Below are positions 1-64,000 of a stretch of DNA of 64,000 bases, one piece after another. Position numbers and translations under genes: made by a program. The notes beneath the pieces are model-generated. The model saw only the letters and a program-made list of their open reading frames with translations, did no database searches and had not been told where the DNA came from. Every line of letters begins with the position of its first letter. Positions within the stretch are counted from its first letter, which is position 1. Source of the stretch: Candidatus Oxydemutatoraceae bacterium (lineage in GTDB: Bacteria; Pseudomonadota; Gammaproteobacteria; Poriferisulfidales; Oxydemutatoraceae); assembly GCA_965211995.1 (NCBI GenBank), contig OZ243040.1:1031620-1095619 (forward strand). The letters run 5' to 3'.

Positions 1-143
1 TTCAAGACGCCGTGGTAATGACCGAGATGTAGCTTGCCCGTCGGTCGCATACCCGAAAGGACGCGCTGGCCTTGAGAAGTGGAAACGTTCAAATGTTCGG
101 CAAACTGATACGCGCGGATGATATACGGAAAACCCCGAACAGT

Positions 144-1827
<1,684 letters not shown>

Positions 1828-1909
1828 TCAAGTCCGCAACGCAACCCGCCGCAGCCGCGGATAACGCGAATGAACGCAAAGCGGAAACGGCAAGAGACAG
1901 GTTGGATGC

Positions 1910-2010
1910 AAATCTGAAGTGCGGCGTTGACCCGCTGTCCCCCGGCGCCCGCCGCGTCGTCCTTTGCCTTTCCTCTCCCCCGCCGACCGGGCTGCGTGAA
2001 AGTGTCGTCA
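1910..2010. repeat. Partial copy of the roughly 190-bp MITE-like element (TIR-type end tctgaagtgcggcg...)
   Basis: The sequence aatctgaagtgcggcgttgacccgctgtcc...ccgccgaccgggctgcg matches the left portions of the copies at 43115 and 21866. Confidence 0.45.
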
Positions 2011-2171
2011 TGCGGGAGACACTTAAACCCGGGCCTATTTGTGACACGCTTTGCTTTACAGAACGCCGCACCCGGCCCCTCCGTTCATCCACGCCCCCCG
2101 GCGCCAGGCGACCCCAGTACGACCGCCACCACCCCACACCGATCTCCTCCGATCCCGCCATCTCATGTCAA

Positions 2172-2997
2172 TCATCCGGCCTCGCCATTGGACCCGGGCC
2201 GTTGCGCTTCACTTTGCGCGCCTGCGAGTGCTCCGGATACCGCATCCCCCACAGACGCCGCTCGCGGCAACTCCCCGGCGGGGACGGGTACGCGTCCCCC
2301 GGACCTTGACCCAATTTCAAAACCCTGGTGCGGTCGCTGCTCGTTGTATTCCCGGCGAAATTCATTAAACGCCCGCGGTTGTGCGCTGCGGTTGCCCGCA
2401 GGCGGACTCGCCGCCGCTTCCTCGAACGTGCGGTGCATATTTTGGAACTGTAGAATTAGTTGAACCAGCCATGAGGTCATAAAGGATGCCGACAACAGTT
2501 TTGGGTGCCGCGCAGGCTTACATTGAACGTTTCGGGTCGCTCGAGGTTAGTTTTATTACGCTTGGCGATGACAACGATTTTGGGAAACGTTTAATTCGCG
2601 TAAGCAAATGCGGCAGTGGAGTCAGGCAAGCGCATGAACGAAGCAGCCTTTGAACGGGACTTTCTGGCAACATTGCCCGCCGGCACTCTGCTGTAATGAT
2701 TAAGCGCATACACGTTAACCAGAACGTGATACGGGCAGCCGCTTCCTCAAGCGTGCGGTGCATACGCTCGCAACACCCGTTCTCCTGCGCACGCCCCCGC
2801 GCTGTTCGCGCCGGCATCACCTCCCGCTTCAGCCCCGCACCGTCTGCGGACTCAATCCCCCCCAAAGACACCGCCGCAAACGGCCGGCCGTTGTCCGTGC
2901 GTACCGTCTCCGGCAGACCGTATTCCTCAAACCCCCGCACCGACACCCGCCGCACCGCCTGTGCCTCAGGCACGTTGCAACACCGGCAGGCCGGCAA
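2172..2997 (-). pseudogene. IS481/IS3-superfamily transposase remnant (integrase rve core fragments)
   Basis: ORF 2518..2997(-) has GLPETVRTDNGRPFAA...ENGCCERMHRTLEEAAA, which is the integrase core. ORF 2172..2495(-) has MHRTFEEAA...FNEFRREYNEQRPHQ, which is the rve C-terminus. The two fragments share a duplicated roughly 22-nt segment (cttcctcgaacgtgcggtgcat / cttcctcaagcgtgcggtgcat) at 2420-2445 and 2745-2768, and there is no intact N-terminal HTH. I call it degraded. Confidence 0.55.
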
Positions 2998-3157
2998 GCA
3001 ACGGCCGGGGTTGGCGCTGAGCGTCGGCGGCTGACAATGCCGCGCGCCGCCCGTCTTGAAAAGTTGTCCTTAATCCGCGGGGGTTCGTGTAACCCGCACA
3101 TTCATCTTGACAATATAAAAACGATATAATCGCGGTTTCACCCGTCACTTTCCTGAA

Positions 3158-4426
3158 ATGCCGCGAAAACCGAATATCTTCTACGCCCAATCCGGCGGCG
3201 TCACCGCCGTTATCAATGCCACCGCCGCCGGCGTGATCGAAACCGCGCGCCGCCACCAGGACCAGGTCGGCAAAGTCATCGCCGGACTCAACGGCATCAC
3301 CGGCGCGCTCAACGAGGAACTCGTGGACACCGGCAGGGAAAGCGAGCGGGCGATTGCGGCGCTGCGCCACACGCCCGCGGGCGCTTACGGCTCGTGCCGC
3401 TACCGCTTGCAGGACCTCAAGCAAAACCGCGCGGAATACCTGCGCCTGATCGAAGTGTTCAAGGCCCACAACATCGGCTACTTTCTGTACAACGGCGGCG
3501 GCGACTCGCAGGATACGACCCATAAAGTGTCGCTGATCGGCAAGGCGCTCGACCACCCGATCACATGCATCGGCATCCCCAAAACGGTGGACAACGATCT
3601 CGCGCACACCGACAACTGCCCGGGCTTCGGGTCGGTCGCCAAATACGTCGCGGTGTCGGTGCGCGAAGCGAGTTTCGACGTCGCCTCGATGTGCGAAACC
3701 TCGACCAAGGTGTTCATCCTCGAAGTCATGGGCCGGCACGCGGGCTGGATCGCGGCGGCCGGCGGACTCGCAAGCGAGCGCGAGGGGGAAGCGCCGCACA
3801 TCATCCTGTTCCCGGAAATCCCCTTCGGCAAGCGCGAGTTTCTCGCGCGTGTCAAACGCTGCGTCAAACGCTGCGGCTACTGCGTGATCGTCGTCTCCGA
3901 GGGCCTGCGCAACAAACGCGGGCAATTGCTCGCCGACGCCGGCACCCGCGATGCGTTCGGTCACAAGCAACTTGGCGGCGCCGCGCTGACGCTCGCCGAG
4001 ATGGTCAAGCAGGCGCTGGGCTTCAAGTATCACTGGGCGGTCGCGGACTACCTGCAACGCTCGGCACGCCACGTCGCGTCGGCGGTGGACGTCGATCAGG
4101 CTTACGTGCTGGGCTGCGCCGCGGTCGAGTTCGCGTTAGCCGGCCGCCGCTCGGTGATGGCGACGATCGTGCGCAAGTCAAACCGGCCCTACCGCTGGAC
4201 GGTCGGCGCGATTGATCTCAAGCAAGTCGCGAACCGCGAAAAGAAAATGCCGAGAAACTACATTACCAAAGACGGCTTCCATATCACGCAACGCTGCCGC
4301 ACCTACCTGGAACCGCTGATACAAGGAGAAGCCTACCCCCCGTTCAAACGCGGCCTGCCGGATTACGTCAACTTGAAAAACGTCAGGCTCGCGAAAAAAT
4401 TGCGCGCGTGGAAGCCCTCCGGATAA
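3158..4426 (+). CDS. pfp: 6-phosphofructokinase, 420-aa group typical of PPi-dependent PFK of methanotrophs
   Basis: IFYAQSGGVTAVINA, NGGGDS and IGIPKTVDNDL are PFK motifs. The roughly 420-aa length with a C-terminal extension is as in Pfp. The PPi dependence is an inference. Confidence 0.8.
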   Translation: MPRKPNIFYAQSGGVTAVINATAAGVIETARRHQDQVGKVIAGLNGITGALNEELVDTGRESERAIAALRHTPAGAYGSCRYRLQDLKQNRAEYLRLIEVFKAHNIGYFLYNGGGDSQDTTHKVSLIGKALDHPITCIGIPKTVDNDLAHTDNCPGFGSVAKYVAVSVREASFDVASMCETSTKVFILEVMGRHAGWIAAAGGLASEREGEAPHIILFPEIPFGKREFLARVKRCVKRCGYCVIVVSEGLRNKRGQLLADAGTRDAFGHKQLGGAALTLAEMVKQALGFKYHWAVADYLQRSARHVASAVDVDQAYVLGCAAVEFALAGRRSVMATIVRKSNRPYRWTVGAIDLKQVANREKKMPRNYITKDGFHITQRCRTYLEPLIQGEAYPPFKRGLPDYVNLKNVRLAKKLRAWKPSG

Positions 4427-4454
4427 ACCCGGAGACCGACGCGGACCGGAACCC

Positions 4455-5267
4455 ATGCGGGCACATTCGCTCAAGCCGGAAGAGTATCTGTTTGAACGCG
4501 AGCCGTTTTACCGTGCGACCGGCGACGAGGTCGGGGTGTTCATGCGCGCTTATGACAACCGCCTGCCGGTGCTGCTCAAGGGCCCGACCGGCTGCGGCAA
4601 AACGCGCTTCATGGAATATATGTCGTGGCGGTTGCAACAGCCGCTGATCACAATCTCGTGCCACGACGACCTGACCGCGTCCGACCTGATCGGGCGCTAT
4701 CTGCTGAAAGGCGGGGACACCGTGTGGATGGACGGGCCGTTGACGCGCGCGGTACGCAAGGGGTGCCTCTGCTATCTCGATGAGATCGTCGAAGCGCGCA
4801 AGGACACCACCGTCGTAATCCACCCGCTGTGCGACGACCGCCGCGTCCTGCCGGTGGAAAAGCACGGCGAATTGATCAGGGCCGAAGACGGCTTCTGCAT
4901 GGCGATCTCATACAACCCGGGTTATCAGAGCGTGCTGAAAGATCTGAAGCAAAGCACGCGGCAGCGCTTTGTCGCGTTGACTTTCGACTATCCCGCGGCG
5001 GCGGCTGAAAGCGAGATCGTGCGCACCGAGACCGGCCTCGACGAAACCACCGCCGGGCGCCTGGTCAAGTTCGCGGGACTGACGCGCAACCTCAAAGGCA
5101 ACGGCCTGGACGAAGGCGCAAGCACGCGCCTGCTGGTGCACGCGGCAAAACTCATCGTCTCCGGCATCGCCCCCGTCGCCGCGGTGCGCTGCTGCATCTC
5201 AGAGTCACTGAGCGACGACCCGGAGATCCTCCGCTCGGTCGAAGAACTGAGCACCTCGGTGTTCTGA
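4455..5267 (+). CDS. CbbQ/NirQ/NorQ/GvpN-family MoxR-like AAA+ ATPase
   Basis: EPFYRATGDEVGVFMRAYDNRLPVLLKGPTGCGKTRFMEYM, 270 aa, which is the canonical CbbQ size. No CbbO/NorD von Willebrand-A partner is visible. Confidence 0.8.
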   Translation: MRAHSLKPEEYLFEREPFYRATGDEVGVFMRAYDNRLPVLLKGPTGCGKTRFMEYMSWRLQQPLITISCHDDLTASDLIGRYLLKGGDTVWMDGPLTRAVRKGCLCYLDEIVEARKDTTVVIHPLCDDRRVLPVEKHGELIRAEDGFCMAISYNPGYQSVLKDLKQSTRQRFVALTFDYPAAAAESEIVRTETGLDETTAGRLVKFAGLTRNLKGNGLDEGASTRLLVHAAKLIVSGIAPVAAVRCCISESLSDDPEILRSVEELSTSVF

Positions 5268-5397
5268 ACGCGCCCCGCGGGGAACGCGCGCGAACAACCG
5301 CGGCACACGGGATAAAAAATTTGCTTGTTTTAACCGGCGCCGTGAACAAGGTGCCGCGGCGGATCGCCCGGACTGCCGCCGCAGCGGCGCCGCGTCT

Positions 5398-6375
5398 TTA
5401 GTGTCTGGGTCTTTGAATATCCTTGACTTTCCGATACTTTAAATAAGCCAGCGTGCGCTCCAGAGATTTCCAAAGATCTCTTTCCCACCTTTTCTTAAGT
5501 TTCTTTTTTTCCTTGAGCGGAATGTAATTTATAAAATGCAATAACCTGCTCATGTTCCGTTGTTCCAAAAGCCACATCATCAGACGATTAAAAAACCCCT
5601 GATTCGACGCGTAGATATTGTCTTCGATCCGGGTAGGCCACGGCTGGTAAACACAGGAAAAATACTTGAAATCGGACGGCGCATAAGGAAACCTTTGCCT
5701 ATCCGGATGGAAATGCGTGCTGTACCGGTAAGTTTCCCTGAACTCCTCTTTTTTTGAATACTCGGGGCTGCAAAAATCGTCCACGTGCTTGGTCACCAGC
5801 GATAAACACGGATTGGCGACCCGGATCGAGGCTTCCACGGCTTTTTGAATCATATAACTGTCGCAGCCCAGCGTCCCGATCAAAACGTCGTCTTTGAACC
5901 TTTTGATCGGCGCGCAAAAAATATAATTGTCATAAGAGCCCAACACGCCGTTTTCCGTCAATTCCCACTCACCGGAGGCGAAGCGTTCGTAGCGGCAGAG
6001 CGCCCATAGATGATCGGGCTTGAGTTCCCGCACCCTCCCGACCGGCGTCTCCGGATCAAAGTAAACGTCGGCATTGCTGGCGATCACGTAATCCCCCGCC
6101 AGATGCTCGTTGGCGTAGTCAAAAAATACAGTGTACTTGGGGCGCTCCCGTATAAAGATCACCTCCACTTTTTCATGCGTCAAGCCGGAATATTTGGAGG
6201 CGGCCTCTTCGCTCCCCTGAAAAAACACGATGATCCTGTCTATCTCGGTGTTGCAGTTGTTCTCCAGGCACCGCTCAAACTCGGCTTTTCTGGCCTGCTG
6301 AAACTTGCTCGCAAGCAGCGGCTGCCGCGCGGGAATACTTGTGAGCATTACAATGTCTTTCATTTCAAAAACCAC
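5398..6375 (-). CDS. Hypothetical protein in a low-GC block (possibly glycosyltransferase-like); function unknown
   Basis: A 325-aa ORF whose AT-rich codon usage contrasts with its neighbours. I recognise no diagnostic motif. Confidence 0.45.
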   Translation of the reverse strand: MVFEMKDIVMLTSIPARQPLLASKFQQARKAEFERCLENNCNTEIDRIIVFFQGSEEAASKYSGLTHEKVEVIFIRERPKYTVFFDYANEHLAGDYVIASNADVYFDPETPVGRVRELKPDHLWALCRYERFASGEWELTENGVLGSYDNYIFCAPIKRFKDDVLIGTLGCDSYMIQKAVEASIRVANPCLSLVTKHVDDFCSPEYSKKEEFRETYRYSTHFHPDRQRFPYAPSDFKYFSCVYQPWPTRIEDNIYASNQGFFNRLMMWLLEQRNMSRLLHFINYIPLKEKKKLKKRWERDLWKSLERTLAYLKYRKVKDIQRPRH

Positions 6376-6619
6376 GCTCCGCTTTCCGGAAAAGCGGCCT
6401 CACCCGGCGCAACGGCTCACGGGTTTCCCCATCTGACTTGCGGATGTTTTTATCCCGGTTCATGTAAATCAACCTGCGATGCGCCGCTGTGGATTGCCGC
6501 TGCGCTCTTGCCGGCGGCGCCCGGCGCAATCGGCGGTAAAGCCGCCTGAGCCACCCTCCGCTCAGATAGCGGCCAAAACCTATTGCGGACGAATAAGCGT
6601 TGTCCTCAATACGTGAAAG

Positions 6620-7291
6620 TTACTTGTAAATGATCTCGACGCGGCGATTTTTAGCGTGGGCTTCCTCGCCGCCGCCCTCAACCGCCGGCCTTTCCTCGCC
6701 GTAACTGATCACCGACATCTGCAGCGCCTGCACCCCGTTGGCGCGCAGAAAGTTTTTCACCGCCAACGCGCGCCTCTCGCCGAGCGCCAGATTGTAGCCG
6801 GCGGAACCCCGCCTGTCGGCGTGGCCTTCGAGCGAAATTTCGACGTCCGGCTTCTCTGACAGATAATCGGCGTGCTGCATCAGCACTTCGCGGCTTGCGG
6901 GCTTGAGTTCCACCCGGTTGAAATCGAAATACACGATGATGTACCGCAGCAGCGGATTCTCGGCAATCGCGTCGCGATACGACTGGCGTTGCTCCAACTC
7001 GCCGCTGTCGCCGTACAACTCCCTGACCGTTCCCGCGACCTGTTCGGGGTAAGCCGCCGTCTCAGTCAGCTCAGTCGGCTCAGCCATCGCGTCCTCGTCC
7101 GCACTCTCCTTCACGCTCGCGGTTTCCTGCACGGGCTTGCGTTCGAGCGTTTTGGTCGCAGTGCAGCCGGCCACGGCGATGCACAACGCGATGACGAATG
7201 CGCAAAGAGAAAAGTTCACCGGGACGGGGGCCAACGGCGCACTTTCCCGGCGTGCTTGAGGGCGGGTTTCATTCTTAACCGGATTGTTCAT
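6620..7291 (-). CDS. OmpA-family lipoprotein (Pal-like peptidoglycan-associated protein)
   Basis: Lipobox LCIAVAGC, and an OmpA C-terminal domain NRVELKP...EGHADRRGSAGYNLALGERRALAV...RRVEI. Confidence 0.75.
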   Translation of the reverse strand: MNNPVKNETRPQARRESAPLAPVPVNFSLCAFVIALCIAVAGCTATKTLERKPVQETASVKESADEDAMAEPTELTETAAYPEQVAGTVRELYGDSGELEQRQSYRDAIAENPLLRYIIVYFDFNRVELKPASREVLMQHADYLSEKPDVEISLEGHADRRGSAGYNLALGERRALAVKNFLRANGVQALQMSVISYGEERPAVEGGGEEAHAKNRRVEIIYK

Positions 7292-7671
7292 TGCGTTCCC
7301 CATGGAAACAAAAATTCACGTTGCGGGTTCACGCTCCGACTCGCGATGAACGCCGAAACAGCGCGGATTATAGCAAACCCGGCGCCCGTCGGCGCACCCC
7401 GCAGCGTCCCCCCCGCAAGTTTCCACACCGGCTTTATCAGGCGTGCGCGCTTCTTCCATCTTGCCCGTGCGTGTGCGCCAAGGCAATAAAATGCAGGGTG
7501 CCGCGGGCGCCGACAACCGTGCACACGGTTATGCCGGCTGCGGTGCCGGAACAATTGGAAGGACAGGCGCGGCGGATGAGACCTGCGCCGGAGGAGCAGG
7601 CCGACCGGCGATTCTGAAACCGGGCGGTTCCCCGTAAGCGCGGCCGCGGTTGCACGCGGCTTACCCCCTCT

Positions 7672-7950
7672 TCATTCAGCAACCCTTGAGTTATTTTCAA
7701 AACTGATTCTCCAAATCCCGCAGGCCACGCTTGCCAATTTCCGTTGCCGTTGCTCGATCGTTGCGGGGGTCCATTCTGCATATCTCCCCGCGCAGTTCTT
7801 TGTTATTTGAAAACGGCTGACGGCATAAACGGGGCGCTTTTTTTCATAAGGATCGTTAGCCGCCTGTTGATTCCTTACTTCATAGAGGATGCTGTTGCCC
7901 AGCAGGGAACGCAGCGTTTTCGTTTCGGGGTTGACAATCGGCTGAGACAT
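7672..7950 (-). CDS. Small hypothetical protein (92 aa) at the edge of the low-GC island
   Basis: An ORF only, with no recognisable motif. Confidence 0.3.
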   Translation of the reverse strand: MSQPIVNPETKTLRSLLGNSILYEVRNQQAANDPYEKKRPVYAVSRFQITKNCAGRYAEWTPATIEQRQRKLASVACGIWRISFENNSRVAE

Positions 7951-8246
7951 CTTGTCTCTGTAGATTACAGAAAGGTTAACTTTGAGCCGATGATCTGCTC
8001 TTGTCTATTATAAACATTCGGACGGATTTGAAGCCCGGCGCCGTATCCAATGCACACAACACTACAGCGCGGAAAGCCGAAAAATTGCTGATTTTCCGGT
8101 GGCTGAGAATCTGGCAGAAACACACTAAAGAGAGCACAATCCCTGCCTCTTTAACCCGGAAAAACGACAGATTGCGGTTAGGATAATGATGCCGAAAAAC
8201 CCGATAACTTGAAAGCAGTTGAGATAATGTAGGCGGAGGCAAAACG

Positions 8247-9668
8247 ATGGCGGCAAAAAACAACATGAAAATTTCCGTTGAGAACTATGGCCCTATTGCA
8301 AAGGCGGAGAACATTGAACTTTGCCCGTTGACGGTGTTTGTCGGCCCTGGCAACACGGGGAAATCGTATCTTGCGATTCTGATTTACGCGTTGTTTAAGT
8401 CTTTTGAAGCAAAGCGCTTGATCTTATCGGGTTTCAGAAAGACCGGCGGGGAAAACAGCCAAAAATTAATTTTCGATGCCGAATCCATAACCGGAAATGT
8501 AGTTGATTTTCTAACAGAAATATTAGAAGAAAAGACTGAAGATATTAAATTATCAGATTTTCCTGAAGAACTGCAACAGTGGGTTAACGATGGAATTGCA
8601 CAAGCAGCGGAGCAAAATTTTCAGCGGGAGATTTCCCGTTGTATGGGGATGTCTCAAAAAGAAGGGCGTTCGATAAACACAAGATTGAAACTCAACTTGG
8701 AGGACGACCAAAAAAGACTGATGCTGGCCCCTTCCCCCACGCCCCCGAAGATGGAGATTAAAAATCCAGGCCCTGTAGGAAATATAATGGATAGATTGAT
8801 TGGATTTATGCACTTACAAAAAGATTTGGCACAAGAAATAGCAAAAAGAATGTTTCTCTATTTTATATCAGAGAAGATCCTGCGCCCCCACGGCGAGGTC
8901 AAGTCTTTCTACTTGCCTGCCGCAAGAGCAGGGATTATACAAAGCCAACGCGCTATCACGGGGGCTTTGGTGCAACGGGCCACTTTTGCGGAAACGGAAA
9001 CCTTTTCCGTGCCCCCCCTGAGCGGTATTGCGTCTGACTTCCTGCAGGAAATTATCGCTATGGATACAAGTGAAATTCCTTGCCCCGAAGTGGAAAAGAT
9101 AGCGCAGGAAATGGAAAGGGACATACTGCATGGCTCCATTAAGTCGAAAAGCCCGGAAAGGAATCAATACCCGCAATTTTCATACCAACAGAATGGGGTT
9201 GAAATTCCACTGCTGCGTGCCTCGTCCATGGTCTCGGAACTTGCCCCTGTTGTGCTGCTCATCAGACACCGGGTCGGAAAAGGCGATTTACTTATTATTG
9301 AAGAGCCTGAAGCGCATTTACACCCTGAAGCCCAGAGAAACATTGCAAAAGCGGTTGTCCATCTGGTTCGAGCGGGCGTTCGGGTCATGGTGACAACCCA
9401 CAGCGATTATTTTTTAGATCAACTTGTAAATCATGTCCGCGTTTCAAAATTGAAGAAAAATGAAGAGGGCGATCAACCGCTTCCTTTGCTGAAAGAAGAT
9501 CAAATTGGCGTCTATGTATTTAACAAGTGCACCCAGGGCACCCAGGGCACCATTACTAAAAGGTTGGATTTCGACAAAGAAAACGGATTTTCTCCCGAAG
9601 ATCATGACGAGGTGTCTTCCGGGTTGTATAACCAAACCGTCGAAATTCTGGAACAACTTGATCAATAG
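8247..9668 (+). CDS. ABC-type (AAA_21 / OLD-PtuA-AriA-GajA-like) ATPase; putative phage-defence ATPase with no nuclease partner
   Basis: N-terminal Walker A FVGPGNTGKSYLAILIYAL. C-terminal Walker B and H-loop LLIIEEPEAHLHPEAQRNIAKAVV...VMVTTHSDYFLDQL. 473 aa, in a low-GC context. The RBS is ggaggc 8 nt upstream of the start. Confidence 0.7.
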   Translation: MAAKNNMKISVENYGPIAKAENIELCPLTVFVGPGNTGKSYLAILIYALFKSFEAKRLILSGFRKTGGENSQKLIFDAESITGNVVDFLTEILEEKTEDIKLSDFPEELQQWVNDGIAQAAEQNFQREISRCMGMSQKEGRSINTRLKLNLEDDQKRLMLAPSPTPPKMEIKNPGPVGNIMDRLIGFMHLQKDLAQEIAKRMFLYFISEKILRPHGEVKSFYLPAARAGIIQSQRAITGALVQRATFAETETFSVPPLSGIASDFLQEIIAMDTSEIPCPEVEKIAQEMERDILHGSIKSKSPERNQYPQFSYQQNGVEIPLLRASSMVSELAPVVLLIRHRVGKGDLLIIEEPEAHLHPEAQRNIAKAVVHLVRAGVRVMVTTHSDYFLDQLVNHVRVSKLKKNEEGDQPLPLLKEDQIGVYVFNKCTQGTQGTITKRLDFDKENGFSPEDHDEVSSGLYNQTVEILEQLDQ

Positions 9669-9737
9669 GTGAGCAAGGCGGGGTGAATTTTTCATGCCGC
9701 GTCACAACGGGCAATTTATTTGCCGTCCGAACCTGAC

Positions 9738-10058
9738 TCATGCCCGGGCTTTTGCCCGGCTTGCTTTATGCTTTCCCGGGCGAAAGACTTGGACGTTGCT
9801 CAGAATCTTTTTCTTCCGCCGCTTCGCGCGGGCCATGGAATAGGCGTTTTGAAGACGCATCATGAATTCCGCTTCAGGCCCAAACGCTTTTTCAATCCGG
9901 AAAGCCATTTCAGCAGATAAATCCGCCCGCTCATTCACAAGAGCGGACAGTGCCTGGCGGCTTACGCCAAGCACCGCCGCCGCATTAGTGACGTTGACCT
10001 CCAAAGGCTTGAGTACTTCCTCTAGGAAGATCTAACCCGGATGCACCGGGTTCGCCAT
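9738..10058 (-). pseudogene. HigA-like (XRE-HTH) antitoxin interrupted by an in-frame TAG; no HigB toxin gene present
   Basis: ATG at 10058 encodes MANPVHPG, followed by an in-frame TAG at 10034-10032 where the family has Glu. The frame then continues ...FLEEVLKPLEVNVTNAAAVLGVSRQALSALVNERADLSAEMAFRIEKAFG...LQNAY, which is the plasmid-maintenance antidote HigA/VapI fold. The track ORF starts at a TTG at 10004. Confidence 0.55.
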
Positions 10059-10128
10059 GGGCATTTTTGTTCTCCTTTTATGGGGTTGGAACTTGATTTT
10101 GAACCGGGGGGAAATCAGTTAAACAGAA

Positions 10129-10419
10129 CTAGGAAGTAAAAAGCCTGAACAGCAAGGCGATCATCACCATGCCGACAGTGGCAAGCAACGGTATTAACCA
10201 CTTAAGAGTTTTCATCTCAGCATCCAATCGTCCGAAGTCTTCTTTAGTGGCTAATCCTTCTATTTTAGTTTCTACTCTAGTAAGCCTTTGAAGGATTTCT
10301 TTATCGCCTCCATTGCCACCATCATTATTACGGGATTGCCCCGTATTTATTCCAACAACATTATTGTTTTGTCGATTATCCATTAGACCAATGGCCTTTA
10401 TTTCTTTTGCCAATCCCAC
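10129..10419 (-). CDS. XhlA-like small membrane protein (phage-associated haemolysin/holin-like; coiled coil plus C-terminal TM)
   Basis: ILQRLTRVETKIEGLATKEDFGRLDAEMKTLKWLIPLLATVGMVMIALLF. Low GC. Confidence 0.45.
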   Translation of the reverse strand: MGLAKEIKAIGLMDNRQNNNVVGINTGQSRNNDGGNGGDKEILQRLTRVETKIEGLATKEDFGRLDAEMKTLKWLIPLLATVGMVMIALLFRLFTS

Positions 10420-10652
10420 AGGCTTACGTTATACCACCCGTTCAGGCTTTCTGCTTCTACTACAATTCCAGTACGTTTTTTTTCTTCATTAAAACCTGCA
10501 ACATCCATGACTTCATTGAGGGCACTATCAGTTTTAACAAAAAGCAAATTATCTTCTATTTGAAAACATTGCTCTTTTCCAAATTTTTTGGCTAGATCAT
10601 TCCGTAGAGAACCATTGGAACTGTCTCTTTCATATATTAGATAAACAGACAT
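10398..10652 (-). CDS. Hypothetical small protein (84 aa), low GC
   Basis: An ORF only; it overlaps the upstream gene by 22 nt. Confidence 0.3.
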   Translation of the reverse strand: MSVYLIYERDSSNGSLRNDLAKKFGKEQCFQIEDNLLFVKTDSALNEVMDVAGFNEEKKRTGIVVEAESLNGWYNVSLWDWQKK

Positions 10653-11295
10653 TTGTTAAGTACCGCTCATTAGTTGATGAAACGCTTTTTGTTAATCGTC
10701 TATTGGTTTAAGGGTTTGCGCCTTTCCTTTCAATTATTCAATTGCAGCAATAAAAAAATTCCTTTATTTTGCAATAGGCGCCATCAAAAGCAATGCAACG
10801 CACGCCCACTTGCTTGTTAATAAGCACGTAAATCTGCAGGGCGTGAGGCGCAGGCCATTGTATATAATTTCCCCAAACCAAGGCAATTGCCGTTGGTGGC
10901 GCAAGTCCGGCGCTGCCTCCTTTGCCATACATTTGGCAACAATGACGGCAGACTGTACCGCCTGACTTGATGAGACCCCTTGCGCGGCGCGGTGGCGCAG
11001 CACGAATACCTGCATTGCGTGGCCTGTTGACTCGGCGGAATGAATCGCGTTACGGGGGATATTACTTAACTTATTGATTTTTAATTAAAGTTAAGACATC
11101 TGCGGGAGGAATTTGCGGTCAACTCAACTCCTTCATTGTTGCGGAAATACAACGGCTTGTGGTGAAAACCCTTTACTTGTGGGTATTTAGTTTATATACT
11201 TTAGGGATACGTGCGCCGAGGGGAAGTGATTCCCTGATTTTCCAACAGGCGTGAAAGGTTAACTAACTTTTCAGAATAATTCTGAAAAAAAGAGG

Positions 11296-12726
11296 ATGAC
11301 AATGAAAAAGAAAATTGCGTCAATCCTTGTGTGCCTAAGCGCCACAATGTTTGGAGTCTCAACCGCGTACGGAGACGCTTTTGAGGGACTGTCCATGATG
11401 CGCATGGGCGCCTGGGAGGTGGACTTCAGCGGTAACGTCAACGCATTCTTCACCAATGGCGAGTGCGATTCCAGTGGGAATGGTGAAACCGTTTATCATG
11501 GTCTGGCCTGCGGGTCTGACGGCAACGATAGAGATTACGGCGACGTCAGAGACGGTCTGTTGCCGTCGTGGCTGAATTTCTCGGCGGCGACGACGACCGA
11601 CAACGGCATCCGCACCGCTATCCATTTGAGTTTTCAGCCGGGCACCGATACTGACAGCGGCTTCACCGAGCCTCTGGACGGTGCGCTCGGTCTAAGCAGC
11701 GTCAACTTCCGCCAGACATTTCTGACGTTCGGCAACGACGAGTTGGGCACGTTCAAGATCGGTCGGGATCTCGGGGTTTTCGGCTCCGACGCAATCCTGA
11801 ACGACATGACGCTCCTCGGCGTCGGCTCGGGTGCTCAAGGCAGCGGACATACCACGCTTGGTCGGATCGGCATCGGCTATCTGTACGCCGACTGGAAAGC
11901 CCAGGTGCAGTACCAGACGCCGAACTTCAACGGCTTTACGGTCACTGCTGCGATCGTTGATCCTTGGGGCGTAAGCACGTGGAACGGTTATGGCCCCCCA
12001 GCACCAGCAGGCGCCGCATACAGTGCCGATGACAATGACGCCGGAGGGCAGGAACAAGACACCTACGGGTTTGAAGCCAAAGTCAACTACAATACTGAGT
12101 TTGACGGCGGTTCCCTCGGTCTGTGGGTCGGCTACATCACTCAAAGCATAGACTTTGAAAACAACCTGCAAAGCGGTTGCGTTGATGGTAACGGTGCCTT
12201 TGATAGGCTAGAAACCTCGGACAACGATGCTAACCCTGATAATGTCATACCTGCCTGTACCGTTGCTAATAACAACTTTGCAGGTGACGACAGCGCAGAT
12301 GCCGATGGCTATGACATCGGTGCGAAAATCGTGTTCGGCAACTTTGACGTCGTAGCCTATTACTACGACGGCGAAGGCATCGGCACGACTTCGTTCCTGC
12401 TCGATGCTCTCGACCCGACCGGCGAGGAGCGCGATTCCGATGGCTACTACCTGCAAGCACGCTATCGTCTGCCAATCGGCACTTTGCTCGGCGTGAGCGT
12501 CGGCGAGAGCAATCTCGAAGAAACGCCTTTGGATCAAGCGCGGCTTAGTGCTGACGCTTCCTACAACCTCGTTGAAACCAGCGAGTCGTGGATTGTCGGC
12601 GCGTATCACCCGATTGGCGAGGCGTTGAACCTGGTGGTCGAATACACCAACACCGAAGCCGAGGCGCACAACGGCAACGAAGCCGAGGAAGACAGCATCG
12701 CGATCGGCGCGATCATGTTCTTTTAA
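11296..12726 (+). CDS. Outer-membrane porin (Gram-negative beta-barrel)
   Basis: Signal peptide MKKKIASILVCLSATMFGVSTAYG, alternating amphipathic beta strands rich in G/T/N/D, and a C-terminal aromatic ...AIGAIMFF. Confidence 0.75.
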   Translation: MTMKKKIASILVCLSATMFGVSTAYGDAFEGLSMMRMGAWEVDFSGNVNAFFTNGECDSSGNGETVYHGLACGSDGNDRDYGDVRDGLLPSWLNFSAATTTDNGIRTAIHLSFQPGTDTDSGFTEPLDGALGLSSVNFRQTFLTFGNDELGTFKIGRDLGVFGSDAILNDMTLLGVGSGAQGSGHTTLGRIGIGYLYADWKAQVQYQTPNFNGFTVTAAIVDPWGVSTWNGYGPPAPAGAAYSADDNDAGGQEQDTYGFEAKVNYNTEFDGGSLGLWVGYITQSIDFENNLQSGCVDGNGAFDRLETSDNDANPDNVIPACTVANNNFAGDDSADADGYDIGAKIVFGNFDVVAYYYDGEGIGTTSFLLDALDPTGEERDSDGYYLQARYRLPIGTLLGVSVGESNLEETPLDQARLSADASYNLVETSESWIVGAYHPIGEALNLVVEYTNTEAEAHNGNEAEEDSIAIGAIMFF

Positions 12727-12750
12727 TACTCTCCGGAGTATCGCTTAGAA

Positions 12751-12790
12751 CGGCGAAAGGAGCGTGGCAACCCCACGCTCCTTTTTTTTG
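12751..12790 (+). terminator. Rho-independent terminator after the porin gene
   Basis: aggagcgtggcaaccccacgctcc is a GC-rich hairpin, followed by a run of 8 T. Confidence 0.75.
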
Positions 12791-12993
12791 AATTGATCCA
12801 AAGGGACTAACCGGCAAAACCGGGGGCAATCTTCGGGGTTGTCGTTTATCCGGCGCCGGCCCTTGCGCCCGACGCTCAGCGCAAACTTCCGCTCCGAGTC
12901 TCCTTTGCCGGTTTCGGCGAACGCCCATGCTCCTTATCAATTAAGCACCGCGCAATAGCCTGTATAATCACCGCGCACACCGGCAATACCCCT

Positions 12994-13800
12994 ATGCGAC
13001 TTTTACACTTCGCCGCCTTCCGCGCACTTTGCCTCGCGTTCGCCTTTGCCACCGCGGCGGGTGCAACGGAAACTTTGTGGGAAAGCCGCGGTGAATACGT
13101 CAAGATCGCGCCGCGCGACGGCGGCACCGCCAACCAACACCCCCTCAAGATAGACCGGCAACTGCTCGCGCAGGCTTTCTCGAAACTCAGGGTCGAACCG
13201 GGTAAAAAGCAGTCGAAAGAACTGCTCGAAAGCGGCGAGGAACCCGAAATAGCACGGCTGTTCACGCCCGCGACCGCGCACCGCATCGCGAACTACGTCG
13301 CCGACGGCCTGCGCGACGCCGGCCCCGACGACGACGTCGTGTTCCGCAGCGTGGATACCGCACCGCTGCTGGGCAAACTCCTCGGCAAGCAAGTGTTCGT
13401 CACCGGGCGCGTGTTCTGGCGCAACCGCCACCTGCACGTCATCTTCGGCAAAATCCATAAGAACATAAAGAAACGCTGGCTGCTCGGCAAGGAACAAGGC
13501 TACCTGAACGCACCCGAACCGGGCGCACGCGGCAAAGCCGCCGCGCTGAAACTGCGCATCGTCGAAGGCGCCGGCATCAGCAACGCCAAGACCCGCGATG
13601 GCAAAAAGCGCCTGGATTGGGTGATGATCGAACCGCGCGCACTCGCCCGCTCCGAACCGGCAAGCAGGCGCCCCGCACCGCCGGCACGCGACCGCTCGAC
13701 CAAAGCGCGCCTGAAACGCCTGGAGCGCCTGCGCAAGGAAGGCGTGATCACCGGGAAAGAATACAAAACCAAGCGGAAAGAGATCCTCGACGAACTCTAA
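12994..13800 (+). CDS. Secreted hypothetical protein with a C-terminal SHOCT domain
   Basis: Signal peptide MRLLHFAAFRALCLAFAFATAAGA. The C-terminus LKRLERLRKEGVITGKEYKTKRKEILDEL is a SHOCT motif. Confidence 0.55.
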   Translation: MRLLHFAAFRALCLAFAFATAAGATETLWESRGEYVKIAPRDGGTANQHPLKIDRQLLAQAFSKLRVEPGKKQSKELLESGEEPEIARLFTPATAHRIANYVADGLRDAGPDDDVVFRSVDTAPLLGKLLGKQVFVTGRVFWRNRHLHVIFGKIHKNIKKRWLLGKEQGYLNAPEPGARGKAAALKLRIVEGAGISNAKTRDGKKRLDWVMIEPRALARSEPASRRPAPPARDRSTKARLKRLERLRKEGVITGKEYKTKRKEILDEL

Positions 13801-14266
13801 AGCGTGTCACGCTTGAGCGCCTTCCGAGTTGCGCCGATGCCTTTCCGAATTATTTTCTTAGGTGTCAATAGATTACGACTGCCATAGAAAAAATGTTGAA
13901 ATAGCGGAATCCCCACTTCAAGGATCACAATGAAACCCTTTTCAAGAGGAATGCTCTCTTTATGGCATCCCAGAGAATTGTCGCTGATCACCGATCCCGA
14001 GGAGATGCAAAGGGAGGTTTGGCAAGCGGTAGGAGACGCCCTGCGGTTCGCCATGAACACTTATGAGGCAACGGAAGAATATCAAGCCGCGGTTGACGCC
14101 GCCGGCCAAAGTCGTTCAGCCACGCCCAGTACTTCCACAAGGAAAGCGCAAGTCGTCGTACAAGAAGAACGTAGCGGCCCCCTGCCCGCGCCGGTAGATC
14201 CCCAGCCAAATACAATGCCAAATACAATGTGAAGTAGTCCCCGGTGCCGGGAATCGCATTATCAGC

Positions 14267-14494
14267 ATGGCCGAAAAACAGGCCGAACACCTGCAAAATA
14301 TACAAAATAAAATAACAACCGGCTATTTTAAGGAGACCGGACGCGGGCAGATTATGGCGTTTATTCTCGGGATACTCGGTATTTTGTGCGCTGCTTATCT
14401 TGGAATAAAAGGTCATGGATTTGTCGGGGTCGGATTAGGCATCATCGGCGTTTCATCAATGATGTCTCAATTTATCGTAAAACGAAAGAAATAA
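14267..14494 (+). CDS. Small two-TM membrane protein (75 aa), low GC
   Basis: FILGILGILCAAYLGIKGHGFVGVGLGIIGVSSMMSQFIV. Confidence 0.35.
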   Translation: MAEKQAEHLQNIQNKITTGYFKETGRGQIMAFILGILGILCAAYLGIKGHGFVGVGLGIIGVSSMMSQFIVKRKK

Positions 14495-14689
14495 AACGTT
14501 GAACCGGGAGCTTCTCACCAAAGAATGATGGTTTGAGATGAAACCAGTTTTGAGTTTCCGTGCGGTTATCGTTCCCCGGCGAAGAAGGCTTTCGCTTTGC
14601 TTAGGATTGCGCACTCGATCTTCAAGCGCTCATGTTCCTTGCGTGCCGGCTTTCCTCCTGAATGGAATTGGCCTTACCCCGTTTTAACG

Positions 14690-15311
14690 GACACCGGTTT
14701 AGACTGAGGCCTCCTGCTGTTCATACACGGTGGGCGGCGTGTAATTGACTCCGCATCGGTGTCGGGAAAGTTCGGCGCGCGCACCTGCTGTTCATACACG
14801 GTGGCGGCGTGTAATTGACGGCGGAATGCCGGCGCCGCTGATTATAAAAGACCTCGATCTACTCGAACACCGAAGTCCTTGCCTGCTCGCGGGTTGCATA
14901 GCGTTCAGAGTGCACCAGCTCCCGCTTCAGGGTGGCGAAGAAACTCTCCATCACCGCATTGTCGTGGCAGTTGCCGCGGCGCGACATCGAACAGGTGATG
15001 CCGTTGGACTCAAGCAGCCACCGATAGTCGTGCGAGGCATACTGACTGCCGCGGTCGGAGTGCAGCAGCAGTCCCTCGACTTTGCCGCGCCGCCACAGCG
15101 CCATCCTCAAGGCTTCGCCCGCCAGTTGCCGCGTCATGCGCTTCGCCATCGCCCGGCCCACCACCGCCCGTGAATACAACTCGAGCACCACGGCCAGTGA
15201 CTTTCCCCCGCTTCGACGGACACCGGCTGAGACTGAATCCCCCCGGCGCCGGGTCGGCGGTGCCGGACTTCCGCTACATCCGCCGCAAGCGGAACAACCC
15301 TTCCAGAACAC
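14690..15311 (-). mobile_element. IS3-family insertion-sequence remnant (OrfB integrase-core fragment with an in-frame TAG; duplicated end sequences)
   Basis: ORF 14859..15311 carries LLHSDRGSQYAS...GITCSMSRRGNCHDNAVMESFFATLKRELVHSERYATREQARTSVFE, then a TAG where the family has Tyr, then IEVFYNQRRRHSA. The N-terminal half is absent. The end-like sequence acggacaccggtttagactga(g/a) recurs at 14690 and 15222, and cctgctgttcatacacggtgg(g)cggcgtgtaattgac recurs twice at 14719-14757 and 14782-14819. Confidence 0.6.
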
Positions 15312-16482
15312 CGCCGTCGCTGGTGAAATACAGCGCGCCGTCAGGCCCGAACGCGACGCCGACAGGCCGCGCGAGGCGCTCGCCCGCGGCGTCCTGAAAG
15401 CCCTCGATCAGGGCCACGACGTCGCCGGCCCTGTCGCCGTTGAAGCGCACCAGCGCAACCCACGGCGGTCGGCGGGTGGCTCTCTCGCCGAAGAAGCCCC
15501 CGTGCGGGCGCGTCGCCCATGAACCGTGCAGTGCGACGGCCGCGTCGCCGGCTTTCACAACCCCCTGAACGCCCCCCTGATCACGCGTTGCAAACGCCAC
15601 GCCCATCGGCCCGTTACGCGCCGGAAACGTCGCGACGGGTGCGGCGGCGTCTTCACGCGGCGGCGTCCCGCCGATGCAGTGGTCACGCTTGATCTCGCGC
15701 CCGTCAAACCAGAACCACGGCATCCCGTGAAACGAGCCTGCTTCCAGGCGCGCGAAATACTCGGGCGGCTGCGCATAGCCGTGATGGTCGGGGCCATGAT
15801 TGCTTGCGTACAACACCCCGCTGCGCGGATGCCAGTCGAAGCCGATCGGGTTGCGCAGACCCGCGGCGTAGGGCTTCCAATACGGCTCCCTGCCTTTTTC
15901 GACCAACACAAACACCCCGCCGCGCCGGTCCTGAAAACGATAACCGTCGTCTAAATACTGATCGCTGCAGTTGCCGCTGATGCCGAGGCTCGCGTAAATC
16001 CGCCGGTCCGGCCCGACGCCGATGCTGCGGCTCGAGTGCCCGCCGCCCGGCGGCAACGCCGCGACCCGCGTGAAGTCGCCGTCTTTGAGAGCACCTTTGG
16101 GAGGGTCGCCCGGACGGTACGGCGCGCGATAAACGCCGTCGTTCTTTGCGACGAACAAGACACCGCTGCGCAACGCAACACCGTGCGGGAAATTGCTGAG
16201 CTCGGCATAGACCGACACGCGCGTATAAGGCGGCTCAATGCGATAGACGCGCCCCGCGTTCGAGCCGGCGAGCAACGCGCCGGTGCCGTCAAACACCATA
16301 AGCCGGGGGCCTTTCATCTCGGCGAGACGTTCGAGCACGTAACCCGCCGGCAGTTTCAACCGCCAAGTCTTGCCGCCGACTTCAAAAGGCTGCTCGGAAT
16401 ACTCAAAGGCCGCGGCGGGCGCGGCGGCGATCACCGCCGCTGCGATGACCGTTCCGAAAACTCTCGACTGCCTCGTGTTCAT
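15274..16482 (-). CDS. PQQ-dependent sugar dehydrogenase (soluble glucose/L-sorbosone dehydrogenase family, beta-propeller)
   Basis: Signal peptide MNTRQSRVFGTVIAAAVIAAAPAAA. Family motifs are present (...NHGPDHHGYAQPPEY..., RNPIGFDWHP). 402 aa. Confidence 0.7.
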   Translation of the reverse strand: MNTRQSRVFGTVIAAAVIAAAPAAAFEYSEQPFEVGGKTWRLKLPAGYVLERLAEMKGPRLMVFDGTGALLAGSNAGRVYRIEPPYTRVSVYAELSNFPHGVALRSGVLFVAKNDGVYRAPYRPGDPPKGALKDGDFTRVAALPPGGGHSSRSIGVGPDRRIYASLGISGNCSDQYLDDGYRFQDRRGGVFVLVEKGREPYWKPYAAGLRNPIGFDWHPRSGVLYASNHGPDHHGYAQPPEYFARLEAGSFHGMPWFWFDGREIKRDHCIGGTPPREDAAAPVATFPARNGPMGVAFATRDQGGVQGVVKAGDAAVALHGSWATRPHGGFFGERATRRPPWVALVRFNGDRAGDVVALIEGFQDAAGERLARPVGVAFGPDGALYFTSDGGVLEGLFRLRRM

Positions 16483-16945
16483 TGCGACGACTTAAAGACA
16501 CTTGATGCCGTCAAAATTATTTCCTTTGAGCAAAGCGCGTTCATCGCGGCACCTCAAAGCAGCGGCGGCGGCGCGTCTGCCGGCCTCAACCCCCCCGCTT
16601 GCGAATACAGTTTAACGGCAATCGCCTCGATTACGCGGGCGAGCGCGTCTTCAATGCCCCCCTCAAGTTGATTGTGCCCGACGCCGTTGACCGCCGCTGC
16701 GATGACCGCCCCGAAAACTTTCGACTGCCTCGTGTTCATCGCGACGACTTAAAGACACTCGATGCCGTCAAAATTATTCCCTTTGAGCAAGCGCGTTCAT
16801 TGCAGCCCCTCAAAGCAACGGCGGCGGCGCGCCTGCCAGCCTCAAACCCCCGCCTGCGAATACAGTTTAACGGCAATCGCCTCGATCACGCGGGCGAGCG
16901 CGTCTTCGATGCCCCTTTCGTGTTGATTGTGCCCGGCGCCGTTGA
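16436..16945. repeat. Roughly 255-bp tandem duplication (2 copies, about 92% identity) of the pip 3' end, the intergenic spacer and the gsdh 5' end
   Basis: The units begin accgccgctgcgatgaccg(t/c)(t/c)ccgaaaact at 16436 and 16691. Copy 1 creates the chimeric ORF 16554..16739 (MNTRQSKVFGAVIAAAV joined to the pip C-terminus GIEDALARVIEAIAVKLYSQAG). Confidence 0.75.
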
Positions 16946-17804
16946 CTATGGTCACCGAACCCTGCGGCCAACGCTGCGCCAGGGCGTAGGCCGACAGCGG
17001 CGGGCACAGCAGGTCGTAGCGCGCTTGCACGATTCCCCCCGGCACATCGCGCAGCCGGCCGGCCTCAGCGAGCAATTGCCCGGGCCGCAAAAAGCAGCCG
17101 TGCGAAAAATAATGCGCCTCCATGCGCGGCGTCGAAGGCCGCGGCCTGTCGTCCGCTGCACGTGCGCTGGCGGCGAGGTCGGGCAAGTCCGGACATAATT
17201 CCGACAACGCACGCTCGTAATCGTGCCATACGTAACTTGCGGGCAGCGACACCGCCGGGTCGTCATCCAGAATACGCCGGTAATACGCCGCGAGCGGCGC
17301 CGGCCTTTCGGCTTCGGGGAGATAAGCGATGAACGCCGCGTACAACTCAGGGTAGATCATCCGCGGCAGCGTGATGAACGCACACTGCAACTCGTCTGCG
17401 CCGCCGAGGAACAGCGAGCGCACGGCGATGCCGGTGGTGCGCTCGGGATGGGCTTCGGCGTAAGCAATCGCGAGCAGCGCACCCCACGAACCGCCGACCA
17501 CGAGCCAGCGTTCAATGCCGAAACGCTCGCGCACCGTCTCGAGGTCGGCGATCAAATCCTGCGTGGTATTGCTCTCGAGGCAGCCCTTCGGCGTGCTGTC
17601 GCCGGCGCCGCGCTGATCGGGCGCGATGATGCGGAAATAGCGCAGATCAAACAGGTCCCACAGCGAGGAATGGCAGCCGCTGCCCGGTCCGCCGTGCAGA
17701 AACACAACGGGGATGCCGTCGGCGTCGCCGTATTCCTTGACCGACAGCGTATGCGGAGGGGCGACGGCGATCTCGTGCCGGTCAACGGGTTCAACTTCCG
17801 GCAT
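16842..17804 (-). CDS. pip: Prolyl aminopeptidase (proline iminopeptidase, S33 alpha/beta hydrolase)
   Basis: MPEVEPVDRHEIAV...VVFLHGGPGSGCH and WLVVGGSWGALLAIAYAEAHPERT (the GGSWG nucleophile elbow). Start chosen at Met 17804; the track ORF extends to 17873. Confidence 0.85.
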   Translation of the reverse strand: MPEVEPVDRHEIAVAPPHTLSVKEYGDADGIPVVFLHGGPGSGCHSSLWDLFDLRYFRIIAPDQRGAGDSTPKGCLESNTTQDLIADLETVRERFGIERWLVVGGSWGALLAIAYAEAHPERTTGIAVRSLFLGGADELQCAFITLPRMIYPELYAAFIAYLPEAERPAPLAAYYRRILDDDPAVSLPASYVWHDYERALSELCPDLPDLAASARAADDRPRPSTPRMEAHYFSHGCFLRPGQLLAEAGRLRDVPGGIVQARYDLLCPPLSAYALAQRWPQGSVTIVNGAGHNQHERGIEDALARVIEAIAVKLYSQAGV

Positions 17805-18912
17805 GGACGACCTTGACCGGCACTTTGAAGCCGATGCGCCGGTAATCGAATCTTTCGTCCCGCCGGTCCGCATCGAGCATCGCGATATTCACGAGCCGCT
17901 CGTGATGGTCGGAGAACTCGCACGCCGGATCCATGTTGGCGGCGTCGCCGGTGATCGCGAACGCCTGGCAACGGCAGCCGCCCCAGTCTATTTCACGGCG
18001 CTCGCAGCCGCGGCACGTCTCGGGCATCCAATCGGTGCCGCGGTATTTCTCGAACGCTGTCGAATGTTGCCAGATATCCTTAAGGCTGCGCTCCTTGAGA
18101 TTGTCGAACTCAAGCGCGGTGATGCTTTCGGCCGCGTGGCACGGCAGCACCTTGCCCGACGGCGTCACGTTCAGGAACTGCCGCGCCCAGCCGCCCATGC
18201 AGGCTTTCGGGCGCCGCGCGTAGTAGTCGGGCACGACGTAGTCAATCACCAGTATGCCCTTGAGGCGCTCGCGTGCCTTCTCGACGACCCCGGTCGCCCA
18301 TTCGAGTTGATCGCGCTTCGGCATCAGCGCCGCGCGGTTGTGATACGCCCAGCCGTAATACTGCACGTGCGCGACTTCAAGACGCGAGGCGCCCATCTCG
18401 ACCGCGAGGTCAATGAGGGACTCGAGGTGGTGGAGGTTCATCTTGTGCACCGGCGCGTTGACGGTCAGCGGCAGGCCGTTGGCTTTGACCGCTTTCGCGA
18501 CCCTGAGCTTTTGCGCGAAACCGTCGTGGTAGCCGCCGATGCGGTTGGCGCTGTCCTCCTCGCTGTCCTGGATGCTGATCTGCACGTGGTCGAGGCCGAG
18601 TTCGGCGAACCGCGCCATGCGCGCGTCATCAATCAGCACCGCCGAGGTGATGAGGTTGGAATACAGTTTGAGTCTGCGGGCGGCGGCGATCAACTCCTCA
18701 AGGTCCTTGCGCACCGCCGGTTCGCCGCCGGAAAAGTGCACCTGCAAGACCCCCATCGCGACGGCCTGCTCGAACGCGTCTATCCATTGCTCGGTGTTGA
18801 GTTCACCGGACGAGCGCTCGAGTTCCATCGGGTTCGAGCAGTACGGACACCGCAAGGGGCAGCGGTGCGTCAATTCGCACAGCATGGACACCGGCATACC
18901 GACGCCGCTCAT
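17791..18912 (-). CDS. pqqE: PQQ biosynthesis radical-SAM protein PqqE
   Basis: MSGVGMPVSMLCELTHRCPLRCPYCSNP is the radical-SAM CxxxCxxC motif, followed by a SPASM Cys-rich C-terminus. About 373 aa from Met 18912. Confidence 0.85.
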   Translation of the reverse strand: MSGVGMPVSMLCELTHRCPLRCPYCSNPMELERSSGELNTEQWIDAFEQAVAMGVLQVHFSGGEPAVRKDLEELIAAARRLKLYSNLITSAVLIDDARMARFAELGLDHVQISIQDSEEDSANRIGGYHDGFAQKLRVAKAVKANGLPLTVNAPVHKMNLHHLESLIDLAVEMGASRLEVAHVQYYGWAYHNRAALMPKRDQLEWATGVVEKARERLKGILVIDYVVPDYYARRPKACMGGWARQFLNVTPSGKVLPCHAAESITALEFDNLKERSLKDIWQHSTAFEKYRGTDWMPETCRGCERREIDWGGCRCQAFAITGDAANMDPACEFSDHHERLVNIAMLDADRRDERFDYRRIGFKVPVKVVHAGS

Positions 18913-19440
18913 GTCCGTAAAAACCCCTTGTCGGCCAAGTCTTGAAACATCGCGGTCATGTCCTTCAATCTCCGCTCCGCGGGCGCGTTGTTGGTCGCGC
19001 TGAGTGTGGCCGGGCGAGGCGGCCATTGCAAGTTTGGATCAGCATCGTTGCACCCATCAGCAAACGCGCTGAATATGGCCGGGCGAGGCGGCCATTGCAA
19101 AAGACGGCGGTGCGTCAATTCACACAGCCCGGACACCGGCAGGCCGACGCCGCTCATGTCCGTAAAAACCCCTTGTCGGCCAGGTCTTGAAACATCGCGG
19201 TCATGTCCTTCAATCTCCGCTCCGCGGGCGCGTTGTTGGTCGCGCTGAGTGTGACCGGGCGAGGCGGCCATTGCAAGTTTGGATCAGCATCGTTGCACCC
19301 ATCAGCAAACGCGCTGAATATGGCCGGGCGACGCGGCCATTGCAAAAGACGGCGGTGCGTCAATTCGCACAGCCCGGACACCGGCAGGCCGACGTCGCTC
19401 ATGTCCGTAAAAACCCCTTGTCGGCCAGGTCTTGAAGCAT
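18900..19440. repeat. 245-bp tandem repeat, about 3 copies, duplicating the pqqD 3' end and pqqE 5' end junction
   Basis: Track ORFs 18909..19271, 19154..19534, 18942..19190 and 19187..19435 are offset by exactly 245 nt. Each copy encodes ...KDMTAMFQDLADKGFLRT (stop) then MSGVGLPVSGLCELTHRRLLQWPPRPA.... There is a nested 24-nt sub-repeat tgcaatggccgcctcgcccggcca. Confidence 0.8.
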
Positions 19441-19671
19441 CGCGGTTATGTCCTTCAATATCTGCTCCGCGGGCGCGTTGTAGGCCGCGCTGAGCTTGGC
19501 GGAAATATCTTTCACCGTTGTGCGCCCGTCGCATAGTTTCAGGGTGTCAAGCGCCGGGGCGTCGGGCTCAAGCAAACGCTCCGGCGCGAGCAGCACCCAG
19601 CGCCCGCGCGTCTCGTCGTGGTGCAGTCTGACGTGGTCGGGCAGAAATGGCATCGAGCCTGCCGACACCAT
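19399..19671 (-). CDS. pqqD: PQQ biosynthesis protein PqqD
   Basis: RWVLLAPERLLEPDAPALDTLKLCDGRTTVKDISAKLSAAYNAPAEQILKDITAMLQDLADKGFL. The start is uncertain; candidates are the Met at 19671 or 19653, and the track ORF extends to 19749. Confidence 0.75.
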   Translation of the reverse strand: MVSAGSMPFLPDHVRLHHDETRGRWVLLAPERLLEPDAPALDTLKLCDGRTTVKDISAKLSAAYNAPAEQILKDITAMLQDLADKGFLRT

Positions 19672-19732
19672 GCAGCGCGCACGGTCGCCGCTTGGGGCGC
19701 CGTTTTGACCGCCGTTCTGAGCGGTCGCCGGG

Positions 19733-20476
19733 TTATTCATCGGACACAAAGCAGCCGGGCGGCGTCAGCCCCGGCTCGACGTAGGCAAAATGCAGCGCGT
19801 CCAACTGGCTCCACAGCACGTCGCACTTAAAGCTCAACGCATTCAGTGCGCTTTCCTGCTGCTCGGCGGTGCGCGCATTGTCGAGCACGTATTGCAGCGC
19901 AAAGTCCACGTCGCGGCGCGCCTGCGTCAGCCGCGGCTTGAAATACGCGAGCAGTTCCTCGGTGATGAAGTCGTAATTGGCAAGCATCCCGGCCATGCGC
20001 TCGGCGATGATCACCGGTGAGAAGATCTCGGTCAGCGACGACGCAACCGCGTCGAGCAACGGCGCCTCGGAAACGAAATGAACGTAGGCGTCCGCCGCAA
20101 AGCGCGCAGCCGGCAGCACGCCGTCCTGCGAGACCACGTAGGCGCGGTCGAGGCCGAGACCGTCGGTCAACTTAAGCCAGCGCTCGATGCCGCCCTTGCC
20201 CGGTTCGTCGCCGTCGTGATCGGCGATGCGCCGGCGCCACTCGCGCCTCAGGTCGTGGTCGGGAATGCGCGCCATCAGCCGCGCGTCCTTGACCGGGATC
20301 GCCGCCTGGTAGCAATAGCGGTTCAGCGCCCATGCCCGCACCTGCCCCTTGTTCAACTTGCCGGTGTGCAGCAAGCGGTGAAACGGGTGTTTGTCGTGAT
20401 AGCGCTCCTCGCCAATCCTGCGCAGGCGCCGTTCGAGTTGCTCGGCGCTCACCGGCCGGTCAAGTTGGATTTTCAT
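19733..20476 (-). CDS. pqqC: Pyrroloquinoline-quinone synthase PqqC
   Basis: 247 aa with the HDKHPFHRLLHTGKLNKGQVRAWALNRYCYQAAIP family signature. Confidence 0.85.
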   Translation of the reverse strand: MKIQLDRPVSAEQLERRLRRIGEERYHDKHPFHRLLHTGKLNKGQVRAWALNRYCYQAAIPVKDARLMARIPDHDLRREWRRRIADHDGDEPGKGGIERWLKLTDGLGLDRAYVVSQDGVLPAARFAADAYVHFVSEAPLLDAVASSLTEIFSPVIIAERMAGMLANYDFITEELLAYFKPRLTQARRDVDFALQYVLDNARTAEQQESALNALSFKCDVLWSQLDALHFAYVEPGLTPPGCFVSDE

Positions 20477-21402
20477 AAGTCAATGACCTGCCCGTCGTAC
20501 GACACCCGCCACCCCGCGTCCTCGACGATCCTGCGCTCGGGCGAGTCCTCGAGCAGCACCGGGTTGGTGTTGTTGACGTGGATATAGACCTTGCGCCCGA
20601 CCGCGACGTCGCGAAAGGCCGCGAGCGAACCGCCCTCGCCGTTCATGCTCATATGCCCCATCCTCGCGCCGGTCTTGTGGCCGACGCCGGCGGTGATCAT
20701 CTCGTCGTCGCGGAACAAAGTGCCGTCAAAAAGCACCAGGTCGGCACCGTCGAGACGCCGCTTCAGATCATCGGGCAAGTCGGCGCAGCCGGGGATGTAA
20801 TAGAACACGGCGTCTTGATGCAGGCTGCGGATGCGCAGGCCGACCGTGTCGCCTTCGCGGGTGCCGAAATCCGCCCCCCGGCTTGCGTCTTCCATGAACA
20901 GCGCAACCTTGCCGGGTACCGCGAAAGGCTCGATCTCGAGGCCGAGCGGCGCACCCGCGGCGTCGGCGACTTCAAACGGCGACGACAGCACAAAGGTGTC
21001 GCGCTTGACGTATTCGGGATTGAGCACGTTGAAAATCGAATTGTTCGCGAGGATTGACCGCACCCGGTCCGAGGTGTAGAGCCGGAAAGGCTCACTCTCG
21101 CGCATCGTCAGCAGCCCGGCGATATGGTCCACGTCACCGTTGGTCAGCACCACGGCCTTGATCGGGCTGCTTCTGAGGCCTTCGCGGGGATGCAGTTGCT
21201 CGGTTTGGTTGATCTGCTGGCGCAGGTCGGGCGAGCAGTTTAAGAGAACGAAGTTTTTACCGTCTGCGGTGACGGCAACGGAAGATTGGGTTCTTGAAAA
21301 AGCCCGAACACTGCCGCCCCTCGCGAGACGACAGTGTTCAGTATTACAGTTCCACTGGGGGAAACCTCCTCCGGCTGCTGCGCCCAGAACGATGATCCGC
21401 AT
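20473..21402 (-). CDS. pqqB: PQQ biosynthesis protein PqqB (metallo-beta-lactamase fold)
   Basis: MRIIVLGAAAGGGFPQWNCN...NGDVDHIAGLL, 309 aa. ATGA overlap with pqqC. Confidence 0.85.
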   Translation of the reverse strand: MRIIVLGAAAGGGFPQWNCNTEHCRLARGGSVRAFSRTQSSVAVTADGKNFVLLNCSPDLRQQINQTEQLHPREGLRSSPIKAVVLTNGDVDHIAGLLTMRESEPFRLYTSDRVRSILANNSIFNVLNPEYVKRDTFVLSSPFEVADAAGAPLGLEIEPFAVPGKVALFMEDASRGADFGTREGDTVGLRIRSLHQDAVFYYIPGCADLPDDLKRRLDGADLVLFDGTLFRDDEMITAGVGHKTGARMGHMSMNGEGGSLAAFRDVAVGRKVYIHVNNTNPVLLEDSPERRIVEDAGWRVSYDGQVIDL

Positions 21403-21460
21403 GGTTACGTTTCACTGTCTGACCGCCGGCTTTGGAGACGGAAAACCCCCTATCTGACGA

Positions 21461-21544
21461 TTAGGAAATTTCCGCGCATGCGTAGCAGTTGATTTCCATG
21501 CCAACTGCGGTTTCCTTAATCGAAGGTGCTTTCCATAATTTCAT
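21461..21544 (-). CDS. pqqA: PQQ precursor peptide PqqA (27 aa)
   Basis: My translation of the minus strand gives MKLWKAPSIKETAVGMEINCYACAEIS, with the E-x-x-x-Y pair (EINCY) that is crosslinked in PQQ. There is a ggagga RBS 7 nt upstream. It lies immediately upstream of pqqB and is not in the ORF track because it is under 60 aa. Confidence 0.7.
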   Translation of the reverse strand: MKLWKAPSIKETAVGMEINCYACAEIS

Positions 21545-21865
21545 GGTTAGTCCTCCATATTACGTTGTTAGCTAACAATCCCCGGAGATTGCCGACGCTT
21601 CAACAGCGCCTTCTCTCACCGAGCACGGCATTATATCTTTTGGGAGGGGAAAGACTCAAGCGGAATCTATGCTGATTTTGAATACATGGTATGGCGAAAT
21701 CCGATAAAATCCGCATCAAACCGCCAAAAATCGCCCTTCGGAGAGGTGTTCATCCCGAGGCGCTCCGGCAGAACCGTTCACGTCGCTCTCTGCGTGGTTG
21801 CATTGGCCTTGCGTAAGGTGGTCGTCCTGAGACGCCTCGGCAGGGGCAACGGGGCGCGCGGGCTA

Positions 21866-21995
21866 AGTCTGAAGTGCGGCGCCCGCCCGTTATCCTCCGG
21901 TGCCCGCCCGCGTCGTTTTCTGGATTCCCCCCGCCGCTGACCGGGCCGACAATACGCCGGGTAGCGGCACTCCCTCCCGGAAAGTGCGGAATCAA
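21866..21995. repeat. MITE-like element copy (partial or degenerate)
   Basis: agtctgaagtgcggcgcccgcccgttatcctccggtgcccgcccgcgtcg...ggaaagtgcgg resembles the left half of the copy at 43115. Confidence 0.4.
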
Positions 21996-22336
21996 AAGCA
22001 GCGGATCTCTGCTTCGGCTTGCGCTTCCTTGAGTTTCTCGACCGACTTCCTCACCCACTCGACGTCCCGGAACATCGCGGTGCGGTCGCCCGGCATCAGC
22101 CGCATCCTCACGGCGGTTTCAGCATCAACGTATTCGTCGTAAGACATCCGCTCCGCGATCGTATCCACCGCACAGGAACATCTGCCGATCATGATCTCGG
22201 ACGCGCCGTTGCTGCTCATGCAGGCGAACACGTACTCGGCGCGCGCACGGGTCGGGAAGTCGTTGGCGGACGCCGCCGCCAAGCCCAGCATCAGCGCAAC
22301 GGCCGCCGCTCCCGTAATCATTTTGTTCATTGCCAT
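21992..22336 (-). CDS. Small secreted (signal-peptide) protein of unknown function in the xox cluster
   Basis: MAMNKMITGAAAVALMLGLAAASA is a signal peptide. 114 aa including 4 Cys. Confidence 0.45.
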   Translation of the reverse strand: MAMNKMITGAAAVALMLGLAAASANDFPTRARAEYVFACMSSNGASEIMIGRCSCAVDTIAERMSYDEYVDAETAVRMRLMPGDRTAMFRDVEWVRKSVEKLKEAQAEAEIRCF

Positions 22337-22349
22337 AACACGTTTCCCC

Positions 22350-23639
22350 CTATTCTTTCGGCTCCGCCGGTTCGAGGCGGTTAAAAACCATGCGCACGGA
22401 TTCCAGCGGCTCGGCGTCGGTCTCTTCCCCCACGATCAGTGTCGAGATGCTGTAGATGTATCCGGGGATGGATGCGCTCAGTATAAATTCGTAGAGTTTG
22501 CCTGTATAGCCCTGATACCTCTTGTCGTCGCCCCTGCCCGCCAGCGGCCGCATAAACACCTTGCGCGCTTTCAGTTTGCGCCCGCCGCGGGTCACGGTCA
22601 CTTCTTCGCTGTGTGTGCCGGTGCGAAACGCCTGCCGCAGTAGATGGCGGAAGTGATGGTGCGTGACGCGGCGACCGCCGCTCATTTTCTCCACGTCCCA
22701 TTGCAGGAAATACATGATCGCCGGATTGGAGTGGAAGTTTGTGATGTCGGCGAACGGCCTTTTGTTGACGCCGCTCAAAAACTCGACGCTTAAATTTTTA
22801 GCCCCGTCTTCGGCGACCCGGGTGATCTCGAGCGTCACCTGGTCTTCGATCTCGCGGGCGTGCGATCCCGCTTGGCGAAAATCGTAATGCAGCACGGACT
22901 CGGAAGCCACGTTCTCGAGGTGGGGAGTGTCGAACAGCAGCCGCTGCTCTTTGGTGTATTCATCATCAGCGCCGGGGGCGGCTTTAGGCGCGGTGTCCGC
23001 AACGGCGGCGCGCACGCCATCGGCGGCGGCGGTTTGAGGCGCCCGCGGAATCTCTCTGAATTCAGGCATCTTCACCGGGTCGCTGAGCTCAAGCGGATAG
23101 CCCATCAACTCCCACTCGTCGGTGCCGCCCGGAAACCAATAAACGTTACGGTAACCCAGCGCGATCGCTCTTTTAGCGGAGTTCCACGACATCCAGCAGT
23201 CAATCAGGCAGTAAAACACGAGCGGGCGTTGTTTGTTCCGCGCCGTCAGCCGCTCGAGGTTCTCGTTCAGGTATTCCTCAAACACCGGCGAGATGTCGCC
23301 GTCGCCGACGTTCGGCAACCATGCGCTGCCTGGGATATTGCGCCGCGGCGGCGTCCGCCACAAGTTCCCGGGCGGAAAGTCCGGCGGCTTGCGCATCAGC
23401 GGCAGCACGTCGATCAGCGCGGGTTCGCGTTCAAGCAAAACGTGCAACTGCCGGGCATTGACCACGGTCGCGCCGCGCAGGGTCGCGGGCGTCGGCGTGC
23501 GGTATTCGTCCATGCGGTAGCCTTCCGGCTCTGCGACGAAATCGGCGGCGGCGGCAACGCGCGCGCACGCCATCCACGCGAGCGCACACAGCAGCGCCAA
23601 TGTATATCGGTATCCGGCTGCGCGTCCCACCGCGTTCAT
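22350..23639 (-). CDS. Periplasmic rhodanese-domain protein resembling the PQQ-dependent-catabolism-associated CxxCW-motif family
   Basis: Signal peptide MNAVGRAAGYRYTLALLCALAWMACARVAAAADF. Rhodanese-like segment PLVFYCLIDCWMSWNSAKRAIALGYRNVYWFPGGTDEWE. The C-terminal roughly 250 aa are unassigned. I chose the start at Met 23639 because the 75 aa upstream of it in the track ORF look non-coding. Confidence 0.5.
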   Translation of the reverse strand: MNAVGRAAGYRYTLALLCALAWMACARVAAAADFVAEPEGYRMDEYRTPTPATLRGATVVNARQLHVLLEREPALIDVLPLMRKPPDFPPGNLWRTPPRRNIPGSAWLPNVGDGDISPVFEEYLNENLERLTARNKQRPLVFYCLIDCWMSWNSAKRAIALGYRNVYWFPGGTDEWELMGYPLELSDPVKMPEFREIPRAPQTAAADGVRAAVADTAPKAAPGADDEYTKEQRLLFDTPHLENVASESVLHYDFRQAGSHAREIEDQVTLEITRVAEDGAKNLSVEFLSGVNKRPFADITNFHSNPAIMYFLQWDVEKMSGGRRVTHHHFRHLLRQAFRTGTHSEEVTVTRGGRKLKARKVFMRPLAGRGDDKRYQGYTGKLYEFILSASIPGYIYSISTLIVGEETDAEPLESVRMVFNRLEPAEPKE

Positions 23640-24559
23640 TGTTCCACCAAAGGCACGTTGTACTCGGCCAGAATCGCGTTTATTTTCTCCTGATTCTTGC
23701 GGATCAACTTGTTCAATTCGCGCTTCCATTGTATTTCGCCGCTCCTGACTCCCATCGTGATCCGAAACACCATGCGGTGTTCGTCGCTGTTGTCGGCGGC
23801 CATCGGCACGACTTTGAAGCGCGAGCCGTTGCGCCGGTTCAGCCAGCCCGCGACCGGCCCCCACAAAACGGCGACGTCGAGATTGCCGGCGAGCACGTCC
23901 TTGAGGATCCGCTCCGAGGGCAACTCCGTGCCGGTATTCGTCACCGGCCGGTACGACACCATCTGCGTAATCAGGCCGTTCTCAAGCAGCAGCCCCGTCG
24001 GCGGCGCGCCCCCGATCAGGCCGATGCGCAGTTCGCGGTCTTTCAGCACCTTGTCGGACAGCGAAGCCAACTCGAAATCGGCGTCGGCGCGATACACCAA
24101 TGCAAACGCCGAAGAGTAATACGGATTGGTGTTCAAAAGCAGTTCGTGAGCCGCCGATATGCCGACGATCAAGTCGCAGCGCCTGGCGTTCAGCGTATCG
24201 CGCACGAACCTCGGGCCGAGGCTTTGGGAAAACCACGCGTAGGTCAGCGGAATACCGAGTTCGGCGGCGACCAACTCGGCGATCTTGTTCTCGAAACCTT
24301 CGCCGGCACGGTTGGAGTAAGGCAGATTGTCCGGGGCGCTGCACACGAGCAGCGTGGCGCGCCCTTTGATTTCAGTGCCGCCGTCAACCGCGCGTGCCTC
24401 AACGGCGGTGAACAACGCCGCCCCGGCAAACGCCGCGGCGAAAACCGCGGCCGCGGCCGCGCCCGCGACGACCCGCAAAAAAAAGCGGCCGGGCGGATTC
24501 AAGTTCGCAGTACGGCGTTGGCCCGTCATTCTTTTATGCCTATCCGCTTCATCTGCGGA
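23636..24559 (-). CDS. xoxJ: MxaJ/XoxJ periplasmic binding protein of the methanol-oxidation system
   Basis: LLVCSAPDNLPYSNRAGEGFENKIAELVAAELGIPLTYAWF...RCDLIVGISA...LDVAVLWGPVAGW is the MoxJ family signature. Start inferred at Met 24559. Confidence 0.75.
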   Translation of the reverse strand, partial: SADEADRHKRMTGQRRTANLNPPGRFFLRVVAGAAAAAVFAAAFAGAALFTAVEARAVDGGTEIKGRATLLVCSAPDNLPYSNRAGEGFENKIAELVAAELGIPLTYAWFSQSLGPRFVRDTLNARRCDLIVGISAAHELLLNTNPYYSSAFALVYRADADFELASLSDKVLKDRELRIGLIGGAPPTGLLLENGLITQMVSYRPVTNTGTELPSERILKDVLAGNLDVAVLWGPVAGWLNRRNGSRFKVVPMAADNSDEHRMVFRITMGVRSGEIQWKRELNKLIRKNQEKINAILAEYNVPLVEQ

Positions 24560-24760
24560 TTTATTCTTAACTGCATCAATCTGCGGATTGATCTTTTGGC
24601 CCCACAAACTGCGCGGATCGCCGCAGACGCCAAGCCGTCCTGTTTGAGCCTCAGGCGAGGCCGCAAAGCGCCCGCCCCTCTTTCTTCTGTCGCACTCCGG
24701 GCTGGAATCCGCCCTGCGGCTTTTCGTCACTTGTCGGCCCCGGCGATGACCCAACCGCAC
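24545..24760. repeat. Dispersed repeat family 2 (catctgcggatttat... tgtttgagcctcaggcga.gccgc ...gcactccgg.ctg.aa), copy A
   Basis: About 75% of its positions match 52925-53080. It shares the gcactccggactgaaag-type end with the MITE family. Confidence 0.5.
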
Positions 24761-24792
24761 TGAGCAATATGCAAAAACGGCGCTTGGAAAAC

Positions 24793-25293
24793 TCAGCTGC
24801 CCAAACAGACGTCGTCGCGCTCTTTCGCCGCCGCCGGCTTGGGCTGCTTGTTCGCCGGACGGTTGGTGCCGAGCACGCCGTCGGCCCTGGCGACGAGGTA
24901 GGCGTAGATGTCATCCACGAAACACATCACGTTGGGGTCCGTCGCGAAAGAAGGCATGCTGCTTTGCGCGGTCGTGCTCATGGTGGTAAGCCCGTTGACC
25001 ACTACTTCGAAGTATCTCTCGTAAGTCAGCCCTTTCTTATTGAAAGCATCGAGCAGACTCGGGGCGAATGAACCGCCGAGGCCCGCCGGGCCGTGGCAGG
25101 TGTGGCAGACCGCGTGATAGCGGCGATAGCCGTTGAACGTGTACCAGTCAATCCTGCTTTCCGCGTCCAGGTTGTACGGCTTGTCTTCGGCCACGGCGTC
25201 GGACGCCGGAAAAGAAATCAAAAGCACGCCCGCCAACAGCGCGAAAAACGCTCCGGTCAGGCGGCGGCCGGTCACCGTTTGCTTAACTTGCAT
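24793..25293 (-). CDS. xoxG: Cytochrome cL (MxaG/XoxG), electron acceptor of methanol dehydrogenase
   Basis: A single haem site CHTCHG, a signal peptide, and about 166 aa. Confidence 0.75.
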   Translation of the reverse strand: MQVKQTVTGRRLTGAFFALLAGVLLISFPASDAVAEDKPYNLDAESRIDWYTFNGYRRYHAVCHTCHGPAGLGGSFAPSLLDAFNKKGLTYERYFEVVVNGLTTMSTTAQSSMPSFATDPNVMCFVDDIYAYLVARADGVLGTNRPANKQPKPAAAKERDDVCLGS

Positions 25294-25418
25294 CCGCGTA
25301 TCCATTTTTTTAAAGCCTTATAACAATCAAAAAATCGTCGTTAAAAAAATACCCGGGGGTTGCACTAGGTGCGCCCCCGGGTACCGGATAAAAACGTTCT
25401 CTTTCTAAACGTCTGCGA

Positions 25419-27218
25419 TTAAAGAGAGAACACAGTCAGAGCACCGCCGAGGCGGGTGTAGTCCGAAAGACGGCGATAGCCGCCCACGGCACCGAGACCG
25501 TCAGTGTCATTTGTCAGACCCGCGGCCATGCCGATGCCGGCCCAACCACCGACGCCCGACAGGATGGCAATATATTGCTTGCCCTTATGCTCGTAGGTCG
25601 TGACGTTGCCGATGATGCCCGACGGGGTTTTGAACTTGTACAGCTCTTTCCCGCTCTTGGCGTCAACCGCTTTGAGATAGCCTTCCAGCGTGCCGTAGAA
25701 AACGACACCGCCCGCCGTCGCAAGCGCGCCGCTCCAAACCGAGAATCTCTCGGGCTTGGACCAGACGATCTTGCCTTTGCTGGCGTCCCAGGCGATGAAG
25801 TTGCCCATGTGATCGCCGCCCGGGGCGGGATACATTTTCAGCGTGGCGCCGACGTACAACTGACCCACCGTGTAACTCACCCGATGCGGCTCGTAGTCCA
25901 TGCACACGTGATTCGTGGGCACGTAGAACAAACCGGTCTGAGGCGAGAAAGAAGCGGGCTGCTGGTCTTTGGTTCCCAGAGCGGCGGGGCAGATGCCCGT
26001 GGTATTCACGTCTTCACCCTGGTGACCCGTGCTGTACCTGTCCACCACCTGCGGACGACCCGTCTTCATGTCAACGTGGGTAGCCCAGTTGACCGCGGGA
26101 TCGAATTTTTCCGCGACCAGCAATTCGCCCGACTCGCGGTCCAGCGTGTAGCCGAAACCGTTGCGGTCGAAGTGCACCAGCGCTTTGCGCGTTCTCCCGT
26201 TGACCTCAATATCGGCCAGGATCATCTCGTTGATGCCGTCATAGTCCCACTCGTCGTGAGGCGTCATCTGATAAACCCATTTGGTATGGCCGGTGTCGGG
26301 GTCGCGCGCAAAAATGGTCATTGACCATTTGTTGTCGCCCGGACGCTGAACCGGATTCCACGTGCTCGGATTACCCGAGCCGTAATAAATCAAATTCAGT
26401 TCGGGGTCGTATGAAAACCAACCCCAGGTCGTGCCGCCGCCGATTTTCCATTGGTCGCCTTTCCAGGTTTTGACACCGGAATCGGTACCGACGGATTGGC
26501 CGAGATGGGTGGTCTTCGCACTCATCAGGGTGTCCGAATCGGGACCCATCGAGTAGCCGCGCCACACTCGCTTGCCGCTCTTGATGTCGTACGCGGTCAA
26601 ACTGCCGCGGACGCCGTACTCGCCGCCGCTGATGCCGACGTAGATCTTGTCGTTGACGACCATCGGCGCCGCGGTTCCGGTTTCGGCCTTGCTGACGTCA
26701 CCGTTGGTGGCGCTCCACTCGACCTTGCCGCTCTTGGCGTTCAGAGCGACCAGTTTGGTGTTGGCCTGGTACAGGAAAACCTTGCCGTCGGCGTAAGCCA
26801 ACCCGCGGTTGACGGTGTCGCAGCACAAAACCCCGACCCCGTACTCGTGCTCGAGCACTTCGGGCTGTGACGGCACGTATTCCCAAACGATCCTCGCGTC
26901 CTCGTCCAAATCGAGCGCGAACACCTTGTTCGGAAAAGGCGTGTGCACGTACATCATGCTGCCGATGATCAACGGGCCGCCTTCGTGGCCACGAAGAACT
27001 CCCGTCGAGAAAGACCAGGCAACGTTCAAGTCATTGACGTTGCCGGCGTTGATTTGATCGAGTTCAGAGTAACGGTGATTGGCGTAATTACCGGTAGGCA
27101 TCACCCACTGCTTAGCATCGTGTTGCAACTTCAGCAGTTCACTGTTTGCCTGCGCGACGGACGCCGCACCGAAACTCAGAACTATGGCGATCAGAAGAAA
27201 TTTCGTCGATATCTTCAT
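25419..27218 (-). CDS. xoxF: PQQ-dependent methanol dehydrogenase large subunit, lanthanide (XoxF) type
   Basis: 599 aa, signal peptide, the vicinal disulfide [10 protein letters not shown], and the tryptophan-docking propeller. It has DEWDYDG (Asp-x-Asp after the catalytic Asp, i.e. the lanthanide ligand). There is no mxaI small-subunit gene, and the gene order is F-G-J. Confidence 0.8.
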
Positions 27219-27536
27219 GATCGACTACCCTCCTTTATTTAAATAAAGATTCAGGCCGCTGTACCTGCAAAAACAAGGCCAAACCGCCCGAAGCCGGAAG
27301 AGAATAACACATTTTGGATATTCCTTACGGAATACGCCCGATTAGACAACCCCCGGACAGTTCCGGCCAGAATAGCCCGTACAAAAGCGTTTTTAATAGA
27401 TTATTCCGGTCTCAACGATTCCCGGCCGCCCCGTGCCCCAAGCCTCCCAATGGAGCCGGCAGCCCTGATTCTGTGAAAATGTCCCATTCTTCGTATGATA
27501 GTGCTGCAAACCGCACAGCCGGAGGCGCCAGCCCTC

Positions 27537-29231
27537 ATGCCGGATAAACCAAGCCAGCCGAGCGACATCGAAATCGCCGCGCAAGCGAAAATGCGCCGCA
27601 TCTCGGACGTCGCCGCAGAAAAACTCGGGATCGACGCCGGCGTCCTCGAACTCTTCGGCCACCACAAAGCCAAAATCCCTCTCGACTTCATCGCCTCGCT
27701 GAACGAGCGCCCGACGGGCAAGCTGATCCTGGTCACCGCGACGCACCCGACGCCGCGCGGCGAAGGCAAAACCACGACCACGATCGGCCTCGGCGACGCA
27801 CTCAATCGCATCGGCAAAAAAACGATTATGTGCATCCGCGAGCCGTCGCTGGGCCCGTGCTTCGGGATCAAGGGCGGCGCGGCCGGCGGCGGGTACGCGC
27901 AAGTCGTGCCGATGGAGGACATCAACCTGCACTTCACCGGCGATCTGCACGCGGTTTCCCTCACGCACAACCTGCTCGCGGCCCTGATCGACAATCATAT
28001 CCACCACGGCAACGCGCTCGGGCTCGACCCGCGGCGCACCAGTTGGAAACGGGTGGTTGACCTCAACGACCGCTCGCTGAGAAAAATCGTCGTCGGCCTC
28101 GGCGGCACCGTCAACGGCTACCTGCGCGAAGACGGCTTCGACATCGTCACCGCCTCCGAAGTGATGGCGATCCTGTGCCTGTCGTCGTCGCTTGCGGAGC
28201 TCAAGCGCCGCCTCGGCAGCATCGTCATCGGCTACAACTACGCGGGCGAGATGGTGCGCGCCGCCGACCTCAAGGCGCACGGCTCGATGGCCGCGCTGCT
28301 CAAGGACACGCTCAAGCCCAACCTCGTGCAGACGCTGGAGAACAACCCAACGCTGGTGCACGGCGGCCCGTTTGCGAACATCGCCCACGGCTGCAACTCG
28401 ATCATCGCGACCAAGTGCGCGCTCAAACTCGCCGACTACGTGATCACCGAAGCGGGCTTTGGCGCCGACCTCGGCGCCGAGAAGTTCTTTGATATCAAGT
28501 GCCGCAAGGCCGGCCTCGCACCCTCGCTCGCCGTCATCGTCACCACGGTGCGCGCGTTGCAGTACCACGGACATCACCACCCGCGACGCCGGGAAGCCGA
28601 CACGCTCAAAACGCTCGAAAAAGGCATCGCCAACCTCGAACGCCACATAGACAACATCCGCAACTGCTTCCAACTGCCGTGCCTGGTCGCGATCAACCGC
28701 TTCAGCGAAGACCGCGACGAGGAATTGGCCTTGATCATCGAAAAAGCGGCGGCGCACGGCGCCGAAGCGGTGATCGCCGACCACTGGGCCGGCGGCGGCG
28801 CCGGCGCCGAAGATCTCGCCCGCGCGGTGGTTGACGCGACCGCCGGCGAACCGCCGCCGCTGCAATTCGCCTACGATGAAAGAGACACCCTGTGGCAGAA
28901 AATCGAAAAAATCGCCAAGAAGATCTACGGTGCCGGCGAAGTGATCGCGGACATGAAAATACGCAACCGCATCCACTACTATCAGGAAAACGGCTACGGC
29001 CACTTCCCCGTCTGCATCGCCAAAACCCAGTACTCTTTCTCTACCGACCCGCAACTGCGGGGCGCGCCGTCCCGGCACATCGTGCGCCTCAACGACATCT
29101 CGCTGTCGGCGGGCGCCGAATTCTTCGTCGTCGGCTGCGGGCATATCCAAACCATGCCCGGTTTGCCCAGGGAGCCGGCGGCCAACTTCATAGACGTTGA
29201 CAAAGACGGCAAGATCAGCGGGCTGTTCTGA
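27537..29231 (+). CDS. fhs: Formate--tetrahydrofolate ligase
   Basis: [41 protein letters not shown], about 564 aa. Start chosen at [17 protein letters not shown]; the track ORF starts 14 codons earlier. Confidence 0.9.
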
Positions 29232-29459
29232 ACCCGGCGGCGGGGTTCAAGCCGGGGCTCAGGGCAACCCGCCCGGGTTGCGGGGTAAACCCGTCCCTGT
29301 GCGCCGCCGCCTGAGCCGCGATTTGCGCCAAACGACACCGGGCGGGCTTATGACCCGACCCGCCAAACGCCCCGCACTACTTGGAATGCCTTAGCCGGCG
29401 GGGGTTAAAAGAAACGTGCTCGTTAATAAAGAGGACAAGAAAATTCTCTACTTCCTTTT

Positions 29460-30518
29460 CTATCTTTCGGTAAGCATCCGTATAGAAAATCTTGCTCCTT
29501 TGCGGCATAACGATTTATTGCCAAATAAAGATGTCTGAGTTTCTGAGTGGCCGCTGTTTTTACCGTTGCCGGATTGTTCATTGAGGGTATTTCGATCCCA
29601 AAAAACGCCGTCGGAATAACCTTGTATCGCTTTGTTTAATTCCGCCATTTCCAGCCGTTTTTCGGCAAGGCAGCTATAGAGTTCATCTATTTCAATGCCC
29701 ACGTAATTTCTTCCCAGCTTTTTTGCAACAACGGAGGTAGTCCCAGAGCCGAGAAAGGGATCAAAGACGACATGACCGGGTTTTGAACTTGCGAGAAGAA
29801 TTTTTGCAATCAACTTCTCCGGTTTCTGAGTCGGATGATCCGTGTTTTCCGGCATCGACCAAAAAGGAATCGTGATATCGGTCCAAATGTTTGATGGGTG
29901 CGTCAGGCGGTATTTTCCGTTTTCCTCCTCGCTCCAATCTTTGGCTTTTCCAGAATCATCGCGATAAGGAGCGATGACCTTTCTTTTCATTTTTACCGCC
30001 GCAACGTTAAAATAATAATCTTTTGACATCGTGCAAAACCACATATCCTCAGAGTTGTTTTTCCAGTTTGTTTTTGCGCCGCGCCCTTTCTCTCTTTCAA
30101 ACGTTATGCGGTTTTGAATTTCAAAATGCTTCCCGGCAACATTGAAAATCCCCCCGGACGATTTCCAATCCCCGCAAATGTAAACAGAGGCCGTCGGCTT
30201 CAACAGGCGCACCATTTTGCTTATCCATGAATCCAGCCAGTTCTCGTATTTTTCCGATTCCATTTCCTTAAACACGGCAAGATTGAAAGTTTTATTGAGA
30301 TTATATGGAGGATCGACAAAGGCAATATCCACAAACTTATCAGGCAAATAGTCCAACACTTCAAAAGTATCCTGCTGTATTGTTTTATTCAAGACCTCAC
30401 CGACGGAAGCCGGCCCGTCAATTTTGACAAGCCGTTTCTTGTATTTAGCCCAGTCGTTATCGCTTAAATCAATGGTGCGATTGCGCGGGGCTTTTTCTTT
30501 TGGCTTTTCACTATTCAC
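29460..30518 (-). CDS. Orphan beta-class DNA methyltransferase (N6-adenine or N4-cytosine), low GC
   Basis: Motif IV DPPY (FVDPPYN) precedes motif I FDPFLGSGTT, which is the beta-class order. AT-rich codon usage. No adjacent restriction endonuclease ORF. Confidence 0.8.
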   Translation of the reverse strand: MNSEKPKEKAPRNRTIDLSDNDWAKYKKRLVKIDGPASVGEVLNKTIQQDTFEVLDYLPDKFVDIAFVDPPYNLNKTFNLAVFKEMESEKYENWLDSWISKMVRLLKPTASVYICGDWKSSGGIFNVAGKHFEIQNRITFEREKGRGAKTNWKNNSEDMWFCTMSKDYYFNVAAVKMKRKVIAPYRDDSGKAKDWSEEENGKYRLTHPSNIWTDITIPFWSMPENTDHPTQKPEKLIAKILLASSKPGHVVFDPFLGSGTTSVVAKKLGRNYVGIEIDELYSCLAEKRLEMAELNKAIQGYSDGVFWDRNTLNEQSGNGKNSGHSETQTSLFGNKSLCRKGARFSIRMLTER

Positions 30519-30546
30519 GCTTGCTTTGCTCAGTCCACCAAACGGT

Positions 30547-30634
30547 TGGCGGAGAGGGAGGGATTCGAACCCCCGGACCGTCGCCGGTCAACGGTTTTCA
30601 AGACCGCCGCTTTAGACCACTCAGCCACCTCTCC
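30547..30634 (-). tRNA. tRNA-Ser: tRNA-Ser (anticodon UGA), class II with long variable arm
   Basis: RC is GGAGAGGTGGCTGAGTGGTCTAAAGCGGCGGTCTTGAAAACCGTTGACCGGCGACGGTCCGGGGGTTCGAATCCCTCCCTCTCCGCCA. It has a 7-bp acceptor stem, a 3-bp D stem, anticodon loop CT-TGA-AA, a 16-nt variable arm, a TPsiC loop TTCGAAT and an encoded CCA. Confidence 0.85.
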
Positions 30635-30848
30635 CGGACGGAATCCACGCATATTACACAAAACCGGCGGCGGCGGCGGCGATCCCGGCGCTCAGCCGCG
30701 GCAAACACTACCCGGCGCTCGCACAAGGCGGCAGCGGCAATCCCGGCGCCCACCCCCCGTGAATCCCTTGTTTTTTTGAACGCCGCCCCCATCTTTGATA
30801 GACTAACGGATGGTTTTCAACGCCCCGATATAAACCTGCAATAAAGAG

Positions 30849-31517
30849 GTGAAAAACATGGAATACGCTTCAACTCAATCGCGCGCCGGCGTACTCGCGA
30901 CCAACAAGGTCATACGCAACACCTATCTGTTGCTGACCATGACCTTGCTGACGTCCGCGATCACCGCGGCCATCGCGATGGCCAGCCGCGCAAGTTTCGT
31001 GAACCCGATCCTGATGCTGGTGGTGTTCATCGGCATGCCGTTCGTGATCTATCGCCTCAGAAACAGCGCCTGGGCATTGCCCGTCACTTTCCTGTTCACC
31101 GGCTTCATGGGCTACGTACTCGGCCCGATCCTCAATGTGTATCTTGGGTTGCCGAACGGGCCGCAGGTCGTGATGGCGGCATTCGCGACCACCGCCGTCA
31201 TGTTCTTCGGCCTGTCGGGCTACGCGCTGATGACGCGCCGCGACTTCAGTTTCATGGGCGGCTTTCTCTTCACCGGCTTGCTCGTGCTGATCGGCGCAGT
31301 CATCCTCAACCTGTTCATGTCCATCCCGGCGCTGTCGCTGACGATTTCGGCGGCGGCCGTGATCCTGATGACCGGCATGATCCTGTATGACACCAGCCGC
31401 ATGGTGCACGGCGGCGAAACCAACTACATCGTGATGACGGTTTCGATGTTCGCCAGCATCTACGTGCTGTTTATACATTTGTTGAACCTGTTCTCGTTCT
31501 TCGGCGGCAACGATTAA
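30849..31517 (+). CDS. Bax inhibitor-1/YccA-family membrane protein
   Basis: Seven predicted TM segments, and YDTSRMVHGGETNYIVMTVSMFASIYVLFIHLLNLF is the family C-terminal motif. Confidence 0.75.
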   Translation: MKNMEYASTQSRAGVLATNKVIRNTYLLLTMTLLTSAITAAIAMASRASFVNPILMLVVFIGMPFVIYRLRNSAWALPVTFLFTGFMGYVLGPILNVYLGLPNGPQVVMAAFATTAVMFFGLSGYALMTRRDFSFMGGFLFTGLLVLIGAVILNLFMSIPALSLTISAAAVILMTGMILYDTSRMVHGGETNYIVMTVSMFASIYVLFIHLLNLFSFFGGND

Positions 31518-31537
31518 CCCGCAATTCCCCCGCGCCG

Positions 31538-32356
31538 ATGCAAAGGCCCGCTTCGGCGGGCCTTTTTCTGAGCCCCCCACAAGCGGCGCTCACCGGTCGC
31601 CTCAACGACGCCTCTCCTTCAATCCGCCTCGGGTTTGACTCGGTAAAAAATTTATTCTTGAAACCGGGAAAGAATTACGGCTGGCCGCACGTATTGTACG
31701 GAACGAACTACGGGCAACACATCTGGCCGCCGAGCGCGAGGCAAGACGAACACCAGGGGTATGAACAGCCCGCGTTTGTCTGGACTCCCTCGATCGGCGT
31801 ATCCAACCTGATCGCAGTGGAGGGGGATTTATTTCCGCTGTGGAAAAACGACCTGCTGGTCGGCTCACTCAAAAAGATGACGCTGTTCCGGCTGCAAATG
31901 CATGAGCACCGCGTCATCTACAGCGAGCCCATTAAAATTGGGCGGAGAATCCGGGATCTGACGGAAACCCCCAACGGGGAAATTTTTATCTGGACGGACG
32001 CACAAAGCATGATCCGGCTGCGCCCGGCGGACGCCTTGCCGAAAAAGGGCGAAACCATTGCCGCAGCCGGCAAGCGGCTGTTTTTCAAATGTATCGGCTG
32101 CCACAGCATCAAGCCGAACGTCCCGCACGGCATCGGACCCAATTTGCACAGCGTCTATAACAGCCCGATTGCACGGCAGGCCGGATACAACTACTCGCCG
32201 GCGCTGCGAGCCAGGTCCGCACAGCGGTGGACTCGCGCAAACCTCGATCTTTTCCTGCAAGACCCCGCGGCTTTCGCTCCCGGCACCACCATGCAAATAA
32301 ACACCCCCGACGACTACGAGCGCCGGGCGCTGCTGCATCACCTGCAAAACAATTGA
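31538..32356 (+). pseudogene. 5'-truncated remnant of a PQQ-dependent sugar dehydrogenase fused to a cytochrome c domain
   Basis: It begins mid-propeller (...GKNYGWPHVLYGTNYG...), so about 250 aa of the GSDH domain are missing. The C-terminus is a class-I cytochrome c (KCIGCHSIKPNVPHGIGPNLHSV...). It has no signal peptide and starts 21 nt after the upstream gene's stop. Confidence 0.5.
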
Positions 32357-32361
32357 CGGCG

Positions 32362-32856
32362 CTACTGCGGCGGCGTCTCGCCCGCGTCGGCGGCGATTAC
32401 CGCGTCCCCGACGGTCACGCGTCCGCCGACGCGCACAACCGCGGTCAGGCCGCCGTGACCGCGCATCGCATTCAAGCCGCCGCGCCCGACCGTCTCCTCC
32501 ATGCGTGCACACGGATGGCAGTCGCCGGTGCTTTCAAGCACCACCTCGCCAATACGAAAGCGCCTGCGCTTCAGCGCGCACAAATTAACGCCGGACACGA
32601 CAAAATTGCGCCTCAGCGCGGCGGGCTCGACGGCGGCGGCGCCGGCAAAGCGCGCAATCAACGGCAGGTGTTCGTGCTGGATCAGCGTCACCTGGCGCCG
32701 GCCCGCCCGGCGGGCGGCGTGGTCGCCGACGAGGCCGCGCCCGGCGATCAACTCGGCGGACTCGACCGCAACGACGCTGCCGCGATGCGCCTTGCGGAGG
32801 CCGATCCATTCGAGGCGTCCGGCGGCGGTCGCACGCGTCTCAGACAAGGGCGCCAT
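32362..32856 (-). CDS. MOSC-domain protein (YiiM-like)
   Basis: RNFVVSGVNLCALKRRRFRIGEVVLESTGDCHPCARMEE is the MOSC signature with its conserved Cys. Confidence 0.7.
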   Translation of the reverse strand: MAPLSETRATAAGRLEWIGLRKAHRGSVVAVESAELIAGRGLVGDHAARRAGRRQVTLIQHEHLPLIARFAGAAAVEPAALRRNFVVSGVNLCALKRRRFRIGEVVLESTGDCHPCARMEETVGRGGLNAMRGHGGLTAVVRVGGRVTVGDAVIAADAGETPPQ

Positions 32857-32889
32857 CAGGCCGCGTGCCGGCACGCGCACCGGCTCCGC

Positions 32890-34578
32890 TCAATCGTCCA
32901 GGTGGTGCTTCTCGTGCACCGGTTTCATCAAGGCGTTGCTGATCAAAGCGATGAACAGCAGCGCCGCCATCAGGTACATCGTCGTATTGTACAAAGACGG
33001 CGTCGGGTCAACCGTGCCCGGTGGCGCGATCTCCATCAGTTTCGCGATCGTCACGGTCTTGCTTTCCACCAATATCTCGAGCTCTTCAATGCCCGCGCCG
33101 AACGTCTCCATAAACTTCTGCGGCGACACTTTCTCGACGATCCGGCTGATCTCGCTGAGCATCGTGTTCTTGCGCAGCGAGGTGATCGCGAGCGGGCCAA
33201 GCACCCCGGCGACGCTCCACGCGGTCAGCAGCCGCCCGTGGATCCCGCCGACGTAGCGGGTGCCGAAAATGTCGGCGAGATAGGCCGGTATCGTCGCGAA
33301 GCCGCCGCCGTAGAAAGTGAAAATGATCATCGTCGCCGCGTAAAACACCACCAGCCAGAAGACCGACGGATGCAGATTCACCTGTTGCGCGGTCAGCGGG
33401 ATCGACAGATACAGCAGAATGCCGGCCGCAAAAAACACCCAGTAGGTGTTGCGCCGCCCCAATTTGTCGGACGCGCTCGCCCAAATAAGGCGCCCGACCA
33501 TGTTGAACACGCTGATCATCAGGACGTAGGTCGCGGCGAACGCGCCGTCCACGATGTTCGGCAGCGTGGTGCCGAAGATCTCGCTCATCATCGTCTTGGC
33601 GACGCCGATCACGCCGATGCCGGCGGTCACGTTGAAGCACAGCACGATCCACAACTGATAGAACTGCGGGGTCTTCAGCGCCTGGTCGATGTCCACGTCG
33701 CGGTGGGAGATCATGCGCTTCGCCGCGTCTTCCTTGCTCGGCGGCTCCCAGTCTTTCGGCTTCCAGCCCGGCGCCGGCAGACGATAGGCGAACGCGGCGA
33801 TTATCATCACCGTGAAATAGATCAGGCCCAGCGCGAAAAACGCTTGGGCGACGCCGACCGAACCGGTGCCGACCACGTACACCCCTTCGGGTCCCGGCAC
33901 GATCATCTGCGCGGCTTCGCCGGCGCCGACAACGACGACTTCCTTGAGTTCGCCGCCGATCTCGGCAAAGCGCCGCCCGAGGCGGGTAACCAACTGCACC
34001 GTGTCGGTCGCGCCCAGATACTGCGGCGCTTCATGAAACGCCTTGATAAAGAATTCCTTGAGCGGCGCACCGATCATCGCGCCGCCGCCGAAACCCATGA
34101 TCGCCATCCCGGTCGCCATGCCGCGCCGGTCGGGGAACCAGCGGATCAGGGTGCTCACCGGCGAGACGTAACCGAGGCCGAGGCCGCAGCCGCCGATCAC
34201 GCCGTAACCGAGATACACCAGCCACAACTGATGCAAAGCGATGCCGCAACCGCCGACGATGTAGCCGCCGCCCCACAGGCACGCCGCCGTCACGCCGACC
34301 GTGCGCGGCCCGACCGTTTCGAGCCAGCGCCCGGCAAACGCCGCCGCAAGCCCCAGAAACACGATCGAAACCGTGAAGATCCACACCACGCCGCGCAGGC
34401 TCCAATCGTCCGCCGCGCTGGTGGCAACGCCCAGCACCTTGACCAGCGCCGGGTTATAGATGCTCCAGGCGTACACCGAACCGATGCACAAGTGAATTGC
34501 GACCGACGCCGGCGGCACCCGCCAGCGGTTGAAATCCGGCCCGGCAATGATGCGCTCTTTTGACAGCAAACCCGCCAT
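32890..34578 (-). CDS. MFS transporter, oxalate/formate antiporter (OFA)-like family
   Basis: 12-plus TM segments, an MFS 2-3 loop motif GRWLETVGPR-type, 562 aa with an extended central loop. Confidence 0.65.
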   Translation of the reverse strand: MAGLLSKERIIAGPDFNRWRVPPASVAIHLCIGSVYAWSIYNPALVKVLGVATSAADDWSLRGVVWIFTVSIVFLGLAAAFAGRWLETVGPRTVGVTAACLWGGGYIVGGCGIALHQLWLVYLGYGVIGGCGLGLGYVSPVSTLIRWFPDRRGMATGMAIMGFGGGAMIGAPLKEFFIKAFHEAPQYLGATDTVQLVTRLGRRFAEIGGELKEVVVVGAGEAAQMIVPGPEGVYVVGTGSVGVAQAFFALGLIYFTVMIIAAFAYRLPAPGWKPKDWEPPSKEDAAKRMISHRDVDIDQALKTPQFYQLWIVLCFNVTAGIGVIGVAKTMMSEIFGTTLPNIVDGAFAATYVLMISVFNMVGRLIWASASDKLGRRNTYWVFFAAGILLYLSIPLTAQQVNLHPSVFWLVVFYAATMIIFTFYGGGFATIPAYLADIFGTRYVGGIHGRLLTAWSVAGVLGPLAITSLRKNTMLSEISRIVEKVSPQKFMETFGAGIEELEILVESKTVTIAKLMEIAPPGTVDPTPSLYNTTMYLMAALLFIALISNALMKPVHEKHHLDD

Positions 34579-34717
34579 GTTGCCTCCTAAAAAATAATGG
34601 TCAGTTGTTGAAGCCGCTGAGAGACGCCGGCACCGCTTTGATCTCCTGTGCGTGAAAGCGCCTTAGAGCAAAGCGTCTTCAGCCGGCGAATTCTCGCGTA
34701 TTCCGCCCCTGAAACCA

Positions 34718-35308
34718 TCAGTTGTTGAAACCACTGAGATACGCCGACACCGCTGCGATCTCCTCTGCGCTGAAAGTCTTGAGCAAGGTGTTTTTAGCCG
34801 GCGAATTCTTGCGTATTCCGGCCTTGAAGTCGAGCATGGTTTTCAAAAGATATTCATAATGCTGACCCGAGGCCCGCGGGACGCGGCTGTTGCCTTCAAA
34901 GCCGCCGAGGTGGCACTGCACGCACTGTCCCGCGCCGACGACCCGCTTGCCAAGCGCGATCTGCTCCGGCGTCGCCTTGAAAGCGGCGGCGGCCCATGCC
35001 TGCTCGGAGAAATACTCCGCGATCAGCAACATTTCATCTTTTTCCAGCGCCGCGGCCAGCGGCTGCATGATCGGGCTCTCCCTGAGACCCGACTTGAAGT
35101 CCTTGAGTTGAACGTACAGGTAATACAGATGTTGTCCGGCAAGTACCGGGTTTTGAGGGATTTGCGAGACGCCCTTCTCGCCGTGGCACACGATACAGGT
35201 CGTGAGTTTGTCGCGCACCGGCGCGTACTTGTCGTCCGCGGCGTGCAACCATGAAGAACACAACACGACGGCGGCAAATATCGGCCATTTGAAGGCAGCC
35301 CCGTTCAT
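34718..35308 (-). CDS. Dihaem cytochrome c (c4/c553-like), probable electron acceptor of the adjacent PQQ-ADH
   Basis: Two CxxCH motifs (CIVCHG and CVQCHL) plus a signal peptide. Confidence 0.7.
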   Translation of the reverse strand: MNGAAFKWPIFAAVVLCSSWLHAADDKYAPVRDKLTTCIVCHGEKGVSQIPQNPVLAGQHLYYLYVQLKDFKSGLRESPIMQPLAAALEKDEMLLIAEYFSEQAWAAAAFKATPEQIALGKRVVGAGQCVQCHLGGFEGNSRVPRASGQHYEYLLKTMLDFKAGIRKNSPAKNTLLKTFSAEEIAAVSAYLSGFNN

Positions 35309-35382
35309 GCCGTAAAAAAGCACCCGCACGACCCCCGTGCGGGTGCTTGCATTCCATCTGCGTCGAACCCGGCGGCGCGCCG

Positions 35383-37092
35383 TCAGTGCGCCAGGGAATA
35401 CGCAATGATCTCGTTGCCGCGCTTGTAGTTCAACTGAACGTTGCCGCCGGCGGCCACGACGATGTACTGCGTGCCTTTCACGTTATACGCGGCCGGCGGC
35501 GCATTCACGCCGGCGTCGGCTTGGTCCTGCCACAACAACTCACCGGAAGTCGAGTCGTAAGCCTTGAACAGGCCGTTGCCCTCGCCGGTGAACAACAGAC
35601 CGCCGGCCGTCGCCAGAATGCCGCCGATCATCGGCTGCTCGGTCTTGACCTTCCAGGCGATTTTCCCGGTGTTGTAGTTGACCGCCGTGACGTTGCCCCA
35701 CTGCTCTTCGCTCTCGATCACCTTGAAAGCGCCGCCGAGCCAGAGTTTGCCGCCCGGATAAGGGGTTTCCTCGACGTGGTAGGTCATCGGCTGGTGCAGA
35801 TTGATCGCATACGCAAGATGCTGCGTCGGGTCAATCGCCATCGGCGACCATTCGACCCCGCCGTTGGCACCCGGCAGCATGCGCGCACCTTCGGCCGTCG
35901 GCAGCACCCAGCGATTTTCCTGCGACACCATCGGCTCGGAGAACCGGATCAGGCTGCAATCATCGGCGCGATGAACATAGACGTAGCCGGTCTTGCCGCC
36001 GTGCAGAATACCCTTGACCTTGTTGCCGCGTGCGTCCTCGACCGTCGTAATGACCGGGGGGCTGACCGCGTCCAGATCCCAAACGTCGTGGGCGATGTAC
36101 TGGAAGTGGCATTGGTATTCGCCCTTTTCGAGGTCAACCGCAACCAGCGAATTGGTGTACAGATTATCTCCGGGGCGGATCGCGCCGTACAGGTCCGGCG
36201 ACGGGTTGCCCACCATGAAATAGACCATGCCGGTCTCGCGGTCAATCGCCATGTTCTGCCACACGCCGCCACCCAGCGTTTTATACGGGTCGCCCAGTTT
36301 CTTGAGCGCCGCTTTCTCAGCCTTGATGTCGCGCAGCATATCCTTGCCGGTCGCGTCGGTCTTCGCCCAAACGCCGACCGAGTTCTCCGGAATCGTATGG
36401 AAAGTCCACAGCAGTTTGCCGGTATCGGCGGCGTAAGCCTTCACGAACCCGCGGATGCCGTATTCGCCGCCGTTGGTGCCGATCAGCACTTTGCCTTCGA
36501 CCACGGTCGGCGCCATCGTTTCGCTGTAGCCGAGTTCCGGGTCGGCAATCTGCCGCTCCCACAGCAGTCTGCCGTTGCCGGCGTCGAGCGCAACCAACTT
36601 GGCGTCGAGGGTGCCCATGAAGACCTTGCCGCCGTAAACGGCTACGCCGCGGTTATTCGGCCCGCAGCAGTAGGTCGTGATCGGCCCCATCTTGTGCTTG
36701 TAATGCCACAACTGCTCGCCGGTCGCGGCGTCCAGCGCATAGGCGTGGTTGAACGAGGTGGTGACGTACATCACGCCGTCAACGACGATCGGCGTCACCT
36801 CCATGGATTCCACCACTTCGGTTTTGAAGACCCACGCCCGTTTCAGATGCCTTACGTTGGAGCGGTCGATCTGCCGGGCACGGTAATACCGGGTCTGGCT
36901 GTAATTGCCGTTGGTGTGAAGAAAATTATTGGAGTCCCCCGCGGCATGGTCAAGCATATCCTGAGTGACCGTCCGCATATTGCCGTACAGGGTGCCACCG
37001 CCGACTTCCTCCCCCGCCCAAACGCAAACGGCGGAAAACGAAAACAGACAGCCAACCAACATCCTCCAAGTCAAAGATTGATAGCGTTTCAT
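35383..37092 (-). CDS. Second PQQ-dependent alcohol dehydrogenase (type I quinoprotein, lanthanide-type Asp; XoxF/PedH/ExaF-like)
   Basis: Signal peptide, the vicinal disulfide YCCGPNNRG, tryptophan-docking repeats, and [10 protein letters not shown] (Asp-x-Asp). Start chosen at [11 protein letters not shown]. The antisense 597-aa ORF 35347..37140 is spurious. Confidence 0.75.
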
Positions 37093-37304
37093 ACCGAAAC
37101 CCCTCCTCGGTGGTTTATTGAGAAACAAAAGAATCGCTGATTATAGCCCCAAACCCGAGACCCGCCCGCCGCCGCGGCAGTCAAAATCAACTGCCTGCCT
37201 GCAACAATATGCTAAAAATATATGTAAAATCGCATTTATGAATATTGCACCGCCTCCGCCGGAACCTTGACAACGGGAACTGCGAGTGACCGACAATAGC
37301 CGGC

Positions 37305-38297
37305 ATGAACAGAAGGACTTTTTTAGAGCTGAGCGCCGGCTTGCTGCTCGGCAGCGTCTCCGCCGCGGGGTTGCCCACGCCCGCTCATCCAAAGCCCGCG
37401 GGCACCGGGCTTGCTTATGACCCGCTGTTTCTCGAACACCAACTCGAGCCGGGACATCCGGAGTCGCCGCACCGCTTGCACGCCGCGAGGGACGGCCTCA
37501 AACGCAACGGCCTGCTCGCAAGAACCGTAAAACTGAATCTGCTTGAGGATATCGAGCCGCACATGCTGCGCGTTCATACCGCTGAGCACGTCGCCTCCAT
37601 CAAGCGCCGTTACGGACACAGCCACAAAGTGGCGATGGCGGCGACCGCGGCGGGACTCGCGGCGACCGCGGCGGTCTGCGAGAGCCGGCTCGGCAACGCG
37701 TTCTGCCTGACCCGCCCGCCCGGACACCACGCTTTGAACACCGGGCGCGAAGAGGGCTTTTGCTATTACAACACGGTGGCGGTCGCCGCGCGCTACGCCC
37801 AGAAGACCCACGGACTTGCAAAAATACTTATAGTCGATTGGGATTATCACCACGGCAACGGCACCGAAGCCGCCTTCTACGACGACCCGTCGGTGCTGTT
37901 CTTCTCAACCCACGACCGCCGCGCGTATCCGGGCACCGGCGACCCGCGCAGAACCGGCGCGGGCAGAGGGGAAGGCTACAACATCAACGTCCATCTCGAC
38001 TGCGGCGCCACCGACGCGGACCTCGCGGCGGCGTTCAACCGGCACCTGCTGCCCGCGGCCGACGCCTTCAAGCCCGACCTCGTGATCATCTCCGCCGGCT
38101 TCGACAGCCGCAAGGATGACACCCTCGGCTGCTTCGATGTCAGCGACGACGGTTTTGCCGAACTGACGAAAATAATGACGCGCTTCGCCGGACGGCACTG
38201 CGAAGGGCGTTTGGTGTCGGTGCTCGAAGGCGGGTACAATCCACCGGGGCTGGCGAGCGCGGTCGCGTCTCACGTTAAAGCCCTGTTGGACGCCTGA
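37305..38297 (+). CDS. Histone-deacetylase-family (HDAC/AcuC-like) amidohydrolase with a Tat signal peptide
   Basis: The twin-arginine leader MNRRTFLELSAGLLLGSVSAAG, and HDAC motifs ...RPPGHHA...DWDYHHGNGTE...ISAGFD...EGGY. Confidence 0.75.
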   Translation: MNRRTFLELSAGLLLGSVSAAGLPTPAHPKPAGTGLAYDPLFLEHQLEPGHPESPHRLHAARDGLKRNGLLARTVKLNLLEDIEPHMLRVHTAEHVASIKRRYGHSHKVAMAATAAGLAATAAVCESRLGNAFCLTRPPGHHALNTGREEGFCYYNTVAVAARYAQKTHGLAKILIVDWDYHHGNGTEAAFYDDPSVLFFSTHDRRAYPGTGDPRRTGAGRGEGYNINVHLDCGATDADLAAAFNRHLLPAADAFKPDLVIISAGFDSRKDDTLGCFDVSDDGFAELTKIMTRFAGRHCEGRLVSVLEGGYNPPGLASAVASHVKALLDA

Positions 38298-38301
38298 CAC
38301 T

Positions 38302-39165
38302 TTGAACTCACCGCTCACAACCGCCGGCAAAACCGCGCTGCTTGCCTGCCTGCTGTCGCTCCTGCCGTCAATTCCGGGCGCAGCCGAAGACGCCCGGCAA
38401 TTGAACTTCCGCCTGTTCGAGGCCGCCGGGAAAGGCGATTCGGATGAGGTGCGCACGCTGCTCGGTCGGGGCGCTTCGGTCAAGGCGCGCAACCGTTTCG
38501 GCAACACCGCGCTGATCTACGCCGCGCGAGGAGGACACGCCGCCGTCTTGAAGTTGCTGGTCAAACGCGGCGCGGACGTTAATCAGCCCAACCTCAACCG
38601 GGAGTCGGCTTTGATCAACGCCGCGAAGAACGGCCACTTGGAGGCCGCGAAATTCCTGATCGCCACAGGCGCGGACGTCAATCAAAACAGCCTCAGGCAC
38701 ATTACCGCGCTGACCGAAGCGGTTTACGCCGAACACGCGGCGCTGGTCAAACTGCTGCTCGCGCACGGCGCCGACGTCAACGTGATGGACAACTCGGACA
38801 AAACCGCGCTGGTGTACGCGGCGAGTCACTGCAACCGCGAGATCTTCGACGCGCTGATGGAAAACAAACCCGACGTGAACCGCCGCCTCGGCAACGATTT
38901 AACGCTGTTGATATGGGCGGCGGCGTACGGACACCGGCATTGTGTTGACCGGCTGATCCACGCGGGCGCCGAACTCGACGCACAGGACAACCGCGGACGC
39001 AACGCCGTGATGGCGGCGGCGGAAGCGGGCTTTAAGGGAGTCGTCGAATTGCTCGCCGCAAACGGCGCCCCTCTCGAAAGCCGCGATCTGCAAGGCAGCA
39101 CCGCCGCCGATTTGGCACGAGCCAACGGCAAACAAGACGTCGTGCGCTACCTCCTGTCCCGATAA
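38302..39165 (+). CDS. Secreted ankyrin-repeat protein (about 7 ANK repeats)
   Basis: A signal peptide, then repeated GNTALIYAARGGHAAVLKLLVKRGADVN-type units. Confidence 0.8.
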   Translation: MNSPLTTAGKTALLACLLSLLPSIPGAAEDARQLNFRLFEAAGKGDSDEVRTLLGRGASVKARNRFGNTALIYAARGGHAAVLKLLVKRGADVNQPNLNRESALINAAKNGHLEAAKFLIATGADVNQNSLRHITALTEAVYAEHAALVKLLLAHGADVNVMDNSDKTALVYAASHCNREIFDALMENKPDVNRRLGNDLTLLIWAAAYGHRHCVDRLIHAGAELDAQDNRGRNAVMAAAEAGFKGVVELLAANGAPLESRDLQGSTAADLARANGKQDVVRYLLSR

Positions 39166-39640
39166 AACGAGTCTCACCCCCGCGAAGCCGGCCCGGCGCC
39201 GTGTTGCCCGCCCGCAGGCATCCGCGAATGACGCGGGTTCGCCCGCCGCTTCAAGCCAGTGGCCGCACCGCGACGCACACCTTCTTTCATTGGACGTCAC
39301 CCGCTATCTTCTGAACCGATATAGCGAGTCTCACCCCCGCGAAGCCGGCCCGGCGCCGTGTTGCCCGCCCGCAGGCATCCGCGAATGACGCGGATTCAGT
39401 CCACCGCTTCAAGCCAGCGGCCGCACCGCACGCACACTTTCTTTCATTGGATGTCACCCGCTATCTTCTGAACCGATATAGCAAGTTTCACCCCCGCGAA
39501 GCCGACCCGGCGCCGTGTTGCCCGCCCGCAGGCATCCGCGAATGACGCGGGTTCAGTCCGCCGCTTCAAGCCAGCGGCCGCACCACGAAACGAGGCGTCT
39601 TTTTATTGCCGCGTCACCGTGCTCGATGATCTCCCGGCCG
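39166..39640. repeat. 155-bp tandem repeat, 3 copies, intergenic
   Basis: The unit starts (a/g)acgagtctcacccccgcgaagccggcccggcgccgtgttgcccgcccgcaggcatccgcgaatgacgcgg at 39166, 39321 and 39477. Confidence 0.75.
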
Positions 39641-39680
39641 TCCATATACGGCGCGAGCGCTTCAGGCAGACGCCAATTTC

Positions 39681-39830
39681 CAGTCCGAAGCGCGATAAAA
39701 GAAAGCAGAGCAGACCGCTGAAAACCGCTCCCCTCTCAAGGGGAAGCCGGCCGGTGGGGGGAATACAAAAGACGACGCGGGCGGGCGCCGGAGGATGACG
39801 CCGGGCCAACGCCGCACTTCAGACTTGAAA
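39681..39830. repeat. MITE-like element copy with TIRs (cagtccgaagcgcg ... cgccgcacttcagacttg)
   Basis: It is flanked by a roughly 65-bp divergent duplicate of the serS 3' end (39606-39670 against 39907-39975). Confidence 0.6.
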
Positions 39831-39899
39831 CCGGCGGCGCACGCGGCCTTGTTGCCGATCTTAAGGCTTCAATTGGCGGATGCCGCCCGTTGCAATGCG

Positions 39900-41180
39900 T
39901 CACGCATCGCCGCGCTCAATGATCTCCCGGCCGTCCATGTACGGCACGAGTGCTTCGGGCAGGCGCACGCGGCCTTTCTCATCCTGGAAGTTTTCGAGCA
40001 CGGCGACCAACGTGCGCCCGACCGCGAGGCCGGAGCCGTTCAAACTGTGCACAAGTGCGGGCTTGCCCCCGCCCTTGCGTACGCGCGCCTGCATCCGCCG
40101 CGCCTGAAAATCCGTCATATTGCTGCACGACGAGATCTCACGGTAACGCCGCTGTCCCGGCAGCCACACTTCAAGATCATAAGTCCGGGCCGACGCAAAC
40201 CCGAGATCGCCCGCACACAACTCCATCACCCGGTAAGGCAGCCCCAGAGCCTGCAATACCGCTTCGCCGTGGCCGGTCAACTCTTCCAGCGCCGCCGCCG
40301 AATCCCCGGCCCGAACGATCTGCACCATTTCGACTTTCTCGAACTGATGCTGACGGATCAACCCGCGCGTGTCCTTGCCGTAGGAGCCGGCTTCCGAGCG
40401 AAAGCACGGCGTGTGCGCGACCCACTTCACCGGCAACTCGTCTTCCGCGAGGATCTTGTCGCGGCACAGATTCGTCAACGGCACTTCCCCCGTCGGGATC
40501 AGGTAATAACCGCCCGCGGTCAGCGCAAACAAATCTTCCTCAAACTTCGGCAACTGCCCGGTGCCGTAGAGACAATCGGCGTTCGCGATATACGGCGCAT
40601 AAACCTCGCGGTAGCCGTGCCGATCGACCTGCACGTCGAGCATGAAACGGGTCAGCGCGCGCTGCAACTTCGCGAGTTCCCCGAACAGCACCGTGAAACG
40701 CTTGCCGGCGAGTTTCGCCGCGGCCTGGTTATCCATCAGCCCCAGACCTTCCGCGACCGCAACGTGGTCTTTGACCTCGAATGCAAACGCCGGCGGCTCG
40801 CCCCAGCGCCTTCTCTCGACGTTGTCGCTTTCGTCCTTGCCGTCCGGCACCGCGGCGTCCGGCAGATTCGGCACGCCCGACAACAGCGCGTCCAGCGTCG
40901 CCTGCGTTTGCGTCAGTTGCCCCGCGCACGCCTCAAGCCGGCGTTTGAGGTCCTCCCCCGATCGCAGCAACTCATCCGCGTCCGCGCCTTCGGCTTTCGC
41001 TGCGCCGACGGCCTTGGCGTTCAACCTGCTCTGATTTTTTAATTCCTCGACTTCGACCTGCCCCCGCTTGCGCCGCTCCTCGGCCTTGCGGTAAGCCTCG
41101 CGATCGAAGCCGAAGCCTCTGCGCCTGAGCGCGGCGACGACGCTTTCGTGATCGGTTCGCAGTAACTTCGGGTCGAGCAT
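39900..41180 (-). CDS. serS: Seryl-tRNA synthetase
   Basis: 426 aa, an N-terminal coiled-coil arm, and class II motifs (...[27 protein letters not shown]...). Confidence 0.92.
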
Positions 41181-41254
41181 GGTGGAAATTTAGACAACCG
41201 CGGGAGGGTCTGCCTATAATTGAACCGCGGATATTGCAACAAAACCCGCTGAAA

Positions 41255-41830
41255 TCCAAACGCAAGCGTCGGACGATGCTCAACGCCTGCCTCGTGCCCG
41301 GCACGTCCGCCCGGCTCAATCGGCGCCGGGCTGAGCGAGGACGCCGACCGGGTCGGGAAAATGCCAAAGACCAGCCTCGTGTTTCCGCTGTCACTGAACG
41401 CGCCGCCCTCGTCCGCCGCCATCGCGGCTGTTCATATCATCCACCCTGTTTGAAACCCCCGTCACAGCACTTCCCGGCGGTCATTTCGGAACCGATGTCT
41501 TTTTGACCCGCACCAGCGCTGTACGCGCGCCAAACGATGATCGCCGCCTGCCTCGTGCCCGGCAGGTCCGCCTGGCTCAATCGGCGCCGGGCTGAGCGAG
41601 GACGCCGACCGGGTCGGGGAAATGCCAAAGACCGGCCCCGTGTTTCCGCTGTCACTGAACGCGCCGCCCTCGTCCGCCGCCGTCGCGGCTGTTAATATCA
41701 CCCCCCATGTTTGAAAACCCCGCCACCCGGTAATACCATCGGCAGGTCCGGGTTCATATCATCCACCATGTTTGAAACCCCCGTCACAGCACTTCCCGGC
41801 GGTCATTTCGGAACCGATATCTTTTTGATC
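41255..41830. repeat. Roughly 265-280-bp tandem duplication (2 degenerate copies plus the functional copy) of the promoter and 5' coding region of the downstream antiporter gene
   Basis: cctcgtgcccggca(c/g)gtccgcc(c/t)ggctcaatcggcgccgggctgagcgaggacgccgaccgggtcggg...tgtttgaaacccccgtcacagcacttcccggcggtcatttcggaaccgat(g/a)tctttttga recurs at about 41288, 41549 and 41768 (the real start codon). Confidence 0.7.
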
Positions 41831-42958
41831 TACACCGGCGCGGCGCTGCTGGCGACACTGGCGCTGTACGCGCGTCAAACGATGATCGTCGCCTACATCG
41901 TGGTCGGCATGCTGCTCGGCCCGGTCGGCGCCGGACTGATCGAGGACGCCGACCAGGTCAGGGAAATGTCGGAGATCGGCATCATGTTCCTGCTGTTTCT
42001 GTTGGGGCTCGATCTGTCGCCGGTCAAACTGATGAAATTGCTGCGCTCGATGACGCTGATCACCGGCGCCAGTTCGCTGCTGTTCGGCGCTCTCGGCGTC
42101 GTGTTCGGCCTGCTGTGGGGAGCCGCCGTGAACGATGCGCTGGTCCTCGGCGCGGCGCTGATGTTTTCGAGCACGATCATCGGCCTGAAACTGTTGCCGA
42201 CAACCGTCCTCCACCACAAGCCCACCGGCGAGACCATCATCAGCATTCTGCTGTTGCAGGACGCGCTCGCGATCCTGGTGCTGCTCGGGATCCGCCTCGC
42301 CGGCGAAGACCTGTCGCGGGCCGCCGCCGCCGTGCCGCTGCTCGCATTGCCGCTGCTTGCCGGCGGCGTCTATCTGGTGCAGAAACACGTGATCAGCCGC
42401 TGGTTTGAAAAATTCGACACCATCCGCGAATACCTGCTGCTGCTCGCGATCGGCTGGAGCGTCGGCGTCGCCGAACTCGCGGAATTCGTCGGCCTGTCGC
42501 GCGAGATCGGCGCCTTCATCGCCGGCATCACGCTCGCCGCCAACCCGATCGCCCTGTACATCGCGGAATCGCTCAAGCCGATCCGCGACTTCTTTTTGAT
42601 CATCTTCTTCTTCTCCTTAGGCGCGAGCGTGGACCTCGACGTGATGATCGAGGTCGCGGTCCCCGCGCTGATCCTCGCGGCGCTGATCCTTACGCTCAAG
42701 CCTGCAACGTTCAACTTTCTGCTGCGGAGATCGGGCGAAGAGCGGCAGCGCTCGCTCGAAACCGGCGTGCGCCTCGGCCAGGGCAGCGAGTTCTCGCTGC
42801 TGATCGCGGCGCTCGCGGTCAACGTCGGCGTGATCTCACTCACAACCGCGACGCTGATCCAGACCGTCGTGCTGCTGACCTTCCTGATCTCGCCCTACCT
42901 GATTGTGATGCGCTACCCGACGCCAATCGGGCTGACCGAGAAACTGCGCCGCGATTAA
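41768..42958 (+). CDS. CPA2-family cation:proton antiporter (KefB/NapA-like)
   Basis: 12 TM segments with the Na_H_exchanger fold (IVAYIVVGMLLGPVGAGLIEDADQVREMSEIGIMFLLFLLGLDL). Start chosen at Met 41768; the track ORF starts 19 codons upstream, inside the repeat. Confidence 0.75.
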   Translation: MFETPVTALPGGHFGTDIFLIYTGAALLATLALYARQTMIVAYIVVGMLLGPVGAGLIEDADQVREMSEIGIMFLLFLLGLDLSPVKLMKLLRSMTLITGASSLLFGALGVVFGLLWGAAVNDALVLGAALMFSSTIIGLKLLPTTVLHHKPTGETIISILLLQDALAILVLLGIRLAGEDLSRAAAAVPLLALPLLAGGVYLVQKHVISRWFEKFDTIREYLLLLAIGWSVGVAELAEFVGLSREIGAFIAGITLAANPIALYIAESLKPIRDFFLIIFFFSLGASVDLDVMIEVAVPALILAALILTLKPATFNFLLRRSGEERQRSLETGVRLGQGSEFSLLIAALAVNVGVISLTTATLIQTVVLLTFLISPYLIVMRYPTPIGLTEKLRRD

Positions 42959-43114
42959 CACCGCCGCCGCCCCCGCGTCGCCCGCCTGAATCAAGGCCGC
43001 AGCGAAGCGAGCCGGAAGGGAAAAGCCGGAAGATCAATCCGCGGATTTTGCAAATGAACGCAACTCGGGAGCGTGGCAAAACCGGGCGGCGCGGCGGAGT
43101 CGCCGGATCCACAA

Positions 43115-43345
43115 GCCTGAAGTGCGGCGTTGACCCGTCATCCTCCGGCGTCCGCCGCGTCGCCCTGCATTTCCCCCCCTGCCCGGTTGCGGGCGGCGGC
43201 GACACGCCGGCCCTGTTGGCGCCCGCCCGCGTCGTCTTTTGTCTTTCTCCCCGCCGGTCGGGCTGCACCCGGCCGACTCCCCCTTGAGGGTGGATGATTT
43301 TCAACGGCCTGCTCTGCTTCCTTTGCCGCACTTCGGACTGAAAGT
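43115..43345. repeat. MITE-like element copy (longest copy; perfect TIRs ctgaagtgcggcg / cgccgcacttcgg)
   Basis: About 230 bp, between the antiporter and the adhesin gene. Confidence 0.6.
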
Positions 43346-43394
43346 CGGCGCATCCCCGCTGAGCGCAGCAAACCTTACCCGCCTGCGTCATCTG

Positions 43395-43625
43395 CGAATC
43401 ATTTCAGACTGTTTCATCTCCGCTTTAACCGCGGCTTTATCTGAGGGTCATTGCACCCCGTTTCATCTCTGCCTTAACCAATCGCCTTATCTGCGGGGCA
43501 TTGCGCCCCGTTTCGTCTCCGCCTTAACCAATCGCCTTATCTGCGGGGCATTGCGCCCCGTTTCGTCTCCGCCTTAACCCATCGCCGCATCTGCGGAAAT
43601 CCGCGTCATCCGTGGATCATTACAA
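43395..43625. repeat. Roughly 58-bp tandem repeat, 4 copies
   Basis: The unit is gtttc(a/g)tctc(c/t)gcc/tttaacc.atcgcc.tatctgcggggcattgcgcccc. The last copy degenerates into the palindrome gcggaaatccgc. Confidence 0.65.
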
Positions 43626-43752
43626 ACCGTTTTGGCTGCGCTCGAACGAGCGGCTTTATCTGCGCGACCCGGCGTCGTCCGCCCGCTTCACGGATAGAGA
43701 AATTAAACCGCGAAAGTGCGCAGAAGCGCCGGAGTCAGTCAGGAAACAGTAT

Positions 43753-46700
43753 CTAACCCGTGGTTAGACAACGACGGAGAGCCGTGCGCCGGCGATTGGC
43801 GCCGGAAACCAGAAAACCCATTGCCAGTATCAGCAGCCAGCCCCACTCCATTGCGCCGCCGCCGCCACCGCCGCCACCGGTGCTACCGCCACCGCCACCG
43901 CCACCGCCGCCGCCACTGCCGCCGCTCAGCGCGCTGGGGTCATGAATCACCCCGTTTCTCAATCTGTCCGCGTCATTGATGCGGCCGTCCTGGATCTCCA
44001 CCAGCAGGCACTCGTCCCCCACGTTCATGCCGGAGTCACTCGCCCGGCGCCAGATGCCGGGAAGCGACTCCCTGTCATCTCTCCGCTGCGCGTTAAGTCC
44101 GGGGCACGGCGCCGGCGCGCCGTAGTAATCATCTAACGGCGCTATCGCCCCGGTCGTGAATCGGCCGTTCCAGCCGTCTTCACCGGTGTACTTGCGCAGA
44201 CGTGCGCCGGCGAACTCCACCGCGCGCGCCAGCGGGATCACCACGCTTGCCAGGCCGCCGTTCCCTACCCCGCTCACGTGGAAATCAAACACCCCGGTCT
44301 CCGCGTAGCGCGGCGGCGTGCTGACCCCTCCGGTCGCGGCATCTACAGGCGTACTGCCGTCCGGGATCTGCGCCGACTCAGGCGCGACCTGCATCGCCGC
44401 CAAGGCATAGCCGCCGTACCCGACCCGAGGATCTCCCGTGCCGGATATCTCCAGAAACGCATTATCCCTTACCCGCAGCCGCCGAGTGCCTTCGCCAAGA
44501 TCCGGGTCGGGGCTCATCACGGGACCGAAACCAAACAAGACGTTGCCTCTCAATTGGATCCCGCACGCCAGAGAAATTCCGAGGTCCGGGTTGTCAGGGT
44601 CTATACCAAAAGTAGCGGGCACGGTTAATTCCAAGTCCAATCTCATCGCCGGCGAAAAATCCCCAAGTAGGATATTTCCATCAGACGGGAAAGTAACACT
44701 AGCCGTTCCCGTTTCCGTTGTTATCGTTATTTCAGGACTTCCGACGAAATTCTCATCCAGCCTCATGCCGTTAAAGGATACCTCCGCGGTGACGCGCTGC
44801 ACGCCGCTGCCGCGATTGGTAATGTCGGCCCCCATCATAATCACGGTCGCACCGGTATTCGCGTCAAGTGTGGCTTCGCATTGGTCAATGTTCACCGTGA
44901 AGAGCGAGGTGACATCAATATTCCTGGGGGGATCATCACCTTCGTCGATCTCATTATCGGCAACCACCGACACGAGCAGTCTTCCTGGTTCTATTTCATC
45001 CTCGCCGCTTGGGACGATGCCCCGGATCAGCACCTCGATCAAATCGCCCACCCGAATGTCGCTAACATCCAGGAAACTCACCCCCACCGCCGTTGCCGTC
45101 CCGGCGGTCGCAGGCACCGTCGCCATTCCCGGCACGCCATTGACCGTCAGCGGCGTCGTTGACACGCGGTTGCGCAGCATCGCCGTCACCTGATAGTGGA
45201 GGATGGTTTCCTCTGTGGGCCCAATCGTGAACACAAAACCCCCGCTCCCGATCGCCACCCGGGTCAAATCGGGAGGATCCGCAAAGAGCAGGACGCGGTC
45301 GGAAGAGGGCGGCGGCTCGTCCTCGACCTCGACCTCGACGTTGCCTGTTGTGACCCGCTGCGCGAGGGGAAGACCGGGCGGCACCCGACTCACCAACTCC
45401 ATGAACGGCGTGAAATCGGCAATGCGCAGCGACAGATCTGCCGTCCCCAACGTGACCTCGGCGGTCATGCGGGTGGCGGCCTGGGTCAGCGTGAGCGTAA
45501 CGGGCGGCGTGACGCCGGTAACCTCCACTTCCAACGTGAATTCGAACGACGACTCGTCCAGAATATCCTGCGACACGGCCACCGACACCGGCACCATCAC
45601 CTGCGCATTGGCGTTGGTCACCGAGTTCACCTCAAACCCCACCAGCGGCTGAACGTAGAAAATCTGTGTCCGCATCGTCAGTTCGCCGTTTACATCGGTG
45701 GCGACCCACAGCACCGACCTCAAAAACGAACCCAAATCAATAGAGCGATCATCCGCATCTCCATTGGGCCCCACCCTCGTGCAGTGTTCGTCGAGTGTTT
45801 CCAGCACTCGCACCGGCGCCGGCCCGGCAATCCTGTCCAACTCCATCCTGCACTCATCCGTGTACTCATAGGCGCGCAATTCCACGCAGCGGTCGCAACT
45901 CGTCTCCGGCACCGGTATCCGGGACGTCCGCCCCGGGCGGATAAAGATCGTTTCGCCACGGACCAACGTCCCCCCTCCCACCGTGTCAACCGTGATCACC
46001 GCTTCCGAGGCGCTCACCCTGAGTTGGAACGTCCGCATCACCGTTGAGGTCTCGCCGTCGTACGCCGAGATCGTCACCGTGTAGCCTCCCAGATCCGCGT
46101 CGTTATCCACCGTGCCGCTGACCGCGCCCGTCGCTATGCCCGTCGTCCCGTCCATCTTTGGATCGTAGGTGAGGCCGGCGGGCAGGCCGGTCACGGTCAC
46201 AGTCACCGCGTTGTTGTCCGTCGCCACGACTCGAAACGGCGTGATCGTCTGACCGCGGGAGTAGAACCTGTATCCCGGAGGCCTGTCGGCCGGGGGCATC
46301 GTAATCACCGGCGGCACACCGTTCACTCTCATTGTGAACGTCGCCACCACCGGATCGTTCACGCCGTCGTTCGCCGTGACCGTCACCAGGTAGTCCCCTG
46401 CGGCCGCGTCGTTATCCACCGTGCCGCTGACCATGCCCGTTGCCAAGTCGTAATTGAGGCCGGCGGGCAAACCGGCTACGTCCGCCGTCACCGCGTCGTT
46501 GTCCGTCACCGTGACCGGAAACGCCGTGATCGGCTGCGCCTGAGTGGTTTCTACAATGTTTTCCGGGACCGTGATCACCGGCGCCCTGTTGGTTATCGTC
46601 ATCGTGAACTGCACCTGAACCTCTGGATTCACTTGGTCGTTCACTGAGATCACCACCGTGTAGTCCTGCTCCCTGACTGTGTCGGACGCCACTGTGCCGC

Positions 46701-49098
46701 TGATTATGTCCGTCCTTGGGGTGTAGATGAGGCCGGAAGGCAGGGGGGCCACCCTCTTTCTCGCATCCGTGCCGGTGTTTGTAATCGTCAACTGCAACAC
46801 GACTGTCTCGCCCTGATCGTATTCCTGGTCCCCCGGGTGGGTGATATCCGGCGGCGCATCAATCAACGTTATGGTGAACTCCGCCATCGCGCTCTCCCCC
46901 ATCTCATCGGTCGCCGTGACCACCACCGTGGTGACCCCTATGGGCGCGTTGGGTCTCACCGTGCCGCTTACCACTATCATGCCCATGCCGTCGTTGTTGA
47001 TGGTTAGTGGTTGATCGTTGTCTGGTGTTGCGCTAAGGCCGTTGCTCGGCAAGCCGCCCACGTCCACCGTCACCACTCCGCTATCAATCACTTCGATATT
47101 GAACGGCTCAATTCTCTGGCTTTGCTTGTAAATCCTGTTCCCCGGCTCGGTGATGGTAATATCCGGCGGCGCATTCGTTATTTCTATATCAAACGCCTCC
47201 TCCGTCACCGGACTGTTCACGCCGTCGTTCGCCATGATCCTCACTGAGTAGATCTGCACCGGCGCGTTGCGCGCCACTGTGCCGCCGACATTGCCCGTCT
47301 CCGCATTGTAGTTGAGGCCGTTGGGCAAGTTGGTTACCGTCACCGTCAGCGGGTCGCCGTCATCCGTCACCGTGATCTGAAACGGCTCAATCATCTGCCC
47401 CTGGGTGAATACAAAGCCCCCCGGGCCAGTAATTTCCGGCGGCGCATTCGCCTCCACTGTCATCAGAAACGTGCTTGCCACCGCACCCTCTTCGTCTGTC
47501 GCCATAACCATCACTATGTAATCTCCCACCCGCGCGTTGTCATTCACCGTGCCGCTTATTTCCGCTCTGCCGCCGGTCAGCAGTGCAGGGTCACCTGGCG
47601 AAACCGGAACTTCAGTTGCGACGAGGCCGACGGGCAGGCTGCCGGCGTCCACGGTCACGCTGACCGGGTCGGTATCGTCCGCATGAATCACGAACGGCGT
47701 AATGTCCCGGCCCTGAGTCACACTTCTGCCATTTATCTGGTCCAGGTTGGTGAACACCGGCGGCACATTGGTCACCGTCATTTGGAATGTTGCCGTCGGC
47801 GAGTTCGCGCCGTCGTTCGCCGTCACCGTCACCGTGTAGTCCCCTGCCTGCGCGTTGCGCGCCACCCTGCCTGTCACTTCGACTGTTGCTTCACTGCCAC
47901 CGGGCGGCTGTCCGCTATTGAAACGGAATACCGGTTCGTCGAGGCCATCGGGCAGACCGTCCACCGTCACCGTCAGCAGGTCGCCGGCTATGTCCGTTAC
48001 CGTGATCGTGATCGACGGGAGGATCTCCTGCCCCTGGGTGAATTCTAAAATCTCCGTCGGGACCGTGATCACCGGCAGCGCGTTGAGCACCCTGAGGTCG
48101 AACATCACCGTCGGCGTGCTCACGCCGTCGCCCGCCGTGATTATCGCCGTGTAGGCCCTCACTTCCGCGTTGTTCTCCACCGTGCCGCCCACGCTCTCCG
48201 CCTCCGGATCATACTCAAGGCCGGCAGGCAGGTCGTCCACCGTCACCATCAGCAAGTCATCGGCTATGTCCGTCACCACGATCGGGATCGGCGGGGAAAC
48301 CGTCTCGCCCTGGGTGAATACGAAGTCCCCCGGGTCAGTAATTTCCGGCGGCGCATCGTTCACCGTCATCTGGAACGTTGCCGTCGGCGTGCTCGCGCCA
48401 TCGCCCGCCGCAATCGTCACCGTATAAGTCCCCGCTTCCGCGTTGTTCGCCACCTGGTCATCAATCGTGACCTCGACTGTGACCACGGCCACAGCCGGGG
48501 CGCCGGCCGTGCTTGTCTCCAGGCTGTGGCTGAGGCCGTCGGGCAGACCGACCACCGTCACCGTTGGTAAGTCGTTGCCAATGTCCGTCACCTGAACCGT
48601 GATCGGCGGGAAAACCGTCTCGCCCTGGGTGAACGTGAAAGTCTCCGCCGGGACAGGAATCACCGGCGGCGCATTGAGCACCGCTATGTCAAACGTTACT
48701 GGCTGGAACTCCTGCGTGCTCCCGCCCTGCTCCTCGCTCAGCCGAAAAGTCGCACTAATCGTCGTCATGTAGGTCATCGCTTCCACGTTGTTCGCCACCG
48801 TGCCGACCAATCCTTCCGTCGCCGAGTCATACTCAAGACCGGCAGGCAGACCGGTCACAGACACCATCACATTGCTAATGCCCAGCACTAGAGCGCCGTC
48901 ACTGTCGCGCACCCCCGTTAACACAATCGGGACCGGGAGAATCGTCTGGCCTTGGGTGAACACCTGGTTCCCCGGAGGAGTGATCGCGGGGCCGGGGAAT
49001 GCTTGGGCGGCGGCAAAATCAGCCTGCAACAACAAGCCGAGCGCCAAGACCGCGAAGCCGCCCGGAAATATCAGCGATAAAAGCCGCGACCGTCTCAT
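43753..49098 (-). CDS. Giant secreted adhesin-like protein (1781 aa) with 11-12 Ig-like (cadherin/He_PIG-type) repeats and a GlyGly-CTERM-like C-terminal sorting signal
   Basis: Signal peptide MRRSRLLSLIFPGGFAVLALGLLLQADFAAAQA. Repeats of about 95 aa follow (APPxIT.PG.FVFTQGETV.P..I.VTD...DLLTVTV.GLP.GLEYD....VGGTV.NNA..G.YTV.ITA.DG...PTATF.MTV.N), then a roughly 700-aa non-repetitive region. The C-terminus is SGGSGGGGGGGGGGSTGGGGGGGGAMEWGWLLILAMGFLVSGANRRRTALRR (Gly run, TM helix, Arg cluster). Confidence 0.8.
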   Translation of the reverse strand: MRRSRLLSLIFPGGFAVLALGLLLQADFAAAQAFPGPAITPPGNQVFTQGQTILPVPIVLTGVRDSDGALVLGISNVMVSVTGLPAGLEYDSATEGLVGTVANNVEAMTYMTTISATFRLSEEQGGSTQEFQPVTFDIAVLNAPPVIPVPAETFTFTQGETVFPPITVQVTDIGNDLPTVTVVGLPDGLSHSLETSTAGAPAVAVVTVEVTIDDQVANNAEAGTYTVTIAAGDGASTPTATFQMTVNDAPPEITDPGDFVFTQGETVSPPIPIVVTDIADDLLMVTVDDLPAGLEYDPEAESVGGTVENNAEVRAYTAIITAGDGVSTPTVMFDLRVLNALPVITVPTEILEFTQGQEILPSITITVTDIAGDLLTVTVDGLPDGLDEPVFRFNSGQPPGGSEATVEVTGRVARNAQAGDYTVTVTANDGANSPTATFQMTVTNVPPVFTNLDQINGRSVTQGRDITPFVIHADDTDPVSVTVDAGSLPVGLVATEVPVSPGDPALLTGGRAEISGTVNDNARVGDYIVMVMATDEEGAVASTFLMTVEANAPPEITGPGGFVFTQGQMIEPFQITVTDDGDPLTVTVTNLPNGLNYNAETGNVGGTVARNAPVQIYSVRIMANDGVNSPVTEEAFDIEITNAPPDITITEPGNRIYKQSQRIEPFNIEVIDSGVVTVDVGGLPSNGLSATPDNDQPLTINNDGMGMIVVSGTVRPNAPIGVTTVVVTATDEMGESAMAEFTITLIDAPPDITHPGDQEYDQGETVVLQLTITNTGTDARKRVAPLPSGLIYTPRTDIISGTVASDTVREQDYTVVISVNDQVNPEVQVQFTMTITNRAPVITVPENIVETTQAQPITAFPVTVTDNDAVTADVAGLPAGLNYDLATGMVSGTVDNDAAAGDYLVTVTANDGVNDPVVATFTMRVNGVPPVITMPPADRPPGYRFYSRGQTITPFRVVATDNNAVTVTVTGLPAGLTYDPKMDGTTGIATGAVSGTVDNDADLGGYTVTISAYDGETSTVMRTFQLRVSASEAVITVDTVGGGTLVRGETIFIRPGRTSRIPVPETSCDRCVELRAYEYTDECRMELDRIAGPAPVRVLETLDEHCTRVGPNGDADDRSIDLGSFLRSVLWVATDVNGELTMRTQIFYVQPLVGFEVNSVTNANAQVMVPVSVAVSQDILDESSFEFTLEVEVTGVTPPVTLTLTQAATRMTAEVTLGTADLSLRIADFTPFMELVSRVPPGLPLAQRVTTGNVEVEVEDEPPPSSDRVLLFADPPDLTRVAIGSGGFVFTIGPTEETILHYQVTAMLRNRVSTTPLTVNGVPGMATVPATAGTATAVGVSFLDVSDIRVGDLIEVLIRGIVPSGEDEIEPGRLLVSVVADNEIDEGDDPPRNIDVTSLFTVNIDQCEATLDANTGATVIMMGADITNRGSGVQRVTAEVSFNGMRLDENFVGSPEITITTETGTASVTFPSDGNILLGDFSPAMRLDLELTVPATFGIDPDNPDLGISLACGIQLRGNVLFGFGPVMSPDPDLGEGTRRLRVRDNAFLEISGTGDPRVGYGGYALAAMQVAPESAQIPDGSTPVDAATGGVSTPPRYAETGVFDFHVSGVGNGGLASVVIPLARAVEFAGARLRKYTGEDGWNGRFTTGAIAPLDDYYGAPAPCPGLNAQRRDDRESLPGIWRRASDSGMNVGDECLLVEIQDGRINDADRLRNGVIHDPSALSGGSGGGGGGGGGGSTGGGGGGGGAMEWGWLLILAMGFLVSGANRRRTALRRCLTTG

Positions 49099-49461
49099 GG
49101 GACGATGGCGCGGAAACGGGTGTTAAATTGGCACATTCGGTGGTTTCGAATCCAATCTATAAGCGCGGAACTTTACGGGAAAAAACGGCTGAAAGCAATA
49201 AACGCCCTCCCCATGCCGCCATAGACCGCGAGTTATAGCGCGGAATTTTATCACAGCCTCGTCCGGGAGGGCGCGGCTTCACAGCCCCCGACGAGGCTGT
49301 GGAAACGGCGAGAGGACGCGGAAACAGTGGCTTTCGCAACCGGTCGCCCCGGTTCCTCAAGCGGACTTGAAGCGTTGCGTATTGCCGGTGTGGAAGACTC
49401 GCCGGTTTTCCACCGCGGTCGCCGCAATCACGGCGCCGCCGGTCAAAGATTTTCGGCCACA

Positions 49462-49670
49462 GGCACCGCCCTTAAAATCAAACCCGCCGGTAAAACCGTG
49501 CAATGATTCTTGCGCCGGCACGTGAAGCATTGGATTAAAATCAAACCCGCTGATACATCTTCGCAACGATTCTTTCGTTAGCGCGTGAAACACTTGCTCA
49601 AAATCAAAACCGCCGGTAACACTTCGCAACAGCGATCCCCGCTTATTCGCAACGCCCGAAAATCAGGGGC
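49462..49670. repeat. Roughly 63-bp tandem repeat, about 3.5 copies, upstream of the adhesin gene
   Basis: The unit starts aaaatcaaa(a/c)ccgc(c/t)g(g/a)ta.....tt.gcaa.g.ttc. Track ORF 49357..49629 shows the resulting repeated GGFDF peptide, which is spurious. Confidence 0.6.
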
Positions 49671-50106
49671 CGGACAAAGATTTGAGCAGCCCCAGACAGG
49701 CGTCTTCGACAAAGTCCAGCACCGTGTCGTATCCGCGCCCCCCGTCCGTGAACAGCACCTCCTCCGCGTCGAACGCGCGTGAGTATTCCATCAGCAGGCC
49801 GGCGCGCGCGCCCTGCGCCCGCACGCACAGCAAGTTGTCCTTGTCGGCGGCGAGAATCAGATCAAACCGCGCGGCGGCGGTGAACGGACACGAGCGCAGT
49901 CCCGACAGGTCATAGCCGCGCAACGCCGCCGTCGCGCACATCTTCGGGTCCGGCAGGCAACCCGGCAATGCGTGCGTGCCCGCCGAAGCCACTCGCATCG
50001 CAAGCCCCGCGTTCTCGCTCAGATAACGAAACACCGCCTCGGCCGCAATCGAGCGGCAGATATTCTGCGAGCAGACGAACAACACGGATCGAGCGGACTT
50101 AAACAT
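49663..50106 (-). CDS. Low-molecular-weight protein-tyrosine phosphatase (or arsenate-reductase-like LMW-PTP)
   Basis: MFKSARSVLFVCSQNICRS is the CX5R P-loop. 147 aa from Met 50106; the 227 N-terminal codons of the track ORF are antisense to epmA and spurious. Confidence 0.8.
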   Translation of the reverse strand: MFKSARSVLFVCSQNICRSIAAEAVFRYLSENAGLAMRVASAGTHALPGCLPDPKMCATAALRGYDLSGLRSCPFTAAARFDLILAADKDNLLCVRAQGARAGLLMEYSRAFDAEEVLFTDGGRGYDTVLDFVEDACLGLLKSLSGP

Positions 50107-50195
50107 CGGCCCAGTCGAAGCGGCAGAGACTCTGCGGACAAACGAACAACACGGATCGGGTGGACTCAGGCATCGGCCCAGTCGAAAGCAAGTGT
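50075..50195. repeat. Roughly 65-bp direct duplication of the epmA stop / PTP start junction
   Basis: acgaacaacacggatcg(a/g)g(c/t)ggact(t/c)a(a/g)(a/g)catcggcccagtcgaa appears twice. One copy keeps the epmA TGA and the other keeps the PTP ATG. Confidence 0.65.
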
Positions 50196-51074
50196 CGCAG
50201 CGACGCTGTCGGCGCCGGCGATGCACATCAGCGCGCGGTCCACGCCGAGCGACGCGCCGGCGCAGTCCGGCAGGCCTCGCTCGAATGCATTGAGCAGGGC
50301 CTCGCTGACGACGCGCCTGGGTTTGCCGGCCTCGCCGCGGCGGTCGTTGTCGGCCGAGAAGCGGCGGCGGCACTCGGCGGCGTCGGTTAATTCGGTGTAG
50401 CCGTTGACCAACTCGACCGCGCCGAGATAGACCTCGAAACGCTCGGCGACGCCCTGCGTGACGCGCGCGAGCAACGCCTGATCGGGCGGGTAGCCGCTGA
50501 CGAAAGTCAGCCGGTCGCCGGGGAAGCGCGTGCGCGCGACCGTATCCATCAGAAAATCCAGCGCGGCGGCGCGGTCGCGACAAGTGCCGAAGCCGTGCTC
50601 GCGCGCCTGCGCGATGCAGACGTCGGCGCCGGCCCGCCACGGGTCGAGCCCGAGCGCGTCGGCGAACACCTCGCGCAACGCAACGAAGTCGGAGCCGGGC
50701 AGCGGACGGCGCAGGCCGAACAAACGGTGCAGCAACTCGTCGGTCTCCCCGGTCAAGCGGCGGCAGTCCCAGCCGCAGCGGTACCATTCGAGCATCGTGA
50801 ACTCCGGGTTGTGCAAAGCGCCGACTTCGTGCGCGCGGAAAACCTTGCCGATCTGATAGATGTCGCCGCTGCCCGCGACGAGCAGGCGCTTCATCGCGAA
50901 CTCGGGCGAGGCGCGCAGGTAGCGGCCGTCCGCCGCGATCAATTCAACGTGCGGGTCGCTCGCGGGCGCCGACTCGAGGCACGGGGTCTCGACCTCAAGC
51001 ACGCCGCGGCGGTGGAAGAACTCCCGAATCGCCGCGAGCGCCGCGGCGCGCAACCGGAGAGATGACGATGCCAC
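50166..51074 (-). CDS. epmA: EF-P--(R)-beta-lysine ligase (PoxA/GenX/YjeA, class II lysyl-tRNA-synthetase paralogue)
   Basis: 302 aa with the class-II aaRS core motifs (FRAHEVGALHNPEFTMLEWY..., GYTELTDAAE...). Confidence 0.85.
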   Translation of the reverse strand: MASSSLRLRAAALAAIREFFHRRGVLEVETPCLESAPASDPHVELIAADGRYLRASPEFAMKRLLVAGSGDIYQIGKVFRAHEVGALHNPEFTMLEWYRCGWDCRRLTGETDELLHRLFGLRRPLPGSDFVALREVFADALGLDPWRAGADVCIAQAREHGFGTCRDRAAALDFLMDTVARTRFPGDRLTFVSGYPPDQALLARVTQGVAERFEVYLGAVELVNGYTELTDAAECRRRFSADNDRRGEAGKPRRVVSEALLNAFERGLPDCAGASLGVDRALMCIAGADSVAATLAFDWADA

Positions 51075-51088
51075 CGGCGTCCCCCCGC

Positions 51089-51655
51089 CTACTTCACTCT
51101 GCCGATGTACTCCCCGGTGCGCGTCTTGATGCGGAGGGTTTCGCCTTGCTCGATGAACAACGGCACTTTTACGGTCGCGCCGGTTTCGAGCAGCGCCTGC
51201 TTGGTACCGCCGGTTGCGGTGTCGCCGCGCACGCCGGGGTCGGTTTCGGCGACCTTGAGTTCGACAACGTGCGGCGGCTCAACCGCGATCGGCGCGCCGT
51301 TGTAGAGCACCGCGACGCACTTGTCCTGTTCCTTGAGCCAGTAGCGGGCGTCGCCGACAACACTCGCGGGCGCGGCGTGCTGGTCGTAGGTCGCGGGGTT
51401 CATGAAGTGCCACTCACCGCCGTCGTTGTACAGATACTGCAATTCAAGTTCCATCACGTCGGCGGCCGCGACGCTCTCACCCGACTTGTAAGTGCGGTCA
51501 ACCACGCGCTGCGTCAGCAGGTTCCTGAGCTTGACGCGGTTGAACGCCTGCCCCTTGCCCGGCTTTACGAACTCGTTCTCGAGGATTGCGTGCGGTTCTC
51601 CATCCACGATGATCTTGAGACCGCCTTTGAATTCATTGGTGCTATAGTCCGGCAT
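51089..51655 (-). CDS. efp: Elongation factor P
   Basis: 188 aa, with the modified-lysine loop VKPGKGQAFNRVK, and three OB/KOW domains. Confidence 0.92.
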   Translation of the reverse strand: MPDYSTNEFKGGLKIIVDGEPHAILENEFVKPGKGQAFNRVKLRNLLTQRVVDRTYKSGESVAAADVMELELQYLYNDGGEWHFMNPATYDQHAAPASVVGDARYWLKEQDKCVAVLYNGAPIAVEPPHVVELKVAETDPGVRGDTATGGTKQALLETGATVKVPLFIEQGETLRIKTRTGEYIGRVK

Positions 51656-51711
51656 CGCGCCCCGCCCCGCGGAAAATCGGTCGGCCCGGTTGGGAACCGC
51701 GCATACTACAC

Positions 51712-52722
51712 TTGATGAACGACCGCTGGCAACAAGAATTGCAAAACTCGGTCACGCGCGTCGCCGATCTTTTGCACGCGCTCGAACTCGACCCCGACGA
51801 GTTGCCGTTCGCCCGCGATATCAAAGACTTCCCGACGCGGGTGCCGCGCCCTTATCTCGCGCGCATACGCAAGCGCGACGCCGGCGACCCGCTGCTGCGC
51901 CAGGTGCTGCCGGTCGCCGACGAGACCATTCATTCCCCCGGATACGCCGTTGATCCGGTCGGCGATCTCGGCGCGCACCGCGGCGGCGGCGTCCTGCACA
52001 AATACCACGGCCGGGTGCTGCTGGTCGTCACCGGCGCCTGCGCGATCCACTGCCGCTACTGCTTCCGCCGCCACTTCCCCTACGCCGGGCACGCGCTCGC
52101 ACGCAGCCTCGACCGCGCGCTCGCCTACGTCGCGCGCGACGCGAGCGTCGAGGAAGTCATTCTGAGCGGCGGCGACCCGCTGAGCCTGAGCAACCCGCGG
52201 CTGTTTGAGTTGTGCCGGCGGATCGAAAGCATCGCCCACGTACGGCGCATCCGCATACACACCCGCCTGCCGATCGTCGTGCCGTCGCGTCTGGAAGACG
52301 AGTTATGCAACTGGCTCAACCGCCGCCCGAAACGCTACCTCGTGGTCTTCCACATCAACCATCCGGCGGAGATCGCAACCGACGTCGAGCGCGCGGTATC
52401 ACGCCTGACGGCGCCGACGCTGATGAACCAGGCGGTGCTGCTCAAAGGCGTGAACGACGACGCCCGCACCCTCGCCGACCTGAGCCGCAAGTGCTTCGGC
52501 GCGGGCATTTTGCCGTATTACCTGCACCTGCTCGACCGCGTGCGGGGCGCGGCGCATTTCGAAGTCGACGCGGCGCGCGCGCAGGCGCTGATGCGCGAAC
52601 TTGCAACCCTGCTTCCGGGGTATCTCGTACCGCGGCTTGCACGCGACGACGGCGGCCCCTCAAAACAATTCCCGCTGCAACACGCCGGCAGTGAACGCCC
52701 GCGTCCTTCGCGCACAACTTGA
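51712..52722 (+). CDS. epmB: EF-P beta-lysylation protein EpmB (lysine 2,3-aminomutase-like radical SAM, YjeK)
   Basis: CAIHCRYCFRR is the radical-SAM motif. The C-terminus LPGYLVPRLARDDGGPSKQFPL matches the YjeK end. It is divergent from efp-epmA. Confidence 0.88.
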   Translation: MMNDRWQQELQNSVTRVADLLHALELDPDELPFARDIKDFPTRVPRPYLARIRKRDAGDPLLRQVLPVADETIHSPGYAVDPVGDLGAHRGGGVLHKYHGRVLLVVTGACAIHCRYCFRRHFPYAGHALARSLDRALAYVARDASVEEVILSGGDPLSLSNPRLFELCRRIESIAHVRRIRIHTRLPIVVPSRLEDELCNWLNRRPKRYLVVFHINHPAEIATDVERAVSRLTAPTLMNQAVLLKGVNDDARTLADLSRKCFGAGILPYYLHLLDRVRGAAHFEVDAARAQALMRELATLLPGYLVPRLARDDGGPSKQFPLQHAGSERPRPSRTT

Positions 52723-52880
52723 TCCACCCGTGCCGAGGCTTGCACGCGACGACGGCGGCCCTTCAAAACAATTCCCGCTGCAACACGCCGGCAGTGAACG
52801 CCCGCGTCCTTCGCGCACAACTTGATCCACCCGTGCCGAGGCTTGCACGCGACGACGGCGGCTCTTCAAAGCAGTCCTCG
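52632..52880. repeat. 102-bp tandem repeat, about 2.5 copies, duplicating the last roughly 30 codons of epmB
   Basis: cttgcacgcgacgacggcgg.c.ttcaaaacaattcccgctgcaacacgccggcagtgaacgcccgcgtccttcgcgcacaacttgatccacccgtgccgagg is repeated. Track ORFs 52601..52825 and 52719..53468 re-encode ...VPRLARDDGGPSKQ.... Confidence 0.7.
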
Positions 52881-52924
52881 GATTCAAGCCTGAACACAAC
52901 GTCTGCCCGTCATCCTCTTGTGCC

Positions 52925-53080
52925 TGTCCGCCTCATCTGTGGATTTATCTTTGACCGGGCTGTCTTGTTTGAGCCTCAGGCGATGCCGCGCAACGCTTGC
53001 CTTCTTCCTTTTACCGCACTCCGGACTGAAAGAAGTCCCCGCTCCCGCATCAACCGCAAGCCGTCGTCGAAAGACGCCGG
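52925..53080. repeat. Dispersed repeat family 2, copy B
   Basis: cgcctcatctgtggatttatctttgacc...cttgtttgagcctcaggcgatgccgcgc...gcactccggactgaaag matches 24545-24760. Confidence 0.5.
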
Positions 53081-53173
53081 CGCGACCGCCGCGAGCCTGG
53101 TCCAAACCCGCCCCCCAATGCTTGTCGGCAACGAATTGCCGGCCGGCGGGAACTTTGCGTCACTTGGCCCGGA

Positions 53174-54058
53174 TTACCTCCGCTCGAGTGCGCCGATGCG
53201 CTCGGCGAGCGGTGGATGGCTCATGAACAGGCGCTTCAGCCCCGTAGCGCCGCCGCCCCTGATGCCGAAAGCCGCGAACTGCTTCGGCAGGTCGGGGGTT
53301 TCGTGCACCGCTTGCAGGCGCTTGAGCGCGGCGATCATCCGGTCGCGTCCCGCGAGGCGCGCACCGCCCTCGTCGGCACGGAATTCACGGCGGCGTGAAA
53401 ACCACATAACGATAGTCGTCGCCAGGATCGACAAGACGATCTGCGCGAGGATCGAAGTGATGAAGTAGGCCGGACCGTAGCCGTGTTGCGATCTGAACAC
53501 CACGCGGCTCACGATATGGCCGATGATGCGCGACAGGAAAATCACGAACGTATTGATCACGCCCTGGATCAGGGTCAGCGTCACCATATCGCCGTTGGCG
53601 ACGTGGCTGATCTCGTGGCCGAGCACCGCCTCGACCTCGCCGGGTTCCAGCGTGTGCAACAGCCCCTCGCTGACCGCGACCAGCGCCTTGTTGCGGAACA
53701 TCCCGGTTGCGAACGCGTTCGGCTGCGACGACGGAAAAACCCCGACTTCGGGCCTCGCGATGCCCGCGGCTTCGGCCTGCCGTGCGACCGTATCAAGCAG
53801 CCATTTTTCCTTGCCGCCGCCCGGCCCGGCGATGACTCTGACACCCAGCGAGCGCTTCGCCATCGCCTTCGACATCGCGAGCGAAATAAAGGCGCCGGAC
53901 ATGCCGAACGCCGCCGAGATGATCAGCAAACCGGTCAGGTTGAGATCCGATCCGCTTCTTAAGAGCAGGTTTTCAACGCCGAACAGGCTCAGCGTAATGT
54001 TCAATACGAACAAAACCGCGAGGTTGGTCGCCATCAGCAAAGCGATCCTTGTCAACAT
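53174..54058 (-). CDS. htpX: Protease HtpX (M48 zinc metalloprotease, membrane)
   Basis: HEISHVANGD is HExxH. Four TM segments. 294 aa. Confidence 0.9.
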   Translation of the reverse strand: MLTRIALLMATNLAVLFVLNITLSLFGVENLLLRSGSDLNLTGLLIISAAFGMSGAFISLAMSKAMAKRSLGVRVIAGPGGGKEKWLLDTVARQAEAAGIARPEVGVFPSSQPNAFATGMFRNKALVAVSEGLLHTLEPGEVEAVLGHEISHVANGDMVTLTLIQGVINTFVIFLSRIIGHIVSRVVFRSQHGYGPAYFITSILAQIVLSILATTIVMWFSRRREFRADEGGARLAGRDRMIAALKRLQAVHETPDLPKQFAAFGIRGGGATGLKRLFMSHPPLAERIGALERR

Positions 54059-54640
54059 AGCGCATCCTCCACTTCGAGACGGTCAATGCTGCGGCAGCTC
54101 TGAGGCAACTTGTGCCCGCGCCGCAATGTTCAATACGAACAAAACCGCGAGGTTGGTCGCCATCAGCAAAGCGATCCTTGTCAACATAGCGCGTCCTCCA
54201 CTCCGAGACGGTCAACGCTGCGGCAGCCCTGAGGCATCTTGCGCCCGCGCCGCAATGTTCAACACGAACAAAACCGCGAGATCAGTCGCCATCAGCAAAG
54301 CGATCCTCATCAGCATAGCGCGTCCTCCACTTCGAGACGGTCAACGCTGCGGCAGCCCTGAGGCAACTTGTGCCCGCGCCGCAATGTTCAACACGAACAA
54401 AACCGCGAGATCAGTCGCCATCAGCAAAGCGATCCTCATCAGCATAGCGCGTCCTCCACTTCGAGACGGTCAACGCTGCGGCAGCCCTGAGGCAACTTGT
54501 GCCCGCGCCGCAATGTTCAACACGAACAAAACCGCGAGATCAGTCGCCATCAGCAAAGCGATCCTCGTCAGCATAGCGCGTCCTCCACTTCGAGACGGTC
54601 AACTTTGCGGCAGCCCTGAGGCAACTTGCGCCCGCGCTGC
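54057..54640. repeat. 129-bp (43-codon) tandem repeat, about 4.5 copies, duplicating the htpX promoter-proximal region and first roughly 20 codons
   Basis: The unit boundaries, marked by atagcgcgtcctccact(t/c)cgagacgg, are at 54057, 54186, 54315, 54444 and 54573. On the minus strand each unit contains ATG CTG ATG AGG ATC GCT TTG CTG ATG GCG ACT GAT CTC GCG GTT TTG TTC GTG TTG AAC ATT GCG ... TGA. That is a 34-aa [37 protein letters not shown], which is a copy of the HtpX TM1. Confidence 0.8.
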
Positions 54641-57156
54641 CCGCGCCGGCCGCGGTAATGCGCCAGATCGGCGAACGCGATGCGCTTGAGGCGGCGCCCG
54701 GCATGCACGATCAGCGTCTGTCCCGGCTGCACGCAGATCGCGGCCGCAAGGCTTTCCTCGCCTGAAGCCAGGCGGCTTTTCGGTATATTGATCAACTTGT
54801 TGCCCCGCCCCTTTGACAATACCGGAATCTCCGCCAGCGGCACGACCAGCATATAGCCTGCGCTGCCGACCGCCACGGCGAGACCGGTCTTCGGGTCGCC
54901 CGCGGACGCCGCGGCGAGCGCGTGCGCGCCTTGGGGCACGCTCAACACTTGCTTGCCGGCGCGCTTGTGCGAGACGGTGTCGCCGAAACGCACCAGCAGT
55001 GCATAGCCGTGGCTGCTCGCGAGCAGATGCAAGCGGTCGCCGCCGCCGGTCATCACGCCGACGAAGTTCGTCGCTTCCGACAATGAAAAACAACTGCTGA
55101 GCGGCTCGCCCTGCCCGCGCGGCGACGGCAGGCTGCGCGCAGGCAGGCTGTAGCAACGGCCGCGCCCGTCGAGGAAAACCGCGTCGCGGCGGTTGTCGCC
55201 GCGCGCGATCGCGAGGAAAGCGTCTTTGGTGCGGTATTCAAGCGCCGCGGCGTCAACCTCGTGCCCGCGCACCACGCGCACCCACCCCATCCTCGACAAT
55301 ACGATCGAAAGATTTTCGACCGGCACCAACTGTTCATGTTTAAGTTCCTCGGCCGCGCCGCGCGCGACCAGCCGGGTGCGCCGTTCGTCGCCGCAGGCTG
55401 CGACGTCCGCCTTGAGTTCTTTTTTGACCAGGGTCTTCAGGCGCCGCGCCGACTTCAGGTACGCTTCGACGTCTTTTTTCTGCGCGCTCAGTCTCCGCTG
55501 CTCCTCGCGGATACGGATTTCCTCGAGTTTCGACAACTGGCGCAAACGGATCTCGAGGACCGCGCGCACCTGCACCTCGCTGAGCTTGAAGCGGCGCATC
55601 AACTCGGCCCCGGGGTCGTCCTCCTTGCGAATGATCGCGATCACCGCATCGAGATTGAGATACACGATCATCAGCCCGCCGAGTTCTTCGAGACGGCGGT
55701 TGATCTTAGCGAGGCGCCACGCGAGGCGGCGGCGGACCGTGTCCTTCCTGAAGTCGAGCCATTCGCCGAGCAGTGCCTTGAGCGTTTTGACCTGCGGCTT
55801 GCCGTCGTTGCCGATCACGTTGAAATTGACGCGGCGGTTGTATTCGAGGTCGGTGGTCGCGAACAGGTGCGACATCAGGCGCTCGCGGTCAACGCGCTTG
55901 CCGCGCGGCACCAGCACGAGCCTGACCGGATGCTCCTGGTCGGACTCGTCGCGCAGGTCCTCGATCCACGGCAATTTTTTGTCCCTGACCTGCGCCGCGA
56001 TCTGCTCGAGCACGCGCGTCGCCGACACCTGGTACGGCAGCGAAGTGATTACGATCTCGCCCCGCTCGACAACGCAGGTCGCGCGGATGCGGATCATCCC
56101 GGCGCCGTGCTCGTAGATCCCGCGCACGTCCCCGGTGTCGCTGACAATCTCGGCGCCGCCCGGAAAATCCGGCCCGCGCACGTCTTCAAGCAACTCGGCC
56201 AGCGTCGCTTTGGGCGAGTCGAGCAGGCGGATGCACGCCGCCGCCACTTCGCCGAGGTTGTGCGGCGGGACATCGGTCGCCATGCCGACGGCGATGCCCG
56301 AGGTGCCGTTCAGCAACAGGTTCGGCAGCCGCGCCGGCAGGCGCACGGGCTCCTCGAGCGTGCCGTCGAAGTTCGTGCGCCAGTCGGTCGTGCCCTGATC
56401 CAACTCTTCGGTCAGCGTCTTGGCGTAGGCGCTCAGGCGCGCTTCGGTGTAGCGCATCGCCGCGAACGACTTGGGGTTGTCAATCGAGCCCCAGTTGCCC
56501 TGTCCGTCGATCAGCGGGTAGCGGTAACCGAAAGGCTGCGCCATCAGCACCATCGCCTCGTAGCAGGCGGCGTCGCCGTGCGGGTGATACTTGCCGATCA
56601 CGTCGCCGACCGTGCGTGCGGACTTTTTCGGTTTGGCGCCGGCGTTGAGTCCGAGTTCGGACATCGCATAAACGATCCGCCGCTGCACCGGCTTCAGACC
56701 ATCGCCGAGAGCGGGCAGCGCGCGGTCGAGCACGACGTACATCGAGTAGTCGAGGTAGGCGCGCTCGGCGAACTCGACCAGCGGAACCCGGCTGGCGGGG
56801 GCGGCGGGGACGGCTTGCCGCGGGGGCTTGCCGCCGCCTTTCTTGACCGGGGCGCCGGCTTCAAGTTTGAACGCCGGCCCGTCGTCCTCTTGCGTCCGTC
56901 CGCGGCGTCTTTTGTATTTCCCCCCACCGCCCGGGCTGCGCCCGGCCGACTTTCCCTCAAGGGGAGAGTGTTCTTCAGCGGCCTGCGCTTTTTTCTTTGG
57001 CCGCACTTCGGACTGGAAGTTGGCGGCTTCCTTTACGACAGATTTCTTTGCGCCGGCTTTAGCGGATTTTTTCTTCGCGGCCACCTTGACGGATTTTTTC
57101 TTCGCGGCTTCCTTAGCGGCTCTCCGGACGGCGCCTTTTGCAACGACTCTTGCCAC
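54568..57156 (-). CDS. parC: DNA topoisomerase IV subunit A (ParC), with an unusual N-terminal extension
   Basis: The conserved core starts ...[44 protein letters not shown] at about 56800 and carries the active-site Tyr region ...[10 protein letters not shown]. There is no ATG/GTG/TTG between the MITE copy and the core. The only in-frame starts are a GTG inside the MITE (about 56990) or the GTG at 57156, which lies 5 nt after the HAD-gene stop. The latter would add an Ala/Lys-rich tail, [22 protein letters not shown]. Confidence 0.8.
56865..57020. repeat. MITE-like element copy (inverted orientation relative to the copy at 58155) inside the parC 5' region
   Basis: ggcttcaagtttgaacgcc...gtcttttgtatttcccccc...ccctcaagggg...ccgcacttcggactgg. 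Confidence 0.6.
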
Positions 57157-57160
57157 CGCG

Positions 57161-58090
57161 TCACTCGCTCAAATGACCGGGCGCAGTGCCGACGCTGCTT
57201 TCGAGTTGGCGCGCGCGCCGCTCGACGATGCCGTCGGCGACGTCTCTCGCGGTGCGCATCAGCCAGCGCCAGGTCGGCGTATCGGTGCGGTAGTCGGCCG
57301 GCCCCATCGCATCTACGCGCCGCTCCTTGTGCAGCAGGTCGTAGGCCTGGTCGTAGGCGAGTTCGGAGTGCGGATTGTGCACCGCGTAAGTGCGTCCGCC
57401 GAGGCGCTTGACCACCGAAAACACCGGCACGTCGCTCGGCCCGTCGGCGACGTAGATCATCTGCGGGATCGGCACGCGCCGCTCGCTTTCCTCCATGCGC
57501 GCGTTCACGTCGATGCCGGGCTCGACGTTGACGCCCTTGTTGATCTCGAAAATCGCGCGCGTCTTGGTGGTGTGATCGAGCACGTAGCCGATCGAAGACA
57601 AGCGCGTGCGCCCGTCGCCGCCCCGCTCGTCGAGCAACTCGCAGCCCCACACCCCGTCGAGATGACCGTGCAACGCGCTGCCGGCGATCATCTGCCGCAG
57701 GCCGGTGCTGACGACGTAGTGCTCGACCTTGATGTCGTGCGCTTGGTACGGCTCGCGTTCCAGCACCCGCTTCATCTCGTCGAAAAATTCCGGCAACCCC
57801 GGATAGAACTCAAGTTCGGCGCCGAGCGCGCGCAATTTGTCGTTGTTCAGCCCCTCGAAGACGCCGCGGCGCACGTAATCGAGAATATGACTCAGGTACA
57901 GCACCTCGTTGGACGTCTGATCGCAACCCTGCTCCTTGTACTTATCGGGCAGTTGATTGACTTCGTCCCAGAAAGCGCGCTCCTCAATGCCGTAGGCGGC
58001 GAACAGCGGCGCCTGCATGTGACCCGGAATCAGGGTCTTGTCAAAATCCCAGATCACCGCGACGATGTTTTGCGAAAAAAACTGCGTCAT
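57161..58090 (-). CDS. HAD-superfamily hydrolase
   Basis: Motif [13 protein letters not shown] (DxDxT). 309 aa. It lies between parE and parC and is bracketed by an inverted MITE pair. Confidence 0.65.
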
Positions 58091-58154
58091 GCCGGAGCCT
58101 GCGCGAGATTGCCCCTGCCGGCGAGCCGTCCGCGGCGCCCGTAGCCGGGAATTT

Positions 58155-58320
58155 CAACTGCCAGTCCGAAGCGCGGCCAACGGCAGAAAAGCAGGCCGCC
58201 GAAAATCACTTTTTCCCTGAGGGGAAGCCGGCCGGGCGCAGTCCGGCCGGTGGGGGGAAATACAAAAGACGCCACGGACGGACGCAAGAGGACGGCGGGA
58301 CGGCGTTCAAACTTGAATCC
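58155..58320. repeat. MITE-like element copy, flanked by a roughly 155-bp divergent duplication of the parE 3' end / HAD 5' end junction (57985-58140 against 58340-58500)
   Basis: ccagtccgaagcgcgg...ccctgaggggaagccggccggg...ggtggggggaaatacaaaagacgcc...cgttcaaacttgaatcc. The upstream duplicate retains the first roughly 35 HAD codons (MTRLFSQTLVAVIRDFGKTLIPG...) fused to nothing. Confidence 0.6.
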
Positions 58321-58445
58321 GGCGCCCCGGAAAGCGCGCTCCCCGAAGCCGCAGGCGGCGAACAGCGGCGCCTGCACGCAGCCCGGGATCAGGGTCTTGC
58401 CGAAATCCCGGATCACCGCGACGAGGGTTTGCGAAAACAACCGCG

Positions 58446-60335
58446 TCATGCCAGATCCTGCGCGAGGTTGCCCTTGTCGGCGAGCCATGCGCGGCGCTCG
58501 GACGCACGCTTGCGTGCAAGCAGCATGTCCATCGTCTCCTCTTCGGCGGCGCCCGCTGCGTGCACCAGTTGCAGCAGGCAGCGGCGCTCCACGATCATCG
58601 TGGATTCCCTGAGTTGTTGCGGGTTCATCTCGCCGAGTCCCTTGAAGCGCGTGATCCGCGCGCGCGCCGCGTCCCTCTGCGTAAGACCCGCGAGGCAGCG
58701 GTCGCGCTCCTCTTCGTTGTTCGCGTAGTGCACGTCCTTGCCGACGTCGATGCGAAACAGCGGCGGCACCGCGACGTAGGTGTGCCCGGCGGCGACCAGT
58801 TTCGGAAAGTGCCTGACGAACAGCGCGGCGAGCAAAGTCGAGATGTGCAGCCCGTCGGCGTCGGCGTCGGCGAGGATGCAAACCTTGCCGTAACGCAGCC
58901 CGGCGAGGTCGTCGCTGCCGGGCTTGACCCCGATCGCGGTCGCGATGTCGTGGATCTCCTGCGATGCGAGCACGTCGTCGGTGGCGGCCTCCCAGGTGTT
59001 CATGATCTTGCCGCGCAGCGGCATCACCGCTTGGAAGCGCCGGTCGCGCGCCTGCCGCGCCGAGCCGCCCGCCGAGTCGCCCTCGACCAGGAACAACTCG
59101 TTCTCGCCGAGGTCGCTCGAAGCGCAGTCGGCGAGTTTGCCCGGCAGCGCGAGGTTCAGGAACATGCTTTTGCGCGGCTGCTTTGCGTTCTTGCGGCGGC
59201 GCTTGTGCGCGTTCGCGAGCGCGAGTTCGACGATGCGTCCGCCCTCGCGCGGGTGGCGGTTCAGCCACAGGCTCAGCGCGTCTTTGGTCACGCTTTGCAC
59301 CACCGCGGCCGCTTCCTTGTGGGTCAGGCGCTCCTTGGTCTGGCCCGCGAACTGCGGATTTTCGATCTTCAAGGACAGCAGGTAGCAGACGTTCGACCAA
59401 AAGTCGTCGGGCGCCGGCTTGACGTTCTTCGGCGTCAATTCATGGAACTGCATGAACTCGCGCACCGCCTCGACAACCCCCGCGCGCAGGCCGCTGACGT
59501 GGCTGCCGCCCTGCGGCGTCGGCACCAGATTGACGTAACTCTCGGCGGGCGGCGGCGCGTCCTCGCCGACCCAGTTCAAGCACCACGCCAGTTCGTGGTC
59601 CTCGCCCGCGTGGCTGTCGCTGATGTTCTCGCCGAGCAGCAAGACGCACCCGTCGGCGAGCGAGTTGAAGTATTCGGGCAGCCCGTTCTGATAGCACCAC
59701 TCGCTGCGGTCGCCGCCGCGCTCGTCTTCGAGCGTGATGCGCAAGCCCGGACACAGCACCGCCTTTGCGCGCAGCAACCGGCGCAGACGTTTGCGGTCGA
59801 AGCGCACGCTGTCGAAAAACTCAGGGTCGGGGCGGAAGCGGATAGCCGAGCCCGAGGCGCGTTTTGCCGTCTTGCCGACCTCTGCGAGCGGACCCGTCGC
59901 CTTGCCGCCGCTGAAAGCCATGTTGTATTCCTTGCCGCCGCGCTTGATCCAGATCTCGAGGTGCTGCGACAAGGCGTTGACCACCGACACGCCGACCCCG
60001 TGCAGGCCGCCGGCGTAGCGGTAATGGCGGTCCGAGAACTTGCCGCCCGAATGCAGCGTCGTCAAAATCACCTCGACGCCGGAGCATTTGCGCTGAGGGT
60101 GCTTATCCACCGGCATGCCGCGCCCGTCGTCGCGCACGCTCAGCGAGTGGTCGCGGTGCAGCGTGATCTCGATCACGCCGGCGTGTCCCGCCAGCGCTTC
60201 ATCCACGCTATTATCTATGACTTCCTGCGCAAGATGGTCGGGGCTCGCGGTGTCGGTGTACATGCTCGGGCGCTTTCGCACCGGGTCGAGCCCGCTCAGG
60301 ATCTCGATTGAAGCCGCATCGTAGGAGGCGTGCAT
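58446..60335 (-). CDS. parE: DNA topoisomerase IV subunit B (ParE)
   Basis: MHASYDAASIEILSGLDPVRKRPSMYTDT...EVIDNSVDEA are the GHKL ATPase motifs. A Toprim EGDSAGGS is present. 630 aa, matching ParE size rather than GyrB. The 50 extra N-terminal codons in the track are Arg-rich junk. Confidence 0.88.
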   Translation of the reverse strand: MHASYDAASIEILSGLDPVRKRPSMYTDTASPDHLAQEVIDNSVDEALAGHAGVIEITLHRDHSLSVRDDGRGMPVDKHPQRKCSGVEVILTTLHSGGKFSDRHYRYAGGLHGVGVSVVNALSQHLEIWIKRGGKEYNMAFSGGKATGPLAEVGKTAKRASGSAIRFRPDPEFFDSVRFDRKRLRRLLRAKAVLCPGLRITLEDERGGDRSEWCYQNGLPEYFNSLADGCVLLLGENISDSHAGEDHELAWCLNWVGEDAPPPAESYVNLVPTPQGGSHVSGLRAGVVEAVREFMQFHELTPKNVKPAPDDFWSNVCYLLSLKIENPQFAGQTKERLTHKEAAAVVQSVTKDALSLWLNRHPREGGRIVELALANAHKRRRKNAKQPRKSMFLNLALPGKLADCASSDLGENELFLVEGDSAGGSARQARDRRFQAVMPLRGKIMNTWEAATDDVLASQEIHDIATAIGVKPGSDDLAGLRYGKVCILADADADGLHISTLLAALFVRHFPKLVAAGHTYVAVPPLFRIDVGKDVHYANNEEERDRCLAGLTQRDAARARITRFKGLGEMNPQQLRESTMIVERRCLLQLVHAAGAAEEETMDMLLARKRASERRAWLADKGNLAQDLA

Positions 60336-60473
60336 GATTAAAAGCAAGGTGATAAACGATGAATTATAAACCAGGCCCTCCGACGTCGGACGCCGACCGG
60401 CCCGCGCCGCGGCACGCCCGCAGCGGCGGCGGCGGGCATTAACGCGACGACGACACCGAACGCTGCGGCGGCG

Positions 60474-63400
60474 ATGAACACCCACACCACGACGGCCCTA
60501 AACGTAATTGAGGCGGCGGCGCCGAACGTCAACGCGGCGGTGTCGGCTTCCGCCGGCACCGGCAAGACCTGGCTGCTGGTGACGCGGCTGCTGCGGCTGC
60601 TGCTCGCCGGGGAACCGCCCGCCTCGATCCTCGCGATCACGTTCACGCAGAAAGCCGCCGCTGAGATCCGCACAAGGCTGACCTCGACGCTGCGCGACTG
60701 GACGCGCGCCGACGACGCCGCGCTCAAGCGCGAACTCGAGCACCTCGGCGCCGCGCCCGCGCAGGTGCGGCGCGCGCGCGCACTGTACGAAACGCTGATC
60801 TACGCCGAAAACGACATCCGCATCCTGACCTTCCACGCGTTCTGCGCGGAGATCCTCGAGCGCTTTCCGTTCGAGGCCAAAGTCCCGCCGGGGTTCGAGA
60901 TCTGCACCGAGGAATGGGAGTTGCAGGACGAGGCGCTGAACCGGTTGTACACGGCGGCGGCCGGTCCCGCTCAGGCCACGGCGCGGGCGCTGCAAACGTT
61001 GTTTGAAGCCTGCGGCGGGCTGGCCAGCACCAACCTCGCGCTCAGGAACTTCCTGAACCACCGCAACGACTGGCTCGCCTACGTCGAACCGGACACACAA
61101 ACGCCGGCGCAGACCGCGACCCGGCACTTGAGCGAAATGCTCGGCGTCGAGCCCGAAGACGCCGAACGCGGCATCGTGCTCGACGCGCCGACGCGCGAAC
61201 TGCTCGCACGGCACGCGCGGCTGCTCGCGCTGCACGACACCCAAACCTTCCGCGGACACACCGCTGCGATCGACCACTTTCTCGCGTCCGGCGCGGAAGC
61301 CGGCGCGGAAACGCTGCCGGCGCTGCTCGACTGCTTTTTCAAACGGGACGGCGGCGAGCGAGCGCACGAATTCACGGGCAACGCGTTCCGCCAGGCGCTG
61401 GGCCCCGAGTACGCCGAGTTTGACGCCGGGCGGGCGGCGCTGGCCGCAACGCTGACGACGCTCAAGGAAGTGTTACTCAAGCGCCGGACCTTGTGCCGCA
61501 ACCGCGCGTGGTACGTCGCGGGACAGCACCTGGCCGACATCTACCGCGAACTCAAACTCGCGCGCCGCCAACTCGACTTCAACGACCTCGAATGGCTCGC
61601 GTGCCGCGTATTGAACCGCGAAGACGACGCGCAGTGGATCCAGTACCGCCTGAACGAGCGCATCCGCCACGTATTGGTTGACGAATTCCAGGACACCAAC
61701 CCGCAGCAGTGGCAACTGCTCAAGCCGCTGCTCGAAGAAATGGCGTCGCAGCAGGACGGCGGCAGCGCGTTCATCGTCGGCGACGTCAAGCAGTCCATCT
61801 ACGGGTTCCGCCGCGCCAGCCCGGAGTTGCAGGACGAAGCCGGGAACTGGCTGTGCCGGCACATGGGCGGGCGGCTTTACACCACCGACGTCTCGCGGCG
61901 CTCCTCGCCGGCGGTGGTCGAATTCGTCAACCGCGTGTTCGACCCGGCCGGCGGGAACGAGGACGGCGGCGGCGGTGAACGCGGCAAAGCGCCGATGCTG
62001 CCCGGCTTCAGGACGCACGTCAGTCATCTCGATACGCCGGGCGGCGTCATCGTGCTGCCGTTCGCCGAAAAACAACCGGCCGCGGAGGCGCCGCGCGAGT
62101 GGCGCCGCATCCTGCGCGACCCGCCCGCGCCCGGCGGCGCTTTGCCCGCGCTCGCGGAAGGCGAGCGGATCGCCGCGTACATCGCGCGCATGGTCGGCGA
62201 CCGCGTCGCCGTGCACGACCGCGACGGCCGCGTGCGCCCGCTGCGCTTCGGCGACGTCACCTTGCTGTTGCGGAGACGCACGCGGCTCGACTGCTACGAG
62301 CAGGCGCTGGTCAAGGCCGGCATCCCCCACACCAGCGGGCGCACGGAAAAACTGTTCGGCTCGCTCGAAATCGCGGACCTGCTCGCGCTGCTTCAATTCC
62401 TGGTCAACCACGAGCGCAATCTCGATCTTGCGCAGGTGCTGCGCAGCCCGATCTTCGCCGCCACCGACGAGCAGTTGATCGCGCTGGCGCAAACCGCGGA
62501 CGGCTGCTGGTTCGCGCGTCTCGGGCGGCAGCACGGCGACGCCGGCCTGCAACGCGCACACGCATTGCTCAGCGACTGGATCGAGGCCGCGCGCACGCGG
62601 CTGCCGGCGCACGACCTGCTCGACCGCGTCTATCGCGAAGGCGACGTAATCCACCGCTACCGCTGCGCCGCGCCGGACGAGGAACAAGACCTGGTCGAGA
62701 AAAACCTGGTGAGCCTGCTCGACCACTCGCTCGAATTTGAAAGCGGGCGCTACCCGGACGTCGCGCATTTCGCGCGCAGCCTGAAGCGCCGCATCGCGCG
62801 CGCCCGCGGCGGGCGCGCGGCGCTGACGACGAGCATCGAACCCGACGACCTCGACCGCGTGCGCATCCTGACCATCCATCAGGCGAAAGGCCTCGAAGCG
62901 CCGGTGATCGTCCTCGCCGACTGCGGCAAGCAGAAAAAAAAAGCCGGCGCCTACGGCGTGCTCGCCGACTGGCCGCCCCACGGCGAACAGCCCGCCAACT
63001 TCCGGCCCGAAACGCGGCCCAAGGAAGCCGGGCAGGCCGCTGAAAATCGCCCCCCCCTCGGGGGGGAGGCGCCCGGGTTGCACCCGGCCGGTGGGGGGGA
63101 ATACACAAAACAACGCGGGCGGGCGCCGGAAGACGACGGGGCTACGCCGCACTTCAGACTTGAATCCGGCCCCGCGCATTTCCTGCTGGTGCCGAAATCC
63201 GGCCACGTTGACGCTTTCACCGAACAGTGCAAGCGCCGCCTCGAACAACGCGAAGCGAGAGAAGACGCGAACCTGCTGTACGTGGCGTTGACGCGCGCGC
63301 GCCAGTACCTGGTCATCTCAGGCAGCGGCAGCGAGCCCGCGGCCGACTGGTACGGGCTGCTCGAATCTCGCGCACCGAAAACGGTGACGGAGTTTGAAAC

Positions 63401-64000
63401 GGTGGCCGCCGAAGTCCCGGCGGATCAGGCGGCGGCCGCCGAAACCGCCGCCGAGAACGCCGCCGAATACAAGCCGCTGCCGGCGGCGCCCGCACTCGAG
63501 ATCCGCCCGCACGCGCTGGTCGGTGCAACGCCCGGCCGCGCAAGCGCCGCCGCGCGCATCGAAGACGAGGACGGGCAACTGCGCGGACAGGTGATCCACT
63601 ATGCCCTGAAACTGTTGAGCGAGCGCGCCGCAGAAGACGAACTGCAAAGCACCCTCGCCGCGCGCTTCCCGCAGGCTTCGGCGCACCTGCACGAGTGGCT
63701 CGAGCGCGCACGCGCGCTGGTCGCCGACGAGTCGCTGCGCGAATTGTTCGACGACGCGCGCTACGAACAGGTATTGAACGAAGCGCCGATCTCGTTCGTG
63801 CACGACGGCGACTCGTATTTCGGCGTGATTGACCGGGTGTGCGTCGGCCGTGACGCGATCTGGCTGGTTGACTACAAAACGCACGCGGCGCCGGACGCAC
63901 GCGCCGCGGCGCTCAAGGCACACTACGCCGCACAGATGCACGCCTACTACCTGGGCGTGGCGAAACTATGGCCGGGACGCACGGTGCGCACCTCGCTGCT
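60474..64000 (+). CDS. AddA/RecB/UvrD-family helicase-nuclease (SF1 helicase plus C-terminal PD-(D/E)XK nuclease), 3' partial at the window end; carries a MITE copy within the coding frame
   Basis: It is not in the ORF track, consistent with an ORF that never terminates inside the window. ATG at 60474 gives MNTHTTTALNVIEAAAPNVNAAVSASAGTGKTWLLVTRLL (Walker A). Further in, in the same frame as 60474 and 63864 by line-anchored position counts, are VLVDEFQDTNPQQW (motif II, 61671), RILTIHQAKGLEAPVIVLAD, LLYVALTRAR.QYLVISG and the terminal nuclease motif HDGDSYFGVIDRVCVGRDAIWLVDYKTH. The track shows no ORF in that frame between 60115 and 64000. Confidence 0.7.
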   Translation, partial: MNTHTTTALNVIEAAAPNVNAAVSASAGTGKTWLLVTRLLRLLLAGEPPASILAITFTQKAAAEIRTRLTSTLRDWTRADDAALKRELEHLGAAPAQVRRARALYETLIYAENDIRILTFHAFCAEILERFPFEAKVPPGFEICTEEWELQDEALNRLYTAAAGPAQATARALQTLFEACGGLASTNLALRNFLNHRNDWLAYVEPDTQTPAQTATRHLSEMLGVEPEDAERGIVLDAPTRELLARHARLLALHDTQTFRGHTAAIDHFLASGAEAGAETLPALLDCFFKRDGGERAHEFTGNAFRQALGPEYAEFDAGRAALAATLTTLKEVLLKRRTLCRNRAWYVAGQHLADIYRELKLARRQLDFNDLEWLACRVLNREDDAQWIQYRLNERIRHVLVDEFQDTNPQQWQLLKPLLEEMASQQDGGSAFIVGDVKQSIYGFRRASPELQDEAGNWLCRHMGGRLYTTDVSRRSSPAVVEFVNRVFDPAGGNEDGGGGERGKAPMLPGFRTHVSHLDTPGGVIVLPFAEKQPAAEAPREWRRILRDPPAPGGALPALAEGERIAAYIARMVGDRVAVHDRDGRVRPLRFGDVTLLLRRRTRLDCYEQALVKAGIPHTSGRTEKLFGSLEIADLLALLQFLVNHERNLDLAQVLRSPIFAATDEQLIALAQTADGCWFARLGRQHGDAGLQRAHALLSDWIEAARTRLPAHDLLDRVYREGDVIHRYRCAAPDEEQDLVEKNLVSLLDHSLEFESGRYPDVAHFARSLKRRIARARGGRAALTTSIEPDDLDRVRILTIHQAKGLEAPVIVLADCGKQKKKAGAYGVLADWPPHGEQPANFRPETRPKEAGQAAENRPPLGGEAPGLHPAGGGEYTKQRGRAPEDDGATPHFRLESGPAHFLLVPKSGHVDAFTEQCKRRLEQREAREDANLLYVALTRARQYLVISGSGSEPAADWYGLLESRAPKTVTEFETVAAEVPADQAAAAETAAENAAEYKPLPAAPALEIRPHALVGATPGRASAAARIEDEDGQLRGQVIHYALKLLSERAAEDELQSTLAARFPQASAHLHEWLERARALVADESLRELFDDARYEQVLNEAPISFVHDGDSYFGVIDRVCVGRDAIWLVDYKTHAAPDARAAALKAHYAAQMHAYYLGVAKLWPGRTVRTSL
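63000..63170. repeat. MITE-like element copy located inside the helicase coding sequence (between helicase motifs V and VI)
   Basis: ...gccgctgaaaatcgccccccc(c)tcggggggaggcgcccgggttgcacccggccggtgggggggaatacacaaaacaacgcgggcgggcgccggaagacgacggggctacgccgcacttcagacttgaatccgg aligns to copy 39681-39830 across its length. Confidence 0.6.

Follow-up and report, generated by a model that had tools for sequence, protein, structure and literature searches.

Rickettsia RPEs (Ogata et al. 2000; see PMC10969869 and PMC3184786 for summaries) are short dispersed repeats of ~100–180 bp that lie between genes and also in-frame inside unrelated housekeeping genes, where they keep a consistent peptide frame and occupy fold-compatible positions, in small genomes. 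ERIC/YPAL (Delihas 2007), the pneumococcal BOX/RUP/SPRITE repeats (Croucher 2011), the Anabaena MITEs (Wolk 2010) and the Coxiella QMITE (PMC5896051) are non-autonomous elements with inverted ends, mostly intergenic, that occasionally fuse in-frame with an ORF or interrupt one. Reviews list in-frame fusions for all of these (PMC10969869, PMC3184786, PMC5896051) and one of the three describes such fusions as "not unusual", so the original prediction overstated its case in calling an in-frame insertion unusual outside Rickettsia. QMITE insertions in functional genes are found at 3′ ends (PMC5896051), and most cases reported outside Rickettsia alter gene ends or hypothetical proteins.

The repeat described here shares with RPEs its size, its dispersal between and within genes, its consistent peptide frame, its small host genome and perhaps also its fold-compatible positions, and shares with the other elements its non-autonomous nature, its inverted ends and its mostly intergenic distribution. 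In contrast to most of the latter cases, it lies in the core of a helicase, between two catalytic motifs. It also differs from RPEs in several ways: the host is an unrelated, uncultured gammaproteobacterium that is G+C-rich (61%), the genic copies documented here number a handful, as opposed to dozens for RPEs, and the element is wholly missing from two syntenic relatives. The likeness to RPEs is one of insertion pattern, and a sequence relationship is not expected. We conclude that the AddA case is a new example of a known pattern of in-frame mobile repeats, documented outside Rickettsia.

The window, a stretch of 64 kb, ends within the gene concerned, addA, whose features are the following.

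60474–64000, + strand: addA ORF, encoding an AddA/RecB-type helicase-nuclease; it continues 18 codons beyond the window (full protein, 1193 aa)
60555–60569, addA frame: Walker A motif, GTGKT
~61680, addA frame: motif II, DEFQDT
62871–62897, + strand: helicase motif V, TIHQAKGLE (invariant T800, H802, K805, G806, L807, E808)
63273–63302, + strand: helicase motif VI, LLYVALTRAR (invariant Y936, V937, R941)
63870–63881, addA frame: nuclease motif, DYKT

As predicted, the ORF runs uninterrupted past the window end and carries all of the named motifs in one frame. Translation of 60474–63998 gave 1175 codons with zero stops (the upstream in-frame stop lies at ~60360), and public protein P0001 matches this translation at 100% identity and can be aligned with homologues up to their C-termini. 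UvrD-like helicase motifs I–VI are followed by a C-terminal PD-(D/E)XK nuclease motif, and P0001 is annotated with PF00580, PF13361 and PF12705. The top solved-structure match by sequence was Bacillus subtilis AddA (3U44), and the top Foldseek match to the AlphaFold2 model (mean pLDDT 86.5) was again AddA (4CEJ_A, E = 2.5e-41). Both its sequence and its modelled fold thus indicate that the product is an AddA-type helicase-nuclease, in line with the initial assignment. It shares the domain order of B. subtilis AddA (PDB 3U44, 3U4Q, 4CEH–4CEJ), a UvrD-like helicase and then a C-terminal PD-(D/E)XK nuclease, but has merely ~19% identity to it and carries a 60-aa extra loop between motifs V and VI. 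AddA relatives among the matches listed, from a Gammaproteobacteria MAG and "Ca. Porisulfidus", were ≤38% identical. No addB-like gene adjoins addA in the 64 kb window or in the syntenic relatives L001 and L084.

A MITE copy had been placed at about 63000–63170, between motifs V and VI. Comparison with the other copies by blastn and nhmmer confirmed it there and set its limits; the junctions were read from the sequence against the empty site in L001 (GGCGAACGG-CCCGACCATTTC).

62993–63171, + strand: MITE-like repeat copy in addA, in-frame as residues 841–899/900, ANFRPETRPKEAGQAAENRPPLGGEAPGLHPAGGGEYTKQRGRAPEDDGATPHFRLESG
62991–62995, + strand: left junction, CCCGC, candidate target-site duplication
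63171–63175, + strand: right junction, CCCGC, partner of the candidate duplication
Junction peptides of the AddA insert: GEQPANFRPETR and FRLESGPAHFLLVPK

The net gain over the empty site is exactly 180 nt between helicase motifs V and VI, that is 60 aa and not the ~55 aa first proposed. The interval 62900–63300, where a stop or a frameshift had been set in advance as counting against the prediction, was checked and holds neither. Both ends of the copy match the terminal 20-mers of the repeat family. The candidate target-site duplication measures 2–5 bp, given that CGC may be part of the element terminus, and a consistent duplication is not visible at the other, older copies.

The insert is missing from 119/119 AddA homologues, the additional 60 aa being found in the present protein only, and the junction segment between motifs V and VI does not vary in length among all 119. 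An nhmmer search for the element found zero copies in L001 and L084, and a third relative, L085, matched neither of the two element motifs searched. Judged by these sequence comparisons, the insertion is specific to the present lineage. The AlphaFold2 model puts the insert at the turn of a β-hairpin as low-confidence coil (residues 839–893, pLDDT < 50), with the flanking strands (829–832 and 902–905) retained, the core intact and the remainder of AddA confidently modelled; the insert is therefore predicted to form a disordered loop at the hairpin tip. The site was expected to map to the 2B/variable region and falls instead in this length-invariant hairpin. Since the hairpin does not vary in length across the family, a 60-aa insertion could impair AddA despite the preserved frame.

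Comparison of 62900–63300 with the window by blastn returned copies with E-values down to 1e-31, and nhmmer on the whole window identified five near-full and six partial copies (~11 copies or fragments), most of them intergenic. The copies outside genes, or at a probable gene end, are listed below.

1901–1995, − strand: intergenic partial copy
21864–21987, − strand: intergenic partial copy
24482–24554, − strand: partial copy comprising the 3′ end, located where a solute-binding-protein gene probably has its 5′ end, with an extra fragment at 24671–24707
39671–39836, + strand: intergenic copy between an ankyrin-repeat gene and serS, with frame-breaking indels
43212–43355, − strand: intergenic copy, 3′-truncated, adjoining an extra fragment at 43097–43179
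52879–53034, − strand: intergenic diverged copy (nhmmer)
58148–58333, + strand: intergenic copy between parE and a HAD-like hydrolase gene; the junction of the two genes is duplicated around it as a 178-nt direct repeat

The repeat family, part of the original prediction, proved real, and it has terminal inverted repeats. The element measures 166–179 bp between conserved termini, and each terminal 20-mer is present four times in the window, compared with ~0 by chance. In the consensus, the left end (CGCCAACTTCCAGTCCGAAGTGCGG) and the reverse complement of the right end (CGCCGGATTCAAGTCTGAAGTGCGG) are identical at 20/25 positions; the two ends agree less well in the addA copy. The element is too short for a transposase gene, and its conceptual peptides match only its own copies. 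No parent insertion sequence with matching ends was found within the window, where the sole transposase remnant is an rve integrase fragment (14859–15311) with no element termini nearby. In L084, which lacks the element, 8 nt separate parE from the HAD-like hydrolase gene. The intergenic copies encode the same peptide; frame-breaking indels occur among them and are absent from both genic copies of the window. The element core pattern had zero matches in 185,579 GTDB species-representative genomes and two in JGI metagenome contigs (L002 and L003). The one JGI match checked, that in L002, covers 27 nt on a 40% G+C contig and looks like chance. The repeat probably represents a previously undescribed MITE-like family.

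We also considered the possibility that the element acts as a structured RNA. Rfam at gathering thresholds returned just one tRNA from the whole window, so the element belongs to no known RNA family. Folding of single copies as DNA or RNA was no better than that of shuffled sequences (z = −1.4 and −0.9), and the four-copy consensus fold had a covariation term of ~0. A structured-RNA explanation is unsupported by these fold scores and covariation.

The second genic copy of the window lies in parC.

54568–57156, − strand: parC, encoding subunit A of topoisomerase IV (862 aa; N-terminal tail rich in Lys/Ala; PF00521 at residues 145–582)
56853–57025, − strand: second in-frame copy, in the ParC N-terminal tail, with the peptide frame as in AddA (nhmmer, E = 9.5e-57)

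The public gene call for parC (P0135) likewise has 862 aa. The GTG start directly follows the stop codon that ends the HAD-like hydrolase gene upstream, a position that is equal in L085, and no ATG, GTG or TTG occurs in-frame between the ParC element and the conserved core. The ParC tails of relatives lack the element; those of L001 are too divergent and repeat-rich for a base-by-base alignment that would define an empty site. At least six further proteins of the 1.94 Mb contig carry the element peptide, including riboflavin synthase, in which it forms a clean 64-aa insertion relative to the solved structure 4E0F, and GspB. The repeat is therefore in-frame in several unrelated genes of a single contig (those for AddA, ParC, riboflavin synthase and GspB), and these copies strengthen the analogy with Rickettsia RPEs, which was aptly drawn at the outset. 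The further proteins were found with the AddA-frame peptide as the query, so the search could detect that peptide frame only.

We consider it likely that a mobile repeat inserted in addA, is read through and is tolerated as a loop. A small non-autonomous repeat of ~175–179 bp, with imperfect 25-nt terminal inverted repeats, without a transposase gene of its own and presumably moving by transposition, has inserted into addA of the present lineage. The element and the candidate junction duplication together add exactly 180 nt, and the sense frame is stop-free; addA would therefore be read straight through. If the insert is translated, as seems probable, AddA would gain 60 residues at the turn of the β-hairpin between helicase motifs V and VI, and the extra peptide would most likely be a disordered loop, functionally neutral or mildly costly, that an AddA presumed to be active tolerates. 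Selection would have kept the rest of addA intact since the insertion. The same process would have put copies in-frame in the ParC tail and, elsewhere in the 1.94 Mb genome, in further proteins such as riboflavin synthase and GspB, with selection purging all coding insertions but those that preserve the frame and fall in loops, linkers or tails, as for Rickettsia RPEs.

The age of the insertion and the state of the gene bear on a different reading, in which addA is an in-frame pseudogene: its ORF is intact and AddA is inactivated by a 60-aa insertion in a conserved core hairpin, either as a recent casualty or with partial function. The constant length of the insertion site in 119/119 homologues agrees with such a loss, as do the small genome, a 1.94 Mb contig, and the fact that an addB gene was not seen in the window; recombination genes are often lost from small genomes. 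However, the helicase and nuclease motifs are all intact, and the alignment with homologues reaches the C-terminus. The addA copy shows 18% divergence from the consensus of the others, an age estimate for which the consensus was made of only four or five copies, and the 178-nt direct repeat flanking the neighbouring parE-side copy is 15% diverged. In simulations of neutral decay, the probability that addA stayed free of stops was 0.01 at 5% divergence and 0 at ≥10%. Together, these values argue that constraint has acted on addA ever since the insertion. The dN/dS relative to L001, which averages over both lineages since their split and not since the insertion, is ~0.3; this is not very low, which agrees with a loss, yet it is equal upstream and downstream of the insert, which speaks against it. 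A copy also lies in ParC, part of topoisomerase IV, which is normally essential. On balance, we regard inactivation of AddA as unlikely.

It is more improbable still that the peptide has been domesticated, as the original prediction proposed, and has taken on a function in AddA, such as that of a new interaction loop. The insert frame has been kept open, and one peptide frame recurs in AddA, ParC, riboflavin synthase and GspB, albeit with a search query limited to that frame. Against this, only one genome among the 120 homologues has the insert, and 21/25 codons changed from the family consensus are non-synonymous, with 4/25 synonymous and no synonymous excess. Moreover, the insert is predicted to be disordered, and intergenic copies encode the same peptide. 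Three of the six element frames are stop-free, as expected from its G+C content alone (P = 0.37); we therefore rejected the notion of stop-free frames having evolved in the element. The pattern of the insert looks like tolerance of a passenger and not co-option. Finally, an assembly artefact, in which a metagenome-assembled genome was put together wrongly and a repeat copy thereby ended up in addA, is hardly credible: repeats are a classic cause of assembly chimeras and the source is apparently a metagenome-derived single contig, but the addA copy has a sequence of its own (≤82% identity to each of the others in the window) and is far shorter than its unique flanking sequence, the insertion is a precise 180 nt with matching junctions in an otherwise collinear coding sequence, and the same kind of precise in-frame insertion occurs in four independent genes.

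Beyond the tolerated insertion in addA, we tentatively raise the possibility that the repeat is an independent gammaproteobacterial counterpart of the RPEs, in which one element would have spread into many housekeeping proteins, always in one peptide frame, and even into catalytic cores such as that of the AddA helicase between motifs V and VI. If this is true, its length and its stop-free, disorder-prone frame would make the element intrinsically "insertable", and such elements would offer a general route to new protein loops in small genomes. Mobile repeats that survive in-frame inside enzymes are a rare natural experiment, which reveals sites tolerating large inserts and the origin of new loops. 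Should the proteins be active, unexpectedly permissive sites would be mapped in AddA and ParC, and a G+C-rich gammaproteobacterium would join the short list of genomes with RPE-like colonisation of coding sequences. Automated annotation calls such chimeric proteins ordinary genes and leaves the repeat unflagged. As a separate observation, the 1.94 Mb contig encodes an ankyrin-repeat protein, and the host may therefore be a symbiont.

The gene at 60474 is an AddA, because its product carries Pfam domains PF00580, PF13361 and PF12705, B. subtilis AddA is its closest sequence match among solved structures, and Foldseek with the AlphaFold2 model (mean pLDDT 86.5) ranked AddA of AddAB first (E = 2.5e-41), with RecB behind. 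Translation of 60474-63998 gave 1175 codons with no stop (the closest in-frame stop 5' of the ORF lies at ~60360), confirming the prediction of a helicase frame open to the window end. The public gene call P0001, encoded on the 1,943,614-bp contig, is an identical product of 1193 aa; its stop falls 18 codons beyond the window and its C-terminus aligns with homologues. Among the matches listed (≤44% identity), the closest named relatives came from uncultured Gammaproteobacteria, Sulfurivermis, Thiohalomonadaceae and 'Ca. Porisulfidus'. Every helicase and nuclease motif named in the original prediction was found in this one frame, and the insert lies, as proposed there, between motifs V and VI:

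addA frame: Walker A, GTGKT
addA frame: motif II, DEFQDT
62871-62897, addA frame: motif V, TIHQAKGLE
62991-62995 and 63171-63175: CCCGC at both junctions of the insert
62993 and 63171: element termini
63273-63302, addA frame: motif VI, LLYVALTRAR
63870-63881, addA frame: nuclease DYKT motif

The insert was predicted to be a MITE copy, and its repeat nature was verified by several searches of the window. Using 62900-63300 as a blastn query, we recovered homologous stretches at 39.7, 57.0, 43.3, 58.2, 21.9, 1.9, 43.1 and 24.5 kb (lowest E-value 1e-31). An nhmmer profile found 5 near-full and 6 partial copies, while a 25-nt core pattern had 5 matches (0 expected) and the terminal 20-mers 4 each (~0 expected). 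The consensus (~175-179 bp, 68% G+C) has imperfect terminal inverted repeats (20/25 positions matching), matches no known family in Rfam and folds no better than shuffled sequence. Apart from those in addA and parC, all copies are intergenic or at gene edges, according to a GC3-based gene map and Pfam. One intergenic copy (58148-58333) is flanked by a 178-nt direct repeat (57964-58141 / 58323-58500, 85% identical) corresponding to the parE-3'/HAD-5' gene junction; in the relative's locus L084 the HAD-like gene and parE are 8 nt apart with no element between. One possibility is that the junction was duplicated when the element inserted, leaving both genes intact. The divergence of the direct repeat, and the 82% identity of the addA copy to the consensus of the remaining copies, suggest that the element family is old.

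Two further observations concern gene edges. In a second relative's locus, L001, an ORF of 78 aa (7540-7776) separates parE from the HAD-like gene; it encodes a GyrB C-terminal domain and partly duplicates the 3' end of parE, so gene-junction duplications are recurrent in this lineage. Within ORF 23636-24760, a solute-binding protein gene, lies a partial element copy (24482-24554, minus strand), from whose 3' end the probable start and charged signal-peptide beginning (MTGQRRTANLNPPGRFF...) appear to derive, read there in another frame.

L001 has parC, the HAD-like hydrolase gene, parE and addA arranged as in the window (DNA ~80% identical) and provides the empty site in addA, GGCGAACGG-CCCGACCATTTCCTG. 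Relative to this site, the window gene has gained exactly 180 nt, or 60 codons. CGC also forms the end of the element itself, so a target-site duplication of any length from 2 to 5 bp would fit. Across 120 aligned homologues, the junction-spanning segment (WPxxxxRPxxFLL) has constant length in 119/119 other proteins, and only the window AddA has 60 additional residues there. The insertion site is a conserved hairpin, and therefore neither a variable region nor domain 2B, where the insert had been expected to map. AlphaFold2 retains the strands on either side (829-832 and 902-905), with residues 839-893 modelled as coil (pLDDT <50). The AddA of L001 (P0002, 10001-13618) has lineage-specific inserts of its own, none related to the element: a 23-aa stretch near residue 95, a Gly/Asn/Asp/Ser-rich stretch past the motif III region, and a third ahead of the nuclease domain.

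The addA insert is best read as a tolerated passenger. Its proposed domestication as a peptide did not hold up: of its 25 codons that differ from the consensus, 21 carry non-synonymous changes, none of 119 homologues compared has a counterpart, AlphaFold2 predicts the peptide to be disordered, and the element's stop-free frames (3/6) are as many as composition alone would give (P = 0.37). Less probably, AddA activity has been lost with the frame still open. A decaying pseudogene is argued against by several results which, taken together with the divergences of the element and of the duplication flanking a neighbouring copy, indicate that selection went on preserving the frame once the element had inserted: in simulated neutral decay the probability that the ORF stayed free of stops was 0.01 at 5% divergence and 0 at ≥10%, dN/dS against L001 is ~0.3 both upstream and downstream of the insert, and the two genic copies have no frame-breaking indels, whereas intergenic copies have 16-nt, 1-nt and larger deletions.

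A second genic copy lies in parC:

57156 to 54568, minus strand: parC ORF, 862 aa, with a Lys/Ala-rich N-terminal tail
56853-57025, minus strand: full element copy in the ParC tail, sharing its peptide frame with the AddA copy (...FKLEAG)

The public gene call P0135 is the same 862-aa protein. Relatives' ParC proteins have Lys-rich, element-free tails, and their GTG start occupies a homologous position immediately 3' of the upstream gene's stop. Because no in-frame start codon occurs between the element copy and the conserved core, a functional ParC must, judging from the reading frame, translate element-derived codons. Topoisomerase IV, of which ParC is a subunit, is normally essential; this second copy and the insertion in a helicase core are the notable features of the family. 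Across the clade, the Lys-rich ParC tail spans 20-35 aa (P0136-P0145); in L001 (5800-6383, minus strand) it is expanded to ~130 aa via tandem repeats (KKLAKVAGKSATGSARKPAKK...). At the other end of the window gene, a 129-nt unit is tandemly repeated (53996-54637; 5 copies, 96% matches) from the 3' end of parC into the 5' start of the M48 peptidase gene; it is single-copy in L084 and L001, where the two genes abut or overlap.

When the element peptide was used in an exhaustive HMMER search, six further proteins were found, all on the same contig but outside the window (P0123, P0124, P0126, P0129, P0131 and P0134). They include a riboflavin synthase in which the insertion, 64 aa, is clean relative to solved structure 4E0F, GspB (type II secretion protein B), whose linker contains the peptide, a 409-aa protein that carries it three times, and an aminoacyl-tRNA-synthetase-like fragment. 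The true number is probably higher, since the library, holding one representative per 50% identity cluster, missed AddA and ParC themselves.

The suggested analogy with Rickettsia palindromic elements (RPEs) stands, as the element shows the same pattern. The view that such insertions are unusual outside that genus is overstated: in-frame repeat-gene fusions involving ERIC/YPAL, repeats of pneumococci and MITEs of Anabaena have been reviewed (PMC10969869, PMC3184786), and others described for the Coxiella QMITE (PMC5896051), and one review calls them 'not unusual', with RPEs the extreme case (PMC10969869 or PMC3184786). The phenomenon is thus already known; the element family and its host are new.

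The element family appears confined to this lineage. None of 185,579 species-representative genomes matched its core pattern; there were two matches in JGI metagenome contigs (L002 and L003), of which that in L002 (27 nt, contig 40% G+C) looks like chance. No copy was found by nhmmer in the syntenic L001 and L084, and the relative's locus L085 matched neither of two element motifs searched. The window encodes formate-tetrahydrofolate ligase and CbbQ. A cluster for PQQ biosynthesis, genes for two PQQ-dependent dehydrogenases and for an ankyrin-repeat protein, and one for an Ig-domain (He_PIG) protein of 1781 aa lie within 17791-21402, 25419-27218, 35383-37128, 38302-39165 and 43753-49098. The PQQ, ankyrin-repeat and He_PIG content suggests a methylotrophic, possibly host-associated gammaproteobacterium. 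The stretch 8000-11000, with G+C of 0.43-0.50 (window mean 0.61) and no high-GC3 ORFs, may be the degraded remains of an island gained by horizontal transfer; a few kb away, on the minus strand at 14859-15311, is an rve integrase-core fragment of 150 aa.
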